A DNA stretch of 64,000 nt from Pirellulaceae bacterium (GTDB lineage: Bacteria > Planctomycetota > Planctomycetia > Pirellulales > Pirellulaceae). Under the pieces are notes generated by a model. The model had not been told where the DNA came from, searched no databases, and worked only from the letters and a program-made list of their open reading frames with translations. Each line of letters opens with the position of its first letter. Position 1 is the stretch's first letter. Positions 1 through 64,000 of this stretch are shown here, piece by piece. The translations under genes were made by a program, and so were the position numbers. Location: contig DATKBV010000479.1 of NCBI GenBank assembly GCA_035513655.1, positions 1,643-65,642 on the forward strand, written 5' to 3'.

Positions 1-3000
1 CCCGCTGCGCCGTTCACAATCAGCACGTCACTGGCCCCGGGACCGCCGCCGTTGACCGTGATGTTGCCATACGGCTGAGGTGCGTTGATCGTGAATGTGT
101 CGTCCCCTTCCAGGCCGTTGAGCACCAGGTTTCGGATATTTGCCTGACCGATGGCCAGACGAGTGCCGTGCGAATTGGCCAGCGTCACGCTGCCGGTGGT
201 CGCGGCGACCGTGAACGTATCGCTCTGGCCGGTTCCATCGACCACCAGCGTGTCGATACCCGTGCCGCCGTCGATGGTCAAGCTGGCCCCGGCGGCGACG
301 CCCAGAAGGTTCTGGTAGCTGATGCCCAACCGCGTGTTCACTCGCACGTGCCCTTCGTCGATGCCCGCCCCCGGCGTGTGGACGATGACGTCATCGTTGT
401 CCGTGCCGTTGATCGTCACACTGTCGTCAAAGCCTTCGCCATCGTAAATCAGCGTCTCGATGCCGCCGTTGCCGCCGATCAGCGGCGGGAAAAGCGGCGG
501 GCAGGGCGCGACAGGTACGAACGGATCGCTCTGGATCGTAATGTCGGCCACCAGACCGTTGGCATTGGTAATGACCATCGTCCCCGTGTCCGATCCCGTG
601 GGCGTATAGACCATGTCCACCTGCCCCGGCGTTTCGACCATCAGTACGTCACCTTGGTCGCCGGTGATGCCGGACGGCGGGCCGCCGATGATCGTCAGTT
701 CGACATTCCAGGCCGCCTGGTTGGGGGCCGGCGCGCGGATCACGATGTCGTCGTCGCCGGCGAGCGCGTCGATCACCAAGTGGGGAACATTGATGAACAG
801 GATCTCCGGACCCTCGTTGACCGATACCGTGAAGTCCTGGACGCCATCGGCACCCGGATGGGTGGAATCGTCGCGAGCGATCACGGTGATGTCGTCGTCG
901 GCGTTGGTTCCAAAGATAATGAACGGGCAGCCAGCCGGGGGTGGTGCCGGCTCGACGACGATCATTTCGATATGATCGAAGCTGACGATTCCCTCCGGGC
1001 CGCCTGTGGTCAAGAACCCACCTTCGTCTACTTGCGGTCCCGCGAAGAACGCGAAAGCGTTGGTTACGATCAACGTATCGCCCGGCAGCGTGCCGATCGG
1101 GTCGCCGCCATCGATGAAGATCGGAATCGAACCGCCGGTGACGGTGAAAGTGTCGCTCCCCTCCAAGCCATACACGGCCAGCGACTCGGCGTTGTCGTAG
1201 GTCACGATGCCGTTGTTCACCCCGTCATCGTTGTCGTCGATCGTCACGGTTTCGCCCGGACCATCCACGACGAACGCTTGCGGCAACGCATTGCCGACGA
1301 CGATCAGCGTATCCTGCCCATCGGCCAGGTCGATGTTGACCGCGTTACCGCCCGTGCCGGTGTAATGGACCAGCGGAGCGGTCAGCGGTTGCTGGGCCTG
1401 GCCATCCTGCTGGGCCGTCGAGCCGATCTGGACCGTCCCCGAACTGGCGCTGAACACGGTCACCGTCACGTCGTCGTCGTCGTCCGTGGCCACGACCGTC
1501 GGTCCACCTTGCCCGGCGTCCAGGTTGATGCGTTCGATGCCGCTGTAGGTAACCGGGAGGAAGCCGGCTTCGGTCACCGTCTGGGTGCCGAAATTGACCG
1601 TCACTAGTCCAATGCCGCTGCCGGTGAAGTTCAGCACGTCGCTGGCCGACGGATTGCCCCCATCCACGTAGATTTCCGTGAACGGATGGTTGCCCGGGAT
1701 ATTGAACTCGTCGTCGCCGTCCCCGCCGATCAGGTTCAGCAACGACACGCCCGGCGTGCTGATCAGCACCATTTGGAGATTTGTCAGGTCGGCCGAGAAC
1801 TCGGCCAGCTCGATCCCGCCCAACGCGTCGACCGTGAATCGGTCGCTGGCGTTGCCTGAGCGCGGCGTGATGGTCAACTCGTCAACGCGCCCCACGCCAG
1901 CCGGCTTGTCGAACGTCAACGTTCCGCCGCCGCCCAGCCCGAGGAAGTTCATCGGCACCAGCGCCACGCCGCCCAGCACCAGCGACTGGCGAATTTCCAC
2001 CCGGCCCGTGTCGAGCAGCGGACTATCGTCGCTGAGATAGATCAAGTGTTGCCCCGTCGGCGTCGTGACCGTCAGAGCGTCATTACCACCTTGACCATTG
2101 ATGGTCACATGCTCGGTGGTTGTGAAGTTGACCACCGGCGAGCCGGTGATGCTGACACTCCCCGCGTCGACGCCTGTCGGACGGAAATCGATGGCGTCTG
2201 CACCAGCCGTGCCGTTGACAATCACCGTGTCGTTGGCTGTCGGATCACCGCCATTGACCGTGATGCTGGTCAAGCCGGTGGGCGTCGTCGGGTTGTTCAG
2301 ATTGATTGTGTCATCGCCAGCCAATGCGTTGATCGTCAGCGTCGTCTTGTTCGAGAACTCGATTGTTTCGAAATTGTCGATCGCCACCAACCCGTTTGTC
2401 GCGACGCTGCCCTGCGTGTAGCTGATCGCATTGTCGGCATTCGTGGCGTTGACGGTCAGCGGGCCGGGGACCAAGTCAATCACCGGCTCCAGCCCCGTGA
2501 AACGGATGACTTGGCGATCCGCCAAAGTGGCCGCATTACCGTCCGTATCGTGGATCAAGATACCCGCATCATTCGTGGGACCCACGCTGTAGAACGCGTT
2601 CTGAGCCACACCGCCGGTGGTGACGAGCGTATCGTTACCGTCACCGCCATGGAAGACGATACCGTTGGCCAACACCACCAGTCCCGTGGCTTCGTTCACG
2701 GTCAACGTATCGTCGCCCGCTCGGCCTTGGACCTCCAGGCCCTCGATGTTGGAGAAATCCACCGGCACCCAATTGGGTCCACCCAGATCCAAGATCGCGC
2801 GAGTAACGCCACCACCCTGGTTGGTCACCACGATGTTGTCCGCACCGATGCTGCCGATCAAATGCAGCGAATCCGCCGGATTGCCGGCTCCGTTGATCCT
2901 GAGATTCCCCGCGACGTTATTAAACGCGGTGACCGAGATCGCCGGGCCACCCTGCGCGCGTCCGATGGTCGCCGACGACGGGCTGAGCGGTGTGAAGAGC

Positions 3001-6000
3001 AAGGTATCGGGACCGGCGGTCGCGGTGATCGCCACCGTGTCGCCATTGTTGCCACCCGCGTTGGCTCCGTTGAGGTTCAAGATCTGCACGCCCGTCGGGC
3101 TGCCATATCCGAGGACAATAAACGCATCCGCCACCGCGTTTCTGCCATTCGCATTGAGGATCTCGATACCCGTAAAGGTAATCGGACCTGCGACAACATT
3201 GGTGATCTGGCTCGTCCCAAAGTCAATCGTCGGGTTCGGATCATTGATCGTCAGCGAATCGCCACCGGTTCCGTTGTCGCCTCCGATGACGGACACGCCA
3301 CCAGGGAACTGCGCGCTCGACACAATGGTGATGATGTCGTCGCCACCCAGGGCGTTGATCACCAGGGCGTTAAAGTTCGCGGCGGCAAAGGTACTGGTGT
3401 TGCCAAACGCGTTGGTCACGACGATGTCCCCGTTCGCTTGGACGGTAATCGTGTCGTTCCCTTCGGTGCCCTGGACGACAACCGTTCCCGCGCCCGCGGC
3501 GGCGCTGACCGCTTCAAAGTGCGTGTAGGTCAGGGCGAGCAAGGGGTTGCCTCCGGCGTCGACCGCTGAAACCGTCCCCGACTCGGACCCCGTGGGCGAA
3601 ATTACCGCATTGCCCACAGCCACGATCAACGTGTCGGTATCGAGAACGCCGTTTTCCAATGCGTCGACGCTCAACGATTCGATGTTTACTAATTCCAGGT
3701 CATTCACGCCCGCACCAAACCGCAACTGGCCACCATTGGCGGCATTGGGCGTATAGATGATGGTCTCGTCGTTGATCGTGGTGCTGACCGCCACCGAATC
3801 GTGACCGCCTTGGCCATTCAACGTGAGCGTCGTATCGGTTGCACCAAAATTGGCCTGCGTGATCGTGGGACTGCTATCCACCTGCACCGATCCGGCTCCT
3901 GGCACTCCCGTCACGGTAAATGAATTGTCGCCACCCGTGGCATTTACGGTCAGCGCATCGCTACCGGCTCCGCCACCGCCGTCGATCGCCACGATCTCGG
4001 TATTGGTGAAGTTGATCGTCGTCGCGGGCGAGGCATTCAGCGTCACCACGGCCGTTCCCGCGTTCGGCACCGCGCCGGTGGTGATGACGTACAGGTCATC
4101 GAAGCCAGCCGTGCCCGTCAGGTTCAACACATCACTGGCCGCCGGATTGCCGCTGTCCAGATTGAAGTTGAGCGGAGCGAGCGCGTTCGTCAGATCGCTG
4201 CGACCTGTGAACGTAACGGTGTCGACGCCATCTCCCAGCGACATCGAGACGCTGGCCAACGGCAGCAGCGTGGGGTTCGCACCCACGTTCACCTCGGCGC
4301 GGGCGAAGCGGTCGATGTTGAAGGCCGGCGTCGTGAAGCTAATCCAAGGAGTATCGATGACATTCGGAATCTCCGTATCGTTGTTGGTGAAGTCGACGAC
4401 CACCACATCGGCCAGGGCCGTACCGAGCACGGTTAGCGTGTCGGTATCTCCGGCGGTACCATCATTGAAAAAGAAGCTGAGATCTTCGACGTTCACAAAG
4501 TCGATCGTGACAATGTTCGTGCCGTTGGTGGCATGCGTGCTGCGAATCTGTCCCGAGCCGGCGGCACCCGTCGGTTCCACCACGACGTTCTCGGAGACTC
4601 CCGAGCGGCTACCATTGGCCTGGTAGTCGTTGATATTTAAGGCGTTGTCCAAGAAGATAATGCCGGGCTGGCCGGTGGCGGCGTTCGTATTGCGGTCGAT
4701 GTTGCCGTAGAAGACATCGTCGCCATTGGCTCCCGCGGCACCGCCATCGACGCGCACATCAATGCCCCAGCCGCCCAACGTATTGTCGGCGTAGGGATCG
4801 ATCGTGATGTCGTCATCCTCTTCGAACCCGAACACGTTCAGGAACAAGGTGTCTCGGACATAGATCGGGTTACTGCCGTTGAGCAACAGCGCGAATTCAT
4901 TGGCTCCATCCACATCGCCTCCCATCGAGAAGTCGACATCCTGACCGTTGATCAAGATGCGATCCTGTTGATCCGTCCCAGGGGCATTGCCGTTGTCGCC
5001 CAGGATATTGACGGTATTGTTGCCTGGCGTGATCAACAGCAACTCGACGCTGTTGTACGTCACCGGCAGCGTTGGAGTGCCGCCGATCGTCGATGTGATC
5101 GACACATTCGGTGGGATTGCCAGATCGCTGAAGATGTTTGCCTCGTTGGGCGTGACCACGTTCAAGCGATCGCCTTGCAGCGGCGGATTCACGGGCAAGG
5201 GAGGCGAGCCCGCATTGATCTGATACCGGAACGTCGCGTCGAGCAGCACGGTGACATCATCCGCGACCAAGCCCCCGCCATTCATTCCAAAGGCCAACGG
5301 GCGCACGCCCGCTTCCTCGCCGGTATTGACCGTGACTTCCGCATCGGCGGGATTCGCCAAGGCAAAGCCGGCCCCGATGTTGGTCTGAATCAGCGTGTTC
5401 GCCACACCCGCGATGCTGTGATTCACAATCTGCACACGTGCGGCGTTAACGTTGATATTGTCGAAAGCGTTCCCCGCACCACGCACGGTGGAGCCACTAC
5501 CAAAGGCGTTCCCCGCCCAGCCGGCGGCACCACCCGCTCCGTCCACCGCCTCGGTCGGCGCGTTCACCACCAAGCGATCACCGACGGCTCCCGCACCACC
5601 CCCGACCAGCGTCAAGCCGGTCAATTGCAACAGGCCTTGAGCGTTGATGTCCGGGCCGGCGCTGCCGCCCGCGACACCCGGATTGTTCGTGGCCGGAGTT
5701 CCCGGCGGCAGCGTGAGCAACGGGTTGCCATCCAGGAAGACGTTCGTCGAGTTGGCGGTTAACGGTGTGACGGAGAGGATATCGTCCAGAGTCGTGCCGG
5801 TCACGGTAACCGCATCGTCATTGAGCTCGTCGCCGACATAGTTCAATTGTTCCGACGTATTGATCTCGACGATCCCGCCACCAGCGCGCAAACCTGTGAC
5901 ATCGACATCGCCAATCTTGCTGGTGTTGGTGGCATCGTCGAGCACATAGTTCAGCCCGATCGCGCGGGCACCATCGCCCGGCGCGTCGGCACGCAGGTTC

Positions 6001-9000
6001 ACGACGTCGCGATTGCCCTGATCGCCGCCATTAATCACAAAGTTGGTTCCTGCCGCGAGGCTGAAACCGGCGCTCCACAGGAAGGTGAACGTGTCACTGC
6101 CCGCCGAGCCATTGAAGGTATTGTTCACGGTAGCGAACATGCCGGTCTGTAAACGCGTGCCCGCCGGCACGGCCGCCGGATCGTTGGTGAACGTGTCGTT
6201 CCCCGTTCCACCCGTGATGTTGAAGTTTTCGAGTTGGTTCGCCGCACCCCCGAAGTTCGGCGCGTTGAACGTCACATCCGGCGTCGCGTCGCCATCGCCG
6301 AAGGAGATCGTGGTCGCTTGTCCGACCAAACCGAAGACATATGTGTCGCCCGCCACATCTCCCAAATCCGACAGATTCAGCGTATCGATGCCAGCTCCCG
6401 TGTTGATGTTCAACTGGCCATCGATACCGTTCAGATTTCCCGCATTGACTGGCGCGTCGCTGGAGACGTTGACGGTGTCGTTTCCGCCTTGAGTCAACAA
6501 CTGATAGGTCGAACCGCTGCGTGTGCTTCTGACATTAACGATCTCGCCGAAGCCCGCGTTGTCCGCCGTGAAGATGTTCAGCGTCTCGACCTGGTCGCCA
6601 GCACCGTAGGTAATATCGGCCGTGCCGCTCGTGTTCCCCGTGATGCCGTCGATGGTGGTCGAAGTGATGTCGATGATCTTCCCGGCGACCGCATGGGTCG
6701 TGTCGACGACAAAGAGGGTGTCGACCGCGCCGGCTTCATCGCCCGCAGGTGCGACCTGCACTGGAACGGCGATCGCATCGACATTTCCAGCTCCGCCCGG
6801 ATTGCTGTTCAGAACAAACGTGTCACCACCGGCACCACCGAACAATTGCACTACACTCGTATTGGGCAGATTGCTCGTGCTCCGGACGCGGATTTCGTCG
6901 GCTGACGCGTCCGTGTTGGTGTTCGTATCGCCATCCAAACGCACGGCGGTCAAGGAAACTTCCGCCGAGGCAAAGCCTTGCAGGTCGATGATGTCCGCAC
7001 CTTCCATGCCGTACACTTCGAGCACCGTAAACGCGTTGGCCGCGAAGTCGAAGGTCTCGAACGGATTGGGAACGGTCTGGGCCGCAATGCGAGTGAACCC
7101 GGCTGGTCCGGGCAGAATGTTAATGGTGTTGGGGTTCAAATCGCCCAGGACGGTCAGCGTGCCGCCGGGAACGCCCACTGTGGTGATGGGATCAAGTCCC
7201 GTGAAATAAGCCAGCAACGTATTCCCGCTACCCGTGTCGGCGGTCAGGATTTCACCTTGCAAGTTGCCCGCCACATTGCCGCCACCGGCACCGTCGCCTA
7301 CGGCATAGGTCTGATGAATCGGATTGGCATTGACGTTCGCCAAGTCCAGTTGGAACAGAATCGCATCGCTGCCCGCACCACCGTTGAACAGCAAGCCGGC
7401 GGCACCAGGAATGTTCGGATTGTTCGTCACGCCCGGAACGCTGCCCTGGAAAGTCGGCAAACCGTTGACGTCGTCCACCACTAGCGTGTCGTTGTCGCCC
7501 GAGCCGTCGACTCGCAAGCTGTTAAGCGTTGCCAACGCGAGTTCGATGGTGCTCGCGCCGCCGTTGGCATTGATTACCAGATGCGTCCCCGCGGCGTTCA
7601 AAGTCAGATTGGTGGTATCGTCGACCGCATTGTCTCCAAGTCCCTGACCGGCTCCGAGATTGAACGGTGCGGCATTCAGGGTGCCGTCGTTGCTCAGGTC
7701 CCAACGCACGCGCAAATCGAAATTCGCATTCAACGCGTCAAGCGTTTCCACATTCACAAAGCTGACGTTTGCGACACCGGCCGCCGACAGAATCCCGGCA
7801 AATCCCGCAGTCGTCGGGATCAAATTCAACGTCGCGACTAATCCGTTCAGGTCCACATTCAGCGTATCGCCGACCACCACGGTGGGATCACCGCCGTTGA
7901 TGTGAATCGTGGAACCAGCCGTCGACTGGGGGACGATATTGAACGTGTCGTTATCGTTTCCGCCATTCATCGTTGTGGGACCGACCAGCGTGGTTGCGGC
8001 CGGGATCGTGATCGTGCCTCCCGCCGCGTCATCGTCTCCCGGCACGGGTGCTAAATCCACATTCATCGTGATCGCCGGCGCGGTTGCCGTAGCGGTTCCC
8101 TCAAACGTGATCGCGTCGCCGCCGTTGAAGGTCAACGCCGTATCGTCTTGCACCGCCACGCCCGTTTGAACCGTCAGGATATCGTCGGCGTCATTCCCAT
8201 CGTCAATGGCCGTATAAGTCATGCCGCCGGTCGTGTTCGCATTGGCCGCGATCGTCAACGGGCTGTTCGCGCGGATCTCACCTCCGCCACCGACGCCGTT
8301 AACGGCGTTCGCGTTGGGCACGCCGCTCAAATTCGTCAGAGTCAAAGTTCCGGCGTTGGTAATGAAGATGCCTCCACCCCCGACATTACTAACATCGAGA
8401 TTCATGACCGTCGTCGCAATAAGATTTCCCGCTGTGCCAATACCACCTCCCGCAGTGACTGTCAGAATCAAGTTGGTCGCTGTGAAATCGTTGTTGGCAT
8501 CTAGATCCGTTAATGGCCCACCCGAGGTCAAGGAGATGTTTCCCGTCCCCGCATTCAAGTTCAGGCCCGCAATGCCGTTCGTTTCCACGATCGTTTGATT
8601 CCCGTTGGCTGCCGAGCTGTCCGTCGTTAGGGAGCCCACGTCCAAGCCGCTGTCCAGAATAATGGCCGAACCGTCCGTCGTCGTAAAACTGCCAGTCCCT
8701 GTAACGGTTAACGGCGCGCTGTCCGTAATGATACCCGTCGTGGCGGTGGCCGTGAGGTTTCCGTTGACCGTGCCTTGCAAGGCCAAAGCCGTCGCATTCA
8801 CGATGTTCGCGTCGCCACCCGCCCCCGTGGTGTTCAACGTCACCGCACCCGTCGATGCCAAGGTGCCCATGTTGATGTCCGCGCCAGCCGTTGATGTGGT
8901 CAGGCTCGTCGTACCCGTCACCGTCAACAACGCGCTGTCCGTCAAATTGCCGGTCGTGGCGGTGGCCGTGAGGTTTCCATTGACCGTGCCTTGCAGGGCC

Positions 9001-9839
9001 AATGCTGTCGCATTCACGATGTTCGCGTCGCCACCCGCCCCCGTGGTGCTCAACGTCACCGCACCCGTCGACGCCAAGGTGCCCATGTTGATGTCCGCAC
9101 CTGCCGCTGATGTGGTCAGGCTCGTCGTACCCGTTACGGTTACCGTGCCGCTGTCTGTTAGATTCCCAGTGGTCGCCGTTGCAGCCAGGTTTCCGGCGAC
9201 ATTGGTCGTAGCGAAGTCGATTGCACCCCCTGATTGCAATGTCGCATTGCCGCCGTCCAGGGTCGTGAATCCTTGCGTGAACGTAAGTGCGGTCACCACA
9301 TTGACGTTGAGGTGCGCGTTTGGAGCTGCTGCGGCAATCGTATCGAACATCGACACTGCAGTATTGAACGTCAAGTTCTCAATCGTGCCGTCGTTGACGT
9401 TCATCGCGGTAAAGGTACCGCCTTGCAACACAACGCTCTGAACTCCTCCGGCTCCCGTGATGGCGATTCGACGCACATCGTTGGCTGCCGCGATACTTCC
9501 GGTACTGTTCGTATTTGCTGCCTGAGCGGTGAAACCGAAGAAGCTGCCACCGGATACTGTCACACCGCCAGTATCGCTTTGGACGCTTAAGTCGGTACCC
9601 GCCACAACGAGGGTTGCTGTCTCTCCAGCGGCACCGACGTTGATCGTCAAGACATTTCCGGCGAATGTAAGGTCGGTTGCCAGCAGCCGCCGATCCTCCA
9701 ATGGCTCGAATTGCAGCGCCGGCATCAGATAACTTTGGAACGAAGCCGAGCGGCGGCGCGTCTCGTGCTTGACAATGCTGCGAAACGCATTGGACCAGGT
9801 CGCGACCTCGGCGGCCGACCGCGATTGAATCGCATTCAA
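1..9839 (-). CDS. giant secreted repeat protein, N-terminal ~3280 codons (3' end lies beyond position 1)
   Basis: Hand translation of the minus strand, in the frame whose third codon bases fall on coordinates divisible by 3, is open and protein-like wherever I checked. Window start: TVNGGGPGASDVLIVNGAAG. ~400-480: GGNGGIETLIYDGEGFDDSVTINGTDNDDVIVHTPG. ~5000: LLITPGNNTVNILGDNGNAP. ~7530: GASTIELALATLNSLRVDGS. ~9600-9720: ALQFEPLEDRRLLATDLTFAGNVLTINVGAAGETATLVVA. No complete minus ORF is listed in that frame, as expected if it runs off the window. The many + strand ORFs here look like antisense artefacts. The N-terminus is Arg-rich and is followed by LEDRRLLA, a motif I associate with N-termini of huge planctomycete extracellular proteins. 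The first in-frame start is TTG 9839; see the finding on ATG 9930. Confidence 0.8.
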   Translation of the reverse strand, partial: MNAIQSRSAAEVATWSNAFRSIVKHETRRRSASFQSYLMPALQFEPLEDRRLLATDLTFAGNVLTINVGAAGETATLVVAGTDLSVQSDTGGVTVSGGSFFGFTAQAANTNSTGSIAAANDVRRIAITGAGGVQSVVLQGGTFTAMNVNDGTIENLTFNTAVSMFDTIAAAAPNAHLNVNVVTALTFTQGFTTLDGGNATLQSGGAIDFATTNVAGNLAATATTGNLTDSGTVTVTGTTSLTTSAAGADINMGTLASTGAVTLSTTGAGGDANIVNATALALQGTVNGNLTATATTGNLTDSALLTVTGTTSLTTSTAGADINMGTLASTGAVTLNTTGAGGDANIVNATALALQGTVNGNLTATATTGIITDSAPLTVTGTGSFTTTDGSAIILDSGLDVGSLTTDSSAANGNQTIVETNGIAGLNLNAGTGNISLTSGGPLTDLDANNDFTATNLILTVTAGGGIGTAGNLIATTVMNLDVSNVGGGGIFITNAGTLTLTNLSGVPNANAVNGVGGGGEIRANSPLTIAANANTTGGMTYTAIDDGNDADDILTVQTGVAVQDDTALTFNGGDAITFEGTATATAPAITMNVDLAPVPGDDDAAGGTITIPAATTLVGPTTMNGGNDNDTFNIVPQSTAGSTIHINGGDPTVVVGDTLNVDLNGLVATLNLIPTTAGFAGILSAAGVANVSFVNVETLDALNANFDLRVRWDLSNDGTLNAAPFNLGAGQGLGDNAVDDTTNLTLNAAGTHLVINANGGASTIELALATLNSLRVDGSGDNDTLVVDDVNGLPTFQGSVPGVTNNPNIPGAAGLLFNGGAGSDAILFQLDLANVNANPIHQTYAVGDGAGGGNVAGNLQGEILTADTGSGNTLLAYFTGLDPITTVGVPGGTLTVLGDLNPNTINILPGPAGFTRIAAQTVPNPFETFDFAANAFTVLEVYGMEGADIIDLQGFASAEVSLTAVRLDGDTNTNTDASADEIRVRSTSNLPNTSVVQLFGGAGGDTFVLNSNPGGAGNVDAIAVPVQVAPAGDEAGAVDTLFVVDTTHAVAGKIIDITSTTIDGITGNTSGTADITYGAGDQVETLNIFTADNAGFGEIVNVRSTRSGSTYQLLTQGGNDTVNVSSDAPVNAGNLNGIDGQLNINTGAGIDTLNLSDLGDVAGDTYVFGLVGQATTISFGDGDATPDVTFNAPNFGGAANQLENFNITGGTGNDTFTNDPAAVPAGTRLQTGMFATVNNTFNGSAGSDTFTFLWSAGFSLAAGTNFVINGGDQGNRDVVNLRADAPGDGARAIGLNYVLDDATNTSKIGDVDVTGLRAGGGIVEINTSEQLNYVGDELNDDAVTVTGTTLDDILSVTPLTANSTNVFLDGNPLLTLPPGTPATNNPGVAGGSAGPDINAQGLLQLTGLTLVGGGAGAVGDRLVVNAPTEAVDGAGGAAGWAGNAFGSGSTVRGAGNAFDNINVNAARVQIVNHSIAGVANTLIQTNIGAGFALANPADAEVTVNTGEEAGVRPLAFGMNGGGLVADDVTVLLDATFRYQINAGSPPLPVNPPLQGDRLNVVTPNEANIFSDLAIPPNVSITSTIGGTPTLPVTYNSVELLLITPGNNTVNILGDNGNAPGTDQQDRILINGQDVDFSMGGDVDGANEFALLLNGSNPIYVRDTLFLNVFGFEEDDDITIDPYADNTLGGWGIDVRVDGGAAGANGDDVFYGNIDRNTNAATGQPGIIFLDNALNINDYQANGSRSGVSENVVVEPTGAAGSGQIRSTHATNGTNIVTIDFVNVEDLSFFFNDGTAGDTDTLTVLGTALADVVVVDFTNNDTEIPNVIDTPWISFTTPAFNIDRFARAEVNVGANPTLLPLASVSMSLGDGVDTVTFTGRSDLTNALAPLNFNLDSGNPAASDVLNLTGTAGFDDLYVITTGAVPNAGTAVVTLNASPATTINFTNTEIVAIDGGGGAGSDALTVNATGGDNSFTVTGVPGAGSVQVDSSPTITQANFGATDTTLTLNGQGGHDSVAVSTTINDETIIYTPNAANGGQLRFGAGVNDLELVNIESLSVDALENGVLDTDTLIVAVGNAVISPTGSESGTVSAVDAGGNPLLALTYTHFEAVSAAAGAGTVVVQGTEGNDTITVQANGDIVVTNAFGNTSTFAAANFNALVINALGGDDIITIVSSAQFPGGVSVIGGDNGTGGDSLTINDPNPTIDFGTSQITNVVAGPITFTGIEILNANGRNAVADAFIVLGYGSPTGVQILNLNGANAGGNNGDTVAITATAGPDTLLFTPLSPSSATIGRAQGGPAISVTAFNNVAGNLRINGAGNPADSLHLIGSIGADNIVVTNQGGGVTRAILDLGGPNWVPVDFSNIEGLEVQGRAGDDTLTVNEATGLVVLANGIVFHGGDGNDTLVTTGGVAQNAFYSVGPTNDAGILIHDTDGNAATLADRQVIRFTGLEPVIDLVPGPLTVNATNADNAISYTQGSVATNGLVAIDNFETIEFSNKTTLTINALAGDDTINLNNPTTPTGLTSITVNGGDPTANDTVIVNGTAGADAIDFRPTGVDAGSVSITGSPVVNFTTTEHVTINGQGGNDALTVTTPTGQHLIYLSDDSPLLDTGRVEIRQSLVLGGVALVPMNFLGLGGGGTLTFDKPAGVGRVDELTITPRSGNASDRFTVDALGGIELAEFSADLTNLQMVLISTPGVSLLNLIGGDGDDEFNIPGNHPFTEIYVDGGNPSASDVLNFTGSGIGLVTVNFGTQTVTEAGFLPVTYSGIERINLDAGQGGPTVVATDDDDDVTVTVFSASSGTVQIGSTAQQDGQAQQPLTAPLVHYTGTGGNAVNIDLADGQDTLIVVGNALPQAFVVDGPGETVTIDDNDDGVNNGIVTYDNAESLAVYGLEGSDTFTVTGGSIPIFIDGGDPIGTLPGDTLIVTNAFAFFAGPQVDEGGFLTTGGPEGIVSFDHIEMIVVEPAPPPAGCPFIIFGTNADDDITVIARDDSTHPGADGVQDFTVSVNEGPEILFINVPHLVIDALAGDDDIVIRAPAPNQAAWNVELTIIGGPPSGITGDQGDVLMVETPGQVDMVYTPTGSDTGTMVITNANGLVADITIQSDPFVPVAPCPPLFPPLIGGNGGIETLIYDGEGFDDSVTINGTDNDDVIVHTPGAGIDEGHVRVNTRLGISYQNLLGVAAGASLTIDGGTGIDTLVVDGTGQSDTFTVAATTGSVTLANSHGTRLAIGQANIRNLVLNGLEGDDTFTINAPQPYGNITVNGGGPGASDVLIVNGAA
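8686..9205 (-). repeat. in-frame 216-bp (72-codon) tandem repeat inside the giant gene
   Basis: tcgtggcggtggccgtgaggtttcc recurs at 8738 and 8954 (offset 216). The sequence between stays alignable with scattered substitutions, and the flanking copies are more diverged. Minus-strand translation of one copy includes ALQGTVNGNLTATATTGNL. Confidence 0.85.
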
Positions 9840-10045
9840 AAACGCCTCGCGTCGTTCGCTGCGCGAGAGTCGGCGGCGACTGCTACTTCGTTCACTCTTC
9901 AACAAGCGGGCGATCAGGGTGCGAAACATGGATGAGGCTCCTTGGGAGTAGCTGTCGGCGGTTTAGCTTTCAGCGGTCAGCGGTTGTGCCGGATAGGATG
10001 TGGTTGGGGAATTTTTGATTTACGATTTTAGATTTTGGGACTGTT

Positions 10046-10125
10046 GGAACCACGAAAGGCACGAAAACCACGAAAGGGAAGCGGCCTGTCTTCTTTCGTG
10101 AATTTCGTGTGTTTCGTGGTTGTGG
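10046..10125. repeat. imperfect palindrome built from CACGAAA / TTTCGTG short repeats
   Basis: ccacgaaaggcacgaaaaccacgaaaggg ... ctttcgtgaatttcgtgtgtttcgtgg. The arms are near reverse complements. Confidence 0.7.
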
Positions 10126-10207
10126 ATTTCAAGTGTCGAGAGCCTGAGATGGACAAGAGCGGAGAAAGAGCTGAGGGCCGAGAGTGGAGAGCGGAGAGCC
10201 AGAAGCT

Positions 10208-10263
10208 GAACTCCGAACTCCGAACCCCGAACTTGGAACCTTGAACCTTGAACCTTGAACTTT
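10208..10263. repeat. heptanucleotide tandem array (GAACYYN x8)
   Basis: gaactcc gaactcc gaacccc gaacttg gaacctt gaacctt gaacctt gaacttt, read directly. Confidence 0.85.
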
Positions 10264-10520
10264 GTCATTCCCGCCAAGGCGTGGTAGAATTCTCGCAACC
10301 CTCTCACCCTGCCAGGAGCCAGGTTGTGGACTCTTCGGAACACACCGATCTTGATCCGTCGCTGTTCGATTTAGGACACCAAGGCGACTACGACCGCACG
10401 CAGATCGCCATGATGCTGCGTCTGACTCCCACGGAACGTTTGCGCCACCACGAGCCGTGGCGAATCTTCGTAATGGAGGCTTTGCAGCGTGCAGAAATTC
10501 GTCATGCAAGACTTCGCTGA
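10248..10520 (+). CDS. small hypothetical protein overlapping the start of the downstream nucleotidyltransferase (antitoxin-like position); start uncertain (GTG 10326 is possible)
   Basis: The ORF overlaps the next gene by 32 nt. The C-terminal part ...IAMMLRLTPTERLRHHEPWRIFVMEALQRAEI looks helical. The 5' part of the listed ORF runs through the heptamer array and is probably not coding. Confidence 0.4.
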   Translation: MNLELCHSRQGVVEFSQPSHPARSQVVDSSEHTDLDPSLFDLGHQGDYDRTQIAMMLRLTPTERLRHHEPWRIFVMEALQRAEIRHARLR

Positions 10521-10992
10521 AACGATCATCACGAAGCTGGCCCAGGCCCAGGTTGAGTTCGTCGTTGTGGGTGGCATTAGCGCCGTTCTGCAAGGCGCTC
10601 CCATCGTGACGCGCGACCTGGACATCTGCTACAGCCGGTCGTCGGACAACCTGCGGCGACTGGCAGCAGCGCTCGAACCGTTCAAACCACAATTGCGAGA
10701 TCTGCCCGCGGGCGTGCCAAACATCTTTGATCTGCGTTCGTTGGAGATGGGAGCAAACTTCACGCTCGAAGTTGAAGGCCAAGCACTGGACTTGCTCGCA
10801 ATCATGTCGGAGATCGGTGGGTATGACGACATCCTTGACAACGCGGACGAAATGGAAGTCGCGGGGCATCAGGTGCGCGTGCTGGCGCTCGCTGATCTGA
10901 TTCGCACGAAGCGCGCTGCCGGACGCCCGAAAGACCTCGCCGTGATTCCAACCCTGGAAGCCACGCTGGAAATGCAACAGCGCCAGGAATGA
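10489..10992 (+). CDS. nucleotidyltransferase-fold protein (minimal NTase, toxin/antitoxin-like family)
   Basis: VVGGISAVLQGAPIVTRDLDI fits the G-G/S...D-x-D NTase signature. LIRTKRAAGRPKDLAVI is a C-terminal motif I recall from small standalone NTases. GGAGG lies 9 nt upstream of GTG 10489. Confidence 0.6.
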   Translation: MQKFVMQDFAETIITKLAQAQVEFVVVGGISAVLQGAPIVTRDLDICYSRSSDNLRRLAAALEPFKPQLRDLPAGVPNIFDLRSLEMGANFTLEVEGQALDLLAIMSEIGGYDDILDNADEMEVAGHQVRVLALADLIRTKRAAGRPKDLAVIPTLEATLEMQQRQE

Positions 10993-11009
10993 TCGCTGTC
11001 GGTGAGAAC

Positions 11010-11085
11010 GGAGTGCGGAGTGCGGAGTGCCAGAAGCCGATCGCTGCCCTCTGACTTCTGACTTCTGACTTCTGACCTCTGACCT
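11010..11085. repeat. heptanucleotide arrays GGAGTGC x3 and CTGACTT x3 / CTGACCT x2
   Basis: ggagtgcggagtgcggagtgc at 11010-11030. ctgacttctgacttctgacttctgacctctgacct at 11051-11085. Confidence 0.85.
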
Positions 11086-11092
11086 CTGCTCC

Positions 11093-11287
11093 GTGCTACA
11101 ATTCAAGCGTGTTGAATCTGCAACGAACTGCGATCTCATCGGAGCGACGAAAATGGGAACGGTGTATGCCGAACCATTGTTAGGGGCCATGCCGATGCAA
11201 GACATGGATGTCTTGATCGATCCGCACCGACATCGCTTGATCGTCAACCCAGACCATCCAATCATTGCCGGCGGGTTGCTGAAGTAG
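11093..11287 (+). pseudogene. possible C-terminal fragment of a retropepsin-like (clan AA) aspartyl protease
   Basis: GTVYAEPLLGAMPMQDMDVLIDPHRHRLIVNP resembles the C-terminal LLG-x-x-x-L...-x-ID-P part of bacterial retropepsin-like proteases. The catalytic D-T/S-G half is absent, and the ORF has only 64 codons. Confidence 0.3.
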
Positions 11288-11666
11288 GTGACGAACAAAC
11301 GCCAAGAACTAGCGTTCGTCGAGCAGCGTAATTCAGTCGGCCCACAGTTCATAAGTGTTATGTCAAGACGCGCAATCGGGACAATCTCTCCAACAGATAA
11401 GATAGGTAAGATAGTACATCTATAAAAATACATAGTCAAGCATGTCTATGCGGATTTTAAGTCCAATAAATCTCCGGCTTTAGATGCGTTTGTGGTTGTA
11501 CGAATGGTATAAACGCAGAGTCCAGCGGCGCGGTTTGCGGTGTGCCGATGGGAGAAGGCACCAAGCACGTTTGGTGTCGGCGTCAGCCGCACCAGTTTCT
11601 TTTCCCGAAGCACATAGGCGGCGTTAGCCGCACCAGCGCGGCCCTGCACGACCGACGCCGATCAGG

Positions 11667-12110
11667 TCAGCACGGCATTTGGCCAGATGCTCCGAGCATC
11701 GACTCAAGTTGCCCTTCCGGCGGTACGACCCAGACGTCAGGAGTCGTCTCATCCGCCGGGACCGGCTCGCGAATCATCGGATTGCGAACGGCCGGCAAGA
11801 CTTCGACCGCGAAGATCTCGTTGACGCCCGAGACGAACTCGAGCTTGGCAACACTCTGGCCGCTGCGCAAGTCGACGACGGCGACGCCGCACCGCAATTC
11901 ATCGCGTTTCTCGGCGATCGGCACGCCGCCAAAGACGGACGTCTCGCGGATCTGGGACAACCCAACAAAGGCGAACGGACCACAAAAGCCCAACCCTCGC
12001 GTGTAACCGGGCATTTGCTCAACCGACTGGTACTTGCCGTTGGCGGATCTCACGAAAGGCGGCCGCTGGACCTGGCTCGGGAGGTGGCGCGGCATGATCG
12101 TCGGAGCCAT
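11667..12110 (-). pseudogene. C-terminal fragment of a TIGR03032/DUF4915-like protein
   Basis: PGYTRGLGFCGPFAFVGLSQIRETSVFGGVPIAEK...CGVAVVDLRSGQSVAKLEFVSGVNEIFAVEVLP matches my memory of the C-terminal third of that family. Full-length members are roughly twice as long or more. Upstream DNA is repeats, not coding. Confidence 0.45.
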
Positions 12111-12286
12111 CGGCTGGTGTTGTCTCTTTCATCCCTAAAGGCTAATTCGATTGTCCCAGAGTGTCGAGACGCGCGTGCCCGACGGTGTCGACTCTCGGGA
12201 GAGACGGGCGCGCACAGCTTGCCACGTCCGGCTGACGCCAGCACCCTACGAGCCACGAGACATTGAAATGGAGGCGTTGTAGAGGC

Positions 12287-12360
12287 CAGAAGTCCAGAGG
12301 TCAGAAGTCAGCTTTATTCCGCCTGATCTCTGACTTCTGACCTCTGACCTCTAACTTCTG
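12287..12360. repeat. heptamer-built hairpin (CAGAAGT/CAGAGGT arm vs CTGACTT/CTGACCT arm)
   Basis: The left arm is cagaagtccagaggtcagaagtcag (12287-12311). The right arm is ctgacttctgacctctgacctctaacttctg (12330-12360). The arms are reverse complements with one heptamer of slippage. Confidence 0.85.
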
Positions 12361-12502
12361 CCCTCTCCCCAACCGTTTGCAACCGCTGTTCATGCTTTAC
12401 CTGCGTTCTCTAAACCGATTAAATCAACAGGCCGCTTTGGGCGGGGAGCTTGGTAGCCTACATTGATCGAATTCAGCCTCCCAACACCGAAACGGCCTGG
12501 GT

Positions 12503-12551
12503 TAACTTTGAACTTGGAACCTGGAACTTTGAACTTGGAACCTGGAACTCT
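12503..12551. repeat. heptanucleotide array (21-bp unit GAACTTT GAACTTG GAACCTG x2 plus one)
   Basis: taacttt gaacttg gaacctg gaacttt gaacttg gaacctg gaactct, immediately upstream of cca. Confidence 0.85.
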
Positions 12552-12565
12552 CTCCCAACGAAAAC

Positions 12566-13828
12566 ATGGCATCGATCGATCCCACAACAGCCCGTGGATT
12601 TGCTCAGCAGGTCGTGGCGAAGCTGCGCGAAGCGGGGTTCCAAGCCTTGTGGGCCGGCGGATGTGTTCGCGATCAGTTGCTGGGTTGCGAGCCCAAGGAT
12701 TACGACGTCGCCACCAGTGCAACTCCCGTTCAGATTCGCGAAGTCTTCGGGAACCGCCGGACGTTGCCAGTGGGTGCCGCGTTTGGCGTCATTACGGTGC
12801 TGGGGCCGCGAACCGCCGGGCAGATCGAAGTTGCGACGTTTCGCCGCGACGCGACTTACAGCGACGGCCGGCATCCCGATAGCGTGGCCTTCAGCAATGC
12901 CGAAGAAGATGCACGCCGGCGCGATTTCACCATCAACGGACTGTTCTTCGATCCGCTGTCGAACGAAGTGATCGATTTCGTGGGCGGGCGAGCGGATCTC
13001 GAACAGAGGATCGTCCGCGCCATCGGCGACCCCGACGCTCGTTTGTCCGAGGACAAGCTGCGGATGCTGCGAGCGGTGCGCATCGCGGCGACGCTGGGCT
13101 TCGAAGTTCATCCGGAGACGATGCAGGCTGTTCAAAGGCACGCCGATGAGCTGCAGGTGGTCAGCGTCGAGCGAACGACCGCCGAGTTGCGACGGCTGTT
13201 TCAGCATGCGAATCGACGGCGCGGGCTTGAATTGCTGCGCGAGTCCAGGTTGTTGGGACAACTGCTTCCCGAATTGGATTGCGCTGGCGACGCTTGGCGG
13301 CAAACGCTCGAAACGCTGGATGTGCTCCAGACTCCCTCGTTTGCCGTGTCCGTTGCCTCGCTCTTACGAACCGTGCATCTCGAAGCTGCGAACCAAGACA
13401 GCGTGGAAGCGATTTGTCGGCGTTGGAAGCTCTCCAACGAAGAGCTGCAGGGCGTGCTGCTTTGCCTGAAGAACGAGACAATCATTCGGAACGCCACCAA
13501 GATCGAGTGGCCGATCTTGCAACGCGTGTTGACCGCCACACGCATTGAGGAGTTGCTGAATTATTGCCAGGCCGTCACACAAGTCATCGACGGAACCGAC
13601 GACGCCATCCAGTTCTGTCGCGCCACGCTCGCGCGTCCGCAGCGGGAGTGGAATCCGACTCCACTGATCACCGGCGACGATTTGCGGCGGTTGGGTATCC
13701 CGGCGGGCGCGGTCTACCGAGCGTTGCTGACAACCGTCCGGGACGCGCAATTGAAAGGCGAGATCACCAATCAAGCGGCAGCACTCGCGTTTGCGCAAGC
13801 GCGTTGGCAGTCCGGAATCGCCAAGTAA
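12566..13828 (+). CDS. cca: CCA-adding tRNA nucleotidyltransferase / poly(A) polymerase family protein
   Basis: Head-domain motifs are present: WAGGCVRDQLLG, DYDVAT, RRDFTINGLFFD and EDKLRMLRAVR. The product is 420 aa. Confidence 0.9.
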   Translation: MASIDPTTARGFAQQVVAKLREAGFQALWAGGCVRDQLLGCEPKDYDVATSATPVQIREVFGNRRTLPVGAAFGVITVLGPRTAGQIEVATFRRDATYSDGRHPDSVAFSNAEEDARRRDFTINGLFFDPLSNEVIDFVGGRADLEQRIVRAIGDPDARLSEDKLRMLRAVRIAATLGFEVHPETMQAVQRHADELQVVSVERTTAELRRLFQHANRRRGLELLRESRLLGQLLPELDCAGDAWRQTLETLDVLQTPSFAVSVASLLRTVHLEAANQDSVEAICRRWKLSNEELQGVLLCLKNETIIRNATKIEWPILQRVLTATRIEELLNYCQAVTQVIDGTDDAIQFCRATLARPQREWNPTPLITGDDLRRLGIPAGAVYRALLTTVRDAQLKGEITNQAAALAFAQARWQSGIAK

Positions 13829-13862
13829 GAATTGGGCCAGCGATGGCTGTCGCAACTTGAAC

Positions 13863-14062
13863 GTAGCCAATCTCGCCAGAGATTGGGGATAATAGTGCGA
13901 CGCCCAAGGTCTGGCGACCTTGGCTACGAGGAAATGCGGTAGCCACTCTCGCCAGAGATTGGGAGACAACGGTGCAACGCCCAAGGTCTGGCGACCTTGG
14001 CTACGAGGGAATGCGGTAGCGGTGGCATCCTGCCGCCGACTGCCTGTAGATGCCACCGCTAC
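13863..14062. repeat. two tandem copies of a ~76-bp triple-hairpin element plus a terminal 14-bp-stem hairpin
   Basis: The units start at 13863 and 13939. Each contains ccaatctc-gcca-gagattgg, ccaaggtc-tggc-gaccttgg and ggctac-N11-gtagcc. gtagcggtggcatc (14016-14029) pairs with gatgccaccgctac (14049-14062). Confidence 0.85.
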
Positions 14063-14184
14063 GTACCATCTGAACAACCAGCTGAACTGTGTCGGATGGA
14101 CAATGCCTCGCCGGGCACCTACGATCGTGCGCAAAGCAGCGAGGCGATTGCCTTTTCACAAAGGGGGAACGACAGGAAACCATC

Positions 14185-14733
14185 ATGGGTGAGTTAATTC
14201 TAGATTTGATCGTTCGTTGGATGCACATCTTCGGCGCGATCATGCTGGTGGGCAGCACGATCTTCATGCGTGTCGCGTATCTGCCGGCCAGGGAACTTTC
14301 GAACTTCGAGCCGAAACCCGAGTTTGCCGAGTGGCTGCGAGTTGCGTGGTCGAGGCTGGTCATGCTCTCCAGCGGGCAGCTCTTGATCAGCGGGCTGGTC
14401 GCCTTCGTGCTGCTGATGAAACGTTATGACATCGATAAGGAAGCATTTCCGGGGAGCGCGTTTCAGATGCTCTTTGGCATCAAGTTCCTGATCGCACTGA
14501 TCGTCTTCTTCCTCGCCGCCGCGTTGGCGGGAAAAAGTGGACTAGCCCAGCGGCTGCGTCAGCGCGAGAAGTTTTGGCTGACGGTAAATATGGTGCTGGC
14601 CATTGCAGTGGTTCTTATAGCCGGCGTCATGCGAATGTCCGATCGATCGGAGAAATCGACAAGTTCGTCACGGCAACCGGCGGCAACCGGTGCGAACATC
14701 ACCGCGGAGACTTCCACTTCGGCCGCACGGTGA
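14185..14733 (+). CDS. integral membrane protein (about 4 TM helices, CopD/DUF-like), function unknown
   Basis: MGELILDLIVRWMHIFGAIMLVGSTIF... has four hydrophobic segments. ATG 14185 is preceded by aaggggg. The longer listed start (14089) lies in repeat DNA. Confidence 0.6.
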   Translation: MGELILDLIVRWMHIFGAIMLVGSTIFMRVAYLPARELSNFEPKPEFAEWLRVAWSRLVMLSSGQLLISGLVAFVLLMKRYDIDKEAFPGSAFQMLFGIKFLIALIVFFLAAALAGKSGLAQRLRQREKFWLTVNMVLAIAVVLIAGVMRMSDRSEKSTSSSRQPAATGANITAETSTSAAR

Positions 14734-14743
14734 ATAGGCTGGA

Positions 14744-14773
14744 GGCGTGGCGGAGGTGCAATTCCGCCACGCC
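14744..14773 (+). terminator. GC-rich hairpin after the membrane-protein gene
   Basis: ggcgtggcgga-ggtgcaat-tccgccacgcc gives an 11-bp perfect stem 11 nt after the stop. There is no U-tract. Confidence 0.45.
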
Positions 14774-14821
14774 CTTCGTACCTCAGGGCGTGCCACACCA
14801 CGTCGTACGCACCACATGAAC

Positions 14822-14859
14822 AAAGCCGACTTCACGCAACCTACGCAAATAATCCGGGC
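14822..14859. repeat. solo copy of the terminal repeat of the 38497-38669 element
   Basis: aaagccgacttcacgcaacctacgcaaataatccgggc compares with gaaagccgacttcacgcaccctacggagaatccggg at 38635-38669. Confidence 0.7.
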
Positions 14860-14877
14860 TAACGTCGGAAGGCAGTG

Positions 14878-15048
14878 ATGGACAAGAAGAGCAAGAAGAG
14901 AATCGATGTTTGCAATCAGAAGCTTCAGTTGCTACGTCAGCAGCTCGCCGGCGCGAAGGCCCAAGACGATGAGCCCGGCGAAGTTGTTCGTCTCGAGGCG
15001 GAGATCGCGTCGCTCGAAGCCGAAGTTCAGAAGTTGAAAGCTTCTTAG
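14878..15048 (+). CDS. small (56 aa) lysine-rich coiled-coil protein, not in the ORF track (below size cutoff)
   Basis: The ATG is preceded by ggaagg. Hand translation gives MDKKSKKRIDVCNQKLQLLRQQLAGAKAQDDEPGEVVRLEAEIASLEAEVQKLKAS-stop, with a heptad-like pattern. Confidence 0.45.
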   Translation: MDKKSKKRIDVCNQKLQLLRQQLAGAKAQDDEPGEVVRLEAEIASLEAEVQKLKAS

Positions 15049-15181
15049 TTGGACAGCGCCGCTTCGTAATGCGACGCCATGTCTTGCAACCTTCTCCGGC
15101 CACCTGGCAGTCCGGCGGGAGCCCATGTTTGGACAGCTAGCACGACGTGCGAGCACCGCCCCCGTAGGGAAGCCCGGGCAT

Positions 15182-15288
15182 CCCAAGGTCTGGCGACCTT
15201 GGCTACTAGGAAATGCGGTAGCCAATCTCGCCAGAGATTGGGAGACAACGGTGCAACGCCCAAGGTCTGGGCGACCGTGGTTACGAAG
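15182..15288. repeat. about 1.5 further copies of the 76-bp triple-hairpin element
   Basis: cccaaggtctggcgaccttggctactaggaaatgcggtagccaatctcgccagagattgggagacaacggtgcaacgcccaaggtctgggcgaccgtggttacgaag is nearly identical to 13863-14015. Confidence 0.85.
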
Positions 15289-15455
15289 AGCTCGACGGCC
15301 GTATTGCTCGAATTCAATCCACGAACATTGCGCAGATTCCGTTCATTCGGTGTATTTTCGCAGCCGATAAATTCCGAAGGCGGAGCGTTCACGGGCGATT
15401 TGAACGCGGCTCGTGTGAAGCGTTTCGACCAGTTTGCGTTCTCGGTGTTGAATGT

Positions 15456-16457
15456 ATGGCCTCTAATCTGCGCAAAGCTGCCATTGTGATGCTGAGCCTC
15501 CCGTCGGACGAGGCAGCGCAAGTCATGGGCAAGTTGGCTCCGAGGCAAGTCGAATCGCTCTCGATCGAGATCGCCAAATTGGGGCGGTTCTCTAGTCAGG
15601 ATCAAGAAGATGCAATTCTGGCGTTCGCGGATGCTAACCCGCTTGCTTTAGGCGGCAGCATGGGAGGGCTCGATGCCGCGGAGGCGCTGCTTGAAAGAGC
15701 GCTGGGCGAGGATGCCAAGAGCACCGTCGCGAGTCTTCGCCAGTCGCTCGAATCGCTACCGTTTGCGTTTTTGAAACACGTCGATCCACAGAACTTGTTG
15801 ACGTTCATCAATGACGAACATCCGCAAACGATTGCCTTGATCTTGTCGCATCTCGCACCAGCGTACGGCGCACAGGTGATTGCGGGACTTACGACCGAAC
15901 GTCAAATTGCCGTCATCTCGCGCATCGCCAACATGGGGCAAACCAGTCCCGAGATTATCGAGCAAGTTGAATCGGGGCTGGAGAAGCGAATGGCGGCGGT
16001 CGTGAGCCAGTCGTTTGCCGCGGCCGGAGGGATTCCCAGCGTCGCACAGATTCTCAACGTCTGCGATCGGCAGACGGAGAAGACGCTGCTCGAGAACTTG
16101 TCGCAAGATGATCCGGAGCTGGTCGAGGAGATCCGGCGGTTGATGTTCGTCTTTGAAGACATCAATAAGCTCGGCGACAAGGACATTCAGACGATCTTGA
16201 AGAACGTCGAGACGTCGCAGTGGGCGATGGCCTTGAAGGGCGTGAGTCCGGAACTGCGAGCAAAGATCCTGGGAAATATGTCCCAACGAGCCGGAGCGAT
16301 GCTGTCGGAAGAAATGGAATATCTCGGCCCCGTACGGCTTTCCGAGGTCGAAGCCGTGCAGACGCAGATTGTTGACATCGTGAGACGCCTCGAAGAAACT
16401 GGCGAGATTACCGTCGGTGGCGGTGCCGACGGTGACGCCGACTCGTTTATCACGTAA
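15456..16457 (+). CDS. fliG: flagellar motor switch protein FliG
   Basis: The product is 333 aa. The N-terminus is KAAIVMLSLPSDEAAQVMGKL. The C-terminus EEMEYLGPVRLSEVEAVQTQIVDIVRRLEETGEI is typical of FliG. No other flagellar gene is adjacent. Confidence 0.9.
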   Translation: MASNLRKAAIVMLSLPSDEAAQVMGKLAPRQVESLSIEIAKLGRFSSQDQEDAILAFADANPLALGGSMGGLDAAEALLERALGEDAKSTVASLRQSLESLPFAFLKHVDPQNLLTFINDEHPQTIALILSHLAPAYGAQVIAGLTTERQIAVISRIANMGQTSPEIIEQVESGLEKRMAAVVSQSFAAAGGIPSVAQILNVCDRQTEKTLLENLSQDDPELVEEIRRLMFVFEDINKLGDKDIQTILKNVETSQWAMALKGVSPELRAKILGNMSQRAGAMLSEEMEYLGPVRLSEVEAVQTQIVDIVRRLEETGEITVGGGADGDADSFIT

Positions 16458-16465
16458 TTCATCAC

Positions 16466-16515
16466 GTAGGCTGGGTCGCGACCCCAGTAGTAGGCTGGGT
16501 CGCGACCCAGCCTAC
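16466..16515. terminator. perfect 26-nt palindrome preceded by a half copy, after fliG
   Basis: gtaggctgggtcgcgacccagcctac (16490-16515) is self-complementary. gtaggctgggtcgcgacccc at 16466-16485 is a direct half-repeat. Confidence 0.55.
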
Positions 16516-16529
16516 GGGGAGCTCCCTTC

Positions 16530-17519
16530 TTGTTCGCTCTGGTTACAGGAGCCGGCGGGTTCCTTGGTCGATACATCGCCGAGCAGCTAGTCGCGCGCGG
16601 CGACCGCGTGCGATCCTTTTCGCGCACCATCCACCCACAGCTGAACAGGCTTGACATCGAGACGGTCACTGGCGACTTGCGCGACGCGGAAGCAGTTGCG
16701 AGAGCCTGCGAAGGCGTTGACATTGTCTTTCATTCCGCGGGTGTCGCGGGTATCTGGGGAGCTTGGGATCATTTCTACGGCATCAATACGCTCGGAACAC
16801 ACAACATCGTCGCGGGCTGCATGAAGCGCGGCGTCCCGCGACTCGTTTATACGAGCAGCCCGAGTGTGACTTTCGATGGCACGGATCAGATTGGCATTGA
16901 CGAATCAGCGCCGTATGCCGCACGCTGGCTCTGCCATTACCCGCACACCAAGGCGCTCGGCGAGCAACACGTGTTGGGGTCGAATGGCAGGGACGGATTG
17001 CTGACTTGCTCGCTTCGCCCTCACTTAATTTGGGGGCCTCGTGACCAGCATCTAATTCCGAGACTGCTCGATCGCGCGCGAAGCGGCAAGCTCCGCCGAA
17101 TCGGCGACGGAACGAATCTCGTTGACATGGTGTATGTCGAGAATGCGGCGACCGCGCATTTGCAGGCCGCCGCCGCCCTGAGGCCGGGTTCGCCGGTCTG
17201 TGGGCGCGCTTATTTCATCAGTCAAGGCGAGCCGGTGAACCTTTGGGACTGGGTCAATGAGATTCTTGGGCTCGCTGGAATCGCCCCCCTTCAAAAGTCG
17301 TTATCGCTGAAAACCGCATGGCGCATCGGTGCCGCGATGGAAACTGTCTATCGCCTTTTCGGCAAACAGAGCGAGCCGCGAATGACCCGTTTCTTGGCAG
17401 CCCAGCTGGCGACGTCTCATTATTTTGACATCACGCGAGCACGCGAAGATTTCGGCTATTCTCCAGCGATTTCGACCGCCGAAGGGATGCGTCGCCTGGC
17501 CGCCAGCCTGGCCGAATAG
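16530..17519 (+). CDS. NAD(P)-dependent 3beta-hydroxysteroid dehydrogenase/epimerase-dehydratase family (extended SDR)
   Basis: VTGAGGFLG is a Rossmann motif. YPHTK fits the catalytic YxxxK. The layout is LVYTSSPSV ... LRPHLIWGPRD. The start is TTG. Confidence 0.85.
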   Translation: MFALVTGAGGFLGRYIAEQLVARGDRVRSFSRTIHPQLNRLDIETVTGDLRDAEAVARACEGVDIVFHSAGVAGIWGAWDHFYGINTLGTHNIVAGCMKRGVPRLVYTSSPSVTFDGTDQIGIDESAPYAARWLCHYPHTKALGEQHVLGSNGRDGLLTCSLRPHLIWGPRDQHLIPRLLDRARSGKLRRIGDGTNLVDMVYVENAATAHLQAAAALRPGSPVCGRAYFISQGEPVNLWDWVNEILGLAGIAPLQKSLSLKTAWRIGAAMETVYRLFGKQSEPRMTRFLAAQLATSHYFDITRAREDFGYSPAISTAEGMRRLAASLAE

Positions 17520-17616
17520 AGCGGCAGTCACGATCGTCGCGACAGGGTTCAGCCGCTTGCCAATCGCTGTATAAATAGATAGCCTCATGAGTTTCTAACT
17601 TGCACGCGGAAGCCCG

Positions 17617-18873
17617 ATGATATCGACGCCTCGCCAAAATCTGCCCGACAGTCAACGGATCGTCATTACCGGCATCGGCTTGACCGCGCCTAACGGTAAT
17701 GATTGGAAGGAGTTCCGCGATAGCTTATTGAACGGCCGCAGCGGTGTCAGCCGCTATGAGATCCGTTACGTCGGCGAGACGCTGGCTGGGATCTGCGACT
17801 TTGACGTCCAGCGATACCAGTCCAAGAAGGACGCCCGCCGCGGGACACGGGCCGGGAGTGTCGGCGTCTATTCGGCCAACGAGGCGATCAAGCATTCGGG
17901 GCTCGACTGGGCGAATGTCGACAAGTCGCGCGTCGGCGTCTATATCGGTGTCACCGAGCATGGAAACGTCGAGACGGAGAACGAAATCTACGAACTCAAG
18001 GGCTTCGACTACGACACCCAGTTTTGGTCGCACCATCACAATCCGCGGACGGTTGCCAACAACCCCGCCGGCGAAGTCGCCTTGAACATGGGCATCACGG
18101 GACCCCACTACACCATTGGCGCGGCTTGTGCCGCGGGCAATGCCGGACTGATTCAAGGTGCTCAAATGCTGCGGCTTGACGATTGCGACGTGGCACTTGC
18201 CGGAGGTGTCTCGGAAAGCATTCACACGTTCGGGATCTTTGCGAGCTTTAAGAGCCAAGGCGCTTTGGCTTCGCACGAAGATCCGACACGCGCGTCCCGC
18301 CCGTTCGACCTCCAGCGGAACGGCATCGTCGTCGCGGAAGGCGGATGCATCTATGTCTTGGAGCGGCTCGAAGACGCTAAGCGGCGCGGTGCCACGATCT
18401 ACGGCGAGCTGGTGGGCTATGCGATCAACACCGACGCTACGGACTTTGTGCTGCCCAATCCGGAGCGACAAGCGGAGTGTGTTCGTTTGGCGCTGCGTCG
18501 GGCGGGATTGGCTGCCGAGCAGATTGATATCGTCAGCACACACGCCACTGGAACAGGCCTGGGAGATATCCAGGAATGCTCTGCGCTGCGGAGTGTCTTC
18601 GGCGCGTGTACTCAGACTTATGTTAATAACGCGAAGAGTTTCATTGGCCATGCCATGGGTGCGGCCGGAGCCTTGGAGCTGGCGGGCAACATCGCGGCGT
18701 TTGACGATGGCGTTTGCCACGCGACAATTAATGTTGACGAGTTAGACCCTGAATGTGACTTGCCTGGCTTGGTCTTGAACCAGCCCCGTGAAATTGGGAA
18801 GCCAAAGTACGTATTGAACAACTCGTTCGGGATGCTGGGGATCAACTCAGTCGTCATTATCGAACGGATTTGA
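17617..18873 (+). CDS. beta-ketoacyl-ACP synthase (KAS I/II type, FabF/FabB-like)
   Basis: The Cys-His-His triad context is present: TIGAACAAGNAG, VSTHATGT and FIGHAMGAAG. The C-terminus is NNSFGMLGINSVV. The product is 418 aa. Confidence 0.9.
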   Translation: MISTPRQNLPDSQRIVITGIGLTAPNGNDWKEFRDSLLNGRSGVSRYEIRYVGETLAGICDFDVQRYQSKKDARRGTRAGSVGVYSANEAIKHSGLDWANVDKSRVGVYIGVTEHGNVETENEIYELKGFDYDTQFWSHHHNPRTVANNPAGEVALNMGITGPHYTIGAACAAGNAGLIQGAQMLRLDDCDVALAGGVSESIHTFGIFASFKSQGALASHEDPTRASRPFDLQRNGIVVAEGGCIYVLERLEDAKRRGATIYGELVGYAINTDATDFVLPNPERQAECVRLALRRAGLAAEQIDIVSTHATGTGLGDIQECSALRSVFGACTQTYVNNAKSFIGHAMGAAGALELAGNIAAFDDGVCHATINVDELDPECDLPGLVLNQPREIGKPKYVLNNSFGMLGINSVVIIERI

Positions 18874-18986
18874 CACGAGTTCCAGTAAGTTCACCCAGCT
18901 AGGTTTCGTACCAGACTACATCAACGACAGCCCAGGGCGCAGCGACGCCGTCCACTCGTGGCCTGGCATTAGGAGAACCAAATACC

Positions 18987-19247
18987 ATGACACCCGCCGA
19001 CATTCGCGAAGAAATCCTCGACATCCTGGAAGACATCGCCCCCGATGAAGACCTGGGCGACTTGAAGGACGAAGTCGCTTTTCGTGAGCAGCTTGAACTC
19101 GACAGCATGGACTTCCTCGACATCGTCATGGAGCTTCGCAAGCGTCATCGCGTGCAAGTGCCCGAAGAAGACTATGGGCAACTCGCCAGCATGCACAGCA
19201 CGGTGACTTACTTGACACCGTTGATGAAGGATCTGCAAAAAGCGTAA
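18987..19247 (+). CDS. acyl carrier protein
   Basis: The product is 86 aa and acidic. LELDSMDFLDIVMEL contains the phosphopantetheine-Ser motif (DSM for DSL). Confidence 0.85.
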   Translation: MTPADIREEILDILEDIAPDEDLGDLKDEVAFREQLELDSMDFLDIVMELRKRHRVQVPEEDYGQLASMHSTVTYLTPLMKDLQKA

Positions 19248-19259
19248 CGAGAGAAGAAC

Positions 19260-19322
19260 GTGGCGAGTGACTAGTGGCGAGTGGCTAGTGATTCGCCACT
19301 CGACACCCGCCACTCGACGCTC
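19260..19322. repeat. heptamer-phased hairpin between ACP and the first flavoenzyme gene
   Basis: gtggcga gtgacta gtggcga gtggcta gtgattc gccactc gacaccc gccactc gacgctc. cgagtggc pairs with gccactcg. Confidence 0.75.
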
Positions 19323-19327
19323 GTTTT

Positions 19328-20716
19328 ATGTACGACACGATCATCATTGGGGCGGGCATGTCGGGCTTGGCCGCGGGCATTCGGCTGGCGCATTTCAATC
19401 AGCGCGTTTGCATTCTCGAACGCCACTATACGATTGGCGGACTGAACTCCTTTTATCGGTTGGGTGGCCGCGACTACGACGTGGGACTGCACGCCGTCAC
19501 GAACTTTACGCCCAAGGGGGCCAAGAAGGGCCCGCTCGCTCGGCTCTTGCGTCAGCTGCGCTTCAAGTGGGAAGACTTTGCCCTCGCGCCGCAGGTCGGT
19601 TCGACGATCGCCTTCCCCGATGTGCAGCTTCATTTTGGCAATGGGCTGGAGTTGCTCGAAGCCGAGATCGCGGCCAAGTTCCCGGCGCAGAAGGACGCGT
19701 TTCAAAAGCTGCTTACCCAGATCATCGACTACGACGATCTGGACGAAGGCAACTTCGGCGGCTCGACCCGCGCGGTCCTCGCCGAGACGATCAGCGACCC
19801 GCTGTTGATCGAAATGCTGCTCTGCCCGCTGATGTGGTACGGCAACGCCCGCGAGCATGACATGGACTTCGGGCAATTCTGCATCATGTTCCGCAGCATC
19901 TTTATGGAAGGCTTTGCGCGGCCGTTCGCCGGCGTGCGGGTGATTTTAAAGAACCTCGTTCGACGTTTTCGCTCGCTGGGAGGTGAATTGAAATTGCGGA
20001 GCGGCGTGGAGCGGATCAAGGTTAAAGATGGCCGAGCGGTCGGGGTTGTCCTCGATAGCGGTGAAGAACTCGAAGGACGGCACATCCTTTCATCGGCGGG
20101 GCTTGTCGAGACAATTCGACTGTGCGAGGACATCACGGAAGTTGACGAGCAGCGAGCGGGACAGATGTCCTTCACCGAGTCGATCTCGATCCTTGACAAG
20201 CAACCCAAGCAACTCGGCTTCGACCGCACGATCGTCTTTTACAACGATTCGGAGACCTTTCATTGGCAGAAACCGAAAGATGCCTTGTGCGACATGCGCA
20301 CCGGTGTCATCTGCTCGCCTAACAATTACAGGTACGACGAGTCGGACGGCGAGTTGCCGGATGGTGTGATCCGCATCACCTCGATCGCCGACAGCGGCCG
20401 CTGGATGGCTCTTCCCGAAGACGAATACAAACTTGAAAAGCTGCGTTGGTACGATCGCACGATTGCGTCCGCCGTGCGCTTCATTCCCGACTTCCGCGGC
20501 CACGTGATCGATACCGACATGTTTACTCCCAACACGATCCGCCGCTTCACCTGGCACGACAACGGGGCCGTCTACGGAGCCCCGGAAAAACGGCTGGACG
20601 GCACGACGCATTTGCCGAACTTGTTTCTGTGTGGTACGGATCAGGGCTTTGTGGGTATCATAGGTTCGATCGTCAGTGGCATTTCGATAGCGAACCAACA
20701 CTGTCTTCGCGATTAA
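19328..20716 (+). CDS. NAD(P)/FAD-dependent oxidoreductase, phytoene desaturase (CrtI)-like family, copy 1
   Basis: YDTIIIGAGMSGLAAGIRLA ... ILERHYTIGGL is a dinucleotide-binding N-terminus. The product is 462 aa and the C-terminus GTDQGFVGIIGSIVSGI is typical of the family. Confidence 0.8.
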   Translation: MYDTIIIGAGMSGLAAGIRLAHFNQRVCILERHYTIGGLNSFYRLGGRDYDVGLHAVTNFTPKGAKKGPLARLLRQLRFKWEDFALAPQVGSTIAFPDVQLHFGNGLELLEAEIAAKFPAQKDAFQKLLTQIIDYDDLDEGNFGGSTRAVLAETISDPLLIEMLLCPLMWYGNAREHDMDFGQFCIMFRSIFMEGFARPFAGVRVILKNLVRRFRSLGGELKLRSGVERIKVKDGRAVGVVLDSGEELEGRHILSSAGLVETIRLCEDITEVDEQRAGQMSFTESISILDKQPKQLGFDRTIVFYNDSETFHWQKPKDALCDMRTGVICSPNNYRYDESDGELPDGVIRITSIADSGRWMALPEDEYKLEKLRWYDRTIASAVRFIPDFRGHVIDTDMFTPNTIRRFTWHDNGAVYGAPEKRLDGTTHLPNLFLCGTDQGFVGIIGSIVSGISIANQHCLRD

Positions 20717-20733
20717 TCTGTTCGTGGGATTAA

Positions 20734-21315
20734 ATGATGAGCGTTCCTTCTCAGCAAACAACCTTCACACCAGAAGACCTGCTCCACATGCCGGATGGGC
20801 AATCTTATGAGCTGGTCAATGGGCAGCTCGTGGAGAAGAACGTGGGATTCAAATCGGCCAGAATCGGTATCAAAATTGCAGCATCGCTGAGTGACCACGC
20901 CGAGAAGAACCGTTTGGGGTGGGTTAACGGTGCGGACGCGGGCTACCAGTGCTTTCCGGACGATCCGTCGAAGGTTCGCAAGCCGGATGTTTCGTTCATT
21001 CGTGCCGGACGACTCGCTGCTTCAGACGAGCCGTCAGGACACTGTAGGCTCGCGCCCGATTTAGCCGTTGAAGTCGTATCGCCAAATGACGAATTCAGCC
21101 TAGTTTCAACAAAGGTACATGAGTATCTTGATGCCGCCGTCCAGTTGGTGTGGGTTGTTGACCCGGTCGGCGAAGAGGTGCTGGTGTACCGTCAAGATGG
21201 CACCCGCGCTTTTTTGACTGGCAAGGACTACCTTGATGGCGAGAATGTCGTTCCAGGGTATCGTTGCTCGGTCGCCGATTTATTCAAGCCGCCAGCGGGA
21301 GTCGAACCCGAGTGA
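20734..21315 (+). CDS. Uma2 (DUF820) family restriction-endonuclease-like protein, copy 1
   Basis: YELVNGQLVEK, KPDVSFI and APDLAVEVVSPND form a PD-(D/E)xK-like core characteristic of Uma2. Confidence 0.85.
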   Translation: MMSVPSQQTTFTPEDLLHMPDGQSYELVNGQLVEKNVGFKSARIGIKIAASLSDHAEKNRLGWVNGADAGYQCFPDDPSKVRKPDVSFIRAGRLAASDEPSGHCRLAPDLAVEVVSPNDEFSLVSTKVHEYLDAAVQLVWVVDPVGEEVLVYRQDGTRAFLTGKDYLDGENVVPGYRCSVADLFKPPAGVEPE

Positions 21316-22952
21316 ACGACGCTAGTTGGAGGTCTCGGCCGAGCTTTCACGGCGCATTCGCTCTGATTGTGGCGGCACGTGTGCTGTTCGCCTGCGTACT
21401 GCCTGAGGCCGCCTGCGCGGATCAAGCGCTCGATGCGATTCGTCAGCGCGGCACGCTGATTTGGGGCGCGGATCAGGAAGGGGGCGGGCCTTTCGTTTAT
21501 CCCAGGCCGGACGACCCATCACAGCTGACGGGATTCGAAGTCGAACTCGCCGAACTGATCGCCTCGCATCTTGGCGTGAAGGCTCAGTTTGCTCAGGGAC
21601 AGTGGGACAAGCTGCCCGATGTCATGGATCGCGGCGATATCGATATCGTGCTCAACGGATACGAATGGACACCCAATCGCGCGCAGCGGTACGGGCTGTC
21701 CATTCCTTACTACATCTACGAATTGCAATTACTGGGACGCGTAGGTGATGAAAGTTTGATCTCGTGGGATGACTTGCTGAAGCCGATCGACGGACGGCGG
21801 CGGAAGGTGTCCGTGTTGGGCGGCACGGCCGCTCAAGATTACATCGAGCAGCTCGGCGAGGGTAAGATCGACCTGGCGTTGTTCGAAGGAGCGACCGATG
21901 CGATGGAAGCCACCGAGCTTGGGCTCAGCGGTGTCGATGCCAACATGCAGGATCTGCCGGTCTGGACGTTCTACTCGCACGGGTTTCCCCGGCTGCGTCC
22001 CATCGGCGGGCCAGTCGGCCGCGGATACTACGTGGCACTTACGCGCCAAGCCGACACCGATCTGCTGAAGGCCGTCAACGAAGCCATTCTCAAAGCGTTG
22101 CAGGACGGCAGTCTCCGCCGGATTCTCGCTCGATATCGCATGTGGAATGAAACTCAAATGATGCGCGGGATCGAGACGAACGCATCTGGAGGTTTCGTGG
22201 GCAGTTCCATTTCCGGTGCCGAAGTCAATAACCAGCCTGCGGACGGCCCGACAAGCCGGTTTGAACAGTCGTCCGGCTGGCAAGTGATCTGGCAACGCGG
22301 TGGGTTGCTGATTGATGCCGCGGGAATGACGGTCCTACTGTCGGTGACGGCCATGCCGCTGGCCGTGCTGATCGGGTTGATGATCGCGCTGTCCCGGCTG
22401 TATGGTCCGGGCTGGTTGCGAATTCCGGCCGCCTGCTATGTGGAACTGGTACGCGGCACGCCGCTGGTCTTGCAGTTGTATCTGATCTACTTTCTGTTGC
22501 CCAAACTTCTGGACACGATGTTCCCAGGTGCGGGGTTGACCATCAATGCCTTCACGGCCGCCGTGATGGGACTGGCGATTAACTATTCCGCCTACGAAGC
22601 GGAAATCTATCGGGGTGGAATTCAGTCGATTCCCAAAGGCCAGATGGAAGCCGCGATCTCGCTGGGCATGTCGAAATCCCTGGCATTGCGGCGAGTGATC
22701 GTGCCTCAGGCAACGCGCCTCGTGCTGCCGCCGATGACGAACGATTTCATCGCCCTGTTCAAAGACACCGCCGTCTGTTCCGTCATCACCGTCGTCGAAC
22801 TGTCCAAGATGTACTATATCCAGGCGCGCAGCGCCGGAGCCATCGTGGAACTGGGACTGCTGACCGGATTGCTGTACCTGGCGATGAGCTATCCGCTATC
22901 GATTGTCACCAACCGACTGGAAAAGAATCTCAGCCAGGAGCGGCGGTCGTGA
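21312..22952 (+). CDS. amino-acid ABC transporter, fused periplasmic substrate-binding and permease protein
   Basis: GTG 21312 overlaps the Uma2 stop (GTGA) and starts a signal-like segment FALIVAARVLFACVLPEAACA. An SBP_bac_3-like domain (LIWGADQEGGGPFVY) is followed by a polar-amino-acid permease with the EAA-type loop AAISLGMSKSLALRRVIVPQA. Confidence 0.85.
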   Translation: MNDASWRSRPSFHGAFALIVAARVLFACVLPEAACADQALDAIRQRGTLIWGADQEGGGPFVYPRPDDPSQLTGFEVELAELIASHLGVKAQFAQGQWDKLPDVMDRGDIDIVLNGYEWTPNRAQRYGLSIPYYIYELQLLGRVGDESLISWDDLLKPIDGRRRKVSVLGGTAAQDYIEQLGEGKIDLALFEGATDAMEATELGLSGVDANMQDLPVWTFYSHGFPRLRPIGGPVGRGYYVALTRQADTDLLKAVNEAILKALQDGSLRRILARYRMWNETQMMRGIETNASGGFVGSSISGAEVNNQPADGPTSRFEQSSGWQVIWQRGGLLIDAAGMTVLLSVTAMPLAVLIGLMIALSRLYGPGWLRIPAACYVELVRGTPLVLQLYLIYFLLPKLLDTMFPGAGLTINAFTAAVMGLAINYSAYEAEIYRGGIQSIPKGQMEAAISLGMSKSLALRRVIVPQATRLVLPPMTNDFIALFKDTAVCSVITVVELSKMYYIQARSAGAIVELGLLTGLLYLAMSYPLSIVTNRLEKNLSQERRS

Positions 22953-23692
22953 TTGAACTCACCGGGATCGTGAAACGCTATCAGGAGCACGAAGTGCTGC
23001 GCGGCGTCAGTCTGCGTGTGGCGGATGGCGAAGTGTGCGTGTTGCTGGGCCCTTCGGGCGGCGGCAAGAGTACGTTGCTGCGCACGATCAATGGCCTGGA
23101 GACGTTCGACAGCGGCACGATCCGAGTTGGTGATGTCGTCCTGCAGGCGACTCCCGGTCCCGAACGCGACAAGGCTTTGGCCATCATTCGGCAGCGCGTG
23201 GGCATGGTGTTTCAGCAGTTCAATTTGTTTCCCCATCGCACGGTGCTGCAAAACGTCACCGAAGCTCCGATTCATGTGCTGAAGCAGCCTCCTGACGTTG
23301 CCGTGGCGACGGCTCGACGATTGTTGGAACGCGTCGGCATGCTGGAAAAACAGAACGTCCGTCCCGGTTCCCTCTCGGGCGGCCAGCAACAGCGCGTGGC
23401 GATCGCCAGAACGCTGGCCATGAGTCCGGAAGCGATTCTGTTTGACGAACCCACAAGCGCACTCGACCCGCGCACAACGGCGGAAGTGATCAGCGTGATG
23501 ACGGATCTAGCCGCGGCTGGTCAGCGAATGATTATCGTGACGCACGCGATGTCCTTCGCTCGCACCGTCGCACATCAAGTCCACATCCTGCACGCTGGCA
23601 CGATCGCCGAATCCGGCCCGCCCCAACAGATTTTCGAAGATCCTCAAACGGACATTACCCGCAGCTTTCTGTCGGAGGCGGCGATCGCCTGA
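22949..23692 (+). CDS. amino-acid ABC transporter ATP-binding protein
   Basis: Walker A is GPSGGGKST, the signature is LSGGQQQRVAIAR and Walker B is ILFDEPTSALD. The start overlaps the upstream stop (GTGA). Confidence 0.92.
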   Translation: MIELTGIVKRYQEHEVLRGVSLRVADGEVCVLLGPSGGGKSTLLRTINGLETFDSGTIRVGDVVLQATPGPERDKALAIIRQRVGMVFQQFNLFPHRTVLQNVTEAPIHVLKQPPDVAVATARRLLERVGMLEKQNVRPGSLSGGQQQRVAIARTLAMSPEAILFDEPTSALDPRTTAEVISVMTDLAAAGQRMIIVTHAMSFARTVAHQVHILHAGTIAESGPPQQIFEDPQTDITRSFLSEAAIA

Positions 23693-23834
23693 TGGCGGGC
23701 GGGAGAATCTCCCGGTCAGCTCGGCGGCGGCCTGGGAGTCGTAAAGTTTGGCGACGAAAGGCTTTGTTGGTATCATAACTCCCATCGTCAGCGGCGTTTC
23801 GATCGCCCATCAAAAGTACCTGCGAGATTGACAC

Positions 23835-24395
23835 ATGAGCGTTCCTTCGCAACAAACCACCTACACACCAGACGACCTGCTCCACATGCCAGATGGCAAG
23901 TCGTATGAATTGGTAAATGGGCAGCTCGTGGAGAAAGACATGGGATATCGATCGAGTCGTATTGGCGGGCGTCTCTACCGATTGTTGGATGTGCATTGCG
24001 AGGCTTACGAATTGGGGTGGGTAGCGCCGGCTGATGCGAGCTTTCAATGCTTTTCCGATGAACCGACTAGAGTGCGAAGGCCCGACGTTTCTTACATCGC
24101 CGCGGAACGGCTGACTGCCGATGAAGAACCCGAGGGCCACTGTAAGCTCGCACCGGACTTGGCGGTCGAAGTCGTTTCGCCGAATGACTTGTTCGAAGAC
24201 GTCTCGCGAAAGGTCAACGAGTACCTCGCCGCTGGTGTACGTTTGGTCTGGGTGGTCGACCCGAAAGCAGAACGTGTCTTTGTGTACCGCCACGACGAAA
24301 GTGCCACCATCCTCACTAACAAAGACTCGCTCGATGGCGAAGACGTGGTTCCTGGATTTAAGTGTGCGATCGCTGATTTGTTCAAACGCAAGTGA
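23835..24395 (+). CDS. Uma2 (DUF820) family protein, copy 2
   Basis: This is a paralog of 20734..21315: MSVPSQQTTYTPDDLLHMPDGKSYELVNGQLVEK ... APDLAVEVVSPND. Confidence 0.85.
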   Translation: MSVPSQQTTYTPDDLLHMPDGKSYELVNGQLVEKDMGYRSSRIGGRLYRLLDVHCEAYELGWVAPADASFQCFSDEPTRVRRPDVSYIAAERLTADEEPEGHCKLAPDLAVEVVSPNDLFEDVSRKVNEYLAAGVRLVWVVDPKAERVFVYRHDESATILTNKDSLDGEDVVPGFKCAIADLFKRK

Positions 24396-24438
24396 ATTCG
24401 ACAACAAGTGAATTCGTCGCCAGTCTTTCTCATTTACG

Positions 24439-25911
24439 ATGGTCGCGTTAAGCTTGTCGATTCTCGACAAAGCTTCTAGGCTGCGACTCATGCCACGCGA
24501 TTTCCTCAAGGGTGCGAAAGACGAATATGACGTGATTGTCATTGGCAGCGGTCTGGCGGGGCTGACGGTGGCGAATGTGTTGGGGCGGGCTGGGTATTCC
24601 GTGCTGTTGCTTGAACAACACTATAAGCTCGGCGGCATGGCGACCTGGTTCAAACGGCCGGGCGGGCATATCTTTGATGTTTCGCTGCACGGGTTTCCCT
24701 ACGGGATGATCAAGAGCTGCCGGCGGTATTGGTCGCAGGAGATTGCCGATTCGATTGTCCAGCTCAAGGGGATTCGGTTCGAAAACCCCATGTTCTCGCT
24801 GACGACGACCTACAACCGCGAGGATTTTACGAAGCTGCTGACGACGCAGTTCAAAGTCGCACCCGAAACGGTCGCGGAGTTCTTCGATGCGGCTCGCGGC
24901 ATGAATTTCTATGATGACCAGTCGATGACGACTGGCGAGTTGTTTAACAAGTTCTTTCCTGGCCGGGAGGATGTGCATCGATTGCTGATGGAACCGATCG
25001 TCTATGCCAATGGCTCGACGTTGGAAGATCCGGCGATCACGTACGGGATTGTCTTTTCGAATTTCATGTCGAAAGGCGTTTACACGTTCGAGGGCGGCAC
25101 CGATCTGCTGATCCAGCTGATGGAGAAGGAACTGAAGAGGAACGGCGTCGACATCCGAATTCGCTGTGATGTCGAGAAGATCCATGTCGCGCAGGGCCGC
25201 GTTCAAGGCGTTTCGGTGAATGGTCGAACGATTAAAGCCAAATCGGTCATTTCCAATGCGAATCTCAACGCCACGATCTTTCGTTTGCTCGGTGAAGAGA
25301 CGCTCGACAAGCAGTTCGTGGAAGCGGCCCGCGCCGTACGGCTAAACAATTCCAGTACGCAGGTTTACATGGCATTGAACCCGGGCGAGACCATCGACGA
25401 ATCGATGGGGGACCTGTTCTTCACGTCGACCGCCAAGGAATTCAAGACCGAACTGCTGCTAAGCCGCGACGTGACAAGCAGAACCTATTCCATCTATTAC
25501 CCGCGGACTCGCCCCGCGGGCCGGCCGCGAACGCTGATCGTGTCGAGCACGAACGCACACTACGACGACTGGGCGAAATTGTCGGACGAAGAGTACGAAG
25601 CAAGCAAACACGATCTCATCGAAAAGACGCTCGATCATCTCGATCGTTACGTGCCGAATGTTCGCGAGCGGCTGGCGCATGTCGAAGCATCGACGCCGCG
25701 AACCTTCAAACACTATACGCAGCACGTCGCCGGTGCGAGCTTTGGCACGAAGTTCGAGGGGCTGGCCGTCAGCCGAGCCCTGCCTGACCAAGTCAAAGGG
25801 CTGTACCATGCGGGGAGCGTCGGCATTATCATGTCTGGCTGGTTGGGTGCCATTAACTATGGCGTGATCGTGGCCAATGATGTGGATGCTTTGTTGATGA
25901 AGAAACGATGA
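24439..25911 (+). CDS. NAD(P)/FAD-dependent oxidoreductase, CrtI-like family, copy 2 (start 24439 or ATG 24490)
   Basis: [20 protein letters not shown] ... [11 protein letters not shown] matches the family N-terminus. It shares the LE-x-HY-x-x-GG ... DV-x-LH pattern with copy 1. The product is about 470-490 aa. Confidence 0.8.
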
Positions 25912-26330
25912 CAGACGAAATCTTAGACGCAATTCCCCACCGTGCGCCCATGCTGCTGGTCGATGAAGTCGCCGCGTTGGGCGAAGACACGATCTTATGT
26001 CGCAAGACGTTTCGCGCGGACGAGTTCTTCTTTCAGGGACATTACCCCGACCAGCCCATCGTGCCGGGCGTGATCTTGTGTGAAGCGGCGATGCAGTCCG
26101 GCGCGATTCTGCTTTCCAGATTTGTCGCCGATGGCAGCGGCGTTCCCGTGGCGACGCGATTGAACGACGTGAAGTTCAAGAAGATGATTCGTCCCGGCGA
26201 CACGATCGAGATGGCCGTCAAACTGAACGAGCGATTGGCGGACGCCTTCTTTCTGCAAGCGAAAGTCACTTGCGACGGAAAGGTCGCCGTACGTTTTGAC
26301 TTTGCCTGCACGATGGCTTCCGAGACTTGA
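25908..26330 (+). CDS. FabZ/FabA-like 3-hydroxyacyl-ACP dehydratase (hotdog fold)
   Basis: [13 protein letters not shown] ... [26 protein letters not shown] contains the catalytic His and Glu context. The start overlaps the upstream stop (ATGA). Confidence 0.88.
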
Positions 26331-26357
26331 AAACACCGCGGCAGGAGCAAAAACGGA

Positions 26358-27164
26358 GTGAACGACTTTCTGCAACTAACCGGCAAGACGCTCGTTGTGT
26401 TCGGCGTCGCCAACCGCAAGAGCGTTGCCTATCACATCGGCAAGACGCTCGAAGAAGCCGGTGCGAATATTGTGTACGTCGTGCGCAGTGCGGAGCGTAG
26501 GGAAAACGCGAGCAAACTGCTGCAAGATCGCGAAGTGCATGTCTGCGACGTGGAATTCCCCGAGCAGATCGAGCAACTGCGCAAAGACCTCGCTGCAAAA
26601 CACTCGACACTCCACGGCTTCGTGCATTCGATTGCGTTCGCAGAGTACGAAGGAGGCATGAAGCCGTTTCATGAGACCGGCAAATCGCAGTTCCTGCGTG
26701 CGGTCGACATTTCGTGCTACTCGCTGATCGCACTGTCGAACGCGTTCAAGGACATGCTCGATCCCGACGCGTCGATCGTTGCGATCTCGATTTCGACGAC
26801 GCGGATGGCCAGCGAGAACTACGGCTATATGGCCCCGATCAAAGCGGCGTTAGACTCGTCGCTCGCATTTCTCGCGAAATCGTTCAGCAAGTTCTCTCGC
26901 GTCCGCTTCAACGCCATAGGCCCGGGGCTCTTGAAGACGTCGGCATCTGCCGGCATTCCAGGTTACGTCGATTCGTATCTGTTTGCCGAGCAGGTTATTC
27001 CGCGCGGGCAAGCCGTCGAAACCCAAGAGGCTGCAAATGTCGCCGCGTTCTTACTCAGCCCCCGATCGTCCGGCATCACCGCTCAGACGCTGGTGATCGA
27101 CGCGGGAATGTCAATTAACTACTTCGATGCGGACGTCGTCCGCCGTGCGGCGAATGCCGAGTAG
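26358..27164 (+). CDS. enoyl-ACP reductase FabI-like SDR
   Basis: [28 protein letters not shown] is a FabI-type N-terminus. YGYMAPIK fits Y-x6-K. The product is 268 aa. Confidence 0.8.
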
Positions 27165-27206
27165 CTGCGTCGCGCGACGATGAGGTCCGCGGTCAGTGTT
27201 TTAATT

Positions 27207-27413
27207 CTGGTTCCCAGGCTCCCGCCTGGGAACCCACTGTGCCCTGCAGGCTCCTGCCTGCCACTCGGGCACTAACGAGGCAGAGAACCTGACATCGCTT
27301 GTCCGATGTGTGAGCCGTCGGCTCACATGTTACCGCTCACAATCGGACACTAAGTTCTCTGGAGGCAGAGCCTCGCGGACAGCTCGTTCCCAGGCGGGAG
27401 CCTGGGAACGAGA
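27207..27413. repeat. composite palindromic element (inverted TTCCCAGG..CCTGGGAA hairpin modules around a central hairpin)
   Basis: ggttcccaggctcccgcctgggaacc (27209-27234) and cgttcccaggcgggagcctgggaacg (27386-27411) are inverted copies. The centre, gtccgat..atgtgtgagccgtcggctcacatgt..atcggac, is itself palindromic. Confidence 0.85.
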
Positions 27414-27623
27414 AGCAAAATTTGCCGACGGGAGCGTAGAAAACCAGGAAATTACAAGGAAATCGCCCCGATCACGCTCCGTTGACGGGTTCCTGCGAAT
27501 CGGCACCAACTTAGTGATTGTTGCATTATCAAGCATTGATGTGTTAACCTAGTACTCGCCTACCGTTAATAATCACGCCGTTCCATGGACGCAGTAACTC
27601 CTGTTACTTGAGGGAACCCCCAC

Positions 27624-30140
27624 ATGCTCCGCACGCTCCCCGCCACCGCCATCCTGCTGGCAGTGCTATCTGCAGCCTCGACCAACTTACTACATGCCGA
27701 AGACGATGTCGCCCGCAAGGCACCTGGGCTAGGTGACCCCGGAAAACTCTTGTCGATCTCGATCGAAACGGCACGAACCGTCGATGGCAAGTTCCTTATT
27801 TCGGGGCGTGATGCGAGTCAGCAACTGGTGGTGACCGGCGACTATGACAGCGGCCAAAAACGCGATTTGACACGCGACGCGACTTACACCGTTTCCCCCG
27901 ACGGAATTGTGCGGGTGGATGCGACCGGGCACGTCAACCCGATCGCCGAAGGCGATGCCACGATCCACGTGAAGGCAAGTGCCGGTGGAGACGCGATTGC
28001 GGATGCGACGATCAGCGTGACGGTTACGAACATCCTTCAGGACTTGCCAGTTAACTTCCCGAACCAAATCGTTCCCGTTTTTACCAAGTACGGGTGCAAC
28101 AGCGGCGGGTGTCATGGAAAGTCTGGTGGACAGAACGGCTTCCGGCTTTCGCTGCTCGGCTTCGAGCCGACGGAAGACTACGAGTATCTCGTGAAGGAAG
28201 GCCGTGGCCGCCGACTGTTCTTGTCGGCTCCAGATCGCAGCTTGCTGCTCGAAAAGGCAGCCGCCAAGCTACCGCACGGCGGCGGTCACCGCATCGCGGC
28301 CGATTCGCCCGCCTATCGCTTGCTCCGCCGTTGGATCGAGCAAGGTGCTCCGTACGGCAACGCCGACGACCCGACCGTCACGCACATCGACGTATTCCCC
28401 TCGGAACGAATCATGGGGCGCGACGCGTCGCAGCAACTGGTCGCGGTCGCCCACTACTCGGATGGCTCCTCCGAGGACGTCACTCGCACCACGCAATTCG
28501 ATTCGAACGATACGGAAATGGGTGAAGTTAGCGTCACCGGGCTTGTGACCACGGCGCAACTGACCGGCAGCGTTGCAGTCATGGCTCGCTATCAGGGCCA
28601 CGTCGGCGTTTTCCGTTCGACGATCCCGCTGGGCATTCAGGTCGAGAGTCTGCCGGTCGCGAAGAATTTCGTCGACGAGAACGTCTTCGCCAAGTTAAAA
28701 GACCTTGGGTTGCCCGCGTCGCAAGTTGCCGATGATGCCACCTTCCTTCGCCGTTTGACGATCGACGTCGCGGGGCGGTTGCCGTCGATGGAAGAAGCCG
28801 AAGCGTTCCTGGCCGACAGTTCGCCGGATAAACGACTTGCGGCAATCAATCGTGTACTCGACAGCAGCGATCACGCCTCGTACTTCGCTAACAAGTGGTC
28901 CGCCATTCTGCGGAACAAACGGCGGCAAGAGTCTGACAAAGTGGCGACGTTCGCGTTCTACGATTGGATCCGTCAGGGGATCTATGAGAACAAGCCGTAC
29001 GACGAGTTTGTGCGCCAGATCCTGACCGCCTCGGGAACGCCCGGCACCAACGCTCCCGTCGCTTGGTATCGGGAAGTCGCCGATCAAGCGGCTCAAGTCG
29101 AAGATACGGCGCAGCTCTTCCTCGGGCTGCGCATTCAATGTGCCCGCTGTCACCATCACCCCTTCGAGAAGTGGAGTCAGCAAGACTACTACGGATTCTC
29201 AGCTTTCTTTTCGCGCGTCGGAAAAAAGAAAGGCTATATCCAGGGCCAGGATCGGATCTTCCACAATCCGGGGCAAGCTCAGGCCCAGAACCCAAAGACG
29301 AAGGAGAATGTGCCACCGACGGGACTCGGCAGCGAGCCGCCCACTTTGGACCCGCAGGATGACCCACGCGTCGAACTGGCCGATTGGATGGCCGACAAGG
29401 ATAATCCGTTCTTTGCATACGCGCTCGTGAATCGCTACTGGAAGCATTTCTTTGGTCGCGGGCTGGTCGATCCCGAAGACGATATGCGAGTCACGAACCC
29501 GGCTTCGAATCCACAACTGCTGAACGCCCTGGCCCAGGACTTCATCGCCAGTAAGTTCGATATGAAGCACTTGATTCGAACGATCTGCAGTTCCAGTACC
29601 TATCAGCTGGCGGCGGAACCGAATGATTGGAACCGTGACGACAAGCAGAACTTCTCGCGCTACTATCCGAAACGATTGAACGCGGAAGTGTTGCTCGACG
29701 CAATCAATCAAGTGACCGGTACGACGACTGGTTTCGGCGGTGCGCCCAGCGGCACGCGCGCGGTGGAACTACCCGACAGCGGGTTTACTTCCTACTTCCT
29801 CACCGTGTTCGGCCGTCCGGAGGCTAGTAGCGCTTGCGAATGCGAACGCTCGTCGGAGGCCAACCTGGCGCAGAGCTTGCATCTTCTGAATTCAAGCGAG
29901 ATCCAGGACAAGTTGACCACAGGCGGCGGACGAGCCTCGAAGCTGGCCGCCGACAAGGAGCGTGAGCATCCAGCGAAAATCCGCGAGTTGTATTTGTTAT
30001 CCTTCTCACGCGAGCCGCTGGCCGACGAAACCGCGATCGCTATGGCTCACATTGAAAAATGCGGCGACGATACGAAACGCGCCTACGAAGATATCGTGTG
30101 GGCGTTAATCAATACCAAGGAGTTTTTGTTTAACCACTAA
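27624..30140 (+). CDS. PSD/PSCyt-type protein with Big_2, DUF1549 and DUF1553 domains
   Basis: It has a signal peptide, an Ig-like Big_2 segment (ATYTVSPDGIVRVDATGHVNPIAEGDATIHV), GCNSGGCHG...GFRLSL (DUF1549) and CARCHHHPFEKWSQQDYYGFSAFF with a DUF1553-like C-terminus. The product is 838 aa. Confidence 0.9.
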   Translation: MLRTLPATAILLAVLSAASTNLLHAEDDVARKAPGLGDPGKLLSISIETARTVDGKFLISGRDASQQLVVTGDYDSGQKRDLTRDATYTVSPDGIVRVDATGHVNPIAEGDATIHVKASAGGDAIADATISVTVTNILQDLPVNFPNQIVPVFTKYGCNSGGCHGKSGGQNGFRLSLLGFEPTEDYEYLVKEGRGRRLFLSAPDRSLLLEKAAAKLPHGGGHRIAADSPAYRLLRRWIEQGAPYGNADDPTVTHIDVFPSERIMGRDASQQLVAVAHYSDGSSEDVTRTTQFDSNDTEMGEVSVTGLVTTAQLTGSVAVMARYQGHVGVFRSTIPLGIQVESLPVAKNFVDENVFAKLKDLGLPASQVADDATFLRRLTIDVAGRLPSMEEAEAFLADSSPDKRLAAINRVLDSSDHASYFANKWSAILRNKRRQESDKVATFAFYDWIRQGIYENKPYDEFVRQILTASGTPGTNAPVAWYREVADQAAQVEDTAQLFLGLRIQCARCHHHPFEKWSQQDYYGFSAFFSRVGKKKGYIQGQDRIFHNPGQAQAQNPKTKENVPPTGLGSEPPTLDPQDDPRVELADWMADKDNPFFAYALVNRYWKHFFGRGLVDPEDDMRVTNPASNPQLLNALAQDFIASKFDMKHLIRTICSSSTYQLAAEPNDWNRDDKQNFSRYYPKRLNAEVLLDAINQVTGTTTGFGGAPSGTRAVELPDSGFTSYFLTVFGRPEASSACECERSSEANLAQSLHLLNSSEIQDKLTTGGGRASKLAADKEREHPAKIRELYLLSFSREPLADETAIAMAHIEKCGDDTKRAYEDIVWALINTKEFLFNH

Positions 30141-30151
30141 TTTCGAGTCTT

Positions 30152-30258
30152 CTGGTTCCCAGGCTCCCGCCTGGGAACCCGCTGCTCGTCCGGCTCTGCC
30201 GGTCATGCGAGGCGGAGCCTCGGAGACAGTGCGGTCCCAGGCCGGAGCCTGGGACTGA
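30152..30258. repeat. second copy of the TTCCCAGG palindromic element (no central insert)
   Basis: ggttcccaggctcccgcctgggaacc (30154-30179) ... ggtcccaggccggagcctgggac (30232-30254). The left arm is identical to 27207-27236. Confidence 0.85.
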
Positions 30259-30409
30259 GTTAAAGCTCAAAGCCTACCCCACGTTAGAGAATTGAATCCT
30301 CCCACCGCGGCAATCAAACTGAGACTTGCACTTTGATTGCGGCACCGGCCTCCGGCCGCTACCCACACCTAAAAGTCTCAGCCTAACTGAATCTGAAAGG
30401 AATGTTCCG

Positions 30410-33400
30410 ATGGCGCAAAGGACGTTCGTCGTTCGAGCTTCATATCGTCTCTGCCGTTGGTCGACGCTCGTCGCAGTAACCTGCGGATTGTTGGCGTCTT
30501 CCATCGCGCCAGCGATCCAGGCGCAGCTTCCCAGCACACAGTTGTCGTCGATCTTCCCGCCGGGAGGAAAATTTGGGACGACGTTGGACGTGCAAGTCTC
30601 CGGAGCAGATCAAATCGACTTGAGCCAGTTGGTGTTCTCGCACCCCGGCATCAAGGCGACCCAGAAGCTGGCGAAACCGAACGAGTTCCTGCCCGAGCAG
30701 CCGGTCCAAGGTCAGTTTTCCGTGACGATCGCGGGAGATGTTCAACCCGGGATTTACGAAGCTCGTGCCGTAGGCCGCTATGGGGTTTCGAACCCGCGTG
30801 CGTTCACCGTTGGAATCTACGATGAACTCGTTGAACGGGGCGGAAACAACAGCGTCGCAACCGCCTTCGAGATTGGCGTCGATAAGACGGTGAGCGGCTG
30901 GGTCGATGCGAACAATGTCGATCACTTTAAGTTGGCTTTGAAGGAGGGGCAGCGAGTTCTTTTGGATTGCGCAGCCCAACGGATCGATTCTCGCATGGAC
31001 GGCACGTTGGTCGTCTACGATCCCAGCGGTCGCGAAATCGCTCGCAGCCGCGACAGCATCGGGCTTGACCCATTCATCGATCTCAAGGCCCCGGTCGGCG
31101 GTGACTATATCGTCGCGTTGTATGACTTTGTTTACGCGGGCGGCAACGATTCGTTTTACCGGCTGACGGTACACATGGGGCCGCACGTCGATTTTATTTT
31201 TCCGCCATCGGGTGTTCCAGGATCAAACGACGCATACGTGATTTATGGAAGAAACCTCCCCAACGGCCAGCCGTCGGAGTTAAAGATCGATGGCATCGCG
31301 CTAGAACAAGTCACCGCAAACATTCCACTGCCGGCGGACGAGACAGCTGCTCGGCAGTTGGATATCGCGGAATTTGTCAAGCCGCAAGCTGCGGTCCTTG
31401 ACTCGTACGTCTATCGATTTAATACCGCGAATCCGGCCCCAATCCACTTTGCTCGGGCTCCGGTTGTCAAAGAGATTGAACCGAATGACGATGCGGCGAA
31501 GGCCCAGCAGGTGAGCGTGCCATGCGAGTTCGTCGGGCAGTTTTACCCGGGCGGCGACCACGACTACGTACAGTTCGAGGCCAAGAAGGGAGAAGCCTTT
31601 TATATCGACCTCATTTCACAACGCTTAGGTCTAACAACCGACCCGTACTTGATCGTTCAACGCGTGACCAAGGACGAGAAAGGCGAAGAAGTTGTCGCAA
31701 ACATCGCCACCGTTGACGATCCGGGTGACCGCAACGGGCGGATTGGAAGCAACTTCGACACCTCGACCGACGACCCCTCGTATCACTTGACGGCGGATCA
31801 AGACGCAATCTATCGGGTTATCGTCCGTGACCAAAACGGCGGCGCGGCCCCTGATCCGCGGAACGTTTATCGGCTGGTAATTCGACCGCCGCAACCGGAC
31901 TTCCGAGTTGTCGCAATCGCCGAGCAGATCCAAGCTCCCATCAACGCCGCCGCGGTCCTCGCCGGCACGACCTCGATCCGTCGCGGCGGCACCACGTTAT
32001 ACGACGTAAGAGTCGAGCGCCGCGAAGGCTTTGACGGCGAAGTCGAGATCACCGCCGAGGGGCTACCGGCTGGTGTGACCTGCCGGGCGACTCACGTTGG
32101 TGCGAGCCAAAGCTCCGCAGTGCTGGTCTTCCAAGCCACGGAGGATGCTGCCGCGTGGAGCGGCAACATCCGCGTTGTGGGAAAAGCCGGCGTCGACGGC
32201 CAGGAACTAACTCGTTATGCGCGCGGTGGCGTGGTGGTTTGGGAGACCGGCAATCGTGTACTTCAGCCAGTCAAGTTTCGCGCAAGTCGCGACATTATGT
32301 TTGCCGTGATTGATCAGGACTCCGACCAGGCGTTTATCGATCTCGGCGAAGATAAGATCTGGGAAACGTCGCTCGGCGGCAAGTTAGAGATTCCGATCAA
32401 AGTCACTCGCCGAGCCGACTTCAAGAGCGACGTCAGCCTGGTCCCGATGGAAGCAGCGAATGAGTTCAAGCCTGGAAACGTCGCCGTCAAGGCCGATGCC
32501 GCCGAGGCCACTTTGGCGCTCGACATCAAGAACAAGGCCACGAAGCCCGGCATCTACACGTTCTATTTGCGAGCCGACACGAAGATCAAACATGCCCGCG
32601 ATCCAAGTGCCGTGGCCCGCGCGACGGAGTCACAAAAGACTCTCGATACCGTGGTCCAAGAGGTGACGGAAGCTCTCAAGTCGGCGAACGAAAATAAAGT
32701 GGTAACGGCAAAGGCGGCCGTCGATGCCGCCGCGGTGGCCAAGCAAGCGACCGACGCAAAGACTGCCGCGGACAACGCGGCAAGACAAGCTGCCGATGCG
32801 GCGCAATTGGCTGCGACAAACCTCGCCGCCGCTCAGGACGCGGCTGCGAAAAGCGCGGGTGATGAAGCACTTGCCAAGGCCGTGGCCGATGCCGAGCAAG
32901 CAAAGACGGTTGCCGACGCAGCTAGTGCGGACGCCATTGCGAAACAGACGGCTGCCGCGCAGGCACTTGTTGATGCTCAAGCAAAGGCGAAGCAAGCCGA
33001 AGACGCCAAAGCGGCCGCCGAAAAGAACGCCGTGGATACCGATGCCACATTGAAGCGAGCTCAAGCCGCAAAGACGGCGGCGGACAAGCAGGTTGCTGAT
33101 ACGACGAAGGCAAACGCTCCGGCGGACAAGAACGTCGCATTCATCTCAACTCCGATCCGCCTGCGGATTGTCGACACGCCATTAAAGCTGACGGCAGCTG
33201 CTCCGGCCAATGCCCTGAAACAAGGCGAAAAGCTCGAGCTTCCCGTATCGATTGACCGCTTGTACGACTTTGCCGAACAAGCCGAGATCACGCTGGAACT
33301 TCCCAAAGATGTCACCGGCCTCACGATTTCGAAACTCACCATCGCGAAGGAACAGAAGGACGGCAAGTTTGAGGTAACTGCGAACAAGGACGCCACGCCG

Positions 33401-33508
33401 GGCGACCACCAAGTTACCGTCCGCGCGAAAGCAAAGTTTAATGGCCTCGACGTCGAGGCAACACAGCAACTCGTCCTGAAAGTCGAGAAGGTCGAACCAG
33501 GGCAATAG
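30410..33508 (+). CDS. secreted protein with two PPC (pre-peptidase C-terminal)-like domains and a C-terminal Ala/Lys/Asp-rich coiled-coil segment
   Basis: ATG 30410 is preceded by gaaagga and followed by a signal peptide ending AIQA-Q. The PPC-like segments are NNVDHFKLALKEGQRVLLDC...GTLVVYDPSG and GGDHDYVQFEAKKGEAFYIDL...DPYLIV. The low-complexity helix is encoded at about 32650-33130. The listed start (30326) is upstream of the signal peptide. Confidence 0.75.
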   Translation: MAQRTFVVRASYRLCRWSTLVAVTCGLLASSIAPAIQAQLPSTQLSSIFPPGGKFGTTLDVQVSGADQIDLSQLVFSHPGIKATQKLAKPNEFLPEQPVQGQFSVTIAGDVQPGIYEARAVGRYGVSNPRAFTVGIYDELVERGGNNSVATAFEIGVDKTVSGWVDANNVDHFKLALKEGQRVLLDCAAQRIDSRMDGTLVVYDPSGREIARSRDSIGLDPFIDLKAPVGGDYIVALYDFVYAGGNDSFYRLTVHMGPHVDFIFPPSGVPGSNDAYVIYGRNLPNGQPSELKIDGIALEQVTANIPLPADETAARQLDIAEFVKPQAAVLDSYVYRFNTANPAPIHFARAPVVKEIEPNDDAAKAQQVSVPCEFVGQFYPGGDHDYVQFEAKKGEAFYIDLISQRLGLTTDPYLIVQRVTKDEKGEEVVANIATVDDPGDRNGRIGSNFDTSTDDPSYHLTADQDAIYRVIVRDQNGGAAPDPRNVYRLVIRPPQPDFRVVAIAEQIQAPINAAAVLAGTTSIRRGGTTLYDVRVERREGFDGEVEITAEGLPAGVTCRATHVGASQSSAVLVFQATEDAAAWSGNIRVVGKAGVDGQELTRYARGGVVVWETGNRVLQPVKFRASRDIMFAVIDQDSDQAFIDLGEDKIWETSLGGKLEIPIKVTRRADFKSDVSLVPMEAANEFKPGNVAVKADAAEATLALDIKNKATKPGIYTFYLRADTKIKHARDPSAVARATESQKTLDTVVQEVTEALKSANENKVVTAKAAVDAAAVAKQATDAKTAADNAARQAADAAQLAATNLAAAQDAAAKSAGDEALAKAVADAEQAKTVADAASADAIAKQTAAAQALVDAQAKAKQAEDAKAAAEKNAVDTDATLKRAQAAKTAADKQVADTTKANAPADKNVAFISTPIRLRIVDTPLKLTAAAPANALKQGEKLELPVSIDRLYDFAEQAEITLELPKDVTGLTISKLTIAKEQKDGKFEVTANKDATPGDHQVTVRAKAKFNGLDVEATQQLVLKVEKVEPGQ

Positions 33509-33594
33509 GTGGGTAGGGTGGGCATAGCCCGCCTAACTCGAAGCCAACAATTGATTTCATAGTCCAACAAGCCTTTTGATTAGGTTGTACTCTC

Positions 33595-36500
33595 ATGTTG
33601 ACGCGAATCACACACCGTCTGCTCTATGCTCTCGCAATGATCGTTACGGGGATACTAGGTGCCGACATGCAATTGCTCCGTGCCGACGATGCGATCTCGA
33701 TTGCCGAAGTGACTCACGAAGGTGATGTCGACTTCGAAAAGGAGATTCTTCCAATCTTCCGACGCAATTGCTTGGCCTGTCACAACAATACCGATGCGGA
33801 AAGCGATCTTGTCTTAGAATCGCCGCAGTCAATCTTGAAGGGTGGCTCGGAAGGCCCGTCGGCGATCGCGGGAAAGGGTTTGGAGAGCCTGTTGCTGAAA
33901 GTTGCCGCGAAACAGATGGAGCCGGTCATGCCCCCGGATGATAACGATGTCGGTGCAAAGCCGTTGACGCCGGAAGAACTCGGGTTGCTCAAGCTCTGGA
34001 TCGATCAGGGAGCGAAGGGCGAGGTGGCGGGTGCTGGCGGGCCAGTTCAGTGGCAACCACTGCCGCCGGGCGTCAATCCCATCTACTCGATCGCCATTTC
34101 TCCGGACGGTCAGTACGCCGCCGCCGGTCGTGCCAATCAAATCTTCATGTACCACGTTGGCAGCAAGCGTGAAGTCGGCCGTTTGACGGATCCTTCGTTG
34201 GTAGATGCCGCTTCTGGCAAGCAAGGCGTGGCACACTTGGACTTGGTACAATCGCTGCGATTCAGCCCGGACAGCGAGTTGCTTGTTTCAGGCGGATATC
34301 GCAACGTGAAGTTCTGGCAGCGAGCACGCAACGCCCACAAGCTCGACATCGCTGGTATTGAGAGTCCCGTCAAGTCGATCGCCGTCAGCCCCGATGGGAA
34401 GTGGCTGGCGATGGCCGAGGAAGGCGGCAAGTTGAAGTTGTTCGAAATGTCAACCGGCACGTTGGCTCGAACAATGGATGGACACCCGGGCGGTGCGACT
34501 AGCGTTGCGTTTTCGACTGATAGCAGCAAGCTGGTTTCGGGTGGTCAAGATAAATCCCTTCGCGTTTGGAACGTCGCGGACGGCCAGGCGGCTGGGAGCG
34601 TTGAAACTCCGGCGGTCGTAACCGCTGTGGTGTTTGCCGCCGCGAATGTGCAAATCGCAACGGCCGGTGCCGACAATATCATTCGCGTGTGGGCTCTGCC
34701 CGATCCACAAGCCGCGGCCGCACTGAAGGCTGCTGCCGACAAAGCCGCTGGCGAAGAAGCTGCGGCTGTCAAAGTTGCGGCCGATAAAACGACTGCGGCA
34801 CTAGCTGCCGCGGAAAAGGCAAAGTCGGAGACCGAAGAAGACAAAGCCGCTGCCGAAAAGGCTAACGCCGAGAAGACAGCTGCCGACAAGGACGCCGCGG
34901 ACAAAGCTGCCGTCGCCAAAGCGGCTGCCGAGAAAGCTGCTGCGCCGATCATGCCGCTCAAAGAACTGACAGGCCACGCTGGTCCTGTGACGTCACTCGC
35001 CGCGATTCTGCCCACACCCACCCAGATTGCTTCCGGCAGCCAGGATGGAACGCTGCGAGTCTGGGACGTTAACGGCGGTAACATGGTTCGTCAGGTGAAC
35101 CACGGTGGACCAATTACCGCGATTGCGGTGCGGCCCGACGGCCAGCGATTCGCGTCGGCGAGTTCCAACAACACAACCAAGCTCTGGGATGCGGCGGGTA
35201 AGCAACTCGCGGAATTGAAAGGTGACTTCCGGGCTCAGATCCATGTTGAAGATGCGACGCGAACTGTCGCAATCGCCAAGCGCGATATCGATGCCACGAA
35301 GGCCGATCTAAAAGCCGCTACCGACCGGAAGGAGGCCGAAGAGAAGAACGCAACCGCCGCCGAAGAGGCTCAGAAGAAGGCCGACGAGGAACATAAGGCG
35401 AAGATCGAAGCTGCCAAGAAGCCCGTCGAGGAAAAGGCGGCGGCTGACAAGGCGTTGGTTGACGTGCAAGCAGTGCAGGTGAAGTACGAAGCGGACAAGA
35501 AGGCGGCCGAGGCAGGGATGATCGCGACGGACGAAGCAATCAAGAAAGCCCAGGCCGACGTTGTCGCGGCGGATGCGAACATCGCCCAATCGGTTGCCGC
35601 GGCCAAAACGGTTGTCGACACTCTGGCCGAAGGCTTGGCCAAGGTCCAGGAAGCCGCCAAGGCTCAACCCGACAACACGGCGTTGGCGGCCCTCGCCGCT
35701 TCTGTCGACAAGGCGGTGAAAGACACCGCCGAGGCTCAACGAAAGGCAGCCGAGGTGGCCAAAGTCGCAGCGCAAAAGGCGGTCGCCGACGGAGAAGCCA
35801 TGAAGAAGACGCTTGAAGAAGCCAAGAAAGTCGCAGAAGCTGCCATCGCCAAGGGAACGAACGATATCAAAGCCGCCGAGGCGAATGTGACTAAACTGGC
35901 CGCCCCGGCCCAAAAAGCACTCGATGAACAGAACGCCGCCGAGCGCTCGCTCCAATCCGCGATCCGAACCGTGGCGCGTGCCAAGGACTCCGTTTTGAAA
36001 GCGACGGAGGGCATCCCTCCCGTTGAAGCGACCGTCACGGCTGCCGAGGAAGCGGCAAAGCAGAAAGAAGCTTATCTCGTCGAAGTCCAAAAGGCAGCCG
36101 CGGAAACCGAAAAGCCCAATCTCGCCGTCGCCTTTTCACCTGACGGTTTCACGTTCGCAACCGGTGGTGATGACCAGCGCGTGCATACTTGGGACAGCGA
36201 AACTGGTGCGGCGATTGAGACGTTTGAGGGTCAAGCCGCTGCCATCACCGGTGTGGCATACGCTTCAGACTCGAATGTGATTTCCGTTGCCGCGAACAAT
36301 TCCGCAGTCGTGTGGGATAGCAGTCCTGAATGGAAATTGGTGCGCACGATCGGATCGGTTGACTCGGCGGAACAGTTCGCCGACCGAGTAACGGCACTCG
36401 ACTTTAGTCCGGACGGCACGCTGCTAGCCACCGGAGGTGGCGAACCGTCACGTAGCGGTGAACTCAAAATCTGGAACGTCGCCGATGGAAGTTTCGTTCG

Positions 36501-37047
36501 CGAGCTCAACGAAGCGCACAGCGACGTGATTTACGGCTTGGAGTTTTCGCCGGACGGCAAGCAAATTGCGAGTTCCGCGTCGGATCGCTTTGCCAAGATC
36601 TTTGATGTCGCGACCGGGGCGTTTGTGCGGTCGTTCGAAGGCCACACCCATCATGTGCTTGGTGTCAGTTGGCGCGCCGACGGGCGACTACTGGCAACCA
36701 GTGGTGCCGATAACGTGATTAAAGTCTGGGACGTTCGAACAGGCGATCAGAAGCGAACAATCGCCGGCTTTGGCAAGGAAGTCACGGCGGTTCGGTTCGT
36801 TGCCGATGGCAGCAATTTGATCGCGTCCTCTGGCGATAAAACGGTTCAGATGAAGAACGCCGACAACGGCGGCAACGTCCGCAGCTTTGCGGGTGCCGCC
36901 GACTTTATGTACTCGGTCGGAGCCAGCGCGAACGGCAAAGTGATTGTCTCGGGCGGACAAGACAGCGTCGTCCGTATCTGGGAAGAGAACGGGACAGTCC
37001 TAAAGAACTTCGATCCGCCCAGCGTCGAAACCGTTGGTGCCGAATAG
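33595..37047 (+). CDS. PSCyt1 (planctomycete cytochrome-c-like) domain protein with two WD40 propeller blocks separated by long Ala/Lys/Glu coiled coils
   Basis: FEKEILPIFRRNCLACHN is the PSCyt1 CxxCH-like motif. WD repeats include VKSIAVSPDGKWLAMAEEGGKLKLFE, TSVAFSTDSSKLVSGGQDKSLRVWN and VIYGLEFSPDGKQIASSASDRFAKIFD. Coiled-coil inserts are encoded at about 34690-34950 and 35230-36110. The product is 1150 aa. Confidence 0.88.
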   Translation: MLTRITHRLLYALAMIVTGILGADMQLLRADDAISIAEVTHEGDVDFEKEILPIFRRNCLACHNNTDAESDLVLESPQSILKGGSEGPSAIAGKGLESLLLKVAAKQMEPVMPPDDNDVGAKPLTPEELGLLKLWIDQGAKGEVAGAGGPVQWQPLPPGVNPIYSIAISPDGQYAAAGRANQIFMYHVGSKREVGRLTDPSLVDAASGKQGVAHLDLVQSLRFSPDSELLVSGGYRNVKFWQRARNAHKLDIAGIESPVKSIAVSPDGKWLAMAEEGGKLKLFEMSTGTLARTMDGHPGGATSVAFSTDSSKLVSGGQDKSLRVWNVADGQAAGSVETPAVVTAVVFAAANVQIATAGADNIIRVWALPDPQAAAALKAAADKAAGEEAAAVKVAADKTTAALAAAEKAKSETEEDKAAAEKANAEKTAADKDAADKAAVAKAAAEKAAAPIMPLKELTGHAGPVTSLAAILPTPTQIASGSQDGTLRVWDVNGGNMVRQVNHGGPITAIAVRPDGQRFASASSNNTTKLWDAAGKQLAELKGDFRAQIHVEDATRTVAIAKRDIDATKADLKAATDRKEAEEKNATAAEEAQKKADEEHKAKIEAAKKPVEEKAAADKALVDVQAVQVKYEADKKAAEAGMIATDEAIKKAQADVVAADANIAQSVAAAKTVVDTLAEGLAKVQEAAKAQPDNTALAALAASVDKAVKDTAEAQRKAAEVAKVAAQKAVADGEAMKKTLEEAKKVAEAAIAKGTNDIKAAEANVTKLAAPAQKALDEQNAAERSLQSAIRTVARAKDSVLKATEGIPPVEATVTAAEEAAKQKEAYLVEVQKAAAETEKPNLAVAFSPDGFTFATGGDDQRVHTWDSETGAAIETFEGQAAAITGVAYASDSNVISVAANNSAVVWDSSPEWKLVRTIGSVDSAEQFADRVTALDFSPDGTLLATGGGEPSRSGELKIWNVADGSFVRELNEAHSDVIYGLEFSPDGKQIASSASDRFAKIFDVATGAFVRSFEGHTHHVLGVSWRADGRLLATSGADNVIKVWDVRTGDQKRTIAGFGKEVTAVRFVADGSNLIASSGDKTVQMKNADNGGNVRSFAGAADFMYSVGASANGKVIVSGGQDSVVRIWEENGTVLKNFDPPSVETVGAE

Positions 37048-37065
37048 CTGGCTATACGCAAAACG

Positions 37066-37127
37066 CGTACGATGGCCCTCCGAGGCCGTTGGGGAGCCGT
37101 TCGACGGCCTCGGAGGGCCGTCGTACG
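37066..37127 (+). terminator. 24-bp-stem GC-rich hairpin after the WD40 gene (REP-like)
   Basis: cgtacgatggccctccgaggccgt-N14-acggcctcggagggccgtcgtacg has one mismatch and lies 19 nt after the stop. Confidence 0.6.
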
Positions 37128-37460
37128 AGAAGTGCCAACGCCATCGGCGAGTGGCATAATGCCGACGAGCGATACAACTGGACGTTGACCGCCTCATTCG
37201 AGTCAACTTCCTCTGGTCGTAGCTACTTTAGTGAGGCCGGACAATCGGGTCATTGCGCAGATTCGGTTACTCGCGGTTCTACCGCCGAGTCCCTGTCATG
37301 ACGGTTGGTCTGCGCCGCTGGCTCTTCTTCGTGTTTGAAATGCTGTGCGTCGATCAAGAGTTACAGCCGCGGTGGAATTCCGCGCTGTCATGGACTTCGA
37401 CGTCGGCCCGTCGCCTGTGCTCAAGGGCAACACGGGAGCCTGGAACAGGGAGGGAGTACG

Positions 37461-38495
37461 GTGCAATTCCGGAATCAAGTGCCGACCATTCTCGGACTAC
37501 TCTTGGGCTGCTGCCCCGCATTGGCGAGTGCCCAGATCAATACCGGTTACTTCCCCGACGGAGCCCCATTGCCAGTCGTGGAACCATTTTATGATCCCGG
37601 TCCATTTACATCTGGCTGCTATCGAGATATTGGTCCCTGCTGGCTTGGTCAAGCGACTTTTGACCTGTTGCTGTTTAATCGATCCGCTGCCGAGTCACGC
37701 ACGATCGTCACCGAGACTGGGACCGGCGACCCGCTCTTGAACACAGCGGATCTTGGGTTTCCCGTGGCCGCTGGCTTCCGGTTTAACCTTGTATTCCCCG
37801 GTCACGATGGATGCGATCTCGTTTTCAATTATCTGGGTATCCAGTTCGAGAATTCTCGAGTGCATAGCGCGACGACTGCGAATTACGACTTCTTTGAGTT
37901 TCCAGCGCTCTCCCCCGCCACGAGCACGGATTTTCAAACATCGTACACATCGACGCTCCGGAGCGTTGAACTTGGCGGCCGTATTCGTCGGTGGAGCCGC
38001 TTTGCACCACTTGCGGGATTTCGTTTCATTCAGCTCGAAGACCAATTCGACCGCATGTCCGGCGATGCTTCGATGGATCTAGCGCTCAGCGAGACCGATA
38101 ATCAACTCTGGGGGTTCCAGATTGGCGGCGAGGCCCTGTTATGGGACGCGGGACCGGTTCGGCTCCAATCGACCGTGAAGGGAGGCGTTTTCTACAATAG
38201 TCTGAATCTGAGCACCGCTGGCGAAACCATCACTGCGGGCGCGACGATGATTGACCCAACGGCAGCTTTTTCGAGTGGTCACGTCGCTTTCTTTGGCGAG
38301 GTGAACCTCGAGCTGGCCTATCAAATCGGGCCTCAGTTCTCGATCCGAGCCGGCTACACCGCGATGTGGCTGGATGGCGTGGCCTTAGCACCGGATCAGT
38401 ACGACAACTTCAATCTGCAATCTGGAATCGGGACGTTCGATTACGGTACGGTCATGTACCACGGCACCTATGTCGGCCTCGAGTTGACGTGGTAG
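37461..38495 (+). CDS. outer-membrane beta-barrel protein (BBP7/Lpg1974-like)
   Basis: GTG 37461 is preceded by gggaggga and starts a signal peptide, (M)QFRNQVPTILGLLLGCCPALASA-Q. Amphipathic strands alternate through the protein. The C-terminal strand GTYVGLELTW ends in an aromatic residue. The upstream part of the listed ORF is not protein-like. Confidence 0.6.
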   Translation: MQFRNQVPTILGLLLGCCPALASAQINTGYFPDGAPLPVVEPFYDPGPFTSGCYRDIGPCWLGQATFDLLLFNRSAAESRTIVTETGTGDPLLNTADLGFPVAAGFRFNLVFPGHDGCDLVFNYLGIQFENSRVHSATTANYDFFEFPALSPATSTDFQTSYTSTLRSVELGGRIRRWSRFAPLAGFRFIQLEDQFDRMSGDASMDLALSETDNQLWGFQIGGEALLWDAGPVRLQSTVKGGVFYNSLNLSTAGETITAGATMIDPTAAFSSGHVAFFGEVNLELAYQIGPQFSIRAGYTAMWLDGVALAPDQYDNFNLQSGIGTFDYGTVMYHGTYVGLELTW

Positions 38496-38496
38496 A

Positions 38497-38669
38497 GCCC
38501 GGATTATTCATGACCAATGTAGGGTGCGTGGAGCAAGTCGATACCCACTGGTGCGTTACGTCGGCAAATCGATGGTTTTGCAGAGAACACTCTGTCCGGC
38601 GAGCGATACGACTTGCGCAACGCACCACTTGAAGAAAGCCGACTTCACGCACCCTACGGAGAATCCGGG
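38497..38669. repeat. MITE-like element with about 35-40-bp terminal inverted repeats in the convergent intergenic gap
   Basis: gcccggatt..gtagggtgcgtggag.. at the left end is the reverse complement of ..cgacttcacgcaccctac..aatccggg at the right end. No coding capacity was recognised. Confidence 0.6.
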
Positions 38670-38689
38670 TAGAGACGCCGCGTCGTGCT

Positions 38690-39937
38690 TTATGCGTCTG
38701 AATGAAGCGCCAGACGCACGAAGTTCAACGCTTGTTTGGTTGCCCGTTCTTTAAGAATGTCGGGATGTCCGGCGAAAGTCACCGACTTGGAGGCCACTTG
38801 ATCTCGAGTCGCGAACGCGAAGTGCAACTCCCCCGGCTCCACATCGGTGTTGTCGTGGCTGGGAAACGCACCGAGCGCCAATCCAAGATCCGTGTCAAAC
38901 TGTGTGCGGACGTGGCTCGCCATACGCCGAATGATATCGCCCTCATCGAGGGCAGTAGCGTCGTGCTGGATTTCTCCGAGCGCGGCGGCAAGTGCCGTAG
39001 GGTTGCGCACCACGATACCGCCGCGAAACACTTCGCTTTGCGGATCTGCCTCGGAAAGCCATTCGGCCAGCAGGCCGCCCGAGCCCCATTCGATCGTCGC
39101 GAGGCTTTCCGATCGTGTCTTGAGGAGCTTAACCACCGCCTGCTGCAATTCGTCGTTCGCTTCGCCAAAGATCAGCGTACCAAGACAGTCGCGAATCGTT
39201 GCGACCGTTGGTTGCATGGCCTCGATGCAGGCGGCCTCGTTTTCGGCCTCGGCGGTGATGCGCAGCGTGATCGTTGCTTTGTGGACCGTAATGCCGACCG
39301 ATGGCTGTCGACCGCGAGCAATCACGTCTGGCAGCATTTGTTCCAGGTCGCTCTCACCAACACCAAAGCACTTGATCTGATGATGCCGAATCACTCGCAA
39401 ACCACCCGTCATCTCCTGCAGCGCCGGACTTACGGTTTGCTCCCACATCTCCCGCATCTCCGCGGGAACGCCTGGCAGAGCAAACAGGCGGCACGGAGTT
39501 CGGCCCTTGCGCTCGTATCGCAGATCGATGCCGGGTGCGGTGCCGTGCGGATTCGGGATCGCGCGACTGCCGCGTGGAAACATAGCCTGGATCGTATTGC
39601 GCTCTGGCATCTCCCGTTTTCTCCGCGCGAACATCGACCGGATACGAGCGAGTGACTCGTCATCCAGCACCAACTCGACGCCAATTGCTTCAGCGATGCC
39701 CTGGCGAGTGAGATCATCCGCCGTTGGACCCAATCCACCTGTACAGACAATGATGTCCGAGCGATCGAAAGCTTCGCGAAACACACGCACATTCGCCGCC
39801 AGATCGTCGCCCACCGTCGAGTGATAGAGTGTGCGAAGGCCGAGTTCGCCGAGCCGCTGGCTGAGCCATTGGGTGTTCGTGTCCAGCCGCTCGCCACTAG
39901 TTAGCTCGTCGCCGATGGCAATAATCTCCGCGTGCAT
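38690..39937 (-). CDS. cinA: CinA family protein (MoCF-binding domain plus nicotinamide-nucleotide amidohydrolase PncC domain)
   Basis: MHAEIIAIGDELTSGERLDTNTQWLSQRL ... VCTGGLGPTADDLT matches the family. The product is about 415 aa from ATG 39937. Confidence 0.9.
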   Translation of the reverse strand: MHAEIIAIGDELTSGERLDTNTQWLSQRLGELGLRTLYHSTVGDDLAANVRVFREAFDRSDIIVCTGGLGPTADDLTRQGIAEAIGVELVLDDESLARIRSMFARRKREMPERNTIQAMFPRGSRAIPNPHGTAPGIDLRYERKGRTPCRLFALPGVPAEMREMWEQTVSPALQEMTGGLRVIRHHQIKCFGVGESDLEQMLPDVIARGRQPSVGITVHKATITLRITAEAENEAACIEAMQPTVATIRDCLGTLIFGEANDELQQAVVKLLKTRSESLATIEWGSGGLLAEWLSEADPQSEVFRGGIVVRNPTALAAALGEIQHDATALDEGDIIRRMASHVRTQFDTDLGLALGAFPSHDNTDVEPGELHFAFATRDQVASKSVTFAGHPDILKERATKQALNFVRLALHSDA

Positions 39938-39945
39938 ACACTGTC

Positions 39946-40794
39946 TCAAGCTGATGAATCGATGCTGGAAATAAGTGAACTGAGAATCTCGTAGGCTCGT
40001 CGAGCAACGGCCGGGGCGTCGTGACTATGACGACTCAACTCGACGTGCAAGCCACCGGTATAATCGATCTCACGGAATGCTCTCAGAATCGGCTCGAACT
40101 CGATCTCGCCTTCGCCGAACATCAAGTGGTCATGAACGCCAGCGCGCATGTCCTCGATATGCACATTGACGATCTGATGTCGCCACTGTCTGACTTGGTC
40201 ATCGATCGGAGTTTCGCCAAGGCAGTGCAGGTGTCCGATGTCGAGAGTTAGCTGAAAGCATTCGCAATCGATCCGCTCGCGTAACTGCTCGAATCGTTCC
40301 ATCGTATCGATGAGCATACCAGGTTCTGGCTCGAAGCCAATTGTCACGCCAAGGTCCGTGGCGTATTTGAGTACGGGCACCAGGCTAGTCGCCAAACGCT
40401 CGAAGGCCGCTACGTCCCCGATGTCGTCCCGCAGGATGCCCGACCACAGCGAGACACAGTCGCTCTTCAAGGCCGCTGCGATTTCGATCGCACGCCGCAG
40501 AAAATCTATTCGTCGTTCTCGCGCTGCGCGATCGCCGGAGAGCAATGTTGGCTCATGTTTCGTGCGTGGGTCGAGCAAAAATCTCGCGCCCGTTTCGATG
40601 ACGGTACGCATGTTGTGCTGCCGAAGGCAATTCGCGGCCGCGATCAACTCTTCGGCCGGACTTGCCGAGTACGGGTTCAGCGAGTGGTGGTCGAGGGTGA
40701 TGGCAGCGCTTCGATAACCGATCTCGGCCAGCACTTCGATTGCATCGAGCAAGCCGTGATGAGCAAAGCCGTTCGTGTTGTAGCCGAGCAGCAT
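39946..40794 (-). CDS. sugar phosphate isomerase/epimerase (xylose isomerase-like TIM barrel)
   Basis: MLLGYNTNGFAHH..., ...FEPEPGMLID and LDIGHLHC are typical AP_endonuc_2 fold motifs. Confidence 0.8.
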   Translation of the reverse strand: MLLGYNTNGFAHHGLLDAIEVLAEIGYRSAAITLDHHSLNPYSASPAEELIAAANCLRQHNMRTVIETGARFLLDPRTKHEPTLLSGDRAARERRIDFLRRAIEIAAALKSDCVSLWSGILRDDIGDVAAFERLATSLVPVLKYATDLGVTIGFEPEPGMLIDTMERFEQLRERIDCECFQLTLDIGHLHCLGETPIDDQVRQWRHQIVNVHIEDMRAGVHDHLMFGEGEIEFEPILRAFREIDYTGGLHVELSRHSHDAPAVARRAYEILSSLISSIDSSA

Positions 40795-40835
40795 GTGGTT
40801 CCTGACACCTTTGTTTCAGGGATGTCTGACTTACC

Positions 40836-41819
40836 TCACGTCGAATAGACCCACTTGCCGAGTAGTAAAGTTGGCACCAACAATGCCAAAATGCCAACGG
40901 CATACGGCCAGTCCGCCATGAGTAGTGCGACCGAGGCGTCTAAGACAATCAGCGATAAGATGCTTTGTTTGACAGCGGATTGAACTTGCTGGGGAGTTGG
41001 ATTGGCGACCGCGCTCAGGCAGCGACGCAAGATCGTCACCGTCAGCAAGAAGATCGCCATCGGCCAGACGAAAGTCGGCTCAATATGAAATTGTTTCGCC
41101 ACTTCGGCCGATGCGAACTTGGGAAAAAACGCCAGCATCATCACACCCGCCGCCATCAAGCCGACCCCGAACATAAGCAGCATGCGGCTACTCTCCTTGG
41201 CCTCCGTACGTGCAAACCACGTCACTCCCGTGATATAGACGCCGATGCCACCGGCCACAACGAAGTGGCTCGTGTCGAAGTGAAGCGGCGTGATGTCTCC
41301 TGTCGCGGCAAAACTCATCCCCAACAGCACATTGAAGAACCGGCACGCTCCCATCGCAAAAGGGCCAAGCAGTGTCTTCTTTAGTATTTTGTCGTAGGCG
41401 ACGACGCTCACCGCGATCAGCAGTGCGACCACCCCGCTCCGCCATGCGAGCGAAGCGGGCATTGTCGCGATCAGACTTACGCACGATGCCAGCAACACGC
41501 CACCGGCCAGCATCCCATAACCGAGCAACTGTGCTCGACCTCGCGTAATCCTGCCGGACGGCAATGGTCGCGACGGACGCTCTTGCAGATCGACGTCGAA
41601 GTCATAAACGTCGTTTAATATCATGCCCGCGGTGTACAACAAACACGATGCGACCGCTAAACAGACGAAGCCACCAACTGGCTCCAGCGAACCGGCGACA
41701 AAGACAAATCCCATCGCCACGTCGGCGATGGCCGTAAAGACATTGGGCGCGCGAAAGAGTTGAAGATAGGCGAGCAGCGTGGAAGAGTCCGCCGAAGTGT
41801 CTTCATTCGCGCCGCTCAT
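40836..41819 (-). CDS. UbiA-family aromatic/isoprenoid prenyltransferase
   Basis: The Asp-rich motif is NDVYDFDVDLQERPSRPLPSGRI. There are about 8-9 TM segments. The product is 327 aa. Confidence 0.85.
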   Translation of the reverse strand: MSGANEDTSADSSTLLAYLQLFRAPNVFTAIADVAMGFVFVAGSLEPVGGFVCLAVASCLLYTAGMILNDVYDFDVDLQERPSRPLPSGRITRGRAQLLGYGMLAGGVLLASCVSLIATMPASLAWRSGVVALLIAVSVVAYDKILKKTLLGPFAMGACRFFNVLLGMSFAATGDITPLHFDTSHFVVAGGIGVYITGVTWFARTEAKESSRMLLMFGVGLMAAGVMMLAFFPKFASAEVAKQFHIEPTFVWPMAIFLLTVTILRRCLSAVANPTPQQVQSAVKQSILSLIVLDASVALLMADWPYAVGILALLVPTLLLGKWVYST

Positions 41820-41842
41820 TTACCCGATATCCGATATAGTTG

Positions 41843-42703
41843 CTACTCGACCGTGATTCCCAAATCTTGCATCGCGGCCGTCAAGTATTCGCGAGCCTCG
41901 CGTGCTGCGTCATCGGGGTTGTCGATATACGGATACAACTCGACCGTGATCCAGCCGTCGTAGCCGGTCTTGTCAATCGCCTGCAGCGTGGCCTTAAAGT
42001 CGATCGCTCCGTGCCCTGGAATCAAATGCTTGTGAACGCGGGTCGAGGCAATGTCTTCGAAGTGGTAATGCTTCGTGTAAGGTGCCATTTTCGCAATCCA
42101 GTCCTGCGGGTCTTCGTTGACACAGTAAGCATGTCCCACGTCAAAATTCAGGCCGACCCACGGCGAATCGATGCGTTCCGCGAACTCCAGATACTCGTCG
42201 AACTTCTCGATCATCAACTCAGGCTCAGGCTCGATCAGCAGCAGAACCTCTAACTGCTCCGCGACTTGGACACACGGCATGATCTCGTCATAGAAGATGT
42301 TCGCCGCATCTTTCCACGACTGTTCGGCCGTCAGCAGACCGCCTGGTTCCGTCGTGACGTTTGGGGCGCCGATCTCTTTCGCCAGTTGGAGCGATCGCTT
42401 CGTGTGCTCTCGCCGAATGGCTCGATAATGTGGATCCGGATCGGTCCAACCGGGATGCCAATACGGCTGCCGCGGATCGTTCACCGCGTTCATCATGAAG
42501 GCGTTGATATTGGCGATTTGCAGGTTGTACTTTTCGAGGTGATCTCGAATCGACTGCTTTCGTTCTTCGAGCAAGAACGAAGGCCAAGCGTGAGGCACAT
42601 CGGCCAGAATCTCGATTCCGGTGTATCCAAGCTCCCCGATCTTGCGGATCGTGTCCTCGATCGAGAAGTGCATATAGGCATTGCTACTGAAAGCGAGCTT
42701 CAT
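41843..42703 (-). CDS. sugar phosphate isomerase/epimerase (xylose isomerase-like TIM barrel)
   Basis: MKLAFSSNAYMHFS..., LLIEPEPELMIE and NFDVGHAYC match the fold. This is the first gene of the minus-strand operon. Confidence 0.8.
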   Translation of the reverse strand: MKLAFSSNAYMHFSIEDTIRKIGELGYTGIEILADVPHAWPSFLLEERKQSIRDHLEKYNLQIANINAFMMNAVNDPRQPYWHPGWTDPDPHYRAIRREHTKRSLQLAKEIGAPNVTTEPGGLLTAEQSWKDAANIFYDEIMPCVQVAEQLEVLLLIEPEPELMIEKFDEYLEFAERIDSPWVGLNFDVGHAYCVNEDPQDWIAKMAPYTKHYHFEDIASTRVHKHLIPGHGAIDFKATLQAIDKTGYDGWITVELYPYIDNPDDAAREAREYLTAAMQDLGITVE

Positions 42704-42954
42704 GGGGATCTGGCTCGTATCTGCTAACGATTTCGTGAATAGTGCAAGCGACTAAGTTTAGCCTCCGCGGCGATGACCGAGAAGACGCGGCAGGGGCACG
42801 GAAGACCACAGCGCGACACGCGCACCCACGAAATTCAGGCAGTCACGCCACGATCCCCGGAGATTCGCTTGCCAAATCGCGCCGAATGTGCGAGTCTAAC
42901 TTGGGTTCAGGGGAATTGGTCTCGGTGGCCGCCAGGCGGTCGAGGAGGCTTTTG

Positions 42955-44697
42955 ATGTTGTTGATTTCGTCGGTTCAAGCGTTTTGCCTTCGTTTCCGTT
43001 TTGCATTCGTCGCCTGTTTGTACTTGCAAGCGCTGCCGTGTGCCGCGCAAGACACGGACGTGGCGGGCACAATTCGCGCACATCTCGACGCCGGCGAGTT
43101 CGGGCTGGCGCAAGATCTTGCCGATTCGGCGAACACACCGCGGCAACGCGATGCTTTCGCGAGGTCGATTGTCGCGGCGCAAGCAGCCTCGGGCATGTTT
43201 CAGGCTTCTTTGGCAAATGCATCAACGATCCACAGCGATTCCGAGCGTGCGGAAGCTTTTGGCGAGCTGATGCGCACGCCGGTTGGTGGCGCGCCTTCGC
43301 GAGGTGGCGCGGCGCTGGCCGATTTTGACTCGCTCATCTCGTTGATCGAGTCGACGATTTCCCCAGACAGCTGGGATACGCTCGGCGGCCCAGGTGCCGT
43401 GGAATCATTTCCGGGCGGTGTCTTCGTCGATGCGAGCGGGCTCTTGAAGCGAGTTGCCATCGACGATGCAACTGCTGGTTCTTTGAAGGCGGCTCGCGAG
43501 GGAGCGAAGGTCGCGTCAGGAGCGATTGACATTCGTCGTGCGTCGGCGCTCCGCAAGGTGTCGCTGACCCAACTCGAACGCGAGCTACAAGCGCTCTGGG
43601 CTGCTGGTCGAAATCCAGATGATGCCATGTTCAATCTAGCCGGGCTCCGGAGAGTCAAGTACATCTTCGTCTTTCCTGACAGTCGCGACATCGTGCTGGC
43701 TGGGCCGGCGGGCGATTGGACGACCGATGTCGAAGGTCGATCGGTCAGCACATCGGATGGCACCCCGATCCTGCAACTCGATGATTTCGTCGTGACACTT
43801 CGGAACGCGTATGAAAATGACGGACGCTTTGGATGCTCGATTACGCCCACGAAGGATAGCTTGGCGAGCGTTCAAACTTATTTACAGGAATCGGCGAAAA
43901 AGTCCTTGAAACCATCGCAGCGCAACGAGTGGCTTGACGGGCTTCGGACGCGACTTGGCAGGCAAGACGTATCGGTCTTTGGCATCGACGCGCGGACTCG
44001 AACTGCACAGATCCTTGTCGAGGCGGATTACCGCATGAAACTGATCGGGATGGGTTTGGAACCAGGCACGCTGGGCGTCACGAGTTATCTCGATAGCATC
44101 GAAGTCCCGGAAGGTGGCTCGCCTCCCGCAACGACGGTGTTGCGATGGTGGTTTACCTTGAATTACGAGGCGGTGCGTTCGACGAAAGCTGGCGATGCGT
44201 TTTCGATTCACGGGCCTGGAGCCAAGGTATTAAGCGAGAATGAACTCCTTACCGAGCGTGGCGAACGCATTCACACCGGCGAGTCAGAGACGTTGAACAG
44301 CCAATTCGCGCAGAGGTTTACCAAACACTTTGAGGACTTGTCAAAGAGGTATCCGATCTATGCGGAACTCCGTAATGTTTTCGATCTCGCAATAGTTGCG
44401 GCAGTTCTCAAGTCGCAAGATCTGCCCGGCCGCGTGGACTGGGAGATGGCTCATTGGCTCGACGAATCGCAGTATCGGATGAAACGAGGCACAGCGCCTC
44501 GCGTCGTCGAAACGGTGATGAACCACCGCATCATTGACCGCAAGCATGTTGTCGTCGGCGTGAGTGGTGGAGTCTCGGCGGATGCCCAGAACCTGCTGCA
44601 ATTGTGTCCGATTGAGATCGACACGTACGGTCAGCTCGACGGAGATCGCGCGAACGCCGCGCCCCCAGAAAACAAGAGACGTTGGTGGTGGGATTAG
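42955..44697 (+). CDS. secreted DUF1598-like protein
   Basis: GGAGG lies 6 nt before ATG 42955, followed by the signal-like MLLISSVQAFCLRFRFAFVACLYLQALPCAAQ. ADFDSLISLIESTISPDSWDTLGGPGAV is a motif I associate with planctomycete DUF1598-type proteins. Confidence 0.6.
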   Translation: MLLISSVQAFCLRFRFAFVACLYLQALPCAAQDTDVAGTIRAHLDAGEFGLAQDLADSANTPRQRDAFARSIVAAQAASGMFQASLANASTIHSDSERAEAFGELMRTPVGGAPSRGGAALADFDSLISLIESTISPDSWDTLGGPGAVESFPGGVFVDASGLLKRVAIDDATAGSLKAAREGAKVASGAIDIRRASALRKVSLTQLERELQALWAAGRNPDDAMFNLAGLRRVKYIFVFPDSRDIVLAGPAGDWTTDVEGRSVSTSDGTPILQLDDFVVTLRNAYENDGRFGCSITPTKDSLASVQTYLQESAKKSLKPSQRNEWLDGLRTRLGRQDVSVFGIDARTRTAQILVEADYRMKLIGMGLEPGTLGVTSYLDSIEVPEGGSPPATTVLRWWFTLNYEAVRSTKAGDAFSIHGPGAKVLSENELLTERGERIHTGESETLNSQFAQRFTKHFEDLSKRYPIYAELRNVFDLAIVAAVLKSQDLPGRVDWEMAHWLDESQYRMKRGTAPRVVETVMNHRIIDRKHVVVGVSGGVSADAQNLLQLCPIEIDTYGQLDGDRANAAPPENKRRWWWD

Positions 44698-45512
44698 TTG
44701 CGAACTATCGATTGCCGCATCGAATTGGGCAGGTGAGGACCGACGATACGTTGCACCTGGTCATGCAGGATGCCATTCGATGCCAGCAGATCCGTAGTGC
44801 GTAACGGCAATGGTTTGCCGAGAGAAGTCGTCACCCGGCCGCCCGCTTCTTCGACGAATAAAATGCCGGCGGCGAAATCCCACGGGTTCAATTGATACTC
44901 GAAATAGGCACCGAACAAGCCACAACCGACTTGTGCCAAATCCAACGCAGCGGTCCCGAACCGGCGAATCCCGTGGATCTGCGCATGGAACAGATCGCGC
45001 ACGGCGTCAAGTGTCGCTTCCATCATCTCGCCGCGGTCGTAGTAGAAGCCGACGCTTACCAATACTTTGTCGAGCGTCTCCGAGTTACAAACACTCACCC
45101 GCTTTCCGTTATGAAAAGCGCCTTCCCCGGCTGTCGCTTCGTACCAATCGTCGCGACTCGGATTGAAGACGACGCCGCATTTTGGATCGCCTCGATAATA
45201 GTAGGCGATTGACACTGCGAAATGCGGGATGCCGTGAACGAAGTTATTCGTGCCATCCAGTGGATCGACGACCCAGAGGTGCTCCGATGCCGCGTCGTCA
45301 TGATGCGACTCTTCTCCGAGAATCGCGTGAGCGGGGAACTCACGCCGGATCACCTCGACGATGGCCTGCTCCGCTTCGACATCGGCAATGGAGACCAGGT
45401 TGTACGTCTCGGTGTCGTTCTTATGCTCAACGATCACACCCGTTCGAAAGTACTTTGCCAATACTTCGCCGCCGGCCCGTGCCGCTTCACCGGCCGTCTT
45501 TAGTTCGCGCAT
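44694..45512 (-). CDS. suhB: inositol monophosphatase family protein
   Basis: ILGEES and WVVDPLDGTNNFVHG are IMPase signatures. The product is 272 aa. Confidence 0.9.
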   Translation of the reverse strand: MRELKTAGEAARAGGEVLAKYFRTGVIVEHKNDTETYNLVSIADVEAEQAIVEVIRREFPAHAILGEESHHDDAASEHLWVVDPLDGTNNFVHGIPHFAVSIAYYYRGDPKCGVVFNPSRDDWYEATAGEGAFHNGKRVSVCNSETLDKVLVSVGFYYDRGEMMEATLDAVRDLFHAQIHGIRRFGTAALDLAQVGCGLFGAYFEYQLNPWDFAAGILFVEEAGGRVTTSLGKPLPLRTTDLLASNGILHDQVQRIVGPHLPNSMRQSIVRN

Positions 45513-45548
45513 TCTCTTGTCCGGGTTTTTCCGTTTCCAGGCGACCGA

Positions 45549-47705
45549 TTACTTCGGCATGGGAAGAATGATAAGGGCATTCTCCGCGAAGGATGCCTCG
45601 CCGGTCTTGCCGTTGATGCGATATTGGATCTTCAATTGCTTCACGCTTCCTGGCAACGGGTCGCCGCCGAAGCTGGCGTTATAACTGGTCGAAGCCAACG
45701 CGATCAGGGGCAAGTCACCAGCTTGCTTGCGGAGTACCGCGGTCACGTCCTTTTGCGTTGATCCGGCACCGTATTCCGCTTTGATGATTTCCAGCTTGAC
45801 CTTGTCGAGACCCGCCTTCGAAAGTTGGTCGCTCACATCAACTTTGCCGCTCAGCTTCTGGGCAATGACCAGCGTGGCTTGGGTGGCGTCCTCTTTCAAC
45901 CCGGGAACTCTCATCGTTTTGATGGCCAGCGCGAGCGCCTCGGCGCTCGGATGGAGTGCGAGCACATCCAGCACCAGCTTCTGCTCGGCGGGCTGACGCG
46001 CAGCGTCGAGCGCTTGCTGGCACATTGCGGCGCGCTGTTGTTCCGGCATGGCGAACTTCCGCGCGAGTCCAATGTAACCTCGCAGCGCACGGACCTGATA
46101 TCTTTCCGCCGGGGCGTTCTTTGCTAGATCCAACAGAACCGGCGCTGCGTCGACACTGTTCCACTTGCCGAGCAAACGGCTGCCGGTGTCCTGAAGTTCT
46201 GGGTCGGCACTCTTGGCGGCTACGGCAAGTGTTTGCAGGGCTTTGGTTCCTCCCACATCGCCGAGGATTTCCAAGAGGATACTTTTCTTCGTCGCGGGCG
46301 AACGTTGCATGGCCGCCGCGAGTTCGGCGGCGCACGCCTCACGATCCGGCATGCGGATGCTCGCCGCTTTCAATGCCTGTTGAGCCACCACCGCATCTTC
46401 GGCATGTTTGGGAGCCACAACTTGTGCGATCAGCACGGAGATCCGCTGGAGCGAGACGGTTTCTCCCAAGGCACTTAGTGCGGCAGTACGCACTGTTTTG
46501 TCGGCATGGTCTAACGCGTTCAGCAATTCAGGGACGGCGTCAATGCGTCGCTGCCCGACAAGCTCGATCAACAGCGGATAAGCGCTTCCTTTGGCATTTG
46601 GGAGCAATGCGGCGATTTGCGCGTCGACCTTTTCGCTCGGCAGATTCGCCAGGGCCGTCTTCGCTGATTGCGACAGATCCGGGTCGGCTTCGAGAGCAAC
46701 CTCCAGCAGAGCGGGAAGACACGAAGCGTCGCCCACGCGTCCAATGGCATCGATCGCGGACAATCGAACTTGCTTGGGACCTTGTCCGGCGGCTTGCAAC
46801 ACCGCCGTCAGGACGACGGTTTCGGGGCGGTCGGCCATGGCCTGGATGATCAAGGCCGCCCTTTCGGGCACTGCGCGATTCAATTCAGTCGCCAGAGCCT
46901 TGTCGATTTCGCCGCCCGGGAACTCTCGGGCCGTGCCTAATGCGAGCTGAAAGAGTCCCTTGTCCGTTGATTGAAGTTGTTCCAGCAGGAGAGGAATGCC
47001 TTCTTGGTTTCGAGCGAGAATCGCTCCGCGAGTTGCTTCGATGATTCTCTGCTTGGGAACATCCGCTTGGCGGACTTCGTCGTAGATCTCGGCCGCTTCA
47101 GCCGCTTTGCCCTCGGCGTACAGCCGTTCGGCACACAGCACGCACCCTTCGGCAACCGCTGAACGAACTTTGACGGGAGCGACGGTCAAGGCATCTCGAA
47201 GTGACTTGATAGCATCAGCATTTCCGATGCGGCCAAGTGCAACAGCGGCAGCGGACGCGACCTCGGCGTCCTTGTCCTGTAACCGAGTGATCAGCGAATC
47301 AGCGGCGTTGGCATACCGACGGACGCCAATCGAATTGATCGTGCCGACGAGCAGTATTCCTTCGAGCGAATCGGTCGCCGTCAGCAACGCTTCTTCCGCT
47401 GCCTCGCCCGGAATCGCTTCGAGGGCGATCCGCGCCCAGGAGGACAACTGAGCATCTGGCAGAAGCTTCGCCAGGTCGGGAACCGCCGCACTCGATCCGT
47501 GAATGGCCAGAAGTTTGCAGGTGATCGCCTTCTCCGCCGCCGGTGCGTCGGAACGAAGGACGGCGAGGAGTTCATTTTCTTTTTCAGGCGACGCATTTGG
47601 ACCGTCGGCCCGAACCGATGCGGCGGTCAAGACGATCGATGCTGCGAGAAAAACGATAGAGCGAGCGAATTTGTAATTCGTATACATGGTTTCGGTCCTG
47701 AGCAT
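45549..47705 (-). CDS. secreted HEAT-repeat protein with a small C-terminal beta-rich domain
   Basis: It has a signal peptide and many HEAT/PBS-lyase-like repeats (AAVPDLAKLLPD, NADAIKSLRDAL, DASCLPALLEVAL). The C-terminus is KAEYGAGSTQKDVT...FGGDPLPGSVKQLKIQY. Confidence 0.7.
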   Translation of the reverse strand: MLRTETMYTNYKFARSIVFLAASIVLTAASVRADGPNASPEKENELLAVLRSDAPAAEKAITCKLLAIHGSSAAVPDLAKLLPDAQLSSWARIALEAIPGEAAEEALLTATDSLEGILLVGTINSIGVRRYANAADSLITRLQDKDAEVASAAAVALGRIGNADAIKSLRDALTVAPVKVRSAVAEGCVLCAERLYAEGKAAEAAEIYDEVRQADVPKQRIIEATRGAILARNQEGIPLLLEQLQSTDKGLFQLALGTAREFPGGEIDKALATELNRAVPERAALIIQAMADRPETVVLTAVLQAAGQGPKQVRLSAIDAIGRVGDASCLPALLEVALEADPDLSQSAKTALANLPSEKVDAQIAALLPNAKGSAYPLLIELVGQRRIDAVPELLNALDHADKTVRTAALSALGETVSLQRISVLIAQVVAPKHAEDAVVAQQALKAASIRMPDREACAAELAAAMQRSPATKKSILLEILGDVGGTKALQTLAVAAKSADPELQDTGSRLLGKWNSVDAAPVLLDLAKNAPAERYQVRALRGYIGLARKFAMPEQQRAAMCQQALDAARQPAEQKLVLDVLALHPSAEALALAIKTMRVPGLKEDATQATLVIAQKLSGKVDVSDQLSKAGLDKVKLEIIKAEYGAGSTQKDVTAVLRKQAGDLPLIALASTSYNASFGGDPLPGSVKQLKIQYRINGKTGEASFAENALIILPMPK

Positions 47706-47868
47706 TGGACGGTTTGGTTGTGATCAAGGAAAAGCGTTATCGTTTGGCGAGACTTCGGAAGTCTAATTTTGCCAAGTTGCACAACTACCAGGAGATAGCT
47801 CTCATAGGTCCCATCAGTCCTATCGGTCCTATAAGTCCTTTCTTTTTGGATGTCATGTTCTGAAAACC

Positions 47869-49155
47869 CTACAGCCTCCACGGCTCGCGCAGGGCCTCGG
47901 AGCGCAAGCGATTAGCGTGGTCATCGTCGATGAACGCGTGTGTTACGTTGTCGTATTTAACTTGGCGGCCCAGGTGGAGCGCAATGTTCGCCGCGTGGCA
48001 GGCGATATGGGCATTGCACGCCGCGTCGGCATTCCCCTTTGGCTGGCTGCGCGTCTTCACACAGTCGAGGAAATCGCGTACGTGGAAAGTCGCCGGGTAG
48101 CCGCCGATTTCTGCGACCGTTCTGCCGGCGAGCAAGGCCGGCGAACTCAACACGAGTTTGCCGCTGTCCCCCGCTTCGACCCAGCCCGTTTCGCCTTCGA
48201 ACCGCACCGGGCACGATCCCAAAGGAATCCAGCCGGTCTCGCGGAAGATCAGCTCGACGCCGTTCTCGTAGCGCGCGACCAACTGTCCGTCTTTCGGCGC
48301 GTTGTACTCGACCGGCGGCAGACAATCTCCGACGGCCCATTGGCAGAGGTCCACGCAATGCGAACCCCATTCAAGCACGCCGCCGCCAACCATCCCACCG
48401 CCCTTTTCAAAATTGAAACCGTCGAGCAGCTTCGGGTTGAAGGGCCGCCACGCAGCCGGCCCGAGATACATGTTCCAATCGACGATATCTGGGTTGGGCT
48501 CTGGTTCCGCCGGCAACCAGCCGCTCATCATGGCTTGCATGCCCATTGGATGAGCATAAACTTTTTTGAGTTCGCCGAGCTTCCCAGTACGGGCCAGCTC
48601 GCAAGCGAACGCGAAGTGCGGCAGGTTTCGCCGTTGCGTGCCTGCCTGGAACACGCGTCCGGTGCGGCGCATCGTTTCGGCCAGGATCAAGCTTTGAGCA
48701 ATGTTCTTCGTGACGGGCTTTTCACAATACATGTCCTTGCCGGCCTTGGCCGCGGCCATCGCGGCCGTCGCATGCCAGTTTGGTCCAGTCGCGATCAGGA
48801 CCGCATCGATATCGCTACGGTCGAGCAGTTCGCGAAAGTCGCGATAGGTCGCACAGTTCTGATTGCCATGTTTCGCGTCAGCGATTTTCTTAACGGCGAC
48901 GCGCCGCGCTTCCTTGACGTCAGCGACCGCCACGAACTGCACATCAGCCTGCTCCAGGAAGCAGCCGAGGTCGTAAGTCCCTCGGTTTCCGATGCCGATG
49001 CCGCCGACCACAATCCGCTCGCTGGGAGCGACGGCACCATCCAGCCCCAAGGCTGAACTGGGAATGATTGTCGGTGCCACCACCGCGGCACCAGCCGCCG
49101 AAAGTGATGTCTTCAAAAACCGACGCCGATGAAGTTGCGCTTGCATCTTCGACAT
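47869..49155 (-). CDS. Gfo/Idh/MocA family oxidoreductase with twin-arginine signal
   Basis: ATG 49155 is preceded by GGAG. MSKMQAQLHRRRFLKTSLSAAGAAV is a TAT motif. The Rossmann motif is VGGIGIGNRG. The longer listed start is upstream of the signal. Confidence 0.88.
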   Translation of the reverse strand: MSKMQAQLHRRRFLKTSLSAAGAAVVAPTIIPSSALGLDGAVAPSERIVVGGIGIGNRGTYDLGCFLEQADVQFVAVADVKEARRVAVKKIADAKHGNQNCATYRDFRELLDRSDIDAVLIATGPNWHATAAMAAAKAGKDMYCEKPVTKNIAQSLILAETMRRTGRVFQAGTQRRNLPHFAFACELARTGKLGELKKVYAHPMGMQAMMSGWLPAEPEPNPDIVDWNMYLGPAAWRPFNPKLLDGFNFEKGGGMVGGGVLEWGSHCVDLCQWAVGDCLPPVEYNAPKDGQLVARYENGVELIFRETGWIPLGSCPVRFEGETGWVEAGDSGKLVLSSPALLAGRTVAEIGGYPATFHVRDFLDCVKTRSQPKGNADAACNAHIACHAANIALHLGRQVKYDNVTHAFIDDDHANRLRSEALREPWRL

Positions 49156-49430
49156 AGCTGAGCTCCTGATCGTATTGACCGCCTGTCCACCAAAAACTCC
49201 GTCTCGGTACGGAGACGAAGTTTCGGCACGTTGACCAGCATACTCCCGTCCCATGCTTCTAGCTACATACGACATGGAGAATTTCGCACACCGATTCGAT
49301 ATGACCGGTCAAGCGGCAGAGAATCCTCGGGAAATTGGTCAAAACCGTTTGATTCGACCACCCTTGCTACGATACGATATCGCTTCCACATCACGTCCAC
49401 TTGCTTCATTGATCTTCGAGGAACAACCGA

Positions 49431-50060
49431 ATGAGATTCTCGCTCCGCTGGTTTACTGTGGCCGCTTCTGTCCTTGCGATTTTCATTTTCGTGTCGAATG
49501 CCATCGCCGAGGACGACAAGGAATGGGTGTCCTTGTTCGACGGCAAAACCCTGGAAGGGTGGGAGAAAGTCGGCAACGACGCGAGCGTGTGGGAAGTCAG
49601 CGACGGAGCGTTGTGTGGGTCGGGACCTGCGTCGATGTTGGTTTGCACGAAGGGGCCGTATCAGAACTTTCGCTATCGCGCCGAGGTCAAGATCAACGAC
49701 AAAGGGAATTCAGGGCTGTACTTCCGCACGACCCGCGAGCCCGGCTTCAGCGATGGCTACGAAGCCCAGATCAACAGCACGCACACTGACCCGATCCGTA
49801 CGGGCTCCATCTACGGTATGTGCCACGTGTACAAGAGACTTGTCGAACCCGACGCTTGGTTCACTTACGAGATCGAGGTCCGAGATGATGTGTGGCGAAA
49901 CAAAGCCGTCACTCGGATCAAAGTCACCGTCGATGGCGACGAACTTTTCGAATACCTCGACTTCGCCCAAACATTCAAGGAAGGCCACTTCGCCTTCCAG
50001 CAACACGATCCCGGCAGCAAAGTGTATATTCGCAAGGCCGAAGTGATGGAATTGCCTTAA
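49431..50060 (+). CDS. DUF1080 (3-keto-disaccharide hydrolase-like) domain protein
   Basis: It has a signal peptide, WVSLFDGKTLEGWEKVG, NSGLYFRT, YEAQINS and HFAFQQHDPGSKVYIRK. Confidence 0.88.
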   Translation: MRFSLRWFTVAASVLAIFIFVSNAIAEDDKEWVSLFDGKTLEGWEKVGNDASVWEVSDGALCGSGPASMLVCTKGPYQNFRYRAEVKINDKGNSGLYFRTTREPGFSDGYEAQINSTHTDPIRTGSIYGMCHVYKRLVEPDAWFTYEIEVRDDVWRNKAVTRIKVTVDGDELFEYLDFAQTFKEGHFAFQQHDPGSKVYIRKAEVMELP

Positions 50061-50072
50061 TGAGAAAGAATC

Positions 50073-53000
50073 ATGCTCAGGTGTATTAGAAAACAATTTG
50101 TCGTCATTCCAGCCTGGATCGCGTTCCTGCTGCTCGTAGGCAGTTTGAATGCAGCGGAGACGGATACCGCCGGTGACATCCTTCAAGCCACGGGAGTGAA
50201 AGGCGGCGTGATCGTTCACCTGGGTTGCGGCGACGGGAAGCTGACGGCGGCGCTGCGCGTGAGTGACCGTTACCAAGTGCATGGGCTCGCACGCGATCCC
50301 GCTGAAGTTGCCAAGGCACGTGGGCACGTCGCCGCCGGGGAGCATTATGGCGAGGTCTCGATTGATCGGTTGAGCGGCAATCGGCTTCCGTATGTCGACA
50401 ACTTGGTGAATCTTGTTGTGGCGGAGGACTTGGCGGATGTCACGGTGGACGAACTGTTGCGAGTGCTCGTCCCCAACGGTGTCGCTTACATCAAGAGCGA
50501 CGACGGCTGGAAAAAGACAGTGAAGCCGTGGCCTGACGACATTGATGAATGGACTCACTTCCTGCATGATGCTGGTGGTAATGCAGTGGCTCATGACGAT
50601 GTCGTTGGCCCTCCACGCCATCTGCAATGGCTGGGCAGCCCGCGTTGGTCGCGGCATCACGATCGCATGGCCAGCATGAGCGCGCTGGTTTCGGCCGGCG
50701 GTCGCCTCTTTTACATCATGGATGAAGGCTCGCGGATCTCCATTCAAATGCCGCCGAAGTGGATGCTCGTCGCCCGTGACGCTTTTAATGGGACGATTCT
50801 TTGGAAGCAGCCGATTCCTACTTGGCAAAGTCACTTGTGGCCATTGAAGAGCGGCCCGACGCAACTCGCCCGACGACTCGTTGCCGAAGGAGATCGAGTC
50901 TACGTGACGTTGGGGTTGCAGGCACCGGTCACGGTCATGGACGCAGCAACCGGCGAGATCATCCGCACCGTGGAAGGCAGCGATCCGACGGAGGAGTTGA
51001 TCGTCAGCAATGGCACCTTACTCGCGCTGGTGAATAAAGGCAGCTACGAGACGAAGGATTTTCTCCCTGCCTTCAATACCGGTGACCAGGCCCGTGTCCG
51101 CACCGACAAGCAATTCCATTGGAACGAACAAGCTCGCGAAGTCGTAGGCATCAACGGCGACAACGGCGATGTGTTGTGGCGTCGCGAGAGCGTGGTCGGT
51201 CCGCTCAGTTTGGCAGCCGATACCGAGCGAGTTTACTTCTACAACGGACAAGGGGTCGTCTGCTTGGATCGTGAAAGCGGGAAAGAGTTGTGGGCTTCCG
51301 AGCCAGCAGGTCGAGCTCAGGACTTTACCATGAACTTCGGGCCGAAGCTCGTCGTCCATGACAACGTCGTGTTGTTTGCGGGCGGTGACCGCAAGATGGT
51401 TGCCTTAGCCGCGGCTACCGGCAAGCAAATGTGGACGGCACCGCATGCTCGCGGAGGCTATCAGTCGCCGGAGGATCTACTCGTCGCCTCGGGGCTCGTT
51501 TGGTCAGCGCCGACGACCAGCGGCCGCGACTCCGGAATATGGACGGGCCGCGACCTGCTGACCGGTGAAGTGAAGAACGAATTTCCGCCGAATGTTGACA
51601 CCTATTGGTTCCACCATCGCTGCTATTTCGCCAAGGCAACCGACAAGTTCTTAATCCCGTCGCGAACAGGCATCGAGTTCGTCGACCACGAAAAACAGGA
51701 TTGGGACATTCACCATTGGGTGCGCGGCGGCTGTTTGTACGGTGTGATGCCATGCAATGGGTTGCTCTACGCACCACCGCACAATTGCGCGTGTTATCCC
51801 GAAGCGAAACTGTTCGGCATGAACGCACTCGCCCCGGCCAGCACCAACCGCGAGGTCCCGAAAGAAGTCTCCGACGAAGGCCGCCTGGAACGCGGCCCTG
51901 CCTACGACAACATCGTCGACGCGCCAGCCAAGGACACGGACTGGCCGACATATCGGCACGACGCCGCGCGTAGCGGATACCTCAAGCAAGATGTTCCGGC
52001 GACGCTAAAATCCGCCTGGAAAACAAACTTTGATAGCAAGCTGAGCAGCGTGGTCATCGCCAACGACAAGCTGTTCGTCGCCGAAGTCGATCGACATACC
52101 GTTCACGCGTTAAATGCGAACACGGGTGAGACGGTGTGGAGCTACACGGCTGGCGGGCGGGTTGACTCGCCCCCGACGATTCACAAGGGCCGGGCGATCT
52201 TCGGCGCGGCGGACGGCTGGATGTACTGCCTGCGAGCCAGCGATGGCGAACTTGCGTGGCGGTTCCGCGCGGCCCCGCGTGACGAGCGGCTGATGGCCTT
52301 CGAACAGCTGGAATCCGTGTGGCCGGTTCACGGCAGCGTGCTGGTCGAGAAGGATGTGGTTTACTTCATTGCGGGTCGATCTAACTTCCTGGACGGCGGC
52401 ATGCGCTTCTTCCGCGTTCACGCCGAGACGGGCCGCAAGATCTCCGAAGGGCTGATGGATGATCGCGATCCGCACACGGGCGAGGACTTGCAGAATCACA
52501 TCAAGGTATTGCAAATGCCCGTCGCGCTTCCCGACATTTTGTCCAGCGACAGCGTTTACGTTTACCTCCGCTCGCAACAGATTGACATGGAAGGGAATCG
52601 CCTGGAGATCGGTCCGCATTCGGCTGACTTTGCTGGTCAAGGCTCCGTACAGCGCGGTCCAACGCAACATTTATTTGCTCCGATGGGATTCTTGGATGAC
52701 ACCTGGTTTCATCGCGCGTACTGGGTCTATGGCCGCAGTTTCGCAGGTGGCCACGCGGGGTATTACCAAGCTGGTAAATACACACCGTCGGGGCGGTTGC
52801 TGGTTTTTGACGACGACAATGTTTATGGCTACGGACGCAAGCCTGAGTATTTAAAGTGGACCACCACGATCGAGCATCAGCTGTTTGCTTCGGGCAAAGA
52901 GCCGCCCCCGCAGGCGCGTAGTGAAGCGGACGAGCCTACCGGCGGAAGGCGAAACGCGCCGGCGGCCTCGACGATGATCCGCTTTGGCAAACCGGCCGGC

Positions 53001-53972
53001 ATCAATCCCACGGGAAAGCCACTAACGGTCGAAGCTTGGGTACAAGCCGATCGCCCCGACGGTGTCGTTGTGGCTCATGGAGGTCCGGCGGTCGGATATG
53101 CGCTCGTGCTGCAAGGCGGCAAGCCGCAGTTTCTGGTGCGGACGAAAGACAAAGTCACTGCGGCGAAGTCGAATGTTGAAACGATTGGCCGTTGGACGCA
53201 TCTGGTGGGAGTGTTGAGCGAAGACAAGCAAGTCAAGCTCTACATCAACGGCAGGTTGGTTGATAAAGTTCAGGCACCGAGCTTACTTCCATCCAATCCG
53301 GCACAAGGACTAGAGATCGGAGCCGATGACGCAGGTGCAGTCGGCGACTACCGAAGCCCGCTCGGCTTTACCGGCATGATCGACGAAGTCCGCATCTATC
53401 ACGCGGCTTTGAGCGATGACGAGATCGCGGACCACGCATCGAGCACCGATCGGACACCAACTGACGACCGACGATTGGTGCTCGCTTGCACGTTTGAAGG
53501 CGGGACGGCCGAGGACGTATCGGGGAACGGACACGACGGCGAACTTGATTCCCCGCAATCCGTGAAAGGGAAGTTCGGTCGGGCGATGCAGTTTACATTC
53601 CGGCAATCGCAAGCCGCTGGCTCGTTTGTCGAGTATCTCTGGACACAAGACGTGCCGCTAATGGTCCGTGCCATGGCGAAGGCGAATGACAAGCTCTTTA
53701 TTGCCGGACCACCCGATCTGATTGACGAAGAACAAACGTTTCAACGGACGATGGCTCGCGATCCGAATCTGGCGTCCCTGTTGGTTCAACAAGACGATGC
53801 CTTATCCGACGAAGCTGGGGGATTAATGCGAGTCGTCTCGGCCATCGACGGTAACACGTTGGCGGAGTACAAGCTCGACTCGCTGCCATCTTGGGATGGC
53901 ATGGCAGCGGCGAATGGAAAGCTATTCATGTCAACGACGGATGGCAATGTGATTTGTTACGCCGCCAACTGA
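50073..53972 (+). CDS. large secreted protein: SAM-methyltransferase-like N-domain, PQQ-like beta-propeller repeats, LamG/concanavalin-like domain
   Basis: After the signal peptide, VIVHLGCGDGKLTAAL is a class I MTase motif I. Repeated ...TGE.IW... propeller blades include NANTGETVWSY and ASDGELAWRF. The LamG-like segment runs LTVEAWVQADRPDGVV ... GMIDEVRIYHAALSDDEI. The product is 1299 aa. Confidence 0.75.
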   Translation: MLRCIRKQFVVIPAWIAFLLLVGSLNAAETDTAGDILQATGVKGGVIVHLGCGDGKLTAALRVSDRYQVHGLARDPAEVAKARGHVAAGEHYGEVSIDRLSGNRLPYVDNLVNLVVAEDLADVTVDELLRVLVPNGVAYIKSDDGWKKTVKPWPDDIDEWTHFLHDAGGNAVAHDDVVGPPRHLQWLGSPRWSRHHDRMASMSALVSAGGRLFYIMDEGSRISIQMPPKWMLVARDAFNGTILWKQPIPTWQSHLWPLKSGPTQLARRLVAEGDRVYVTLGLQAPVTVMDAATGEIIRTVEGSDPTEELIVSNGTLLALVNKGSYETKDFLPAFNTGDQARVRTDKQFHWNEQAREVVGINGDNGDVLWRRESVVGPLSLAADTERVYFYNGQGVVCLDRESGKELWASEPAGRAQDFTMNFGPKLVVHDNVVLFAGGDRKMVALAAATGKQMWTAPHARGGYQSPEDLLVASGLVWSAPTTSGRDSGIWTGRDLLTGEVKNEFPPNVDTYWFHHRCYFAKATDKFLIPSRTGIEFVDHEKQDWDIHHWVRGGCLYGVMPCNGLLYAPPHNCACYPEAKLFGMNALAPASTNREVPKEVSDEGRLERGPAYDNIVDAPAKDTDWPTYRHDAARSGYLKQDVPATLKSAWKTNFDSKLSSVVIANDKLFVAEVDRHTVHALNANTGETVWSYTAGGRVDSPPTIHKGRAIFGAADGWMYCLRASDGELAWRFRAAPRDERLMAFEQLESVWPVHGSVLVEKDVVYFIAGRSNFLDGGMRFFRVHAETGRKISEGLMDDRDPHTGEDLQNHIKVLQMPVALPDILSSDSVYVYLRSQQIDMEGNRLEIGPHSADFAGQGSVQRGPTQHLFAPMGFLDDTWFHRAYWVYGRSFAGGHAGYYQAGKYTPSGRLLVFDDDNVYGYGRKPEYLKWTTTIEHQLFASGKEPPPQARSEADEPTGGRRNAPAASTMIRFGKPAGINPTGKPLTVEAWVQADRPDGVVVAHGGPAVGYALVLQGGKPQFLVRTKDKVTAAKSNVETIGRWTHLVGVLSEDKQVKLYINGRLVDKVQAPSLLPSNPAQGLEIGADDAGAVGDYRSPLGFTGMIDEVRIYHAALSDDEIADHASSTDRTPTDDRRLVLACTFEGGTAEDVSGNGHDGELDSPQSVKGKFGRAMQFTFRQSQAAGSFVEYLWTQDVPLMVRAMAKANDKLFIAGPPDLIDEEQTFQRTMARDPNLASLLVQQDDALSDEAGGLMRVVSAIDGNTLAEYKLDSLPSWDGMAAANGKLFMSTTDGNVICYAAN

Positions 53973-53999
53973 GGAATGATGAAGGTGACCGGAAGGTGA

Positions 54000-54587
54000 T
54001 CATGATCCATTGTCGGGTGACTTGCCAGGTTCCGGCGGGGCATACCTTGGATCTTCCAATCCGAAGGCGTCGGCGACTCGATTGAAGAAAGCGAACAGCG
54101 CGGTGATGTAGACGGCTTCGGCAATCTGCGGATCGGTCCAGCCAGCGTCGCGCAATGTTTGCGTCTCATCGGCCGTAACGCGATAAGCCGTTTCCGTCAC
54201 GAGCTTGACGAAACGCAGCAGCGCGCGTTCGGCATTCGTGAACACGGCGTTGTCAATGTCGTGGTGTCGGAGGGCTGCGGTCTGTTCGTCCTCGGCTCCT
54301 TGCAACTGCAAGAAAAAAGCATGGGAGCCCAGTCAGTAAGGGCACTGGTTCAATGCCGAAACCAGGGTCGCGATCATCTCTTTCGTCCGCCGATCGAGAT
54401 GCCCGTCCGAGAAGTGCAACTCGTTGCTGAATTGGATCACGCGCTGCAGAAAATCCGGCCGCTGGCTGAAGCACTTCAAGATATCCGGCATCTGCGGTCG
54501 ATCGGGCCGAGTTTGTTTGTAGGCTTGATAGATCTCCGCGAGTTCGCCGCTCGCGTCGTCGTCTTCAATCCAGCGGATGAAGGGCAT
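54000..54587 (-). CDS. carboxymuconolactone decarboxylase (CMD)/AhpD-like peroxidase-related protein with in-frame TGA (candidate selenocysteine, codon 85)
   Basis: The two listed ORFs (54333..54653 and 54000..54311) are in one frame. Readthrough gives ...LVSALNQCPY-TGA-LGSHAFF..., the CxxCxxxH motif with TGA in place of the second Cys. AGGAG lies 7 nt upstream of ATG 54587. The product has 195 codons. Confidence 0.65.
54294..54329 (-). promoter_or_regulatory. candidate bacterial SECIS-like hairpin immediately downstream of the in-frame UGA
   Basis: The RNA is GGCUC CCAUGCUUUUUU CUUGC AGUU GCAAG GAGCC. The outer stem is 5 bp and the inner stem is 5 bp (extendable by U-G/U-A pairs). The 4-nt apical loop containing G-U starts 26 nt after UGA. 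Confidence 0.45.
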
Positions 54588-54642
54588 TGCCTTACTCCTG
54601 GTTGGTGATTCTCCGGTGAGGTACAACCTGAATCGCCCTCGA

Positions 54643-56064
54643 TTACTCTTCAATTCGCAGTCCGGCGGCCTCCGTGATGCGATCGAACGAGGCGCGATTG
54701 GTAGTGTAGCTAATCAACTGCACGACGTCCCGCGGTCCAGCCAACTTGACGGCCTCGTCGACTTCGGCATCCGTCAGCACAATTGGCGTGGCGGCAAGTT
54801 TCCGTGCGATTGTAAAGAGCGCTCGTTCCGTGGGCGTGAATTCGTCCCATGACCCGTCTAGTTGATAGATCTGGTCGTCGGTCCATCCCAACTGTTGCAG
54901 GCGTCGCTTCGCTTCACCCGCGGCGTACCACGCGCGATCTTGCCGCGCGATGATCCAGCTTGCCTGGGCCTTCAGCAACGGCGTGAGATCGCCGCGCTGT
55001 TCGGCCGAGCGAATGCTGCTGATTCGTCCGGGAGCACTAGTCGGGAAAGTGGCCAGCAGCCGGACCCATTGCGGCAGAGTACCGGCGGGAAAGTCTTCCG
55101 GCAGAACTTCCTTGGCTTGGCCTTCGTCGACCAACGGCAAACGTGGCGTCCGCTGGCGGGCGGCGGCCAGCGCCGCTTCGACTTCCTGCCGCGATTCCAA
55201 TGCCGGTCGACGAGATACGGTCATGCGAGTTGGTGCGCCAGTCTTTTCGTCAAGGAGCAACGGCGCGACGATGGTGACGACGCTCTTGTACTGCTGGGCG
55301 GTGGGCGTCAGATACGTTTCTGGAACGCGTAGGCGATCCGCGGTTTCGGCAACTTCCGCTCCGGTCGGCGTGCGTCGTCCAAAGCCGCCTCCATTCGCGG
55401 ACTGGGGAATGCCGGCTCCCTCCTTCCAACGATTGATCGAATTGTTTCCCGCCACGGACAAAATCATTTCGAGAATCTGACGATCCGTGTAATGCTTGCG
55501 CAATTGATCGATATCGGCGTCGTTCACGAGATGCGGCTCATACGTGATCTTGCGAGCGAAGGCAAAAGCTGTTTGCTCCTCGGGTGAGAACACCGACCAA
55601 TCGCAATCCAACGCCGCGATCTGGTCTTCGGTCAAACCCGCGCCTAGCAGCTTGGACTCTTGGTGCCCCAAGCAGTATTGGCAATTGTTGGTCCGCGAAA
55701 CGATCCAAAACAATTCCGTTTTGAAGGCATAGGTCAGCGACATCTCCGGATCGTTCTCGCGGCCGAACCCACCGGAACTGGACCGACCACCGGTTCGCTG
55801 TTCGCCATCGCGGGACGGCATGTAATGGTAACGCAAGCGACTTTCGTAGCTGGACGCGCGCTCACCGAGATTCGCTTTATCTTCCTCGGTCAGTTCGGGC
55901 AGCGGGATACGTGGCTTGCGAGCCTTCATATCCTCGAGGTACTGTTTCATCTCGGGGCGTGTTAGAGGGACTGGACGGGGCGTGGTTTCCGAATCGACGG
56001 CCGTAACGGTTCCGGGCGACGCGGTCACGACACCTAAAAAGAGGGCGGTCAATAAACGCTTCAT
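54643..56064 (-). CDS. secreted protein with two CMD/AhpD-like domains (first with intact CxxC, second degenerate)
   Basis: The signal peptide is MKRLLTALFLGVVTASPG. Domain 1 has SRTNNCQYCLGHQ. Domain 2 has the equivalent region ARQDRAWYAAGEA without cysteines. The product is 473 aa. Confidence 0.75.
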   Translation of the reverse strand: MKRLLTALFLGVVTASPGTVTAVDSETTPRPVPLTRPEMKQYLEDMKARKPRIPLPELTEEDKANLGERASSYESRLRYHYMPSRDGEQRTGGRSSSGGFGRENDPEMSLTYAFKTELFWIVSRTNNCQYCLGHQESKLLGAGLTEDQIAALDCDWSVFSPEEQTAFAFARKITYEPHLVNDADIDQLRKHYTDRQILEMILSVAGNNSINRWKEGAGIPQSANGGGFGRRTPTGAEVAETADRLRVPETYLTPTAQQYKSVVTIVAPLLLDEKTGAPTRMTVSRRPALESRQEVEAALAAARQRTPRLPLVDEGQAKEVLPEDFPAGTLPQWVRLLATFPTSAPGRISSIRSAEQRGDLTPLLKAQASWIIARQDRAWYAAGEAKRRLQQLGWTDDQIYQLDGSWDEFTPTERALFTIARKLAATPIVLTDAEVDEAVKLAGPRDVVQLISYTTNRASFDRITEAAGLRIEE

Positions 56065-56125
56065 GGTATAAATCCTCGTGGTAAAAGAAAATTGTCGATC
56101 AAGGCTTCGATGTTTGCTTGACGAC

Positions 56126-56563
56126 TTACCCTTCCGTTTCTTCTAAAAACACCGTGATCTTTGGACTCGTGCCGACGGTGTATTGCACCTTGTGCTTGGA
56201 GCGCACTCCCGCACCGTCCTCCAACTCCAATACGACGGGGACATGCAAGTTCGACCCATCGCTTGTAGACGGGTCGAGCACTTGATAACTCACCAGCCGC
56301 TGGCCCGCCTTCCATTGGGATTCGACGACGATGATCGATGGAGAACCCTGTTGAAGACTTTCTTGTGTCTGGCCTTGCTTCCAGGCGTCGAGCACGGTGG
56401 ACAGCGAACTTTTAGCAACGTCTTCATTGAGAGCCGGCGCGCCTCCCCTGGAGCCGCAACCCAGGCCGAGGCTTATGATCAGCAGTGCCATCGCCGCGGT
56501 CCCATCCCGCGGCGCGGCGGCGAATGCACGCCGCGCCGCGACTGAACTCGAATCTAAACTCAT
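56126..56563 (-). CDS. small lipoprotein of unknown function downstream of the DUF1559 gene
   Basis: GGAGG lies 8 nt upstream of ATG 56563. The lipobox is LIISLGLG-C. The product has 145 codons. The longer listed ORF start overlaps the upstream gene. Confidence 0.55.
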   Translation of the reverse strand: MSLDSSSVAARRAFAAAPRDGTAAMALLIISLGLGCGSRGGAPALNEDVAKSSLSTVLDAWKQGQTQESLQQGSPSIIVVESQWKAGQRLVSYQVLDPSTSDGSNLHVPVVLELEDGAGVRSKHKVQYTVGTSPKITVFLEETEG

Positions 56564-56588
56564 CGTATGACCTCCAAATGACTTCTGG

Positions 56589-57542
56589 TTAATAATCGCT
56601 GAGCGGTTCACCGCCATCGCGCGAACCCAGCGCTCGCCACGTGGGCACGTTAATCGTTTCCGCGACAAGCCGTACGGATCCATCGCACAAGGCCACGTTG
56701 GCCCCACCGGGGTGGTAACTGCCGGCCGTCGTTGCAATTCGGCCTGGTGGGTACATACAGCTCCGGCCATTCGGCGGCGTCACGTGGTAATAGCGCGTGG
56801 TCGAATGGTAGGAGTACAACCACGGAGCACCCACGTTCGAGTAACCCTGTTTGGTCAGGTCCAGGACGTTCACCGCGCGGCACTGTTCGTAGGCTTCGTC
56901 CGGGGTCGCCGGATAGGTTCCCGGTCGAAACGTGTCGGACTCCGGCGTGCTCATGCCGTTACTGCCGTCACCCTTGATCTTCTCCGAAATGCAAGCTGTG
57001 TTGCTTGTGCCGTCACGAATGTCGGCAAATTTGATCACGCGATCCGGCACAAAAACGCCGTTGCACGGCGGCATGCTGAAGTTGGAGTTAGATGGATTCG
57101 TCGACGGATTGCCGAACAGGATATTGAAACCGCTATTGCCATAGTAGTTATTCCGTGCGCCTAGGGTGGTCGGCAGCCTGTCCGAATCCGAAGGGCAGAG
57201 GAACGCCGGGACCGGAGTGTTCATCACCGGCAGGTTCAGGGCATGGTTGTAACTCACCGAAAAGTCAATTTGGTCATACAACGCGTTCTGCTCGATGTAC
57301 GGCAACATGCGAGCCAAGTACGAGATACTTCCGGATCTCGTGCCATAGGGAAAACACTTGTAGGTGTCGTGGTAATTGTGCAAGCCGAGTGCAATCTGCT
57401 TCATGTTATTGGAGCATTCGGAACGCCGCGCCGCTTCACGGGCGGCTTGGACCGCGGGCAGCAACAGGGCTACCAAGATCCCGATAATTGCGATGACAAC
57501 CAGTAGCTCAACAAGCGTAAAGGCCAACCGAGAACGTTTCAT
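56589..57542 (-). CDS. DUF1559 (H-X9-DG) protein with type IV pilin-like N-terminal methylation/cleavage motif
   Basis: [59 protein letters not shown] matches the family N-terminus. The C-terminus [15 protein letters not shown] is the H-X9-DG signature. Confidence 0.92.
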
Positions 57543-57709
57543 GACTAGATTCCTTTTCTGTTTTCAGGAAAAATTACAGAGACAAAAACAAGATTGCGAA
57601 TAGAGACGTCAATCCATGCTGCGTAGTACAGACGCGCAGCTTGAATCAGGCAACGAGTGGTCGTTGCTGAACAAACGAAAGAACAAGACACCGATCTTGC
57701 AACCGGGAA

Positions 57710-59995
57710 TCAGCCCAGGCGCGGCGGATGAAAGATACCGCCTTCGCCGTCGCGTGGTTTGTCCGCGATTGGTGGTGTCATGAAGAATAGAAAGGGGCGA
57801 GCATCTCGAACGTCAGGATGGAATACCAAGCCATGTTCGCGGTCGTGTCGAGACGATACTGGGTCGGCGGGTGGTGCGTGGTGACGAACGGGAGCTTGCG
57901 AACAATTAGGACCGTTACAAGGTCGACGAGATGGCGGCAGTGAACTCTCGCGACGCGTCGACGAGGAGGTCGAATGGTCTCCAAACGACAAGTAGTCACC
58001 GCAGGTTGGATGACTGATCGAAACAAGGAAACTTCCGGCGTCTGGTGCCACACCTGAACCAGCAACTGCTTCCAGTTGGGCTCTGTCTGCTGGATCCACG
58101 TGTGACACGGGAGCGACTGGCTCGTTCGATTGCTCGATTTCGTACGCTTGATCGGCTTGGACATCGTGGACCTCCTGCTGGGAACCGTCGGGCCAACGGA
58201 TGATGACCCGACGAACCCGATCGGATTCTCCCAGACCGATGGTGACGGGCAATTCAACCTGTGAAATGTAGCTGCGCGTGGGCATAACCTGACGACGCAG
58301 CACTCGATCGGCCAATTCAACTTCAATCCAAGCACCGATTGCGTCACGATTGCATTGCGTGCCGATCAATTTGAAACGGAGCCAATGGTGCTGAAGTTCC
58401 TGATCGTTGCGCAGCAGTCGAGGGGCTTGTCCCGACGCGGTGATGATGATGTCCAAGTCGCCGTCACCGTCGATGTCGGCGAAACTCGCTCCCCGGCCGA
58501 TCATCGGTTTCACCAGGTCATCACCGCATTGGTCCACGGTGACTGGCAGAAACTCGGTATCCTGCTCGCGGCCACAGTTCCAGAACAATTGTGGTGGTTG
58601 TGCATAATGTTGGCTCGGTTGCACGCGATTGATGTCTTCCTCCAAATGCCCGTTCGCCGCAAACAAATCCAGACGGCCGTCCAGATCGTAGTCAAAGAAG
58701 TACACACCAAACGTCAATTCCAAACGCGTGTTGGGCCCCAGTCCGGTCGAGATCGCCTCGTCCATGAATTGCATCTGGTCGCCATACGAAACGTAGAGCG
58801 CGGTCATCTCATTGGCGAAATTGCCAATCGTGACGCCGAACGCGTCATTGTTGCGGAACGGGGCCGCGTCGATCCCCATCGCCCCGCGGGCGTTGCCGTT
58901 CATGTCGAACGCCACGCCCGCCAACGTGCCGATCTCGTGGAACTTGCCCTCACCTGCGTTGTGAAACAGAAAGTTTTGCACCGTATCGTTGGCGACAACG
59001 ATGTCGATCCGTCCGTCGCTATCGAAGTCGGCGAACGTCGCTCCCAACGACTTAGCCATCGGCACGCCCGTCGCCGCATTACGCATGTGCAGGCCAGCGG
59101 ATTCGGCAACTTCCGTGAACTTCCCGCCTCCGTCATTGCGGAACAAGTAGGGGAATGCGCCTTCGAAGTTTTGCGGGCGGCCGTAGGCGCGTCCCCCACC
59201 CGTTAATTGAAACCCTTGCGACTCGTCGTATTCGCGTGACCATTTGACATAGTTGCAGACAAACAAATCCAAATCGCCATCGTTGTCGTAATCCAACCAA
59301 CCGCAACTCGTGCTCCAGTCATTGTCCAGACCTCCGACACCTGCGGCCGCGGTGACATCGCGAAACTTCCCTTCCCCTTCGTTGTGAAACAGGCGATTCC
59401 CTCCAACCGCCGACAAATAAACATCGACGCGGCCGTCATTGTCGTAGTCGCCAACGGCGACACCCATGCCATAAAACGCAATGTCCAGACCGGATCCTGG
59501 CGTGGCGTCGGAAAACTTGCCCGTGCCGTCATTGCGATAGAGCGCCATGGTCGGTTGAGGCCCCGCGTCGGCCGCCGGTTCGTCCCACGGCCAACGTTGC
59601 GAGTTAACAAACAACAGGTCCTGGTGGCCATCGCCGTCGAAGTCGAGAAACGCGCAGCCGCCCCCCATCGTTTCGGGCAGCAGCTTCCGCCCACGCGCGC
59701 CATTTTCATGCTTGAATTGGATGCCAGCCGCTTCGGTAACATCGGTAAAGTGAGCCACAGGCGCGGTAACTTTCGGCACGTCGCGCTGCTGCGCTTCGGC
59801 CAGCACTGTCTTTCTCAATTCGGGCGGCGGTTCGGGGCGTGTGATCACATAGAACACTGTGCCAATTACGGACGCAATGGCCGCGAACAGAATCAACGAC
59901 CATCGTAACGCCACGCCAATCACGGCGTCGTCGCGTTCTTCGGTATCGTCATCGACGTCGGGTCGTTGATCCCGCGCGGATCGTTTCTCGCTCAT
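57710..59995 (-). CDS. CRTAC1/ASPIC-UnbV family FG-GAP (VCBS) repeat protein with an extra about 160-aa C-terminal tail carrying the TCGDYL / PCxGPxC / PPR module
   Basis: It has an N-terminal TM anchor. The FG-GAP repeats are FLDFDGDGHQDLLFVN, VGDYDNDGRVDVYL, WLDYDNDGDLDLFVCNY, FADFDSDGRIDIVVAND, FFDYDLDGRLDLFAANG and FADIDGDGDLDIIIT. The UnbV_ASPIC-like part is NRDAIGAWIEV...IIRWPDG. The tail (57710-58006) is homologous to 63098..63526. Confidence 0.88.
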   Translation of the reverse strand: MSEKRSARDQRPDVDDDTEERDDAVIGVALRWSLILFAAIASVIGTVFYVITRPEPPPELRKTVLAEAQQRDVPKVTAPVAHFTDVTEAAGIQFKHENGARGRKLLPETMGGGCAFLDFDGDGHQDLLFVNSQRWPWDEPAADAGPQPTMALYRNDGTGKFSDATPGSGLDIAFYGMGVAVGDYDNDGRVDVYLSAVGGNRLFHNEGEGKFRDVTAAAGVGGLDNDWSTSCGWLDYDNDGDLDLFVCNYVKWSREYDESQGFQLTGGGRAYGRPQNFEGAFPYLFRNDGGGKFTEVAESAGLHMRNAATGVPMAKSLGATFADFDSDGRIDIVVANDTVQNFLFHNAGEGKFHEIGTLAGVAFDMNGNARGAMGIDAAPFRNNDAFGVTIGNFANEMTALYVSYGDQMQFMDEAISTGLGPNTRLELTFGVYFFDYDLDGRLDLFAANGHLEEDINRVQPSQHYAQPPQLFWNCGREQDTEFLPVTVDQCGDDLVKPMIGRGASFADIDGDGDLDIIITASGQAPRLLRNDQELQHHWLRFKLIGTQCNRDAIGAWIEVELADRVLRRQVMPTRSYISQVELPVTIGLGESDRVRRVIIRWPDGSQQEVHDVQADQAYEIEQSNEPVAPVSHVDPADRAQLEAVAGSGVAPDAGSFLVSISHPTCGDYLSFGDHSTSSSTRRESSLPPSRRPCNGPNCSQAPVRHHAPPADPVSSRHDREHGLVFHPDVRDARPFLFFMTPPIADKPRDGEGGIFHPPRLG

Positions 59996-62892
59996 AATCC
60001 ACCTCCCACCGTTTCCGTTTTCGGTTCCTCGGCCGCGGCGGTCGACAATCCCGGTGCATCCGTCCGCTGCAATGGATACTTCACCACCGCCTCGGCGGCG
60101 TGGTTGGCCGCGGGATAGCGCTCTCGGGCCAATCGCACGGCTCGGCCCTGCGCATTGTCATCGGGTTTGTAGCGGCGATGGAGTTCCTCGTGCTTTTTCG
60201 AATTAGCATCGTCACCCAACTCGGCATAGAGCAACTGGAGGTTATGGTGTGCCGTGACATCTTCGGAGTCGATGACGAGTGTCTTTTGAAAACTTGTCAC
60301 CGCCGCTTCCCATTGCCGCCGAGCTTCCTCCGGACGCTCTTGCCGCGCCCGTAGCCGGCCGAGATCGAATTGCGTTTGCCCCAGCAAGTTAATGACTTCG
60401 AAGTCCAAGCTGAAATCGAAGTCGCGCTTCGTCAAGTCGGGCGTGCGGTCTTCTAACACGCTGCGCAGGTTGATGATGGCTTCTTCGAGATGCCCCTGTT
60501 GGCGGTTCACTACGGCACTCAACCACGCCCAGGTCCACCGCGGATAGCCTTCCTCGTCGCTGTATGCGGCGGCGCGTTGCAAGGCCTCGACAGCTTCGTG
60601 CAACCGGCCTTCGGTGTTGTAAACGCGAGCCAGGTTCAGCGGGCCATCCCAGCGATTCAGTTTCTCCACTTCCGTGAACGCTTCGGTGGCCTGCCGCAGT
60701 TCGGCTTTTCCCTTTAACAGCAGACCGATGCCATAGTCGTTCCAGCGCTGCCAGACGGGAATGTCTCGATCGGGATTCGTCACTTCGGCCGCGACGCCAG
60801 CAATCGGAAATGTCACTCGATCAACCGCCAGAGTCGTGATCGGCAAGTCGTTGTGATACGGCTTCCCGGGCTCGTGGCCGCGAATGGTTTGGCCGAGTTT
60901 TTCATTGGCCTGTGCCACAAAATCCATGTACCGCTGATCGAACTTGCGATACTGCAACTTCAGTTCGACCGTGACGGGAGCATTCACATCGGGCGGCAAC
61001 TGCAATTCGTAATGCACCGTCTGTCCCGCGCCGGGCGGAATCTGATGGTTATAGAGTGGCGTAAAGATGTCTTGCGGATTGCGGCGATCGATACGGTTGC
61101 CATCCTTGTCGAGCATGAACACATTGATAAAGTGCGACCAGGGATCGACTTCGTTGTGCTTGGCCGGGTCCACCGCCCCGTTGCGGCCAATCACTCGATT
61201 GCCGGACGTTACGGCGACATCCAGCCAGACTTCGTTGGAATCCACGGTGCCTTGCGTGAACAAGTGCCCTAGCTTCATGGTGCGGACGACTGTCTCTAAC
61301 AGATACTTAGCACCCGGCTGGAGCGTCGGAACTTGAGGCCGCAACGGGGCGATCAGATTTCCGTCGACTTCGCCTCCCTCGCGCACACCAAAGATGTCCA
61401 CGCGCATGGTCCCTTCCAAGAACTTTTGATGGGCGGCAATGATCTCAGGCCGTTCGCGCAGCCAGGCGATACCCGTATTCGCCGATGGGAAAAGGTGGTC
61501 GTGAATGCTCAATTCCTTCGCGCCTCCAAAGTGCTTCGCTCCAAAATCATCGGAAGCCGCCAGCGGCATGTGGCAACCGTTGCAATTGGTCTGCGCCTGG
61601 GGAGGGTAGTAAAAGCTGCGCGCCCCGTGGCCAGAAACGCCGCTCAGCAGATACGGGTTGTAGTGATCCTGGCCACGCAAGAAGTCCTTGTAGTGATTCA
61701 ACGCCAGCGGCAAGTGGACTTTGTGACAGCTCGAACAGAACTCGGCCGTCTTGTGGAATGGTTTAAGGAAAGTCTTCTTGTGAAATTCCGGCTTGGCCTT
61801 CACCAGCTGATTGTTGATCCACTGCAACACCGAGTTGTCGCTAAAGGCAAACGGGTAATGCAACGGTTCTTCGATCGTGTAGTCGGCGTTCCCCACCGTG
61901 CTGTTGACGTGCGTGATGGCGTGGCACACCGTACAAGTGATGCCGGACTGCGACGTGGGATGATTGGTCGTGTCGAACTTGGGATCGTCGAACGCGCCGC
62001 TGAAGAACGGGACGGGATCGTGACAACCGGCGCACCACCGTGAGGCCTGGACATTACCGTCTCGTTTCAACGCCACTTCGCGTGTCTCCATGACGCTGGC
62101 CAGGTACGGCGGGTTGTTGAACGAGCTGAAGCGATGCACGCTGTCGCTCCATCCGGCATGTACGTCGGCATGGCATTTTTGGCAGTACTGGTCATTCATC
62201 ATCGTCTCGGCGGGTATGAATTGTCCCGTAGTCGTCCGCGCCAAGGACGGCTCGAAATACTTCACTCCCGATTCGGGGCCTTGGGCATACCATTGTCGCG
62301 GGTCTTGGGTATGCATCCCGACCATCATGAGCACGATAATGCCAACGAATCCGGCATAGCTGAGCCCGATTCGCCACTTGATTCGGGGACCGCTCAGCCG
62401 ATGAAGCCAGTACAACCAGGCGACGATTAGAGGAACAATCACATGCAGCCAATACACCGTATTCCGAGCCAGCGGCTGTCTCAAATCAAAGCCGGCGATC
62501 CGCATCAGTAGGACGCCGCTGATTAAAACGACGACGCTTGCGCCAAGCAGAACGTAACCGATTCGCACGGCACGGCGATTGCGGCGGTTGCGTGCGGCGA
62601 GCATGTGAGACACACCGAAGACAACGAACGGCACGATGAGAACTAGCCCCAACACCAAGTGTGCCAGGAACATGTACTGATAGAAATAGTTTTGATAAGT
62701 CCGGTTTTGAGCCCACTCGAAAGCGGTGATGCTGGCAAGATAAGCGGAATTTGCGCCCAGCAACGCGACGAGGGCAAAGATGAAGTACAACAGCTTGCGA
62801 AGACGCGGGCTCACGGCCCGCACATATTTCTTCTTCAGCGCACCCTGCACGGAGAGTGGCGCAGGATCGACGGGCGACGGCGATTCTGACAT
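59992..62892 (-). CDS. membrane-anchored pentaheme c-type cytochrome with C-terminal TPR-like region
   Basis: There are four to five N-terminal TM helices and five CxxCH motifs (CQKCH, CAGCH, CTVCH, CSSCH, CNGCH). The C-terminal third is helical-repeat-like (LNLARVYNTEGRLHEAVEALQRAAAY...). Its stop overlaps the CRTAC1 start (ATGA). Confidence 0.85.
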   Translation of the reverse strand: MSESPSPVDPAPLSVQGALKKKYVRAVSPRLRKLLYFIFALVALLGANSAYLASITAFEWAQNRTYQNYFYQYMFLAHLVLGLVLIVPFVVFGVSHMLAARNRRNRRAVRIGYVLLGASVVVLISGVLLMRIAGFDLRQPLARNTVYWLHVIVPLIVAWLYWLHRLSGPRIKWRIGLSYAGFVGIIVLMMVGMHTQDPRQWYAQGPESGVKYFEPSLARTTTGQFIPAETMMNDQYCQKCHADVHAGWSDSVHRFSSFNNPPYLASVMETREVALKRDGNVQASRWCAGCHDPVPFFSGAFDDPKFDTTNHPTSQSGITCTVCHAITHVNSTVGNADYTIEEPLHYPFAFSDNSVLQWINNQLVKAKPEFHKKTFLKPFHKTAEFCSSCHKVHLPLALNHYKDFLRGQDHYNPYLLSGVSGHGARSFYYPPQAQTNCNGCHMPLAASDDFGAKHFGGAKELSIHDHLFPSANTGIAWLRERPEIIAAHQKFLEGTMRVDIFGVREGGEVDGNLIAPLRPQVPTLQPGAKYLLETVVRTMKLGHLFTQGTVDSNEVWLDVAVTSGNRVIGRNGAVDPAKHNEVDPWSHFINVFMLDKDGNRIDRRNPQDIFTPLYNHQIPPGAGQTVHYELQLPPDVNAPVTVELKLQYRKFDQRYMDFVAQANEKLGQTIRGHEPGKPYHNDLPITTLAVDRVTFPIAGVAAEVTNPDRDIPVWQRWNDYGIGLLLKGKAELRQATEAFTEVEKLNRWDGPLNLARVYNTEGRLHEAVEALQRAAAYSDEEGYPRWTWAWLSAVVNRQQGHLEEAIINLRSVLEDRTPDLTKRDFDFSLDFEVINLLGQTQFDLGRLRARQERPEEARRQWEAAVTSFQKTLVIDSEDVTAHHNLQLLYAELGDDANSKKHEELHRRYKPDDNAQGRAVRLARERYPAANHAAEAVVKYPLQRTDAPGLSTAAAEEPKTETVGGGL

Positions 62893-63097
62893 AAAACGTA
62901 CTCCACGGTGAACGGTTGCCTTAGGACTCGCGCACGGACGACGCTTGATCGACGAATCTCAGTGTGCAAGTCCATGAGGCTGGACGCGATTGCGGCAGGT
63001 CATCTGACAGGGCAATCACGATCGAATGTCCGCGCACGTCCTGCGAGTTTAAACGCAAAGTTGGTTCGTGCGCGAAGTGGACGAAAAAGGTCCATGC

Positions 63098-63526
63098 TTA
63101 GGAGCGTGGAGGGCGCTCGACTCGGAATGGAAATCCCGGAGCAACTCGCGCCGGAGTTTCAGCGACGGAAGACCAGAACGGGGATGCGAGGTTGAAACCG
63201 TTCAGTCGTTGAACGTGAGCCCGTTGATCTTGACTTGGGCCGCTCTCAATTGGCAAGGGCGGGCTAGGAATGCCAGGCGATTGACGACACTGCGGGCCGT
63301 CACAGGGCGAGCCGAGCGGTTTCTGCGATGCTTCCGTGGTGTACTCGTCGTTGGACTGACCCATCGTGTGACCGACGCCACCGAAGTCGAGGTAGTCACC
63401 ACAAGTAGCCTGCACGTTTTCCGTCGAGATCGCACCGACAAACAAAGCCGCCACAACGCGCAGGCCCGCGCGCCAAAAGGTGCGTGTGCCAAGAGCGGGC
63501 GTGCTGTGAGAAAACCACATCAACAT
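63098..63526 (-). CDS. small secreted Pro/Ser-rich protein with TCGDYL-x-FG-x-H, PCxGPxCxQxP and C-terminal RPPR motifs (uncharacterised family)
   Basis: From ATG 63526 the sequence is MLMWFSHSTPALGTRTFWRAGLRVVAALFVGAISTENVQA (signal-like), then TCGDYLDFGGVGH...PCDGPQCRQSP...FRVERPPRS. The upstream part of the listed ORF runs through a repeat hairpin. It is homologous to the CRTAC1 tail. Confidence 0.55.
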   Translation of the reverse strand: MLMWFSHSTPALGTRTFWRAGLRVVAALFVGAISTENVQATCGDYLDFGGVGHTMGQSNDEYTTEASQKPLGSPCDGPQCRQSPGIPSPPLPIESGPSQDQRAHVQRLNGFNLASPFWSSVAETPARVAPGFPFRVERPPRS

Positions 63527-63622
63527 ATTGTTGTAAGACGACGATTTGGATACGGGATCTTCGATGAGGACTACGGTCGCAAATATAAATGAGCGATGCG
63601 AATCTGTCAAACTGCGGGTAGT

Positions 63623-63719
63623 GATACCATTTGTAGGTTGGACGCCTCGTCCGACCATGAAACCGTTTGAACACTCGGACGGACGAGGCGTCCATCCTAC
63701 GGAGTCTTCAAACGGTATC
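63623..63719. repeat. long imperfect GC-rich hairpin (REP-like) upstream of the small secreted protein gene
   Basis: gtaggttggacgcctcgtccg ... cggacgaggcgtccatcctac includes a 14-bp perfect core. The outer gatacc/ggtatc also pairs. Confidence 0.7.
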
Positions 63720-64000
63720 ACTTTCAATGTGCCAAGCTATTTCCACTTTTTTTCAAAAATTCTCGGAATTCCGACCCGGTTTTGCCTCCGTTTTTCAATA
63801 AGTATTACAGAGACCTGATTGGGCTACCAACTTGGTGTTTGCTTTGTATCAGAAACAGCGAATGACCAGGGCAGAGCGGCACGCAGGGGGCAATGCAGGG
63901 GTAGGTGCCGTAGGTCATTCGCTGCTTTATACCTTGAGGGCATCCGCGCGATGCCGGGCGAGGCGTCTAGTGCTTTGTGACAGCTTGATTTTAGGATTAG

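Follow-up and report, generated by a model that had tools for sequence, protein, structure and literature searches.

A family of small exported proteins heads cytochrome-CRTAC1 and DUF1559 cassettes in Planctomycetota and may comprise cis-acting leader peptides

The Cys-motif module found twice in the window, i.e. in the 64,000 nucleotides of a Pirellulaceae contig analysed here, belongs to a large Planctomycetota family whose members, exported proteins of ~130 aa, are without annotation. Each member opens a cassette encoded on the same strand and belonging to one of two types, which often lie side by side. Of the two copies in the window (Table 1), gene A is free-standing and precedes a cytochrome gene, whereas copy B has been joined in frame to the 3' end of a CRTAC1 gene by a lineage-specific 3.45-kb indel. 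The explanation that best accounts for these data, to which we assign a probability of about 0.5, combines the family, its position at the head of cassettes and the indel fusion with a cis-acting leader mechanism that would resemble those of CutF and CruR.

Table 1. Features in the region of the two family members (positions in the window)
Feature	Position	Strand	Details
Sigma-70-like promoter	63582..63610	minus	TTGACA-17-TATATT, 11/12 matches; ~55 nt upstream of gene A
Small gene A, family member	63098..63526	minus	HMM E=1.5e-36; NCBI start 63520 (P0001)
Gene A Sec signal peptide	aa 1-40	minus	cleavage between VQA and TC
Gene A motifs	CGDYL 63389..63403; PCDGPQC 63287..63307; ERPPR 63104..63118; stop 63098..63100	minus	
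Intergenic region, gene A to cytochrome	62893..63097	minus	205 nt; fold z=-3.0
Pentaheme c-type cytochrome, membrane-anchored, C-terminal TPR domain	59992..62892	minus	966 aa, 5 TM helices, 5 CxxCH
CRTAC1 ORF with tail	57710..59995	minus	761 aa, deposited as HUG70303.1
CRTAC1 proper: N-terminal TM anchor, FG-GAP repeats, UnbV_ASPIC	58077..59995	minus	collinear with L005 orthologue (647 aa)
3.45-kb block: copy B, DUF1559, lipoprotein-like and 473-aa AhpD-like genes	54631..58076	minus	
Copy B, 5'-truncated, in-frame fusion to CRTAC1	57710..58076	minus	HMM E=1.6e-18, HMM positions 22-134
Copy B motifs	TCGDYL 57989..58006; PCNGPNC 57902..57922; FHPPR 57719..57733; stop 57710..57712	minus	
Intergenic region, copy B to DUF1559 gene	57543..57709	minus	167 nt, T-rich
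Weak terminator-like hairpin	57691..57706	minus	inside copy B-DUF1559 intergenic region
DUF1559 / H-X9-DG pseudopilin-like protein	56589..57542	minus	prepilin N-methylation motif
Small lipoprotein-like protein, signal ...LGLGC	56126..56565	minus	homologue at same position in L009 and L014
Secreted AhpD/CMD-like protein	54643..56064	minus	473 aa, single CQYC motif; last gene of DUF1559 cassette

Gene A and the CRTAC1 tail match in BLASTP with E=9e-7 across the TCGDYL...PCxGPxC half, and in a six-frame motif scan of the window CGDY, PCxGPxC and [FE][HR]PPR co-occur at these two copies only. A family HMM derived from ~155 homologues from outside the window, when run on the 905 stop-to-stop segments of the window, also matches the two copies only, the next best segment reaching 0.31; the earlier claim of the sequence-only reading that the motif is present twice is thus borne out. 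Moreover, the motif marks a real family: the profile search yielded 1,841 representatives (clusters of 50% identity) at E<=1e-3, 149 at <=1e-10, nearly all being free-standing proteins of 120-160 aa from Planctomycetota. The family has no Pfam or NCBIfam model, and neither copy matches a Pfam entry at E<=0.01.

The members share a fixed order of elements: a Sec signal peptide ending in AxA, directly followed by [ST]CGD[YW]L at the mature N-terminus, a variable loop of 24-55 aa, PCxGPxC, a spacer and, 1-3 residues ahead of the stop, G[FY]PxR[IL][ED][HR]PPR. Invariant are C-G-D, C-x-G-P-x-C (a CxxxxC motif) and the C-terminal PP, i.e. a third invariant Cys resides at mature position 2. Sequence rules, used instead of SignalP, find a hydrophobic signal-peptide core in 239 of 241 members and small residues at -3/-1 preceding [ST]C in 237 of 241. 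The Cys and PP positions are thus conserved in homologues, as had been proposed, but neither the His residues nor the PFxxF-like matches are invariant in the family. The motif does not correspond to a CxxCH haem-attachment site either, as CxxxxC has no following His and a His after Cys2 occurs in only ~27% of the members. Likewise, we rejected a lipoprotein identity for Cys1: the lipobox [LVI][ASTVI][GAS]C is absent there, the Cys is preceded at a distance of three positions by varying polar residues (Q, R, E, H, D, N), and A-x-A-[ST]-C conforms to SPase I instead.

Cassette (i) consists of the 5TM pentaheme-TPR cytochrome and CRTAC1, cassette (ii) of the DUF1559 pseudopilin, a small lipoprotein and the secreted AhpD-like CxxC protein. 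In planctomycetes, DUF1559 pseudopilin genes number dozens to hundreds, and CRTAC1/multiheme-cytochrome pairs are likewise numerous. Among the loci compared (designated L plus number), the gene that follows the small one at 46-565 nt codes for a cytochrome-TPR protein in 14 cases and for a DUF1559 protein in 11, so that the anticipated co-localisation with multiheme-TPR cytochrome and CRTAC1 genes is found for many members. A DUF1559 gene follows family members in L001, L004, L009, L010, L012-L014, L023 and L026, and the AhpD-like gene is also present in L009, L010 and L012. Copy B accordingly does not close a bracket around the cytochrome-CRTAC1 pair, as had been thought from the window, but heads the next cassette, its counterparts in those nine loci being free-standing. 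L025 even carries two divergent members, each facing a different type of cassette. The C-terminal subtype does not map cleanly onto the cassette type, since cytochrome genes follow FHPPR members in L011, L016 and L020 and a DUF1559 gene follows an EHPPR member in L026.

How copy B became part of CRTAC1 can be read from contig L005, which is 93% identical at the nucleotide level. It aligns to window positions 60061..58077 and then to 54630..54016, with 54 unrelated nucleotides in place of the 3.45-kb block, and its CRTAC1 gene stops at 647 aa. As this relative has neither the block nor the longer product, the fusion results from a lineage-specific indel at 58077, which joined the CRTAC1 3' end in frame to the leader of cassette (ii) and cost this leader its signal peptide: the 24 codons preceding TCGDYL encode no hydrophobic core (maximal Kyte-Doolittle value 1.3 vs 2.3-2.75 in true signal peptides of the family). 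The ORF belongs to the CRTAC1 / ASPIC-UnbV family (FG-GAP_3, E=1.3e-37; UnbV_ASPIC, E=2e-20, residues 552-618), its first 632 residues being 95.6% identical to the L005 orthologue. Residues 1 to ~640 of the 761 constitute a standard CRTAC1 protein, whereas the C-terminal extension of 122 residues is the product of another gene and occurs in none of the seven complete CRTAC1 relatives examined (607-647 aa). Hence, a gene fusion, as suspected from the sequence, did take place, and the tail is in frame and free of stop codons; the fusion is not a conserved architecture, and in the relatives of copy B the module is encoded by an ORF of its own that includes a signal peptide.

The contig stems from a metagenome-assembled genome and the junction lies within a gene, both of which might point to an assembly chimera. 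Such an artefact is extremely improbable, however, because exact synteny with the independent contig L005 resumes beyond the block (from 54630 to 54016), as would not be expected after a chimeric join, because the block is a complete canonical DUF1559 cassette also present in L009 and L012, and because the junctions share only a 7-mer and contain no long repeat.

Copy B is the leader of the DUF1559/lipoprotein/AhpD-like cassette, and as the N-terminal membrane anchor of CRTAC1 may bring the chain to the translocon, it could still act as such in its fused form; it may equally be a recent neutral accident. We give appreciable, if limited, credence to the idea that the tail is a functionless by-product of the recent indel, i.e. 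a decapitated leader gene that is in frame by chance and has not yet decayed. This idea agrees with the restriction of the fusion to one lineage, the loss of the signal peptide and the GC3 of 0.48, the lowest in the region. Moreover, a search with the tail retrieves free-standing small proteins only, and L011, in which CRTAC1, its stop codon, 48 nt and the small gene follow each other, displays the natural precursor arrangement. On the other hand, all three family motifs and the Cys3-to-PP spacing of 59 (counted by hand) are intact in copy B, and its 122 codons contain neither stop nor frameshift, although this is a single sequence; in addition, the CRTAC1 anchor could substitute for the signal peptide, and downstream of the tail the DUF1559 cassette has been preserved in full.

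The distance between the third Cys (Cys3) and the C-terminal PP is nearly fixed. It is exactly 59 residues in 147 of 242 members, 59±1 in 219 and 57-60 in 232 (sd 1.8), although the sequence of the spacer carries almost no information and is not conserved. These members are top-scoring profile hits, which could overstate the regularity, but the Cys1-to-Cys2 spacing, serving as a control, ranges from 24 to 55 (sd 5.6), and loci found through a DNA pattern alone also have spacings of 56-61. In most members PP is located 1-3 residues before the C-terminal end and is followed by R and 0-10 further residues, so that a varying distance separates the motif from the free C-terminus. AlphaFold predicts no fold for gene A; with an MSA of 106 sequences AlphaFold2 gave a pLDDT of 67 and a pTM of 0.30, only the signal-peptide helix being confident.

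A fixed spacing in a chain with no predicted fold bears on the possibility that the small protein is a trans-acting periplasmic component, be it a three-Cys metal/redox carrier or a strap that docks on downstream-encoded proteins (either the TPR domain or the CRTAC1 propeller for cassette (i), and the DUF1559 pilin-like or AhpD-like protein for cassette (ii)). Three motif islands conserved at the protein level, the mature N-terminus among them, the fact that an exported protein has invariant Cys residues in odd number, redox proteins in both cassettes (the pentaheme cytochrome and the AhpD-like protein with its CQYC motif) and the strictly conserved gene order would suit such a component, as would the natural CRTAC1 fusion, since fusions often mark interacting partners. 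Nevertheless, we regard it as unlikely. One family serves two unrelated cassettes with a C-terminal subtype that matches the cassette type only imperfectly, no fold is predicted, and the 93%-identical relative lacks the fusion. A flexible linker should tolerate changes in length, whereas the spacing is held at 59±1 with longer and shorter versions excluded, and the variable distance from PPR to the C-terminus argues against a TPR clamp or PDZ recognition. The GC3 of 0.48-0.60, as compared to 0.68-0.70 in the neighbouring genes, suggests that these are not highly expressed structural genes. Such a component comes close to the tether or substrate role originally suggested, which is not supported: it fails to explain the members heading DUF1559 cassettes, the 59-residue ruler, the lack of a fold and the predicted ORF-end pairing with the start region downstream (see below), all of which are better accommodated by a cis-acting leader peptide. 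The accompanying idea of a metal or redox function can be kept if metal or redox state is taken as the sensed signal and not as the cofactor of a stably folded product.

Small, exported, Cys-containing and Pro-rich proteins with conserved termini might also be precursors of secreted or processed peptides (signalling or RiPP-like) whose Cys residues form cross-links. This is very improbable given that ~25 cassettes contain no maturase, protease or transporter gene, that Sec signal peptides are normally absent from RiPP precursors and that the fixed distance to the stop-adjacent C-terminal PP would be left unexplained.

The leader-peptide reading gains modest support from RNA folding. In the minimum free energy fold, 12-22 nt of the ORF end together with the stop codon pair with positions -30..+3 of the cytochrome gene in seven of 11 cytochrome-type loci. 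The signal is statistically modest, with shuffle p values of 0.01-0.11 per locus and a Fisher's combined p of ~0.005 once the non-independent L002 is left out. In gene A the E-R-P-P-R codons (63105..63118, including CCUCCACG) are predicted to pair with CGUGGAG (62901..62907), which contains the SD-like GGAG 9-12 nt 5' of the cytochrome ATG. For gene A, L002 and L028 the partner of GUGGAG is CCUCCAC, which contains the Pro-Pro codons, and L006, L007, L016 and L017 show an equivalent pairing between ORF end and start, the paired sequences differing from locus to locus; in L008, L011, L020 and L027 the pairing is absent from the fold. It also fits a leader gene that gene A is preceded by a promoter-like site (Table 1), whereas the spacer separating it from the cytochrome gene yielded none. 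As a class, DUF1559-type spacers do not show the ORF-end/start pairing; they span 167-565 nt and are unconserved even between the close pair L001 and L004, so that the downstream gene could have its own promoter, which counts against the leader-peptide reading.

Several characterised leader peptides share this layout. CutF from Rhodobacter capsulatus combines a Sec signal, a CxxxC motif and a C-terminal Pro-rich stall with a stem-loop that hides the cutO SD (PMC9973294; bioRxiv 10.1101/2025.02.05.636593). Like the family described here, it is encoded by the first gene of its operon (cutFOG). A stem-loop ties the ORF end to the next ribosome binding site, as predicted for part of the family, and once mature the protein lacks structure or stability (PMC9973294; bioRxiv 10.1101/2025.02.05.636593), corresponding to the lack of a predicted fold in our case. 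There is, however, no detectable sequence relationship to CutF-like or DUF2946 proteins. The family, found in Planctomycetota, has CxxxxC in place of CxxxC, together with a third invariant Cys where the mature chain begins, ends in [HR]PPR and not PPP, has spacers of mostly 150-350 nt, as opposed to mostly under 100 nt in CutF-like systems, and precedes a multiheme cytochrome and CRTAC1 or a DUF1559 pseudopilin, not copper-detoxification genes.

CruR (Bordetella pertussis Bp2923, DUF2946) also stands at the head of its operon and combines a Cys motif with a C-terminal diproline at conserved spacing (PMC9426467). The spacing between its CXXC and RAPP motifs is functionally required and varies by no more than 1-2 residues across the family of CruR, the diproline arrest motif lies three residues before the stop, and the intergenic region comprises 162 nt (PMC9426467). 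In contrast to the family, CruR is signal-peptide-independent and acts via Rho termination, and its spacing is 45±2 (PMC9426467); a value of 59 is consistent with sensing beyond the membrane and not just outside the ribosome. With DUF2946-type proteins the family shares the small exported format with a SPase-I Sec signal and the conserved spacing between Cys motif and PP. We nonetheless rejected DUF2946 membership, as none of 129 family members matches PF11162, even at E<=1, the Cys motif is CxxxxC rather than CXXC or CxxxC, and the gene does not lie in a metal-homeostasis operon, both family cassettes being without a known role in metal homeostasis. The C-terminal PP context is [ED][HR]PPR or FHPPR, neither RAPP nor PPP, and CruR with its RAPP is non-homologous by HMM.

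The N-terminal export signal and the spacer of >30 aa are also features of SecM, VemP, MifM, ApdA/ApdP, the RQH family and uA_LPPP (the latter from Planctomycetota), and these Sec/YidC monitoring substrates and the RAPP-like arrest peptides have in common with the family a C-terminal motif that ends in Pro near the stop and a position upstream of a regulated gene (PMC7897499, PMC10987492, PMC12992588). Small secretory proteins encoded upstream of metal and thiol-redox genes show an enrichment of RAPP-like motifs close to the C-terminus (PMC12992588). The family differs from the monitoring substrates and RAPP-like peptides in that its downstream genes are not sec or yidC, in its additional conserved Cys motifs, in a motif that does not follow the R-x-P-P register and in an arrest that is putative. 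Indeed, in RxPP the R is three residues ahead of the last P, whereas [HR]PPR, with its basic residue directly before PP, is not strictly RAPP-like, which speaks against the leader reading, as does the fact that strong conservation of the mature N-terminus and of the Pro-rich residues following CxxxxC could equally be expected of a trans-acting protein. That the downstream genes have no known connection to metal homeostasis weighs against it as well.

Based on the analogy to CutF and CruR we infer that the family members are cis-acting peptides which sense a metal or the redox state via their three Cys residues. The ribosome would pause while decoding the C-terminal ...[HR]PPR. At this pause the CxxxxC motif, 59 residues away from the peptidyl-transferase centre, a distance that roughly corresponds to the ribosomal tunnel plus the SecYEG channel, would just emerge into the periplasm, close to Cys1, which marks the site of signal-peptide cleavage. 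The three Cys residues might then bind a metal (Cu(I)-like, by three thiolates) or form a disulfide, which would alter the pulling force on the nascent chain and, consequently, the length of the pause. The paused ribosome would occupy the last codons and the stop codon, which in cytochrome-type loci are predicted to pair with the downstream translation-initiation region, so that pausing would expose that region. For DUF1559-type loci with their long, unconserved C≥G spacers a link via transcription termination or mRNA stability appears more likely. We tentatively extend this scheme, as a serious possibility, to the whole phylum, i.e. the family may comprise Planctomycetota-wide transmembrane nascent-chain sensors by which periplasmic metal or thiol redox sets the expression of both cassettes via the 59-residue ruler and the [HR]PPR pause. 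As the family is not homologous to DUF2946, the CutF/CruR principle would then have been invented a second time, independently and with an arrest motif of a new kind.

Several annotations can be improved on these grounds: the family merits a model for itself, the 761-aa 'CRTAC1' entry needs to be marked as a chimeric fusion, and the two AhpD fragments nearby should be combined as a single selenoprotein candidate. Taken together, one unannotated small-protein family heads both types of cassette, and its CutF/CruR-like architecture provides a testable regulatory hypothesis with periplasmic metal or thiol redox as the likely cue. If true, this would open a first way into the function of the DUF1559 and CRTAC1 cassettes, the spacing of 59 residues, as compared to 45 in the cytoplasm-sensing CruR, would be a natural measure of the path length from the ribosome to the periplasm, and [HR]PPR would widen the repertoire of arrest sequences.

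Small gene A (copy A) and the tail of the CRTAC1 ORF (copy B) belong to an undescribed family of small exported planctomycete proteins, which is non-homologous to DUF2946 (PF11162), yet has the same design as the leader peptides of that family. The sequence-only reading had seen a Cys-motif module twice in the window, and this holds: copy A aligns with the ~120 C-terminal residues of the CRTAC1 ORF (BLASTP E=9e-7), the motifs CGDY, PCxGPxC and [FE][HR]PPR occur together at only two places in the six-frame translation, i.e. in both copies, and an HMM of ~155 homologues taken from outside the window matches only copies A and B (E=1.5e-36 and 1.6e-18; next best 0.31) among 905 stop-to-stop segments. 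Third-position GC is 0.48 in copy B (57713..58075) and 0.60 in copy A (63101..63400) as compared to 0.68-0.70 in the neighbouring genes, which suggests other codon-usage constraints or a different history. The window lies on a Pirellulaceae MAG contig; in the NCBI annotation the window proteins are HUG70302-4, the small protein being labelled hypothetical protein.

Word-indexed searches with each copy returned few relatives, all of them free-standing small proteins with signal peptides. A pattern scan of genome contigs gave 22 matches, of which two were confirmed. The profile search proposed along with the module uncovered a real and large family. Among 1.84 billion cluster representatives, a profile of nine sequences matched 1,841 with E<=1e-3, 149 of them with E<=1e-10. 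Lengths range from 101 to 239 aa, mostly 120-160 aa, among the 150 matches listed, and the named sources are Pirellulaceae, Lacipirellulaceae, Rhodopirellula, Stieleria and Planctomycetota. Scanning both copies and 129 members gave no relevant Pfam or NCBIfam model, and a DUF2946 match was absent in family members even at E<=1. Of 241 members, 239 have the hydrophobic core of a signal peptide and 237 have small residues at -3/-1; the signature starts at A-x-A | [ST]-C-G-D-[YW]-[LVI], continues after a variable stretch with P-C-x-G-P-x-C-[RQ]-x-A-P-x-x-P-x-P-P-x-P and, after a low-information stretch, ends with G-[FY]-P-x-R-[ILV]-[ED]-[HR]-P-P-R-[AV] and the stop codon. Three other readings of these features were discarded: a lipobox at the first Cys (Cys1) is excluded because the residue three positions before it is polar and variable, haem binding because sequence statistics give a family without a CxxCH motif, and a Tat signal because the RR of the n-region is unconserved, e.g. 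in copy A and its orthologues.

The most rigid feature is a distance. The C-terminal PP follows the second CxxxxC Cys at a distance of exactly 59 residues in 147 and of 57-60 residues in 232 of 242 top-scoring profile matches (sd 1.8), both window copies having exactly 59, and positions +13..+50 of this spacer carry almost no sequence information. The Cys1-to-Cys2 distance in the same proteins varies from 24 to 55 (sd 5.6), thus the set tolerates indels elsewhere. Members recovered by a DNA pattern on the Cys motifs alone have a PP spacing of 56-61. After PP come R and 0-10 further residues, so the distance from the motif to the free C-terminus is not fixed. A folded domain might explain a constant length, but AlphaFold2 with a 106-sequence alignment gave none (pLDDT 67, pTM 0.30) and was confident only in the signal-peptide helix; hence there is no globular fold to account for the spacing. 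In P0092, a family member of 200 aa, the PCxGPNCS motif is tandemly duplicated (…SPCLGPNCSHAP…APCQGPNCSGGP…) and the distance from the second motif copy to PP looks preserved; the duplication may show which Cys pair is used.

Wherever the downstream DNA can be read, the small gene heads one of two cassettes and lies on the same strand as the genes behind it (see table). Cassette (i) consists of a cytochrome-TPR gene (~965 aa) followed by CRTAC1 (607-647 aa), in line with the earlier expectation that the module co-localises with multiheme-TPR cytochrome and CRTAC1 genes. Cassette (ii) starts with a DUF1559 gene (~320 aa); where the contig extends far enough, genes for a ~130-aa lipoprotein-like and a 420-470-aa AhpD-like protein come next. 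The C-terminus [ED][HR]PPR is mostly found upstream of the cytochrome and FHPPR mostly upstream of DUF1559; a strict one-to-one link is broken by four loci (L011, L016, L020, L026). The two cassettes adjoin in tandem in the window. In L025 and its parent contig they are divergent and have a small gene apiece, one facing the cytochrome-TPR/CRTAC1 operon and the other the DUF1559 gene; in L009 and L019 CRTAC1-like genes lie beside DUF1559 cassettes. Together with L011, these loci constitute a repeated co-localisation, and both cassette types may form one larger system. In the window, directly upstream on the opposite strand, lies a gene for a 1,299-aa secreted protein (50073..53972, +) which by eye looks PQQ/beta-propeller-like, with a LamG-like C-terminal part. 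A weak, sub-threshold Rfam match to RNA-OUT (63638..63698, +), which lies antisense to the DNA upstream of small gene A, reaches 25 bits where the gathering score is 41 (E=0.3) and is most likely due to chance.

Table. Genes in their order along the minus strand of window 54000..64000, and family members in the window (A, B) and related loci (L001-L029) by the cassette behind them
Feature	Position or loci	Strand
Small ORF (copy A)	63098..63526	-
966-aa protein: five TM helices, five CxxCH, C-terminal TPRs	59992..62892	-
CRTAC1 ORF, 761 aa	57710..59995	-
DUF1559 pseudopilin-like gene	56589..57542	-
Small lipoprotein-like gene	56126..56565	-
Secreted AhpD/CMD-like protein, 473 aa, one CQYC	54643..56064	-
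Small gene before cassette (i)	Window A, L002, L003, L006 (Stieleria varia), L007, L008, L011, L016, L017, L020, L025 (minus-strand member), L027 (Rhodopirellula sp. SM50), L028, L029		
Family member before cassette (ii)	Window B, L001, L004, L009, L010, L012, L013, L014, L023, L025 and L026 (P0136); L019 more loosely		
Back-to-back family members	L025 80..535 and 831..1268; also P0136 parent contigs	- and + (L025)	

Copy B had been taken for a gene fusion or a lost stop that, with copy A, brackets a cytochrome-CRTAC1 pair. The fusion is borne out, whereas the bracketing is not, as copy B belongs to the DUF1559 cassette as its leader. L005, a contig from an independent metagenome, is 93% identical to window 60061..58077, after which its alignment is taken up again at 54630..54016; its CRTAC1 stops at 647 aa, and 71 nt further an AhpD-like gene matches window 54000..54587. 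Window 54631..58076 (3,446 nt) thereby corresponds to 54 unrelated nt in L005 (1986..2039), i.e. a complete 3.45-kb DUF1559 cassette is a presence/absence polymorphism between two ~93%-identical Pirellulaceae populations. The block is exactly one cassette (ii) with the leader gene cut 24 codons upstream of TCGDYL; the residues before TCGDYL contain no hydrophobic core, and no hidden signal peptide was found in other frames or at an in-frame GTG. The natural, unfused order is found in L011, where CRTAC1 and its stop are followed, after 48 nt, by a small gene with its own signal peptide. To judge from the L005 alignment, the block content, the missing signal peptide and the L011 arrangement, copy B is a decapitated DUF1559-cassette leader that a lineage-specific indel has put in frame with CRTAC1. 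The event may have been an insertion in the window, a deletion in L005 or a pair of deletions; its junctions have no more than the 7-mer TTCAGGT in common, and the 54 nt found only in L005 do not match the block significantly. That the junction is an assembly chimera is unlikely, since collinearity with L005 is restored exactly where the block ends. The fused leader might be a neutral recent accident, a possible if somewhat doubtful reading; alternatively, its function may be retained, in which case the N-terminal anchor of CRTAC1 would replace the lost signal peptide.

Next to the block, two adjacent 'CMD' ORFs (54000..54587, -) form one AhpD-like gene with an in-frame TGA (54333..54335) exactly at the second Cys of CxxC (NQCPY-TGA-LGSH, i.e. 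CxxUxxxH). The read-through product is a full-length TIGR01926 match above cutoff (E=5e-30), a GGCUCC...GGAGCC hairpin follows the TGA, and L005 has the same split (2082..2651). These features make it likely that the gene encodes a selenoprotein of the AhpD family which the annotation has split in two.

Gene A is preceded by a strong σ70-like promoter; the spacer between A and the cytochrome gene has none. The ORF end plus spacer of the window has a fold with z=-3.0, in which the E-R-P-P-R codons (CCUCCACG, 63105..63112) are predicted to pair with CGUGGAG (62901..62907), whose SD-like GGAG closely precedes the ATG of the cytochrome gene. In seven of eleven cytochrome-type loci 12-22 MFE base pairs connect the last 45 nt of the ORF end/stop region with -30..+3 of the cytochrome gene. 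The pairing sequences vary: CCUCCAC/GUGGAG is common to window A, L002 and L028, L006 has CUAGUGUG/CACACUAG and L007 CCUAGUGAGA/UCUCACUAGG, while in L016 a near-perfect 148-nt hairpin (1283..1431; MFE -93.8 kcal/mol, z=-11.4 vs shuffles) takes in the whole 99-nt spacer, the PPR-stop codons and the cytochrome start-codon region. The statistics are modest, the MFE-based shuffle test giving p=0.01-0.11 per locus and a Fisher's combined p of ~0.005 with the non-independent L002 dropped. In the Stieleria/Rhodopirellula clade (L006-L007, L027) CUAGGRA is common to the cytochrome start regions, 12-15 nt upstream of AUG, and complements the (Y)CCUAG stop-codon context of the small ORF; the amber stop codon itself appears to take part in this pairing. 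In the DUF1559-type spacers (167-565 nt, C≥G) end-to-start pairing is not enriched, and a conserved RNA element was rejected for them on this ground and because even the close pair L001/L004 is essentially unalignable; an Rfam scan of the spacers gave no match. If there is a link in the DUF1559-type loci, it would have to work as in CruR, via Rho, or via mRNA stability; alternatively, these genes may have their own promoters.

Two cis-acting leader peptides offer a comparison. CutF is a Sec-exported CxxxC protein which stalls, depending on Cu, at a Pro-rich motif near its C-terminus; the stall opens a stem-loop in which the Shine-Dalgarno sequence of cutO is otherwise masked (PMC9973294; bioRxiv 10.1101/2025.02.05.636593). 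In CruR, CXXC and RAPP are 45±2 residues apart in >2,000 homologues, the spacing is functionally required, and regulation occurs via Rho termination, the intergenic region being 162 nt (PMC9426467). More generally, small secretory proteins encoded upstream of metal/thiol-redox genes are enriched in RAPP-like motifs close to their C-termini (PMC12992588). The present family shares with CutF and CruR the Sec signal, a Cys motif at rigid spacing to a C-terminal diproline beside the stop, an unstructured product, the first operon position and a sizeable spacer before the next gene; unlike in RAPP-like motifs, however, [HR]PPR is in a different register, and pausing at it is putative. We infer from this analogy that the family is a variant of regulatory leader peptide. 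As 59 residues would approximately span the ribosomal tunnel and the SecYEG channel together, the Cys pair of CxxxxC would emerge on the periplasmic side while PPR is decoded, and Cys1, always mature position 2, would sit beside it, at the cleavage site, which the translocon would retain. If the thiols formed a three-thiolate metal site or a disulfide at this point, the nascent chain might be under a different force, and the dwell time on the last codons might change with it. As main rival, the small protein might act in trans as a periplasmic partner; the conservation of the mature N-terminus and of the Pro-rich segment would fit this too, and we regard it as rather unlikely. The role of tether or substrate suggested by the sequence-only reading is probably wrong, and we prefer the leader-peptide design. 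With it, a leader family would be attached to two abundant, functionally obscure planctomycete gene sets.
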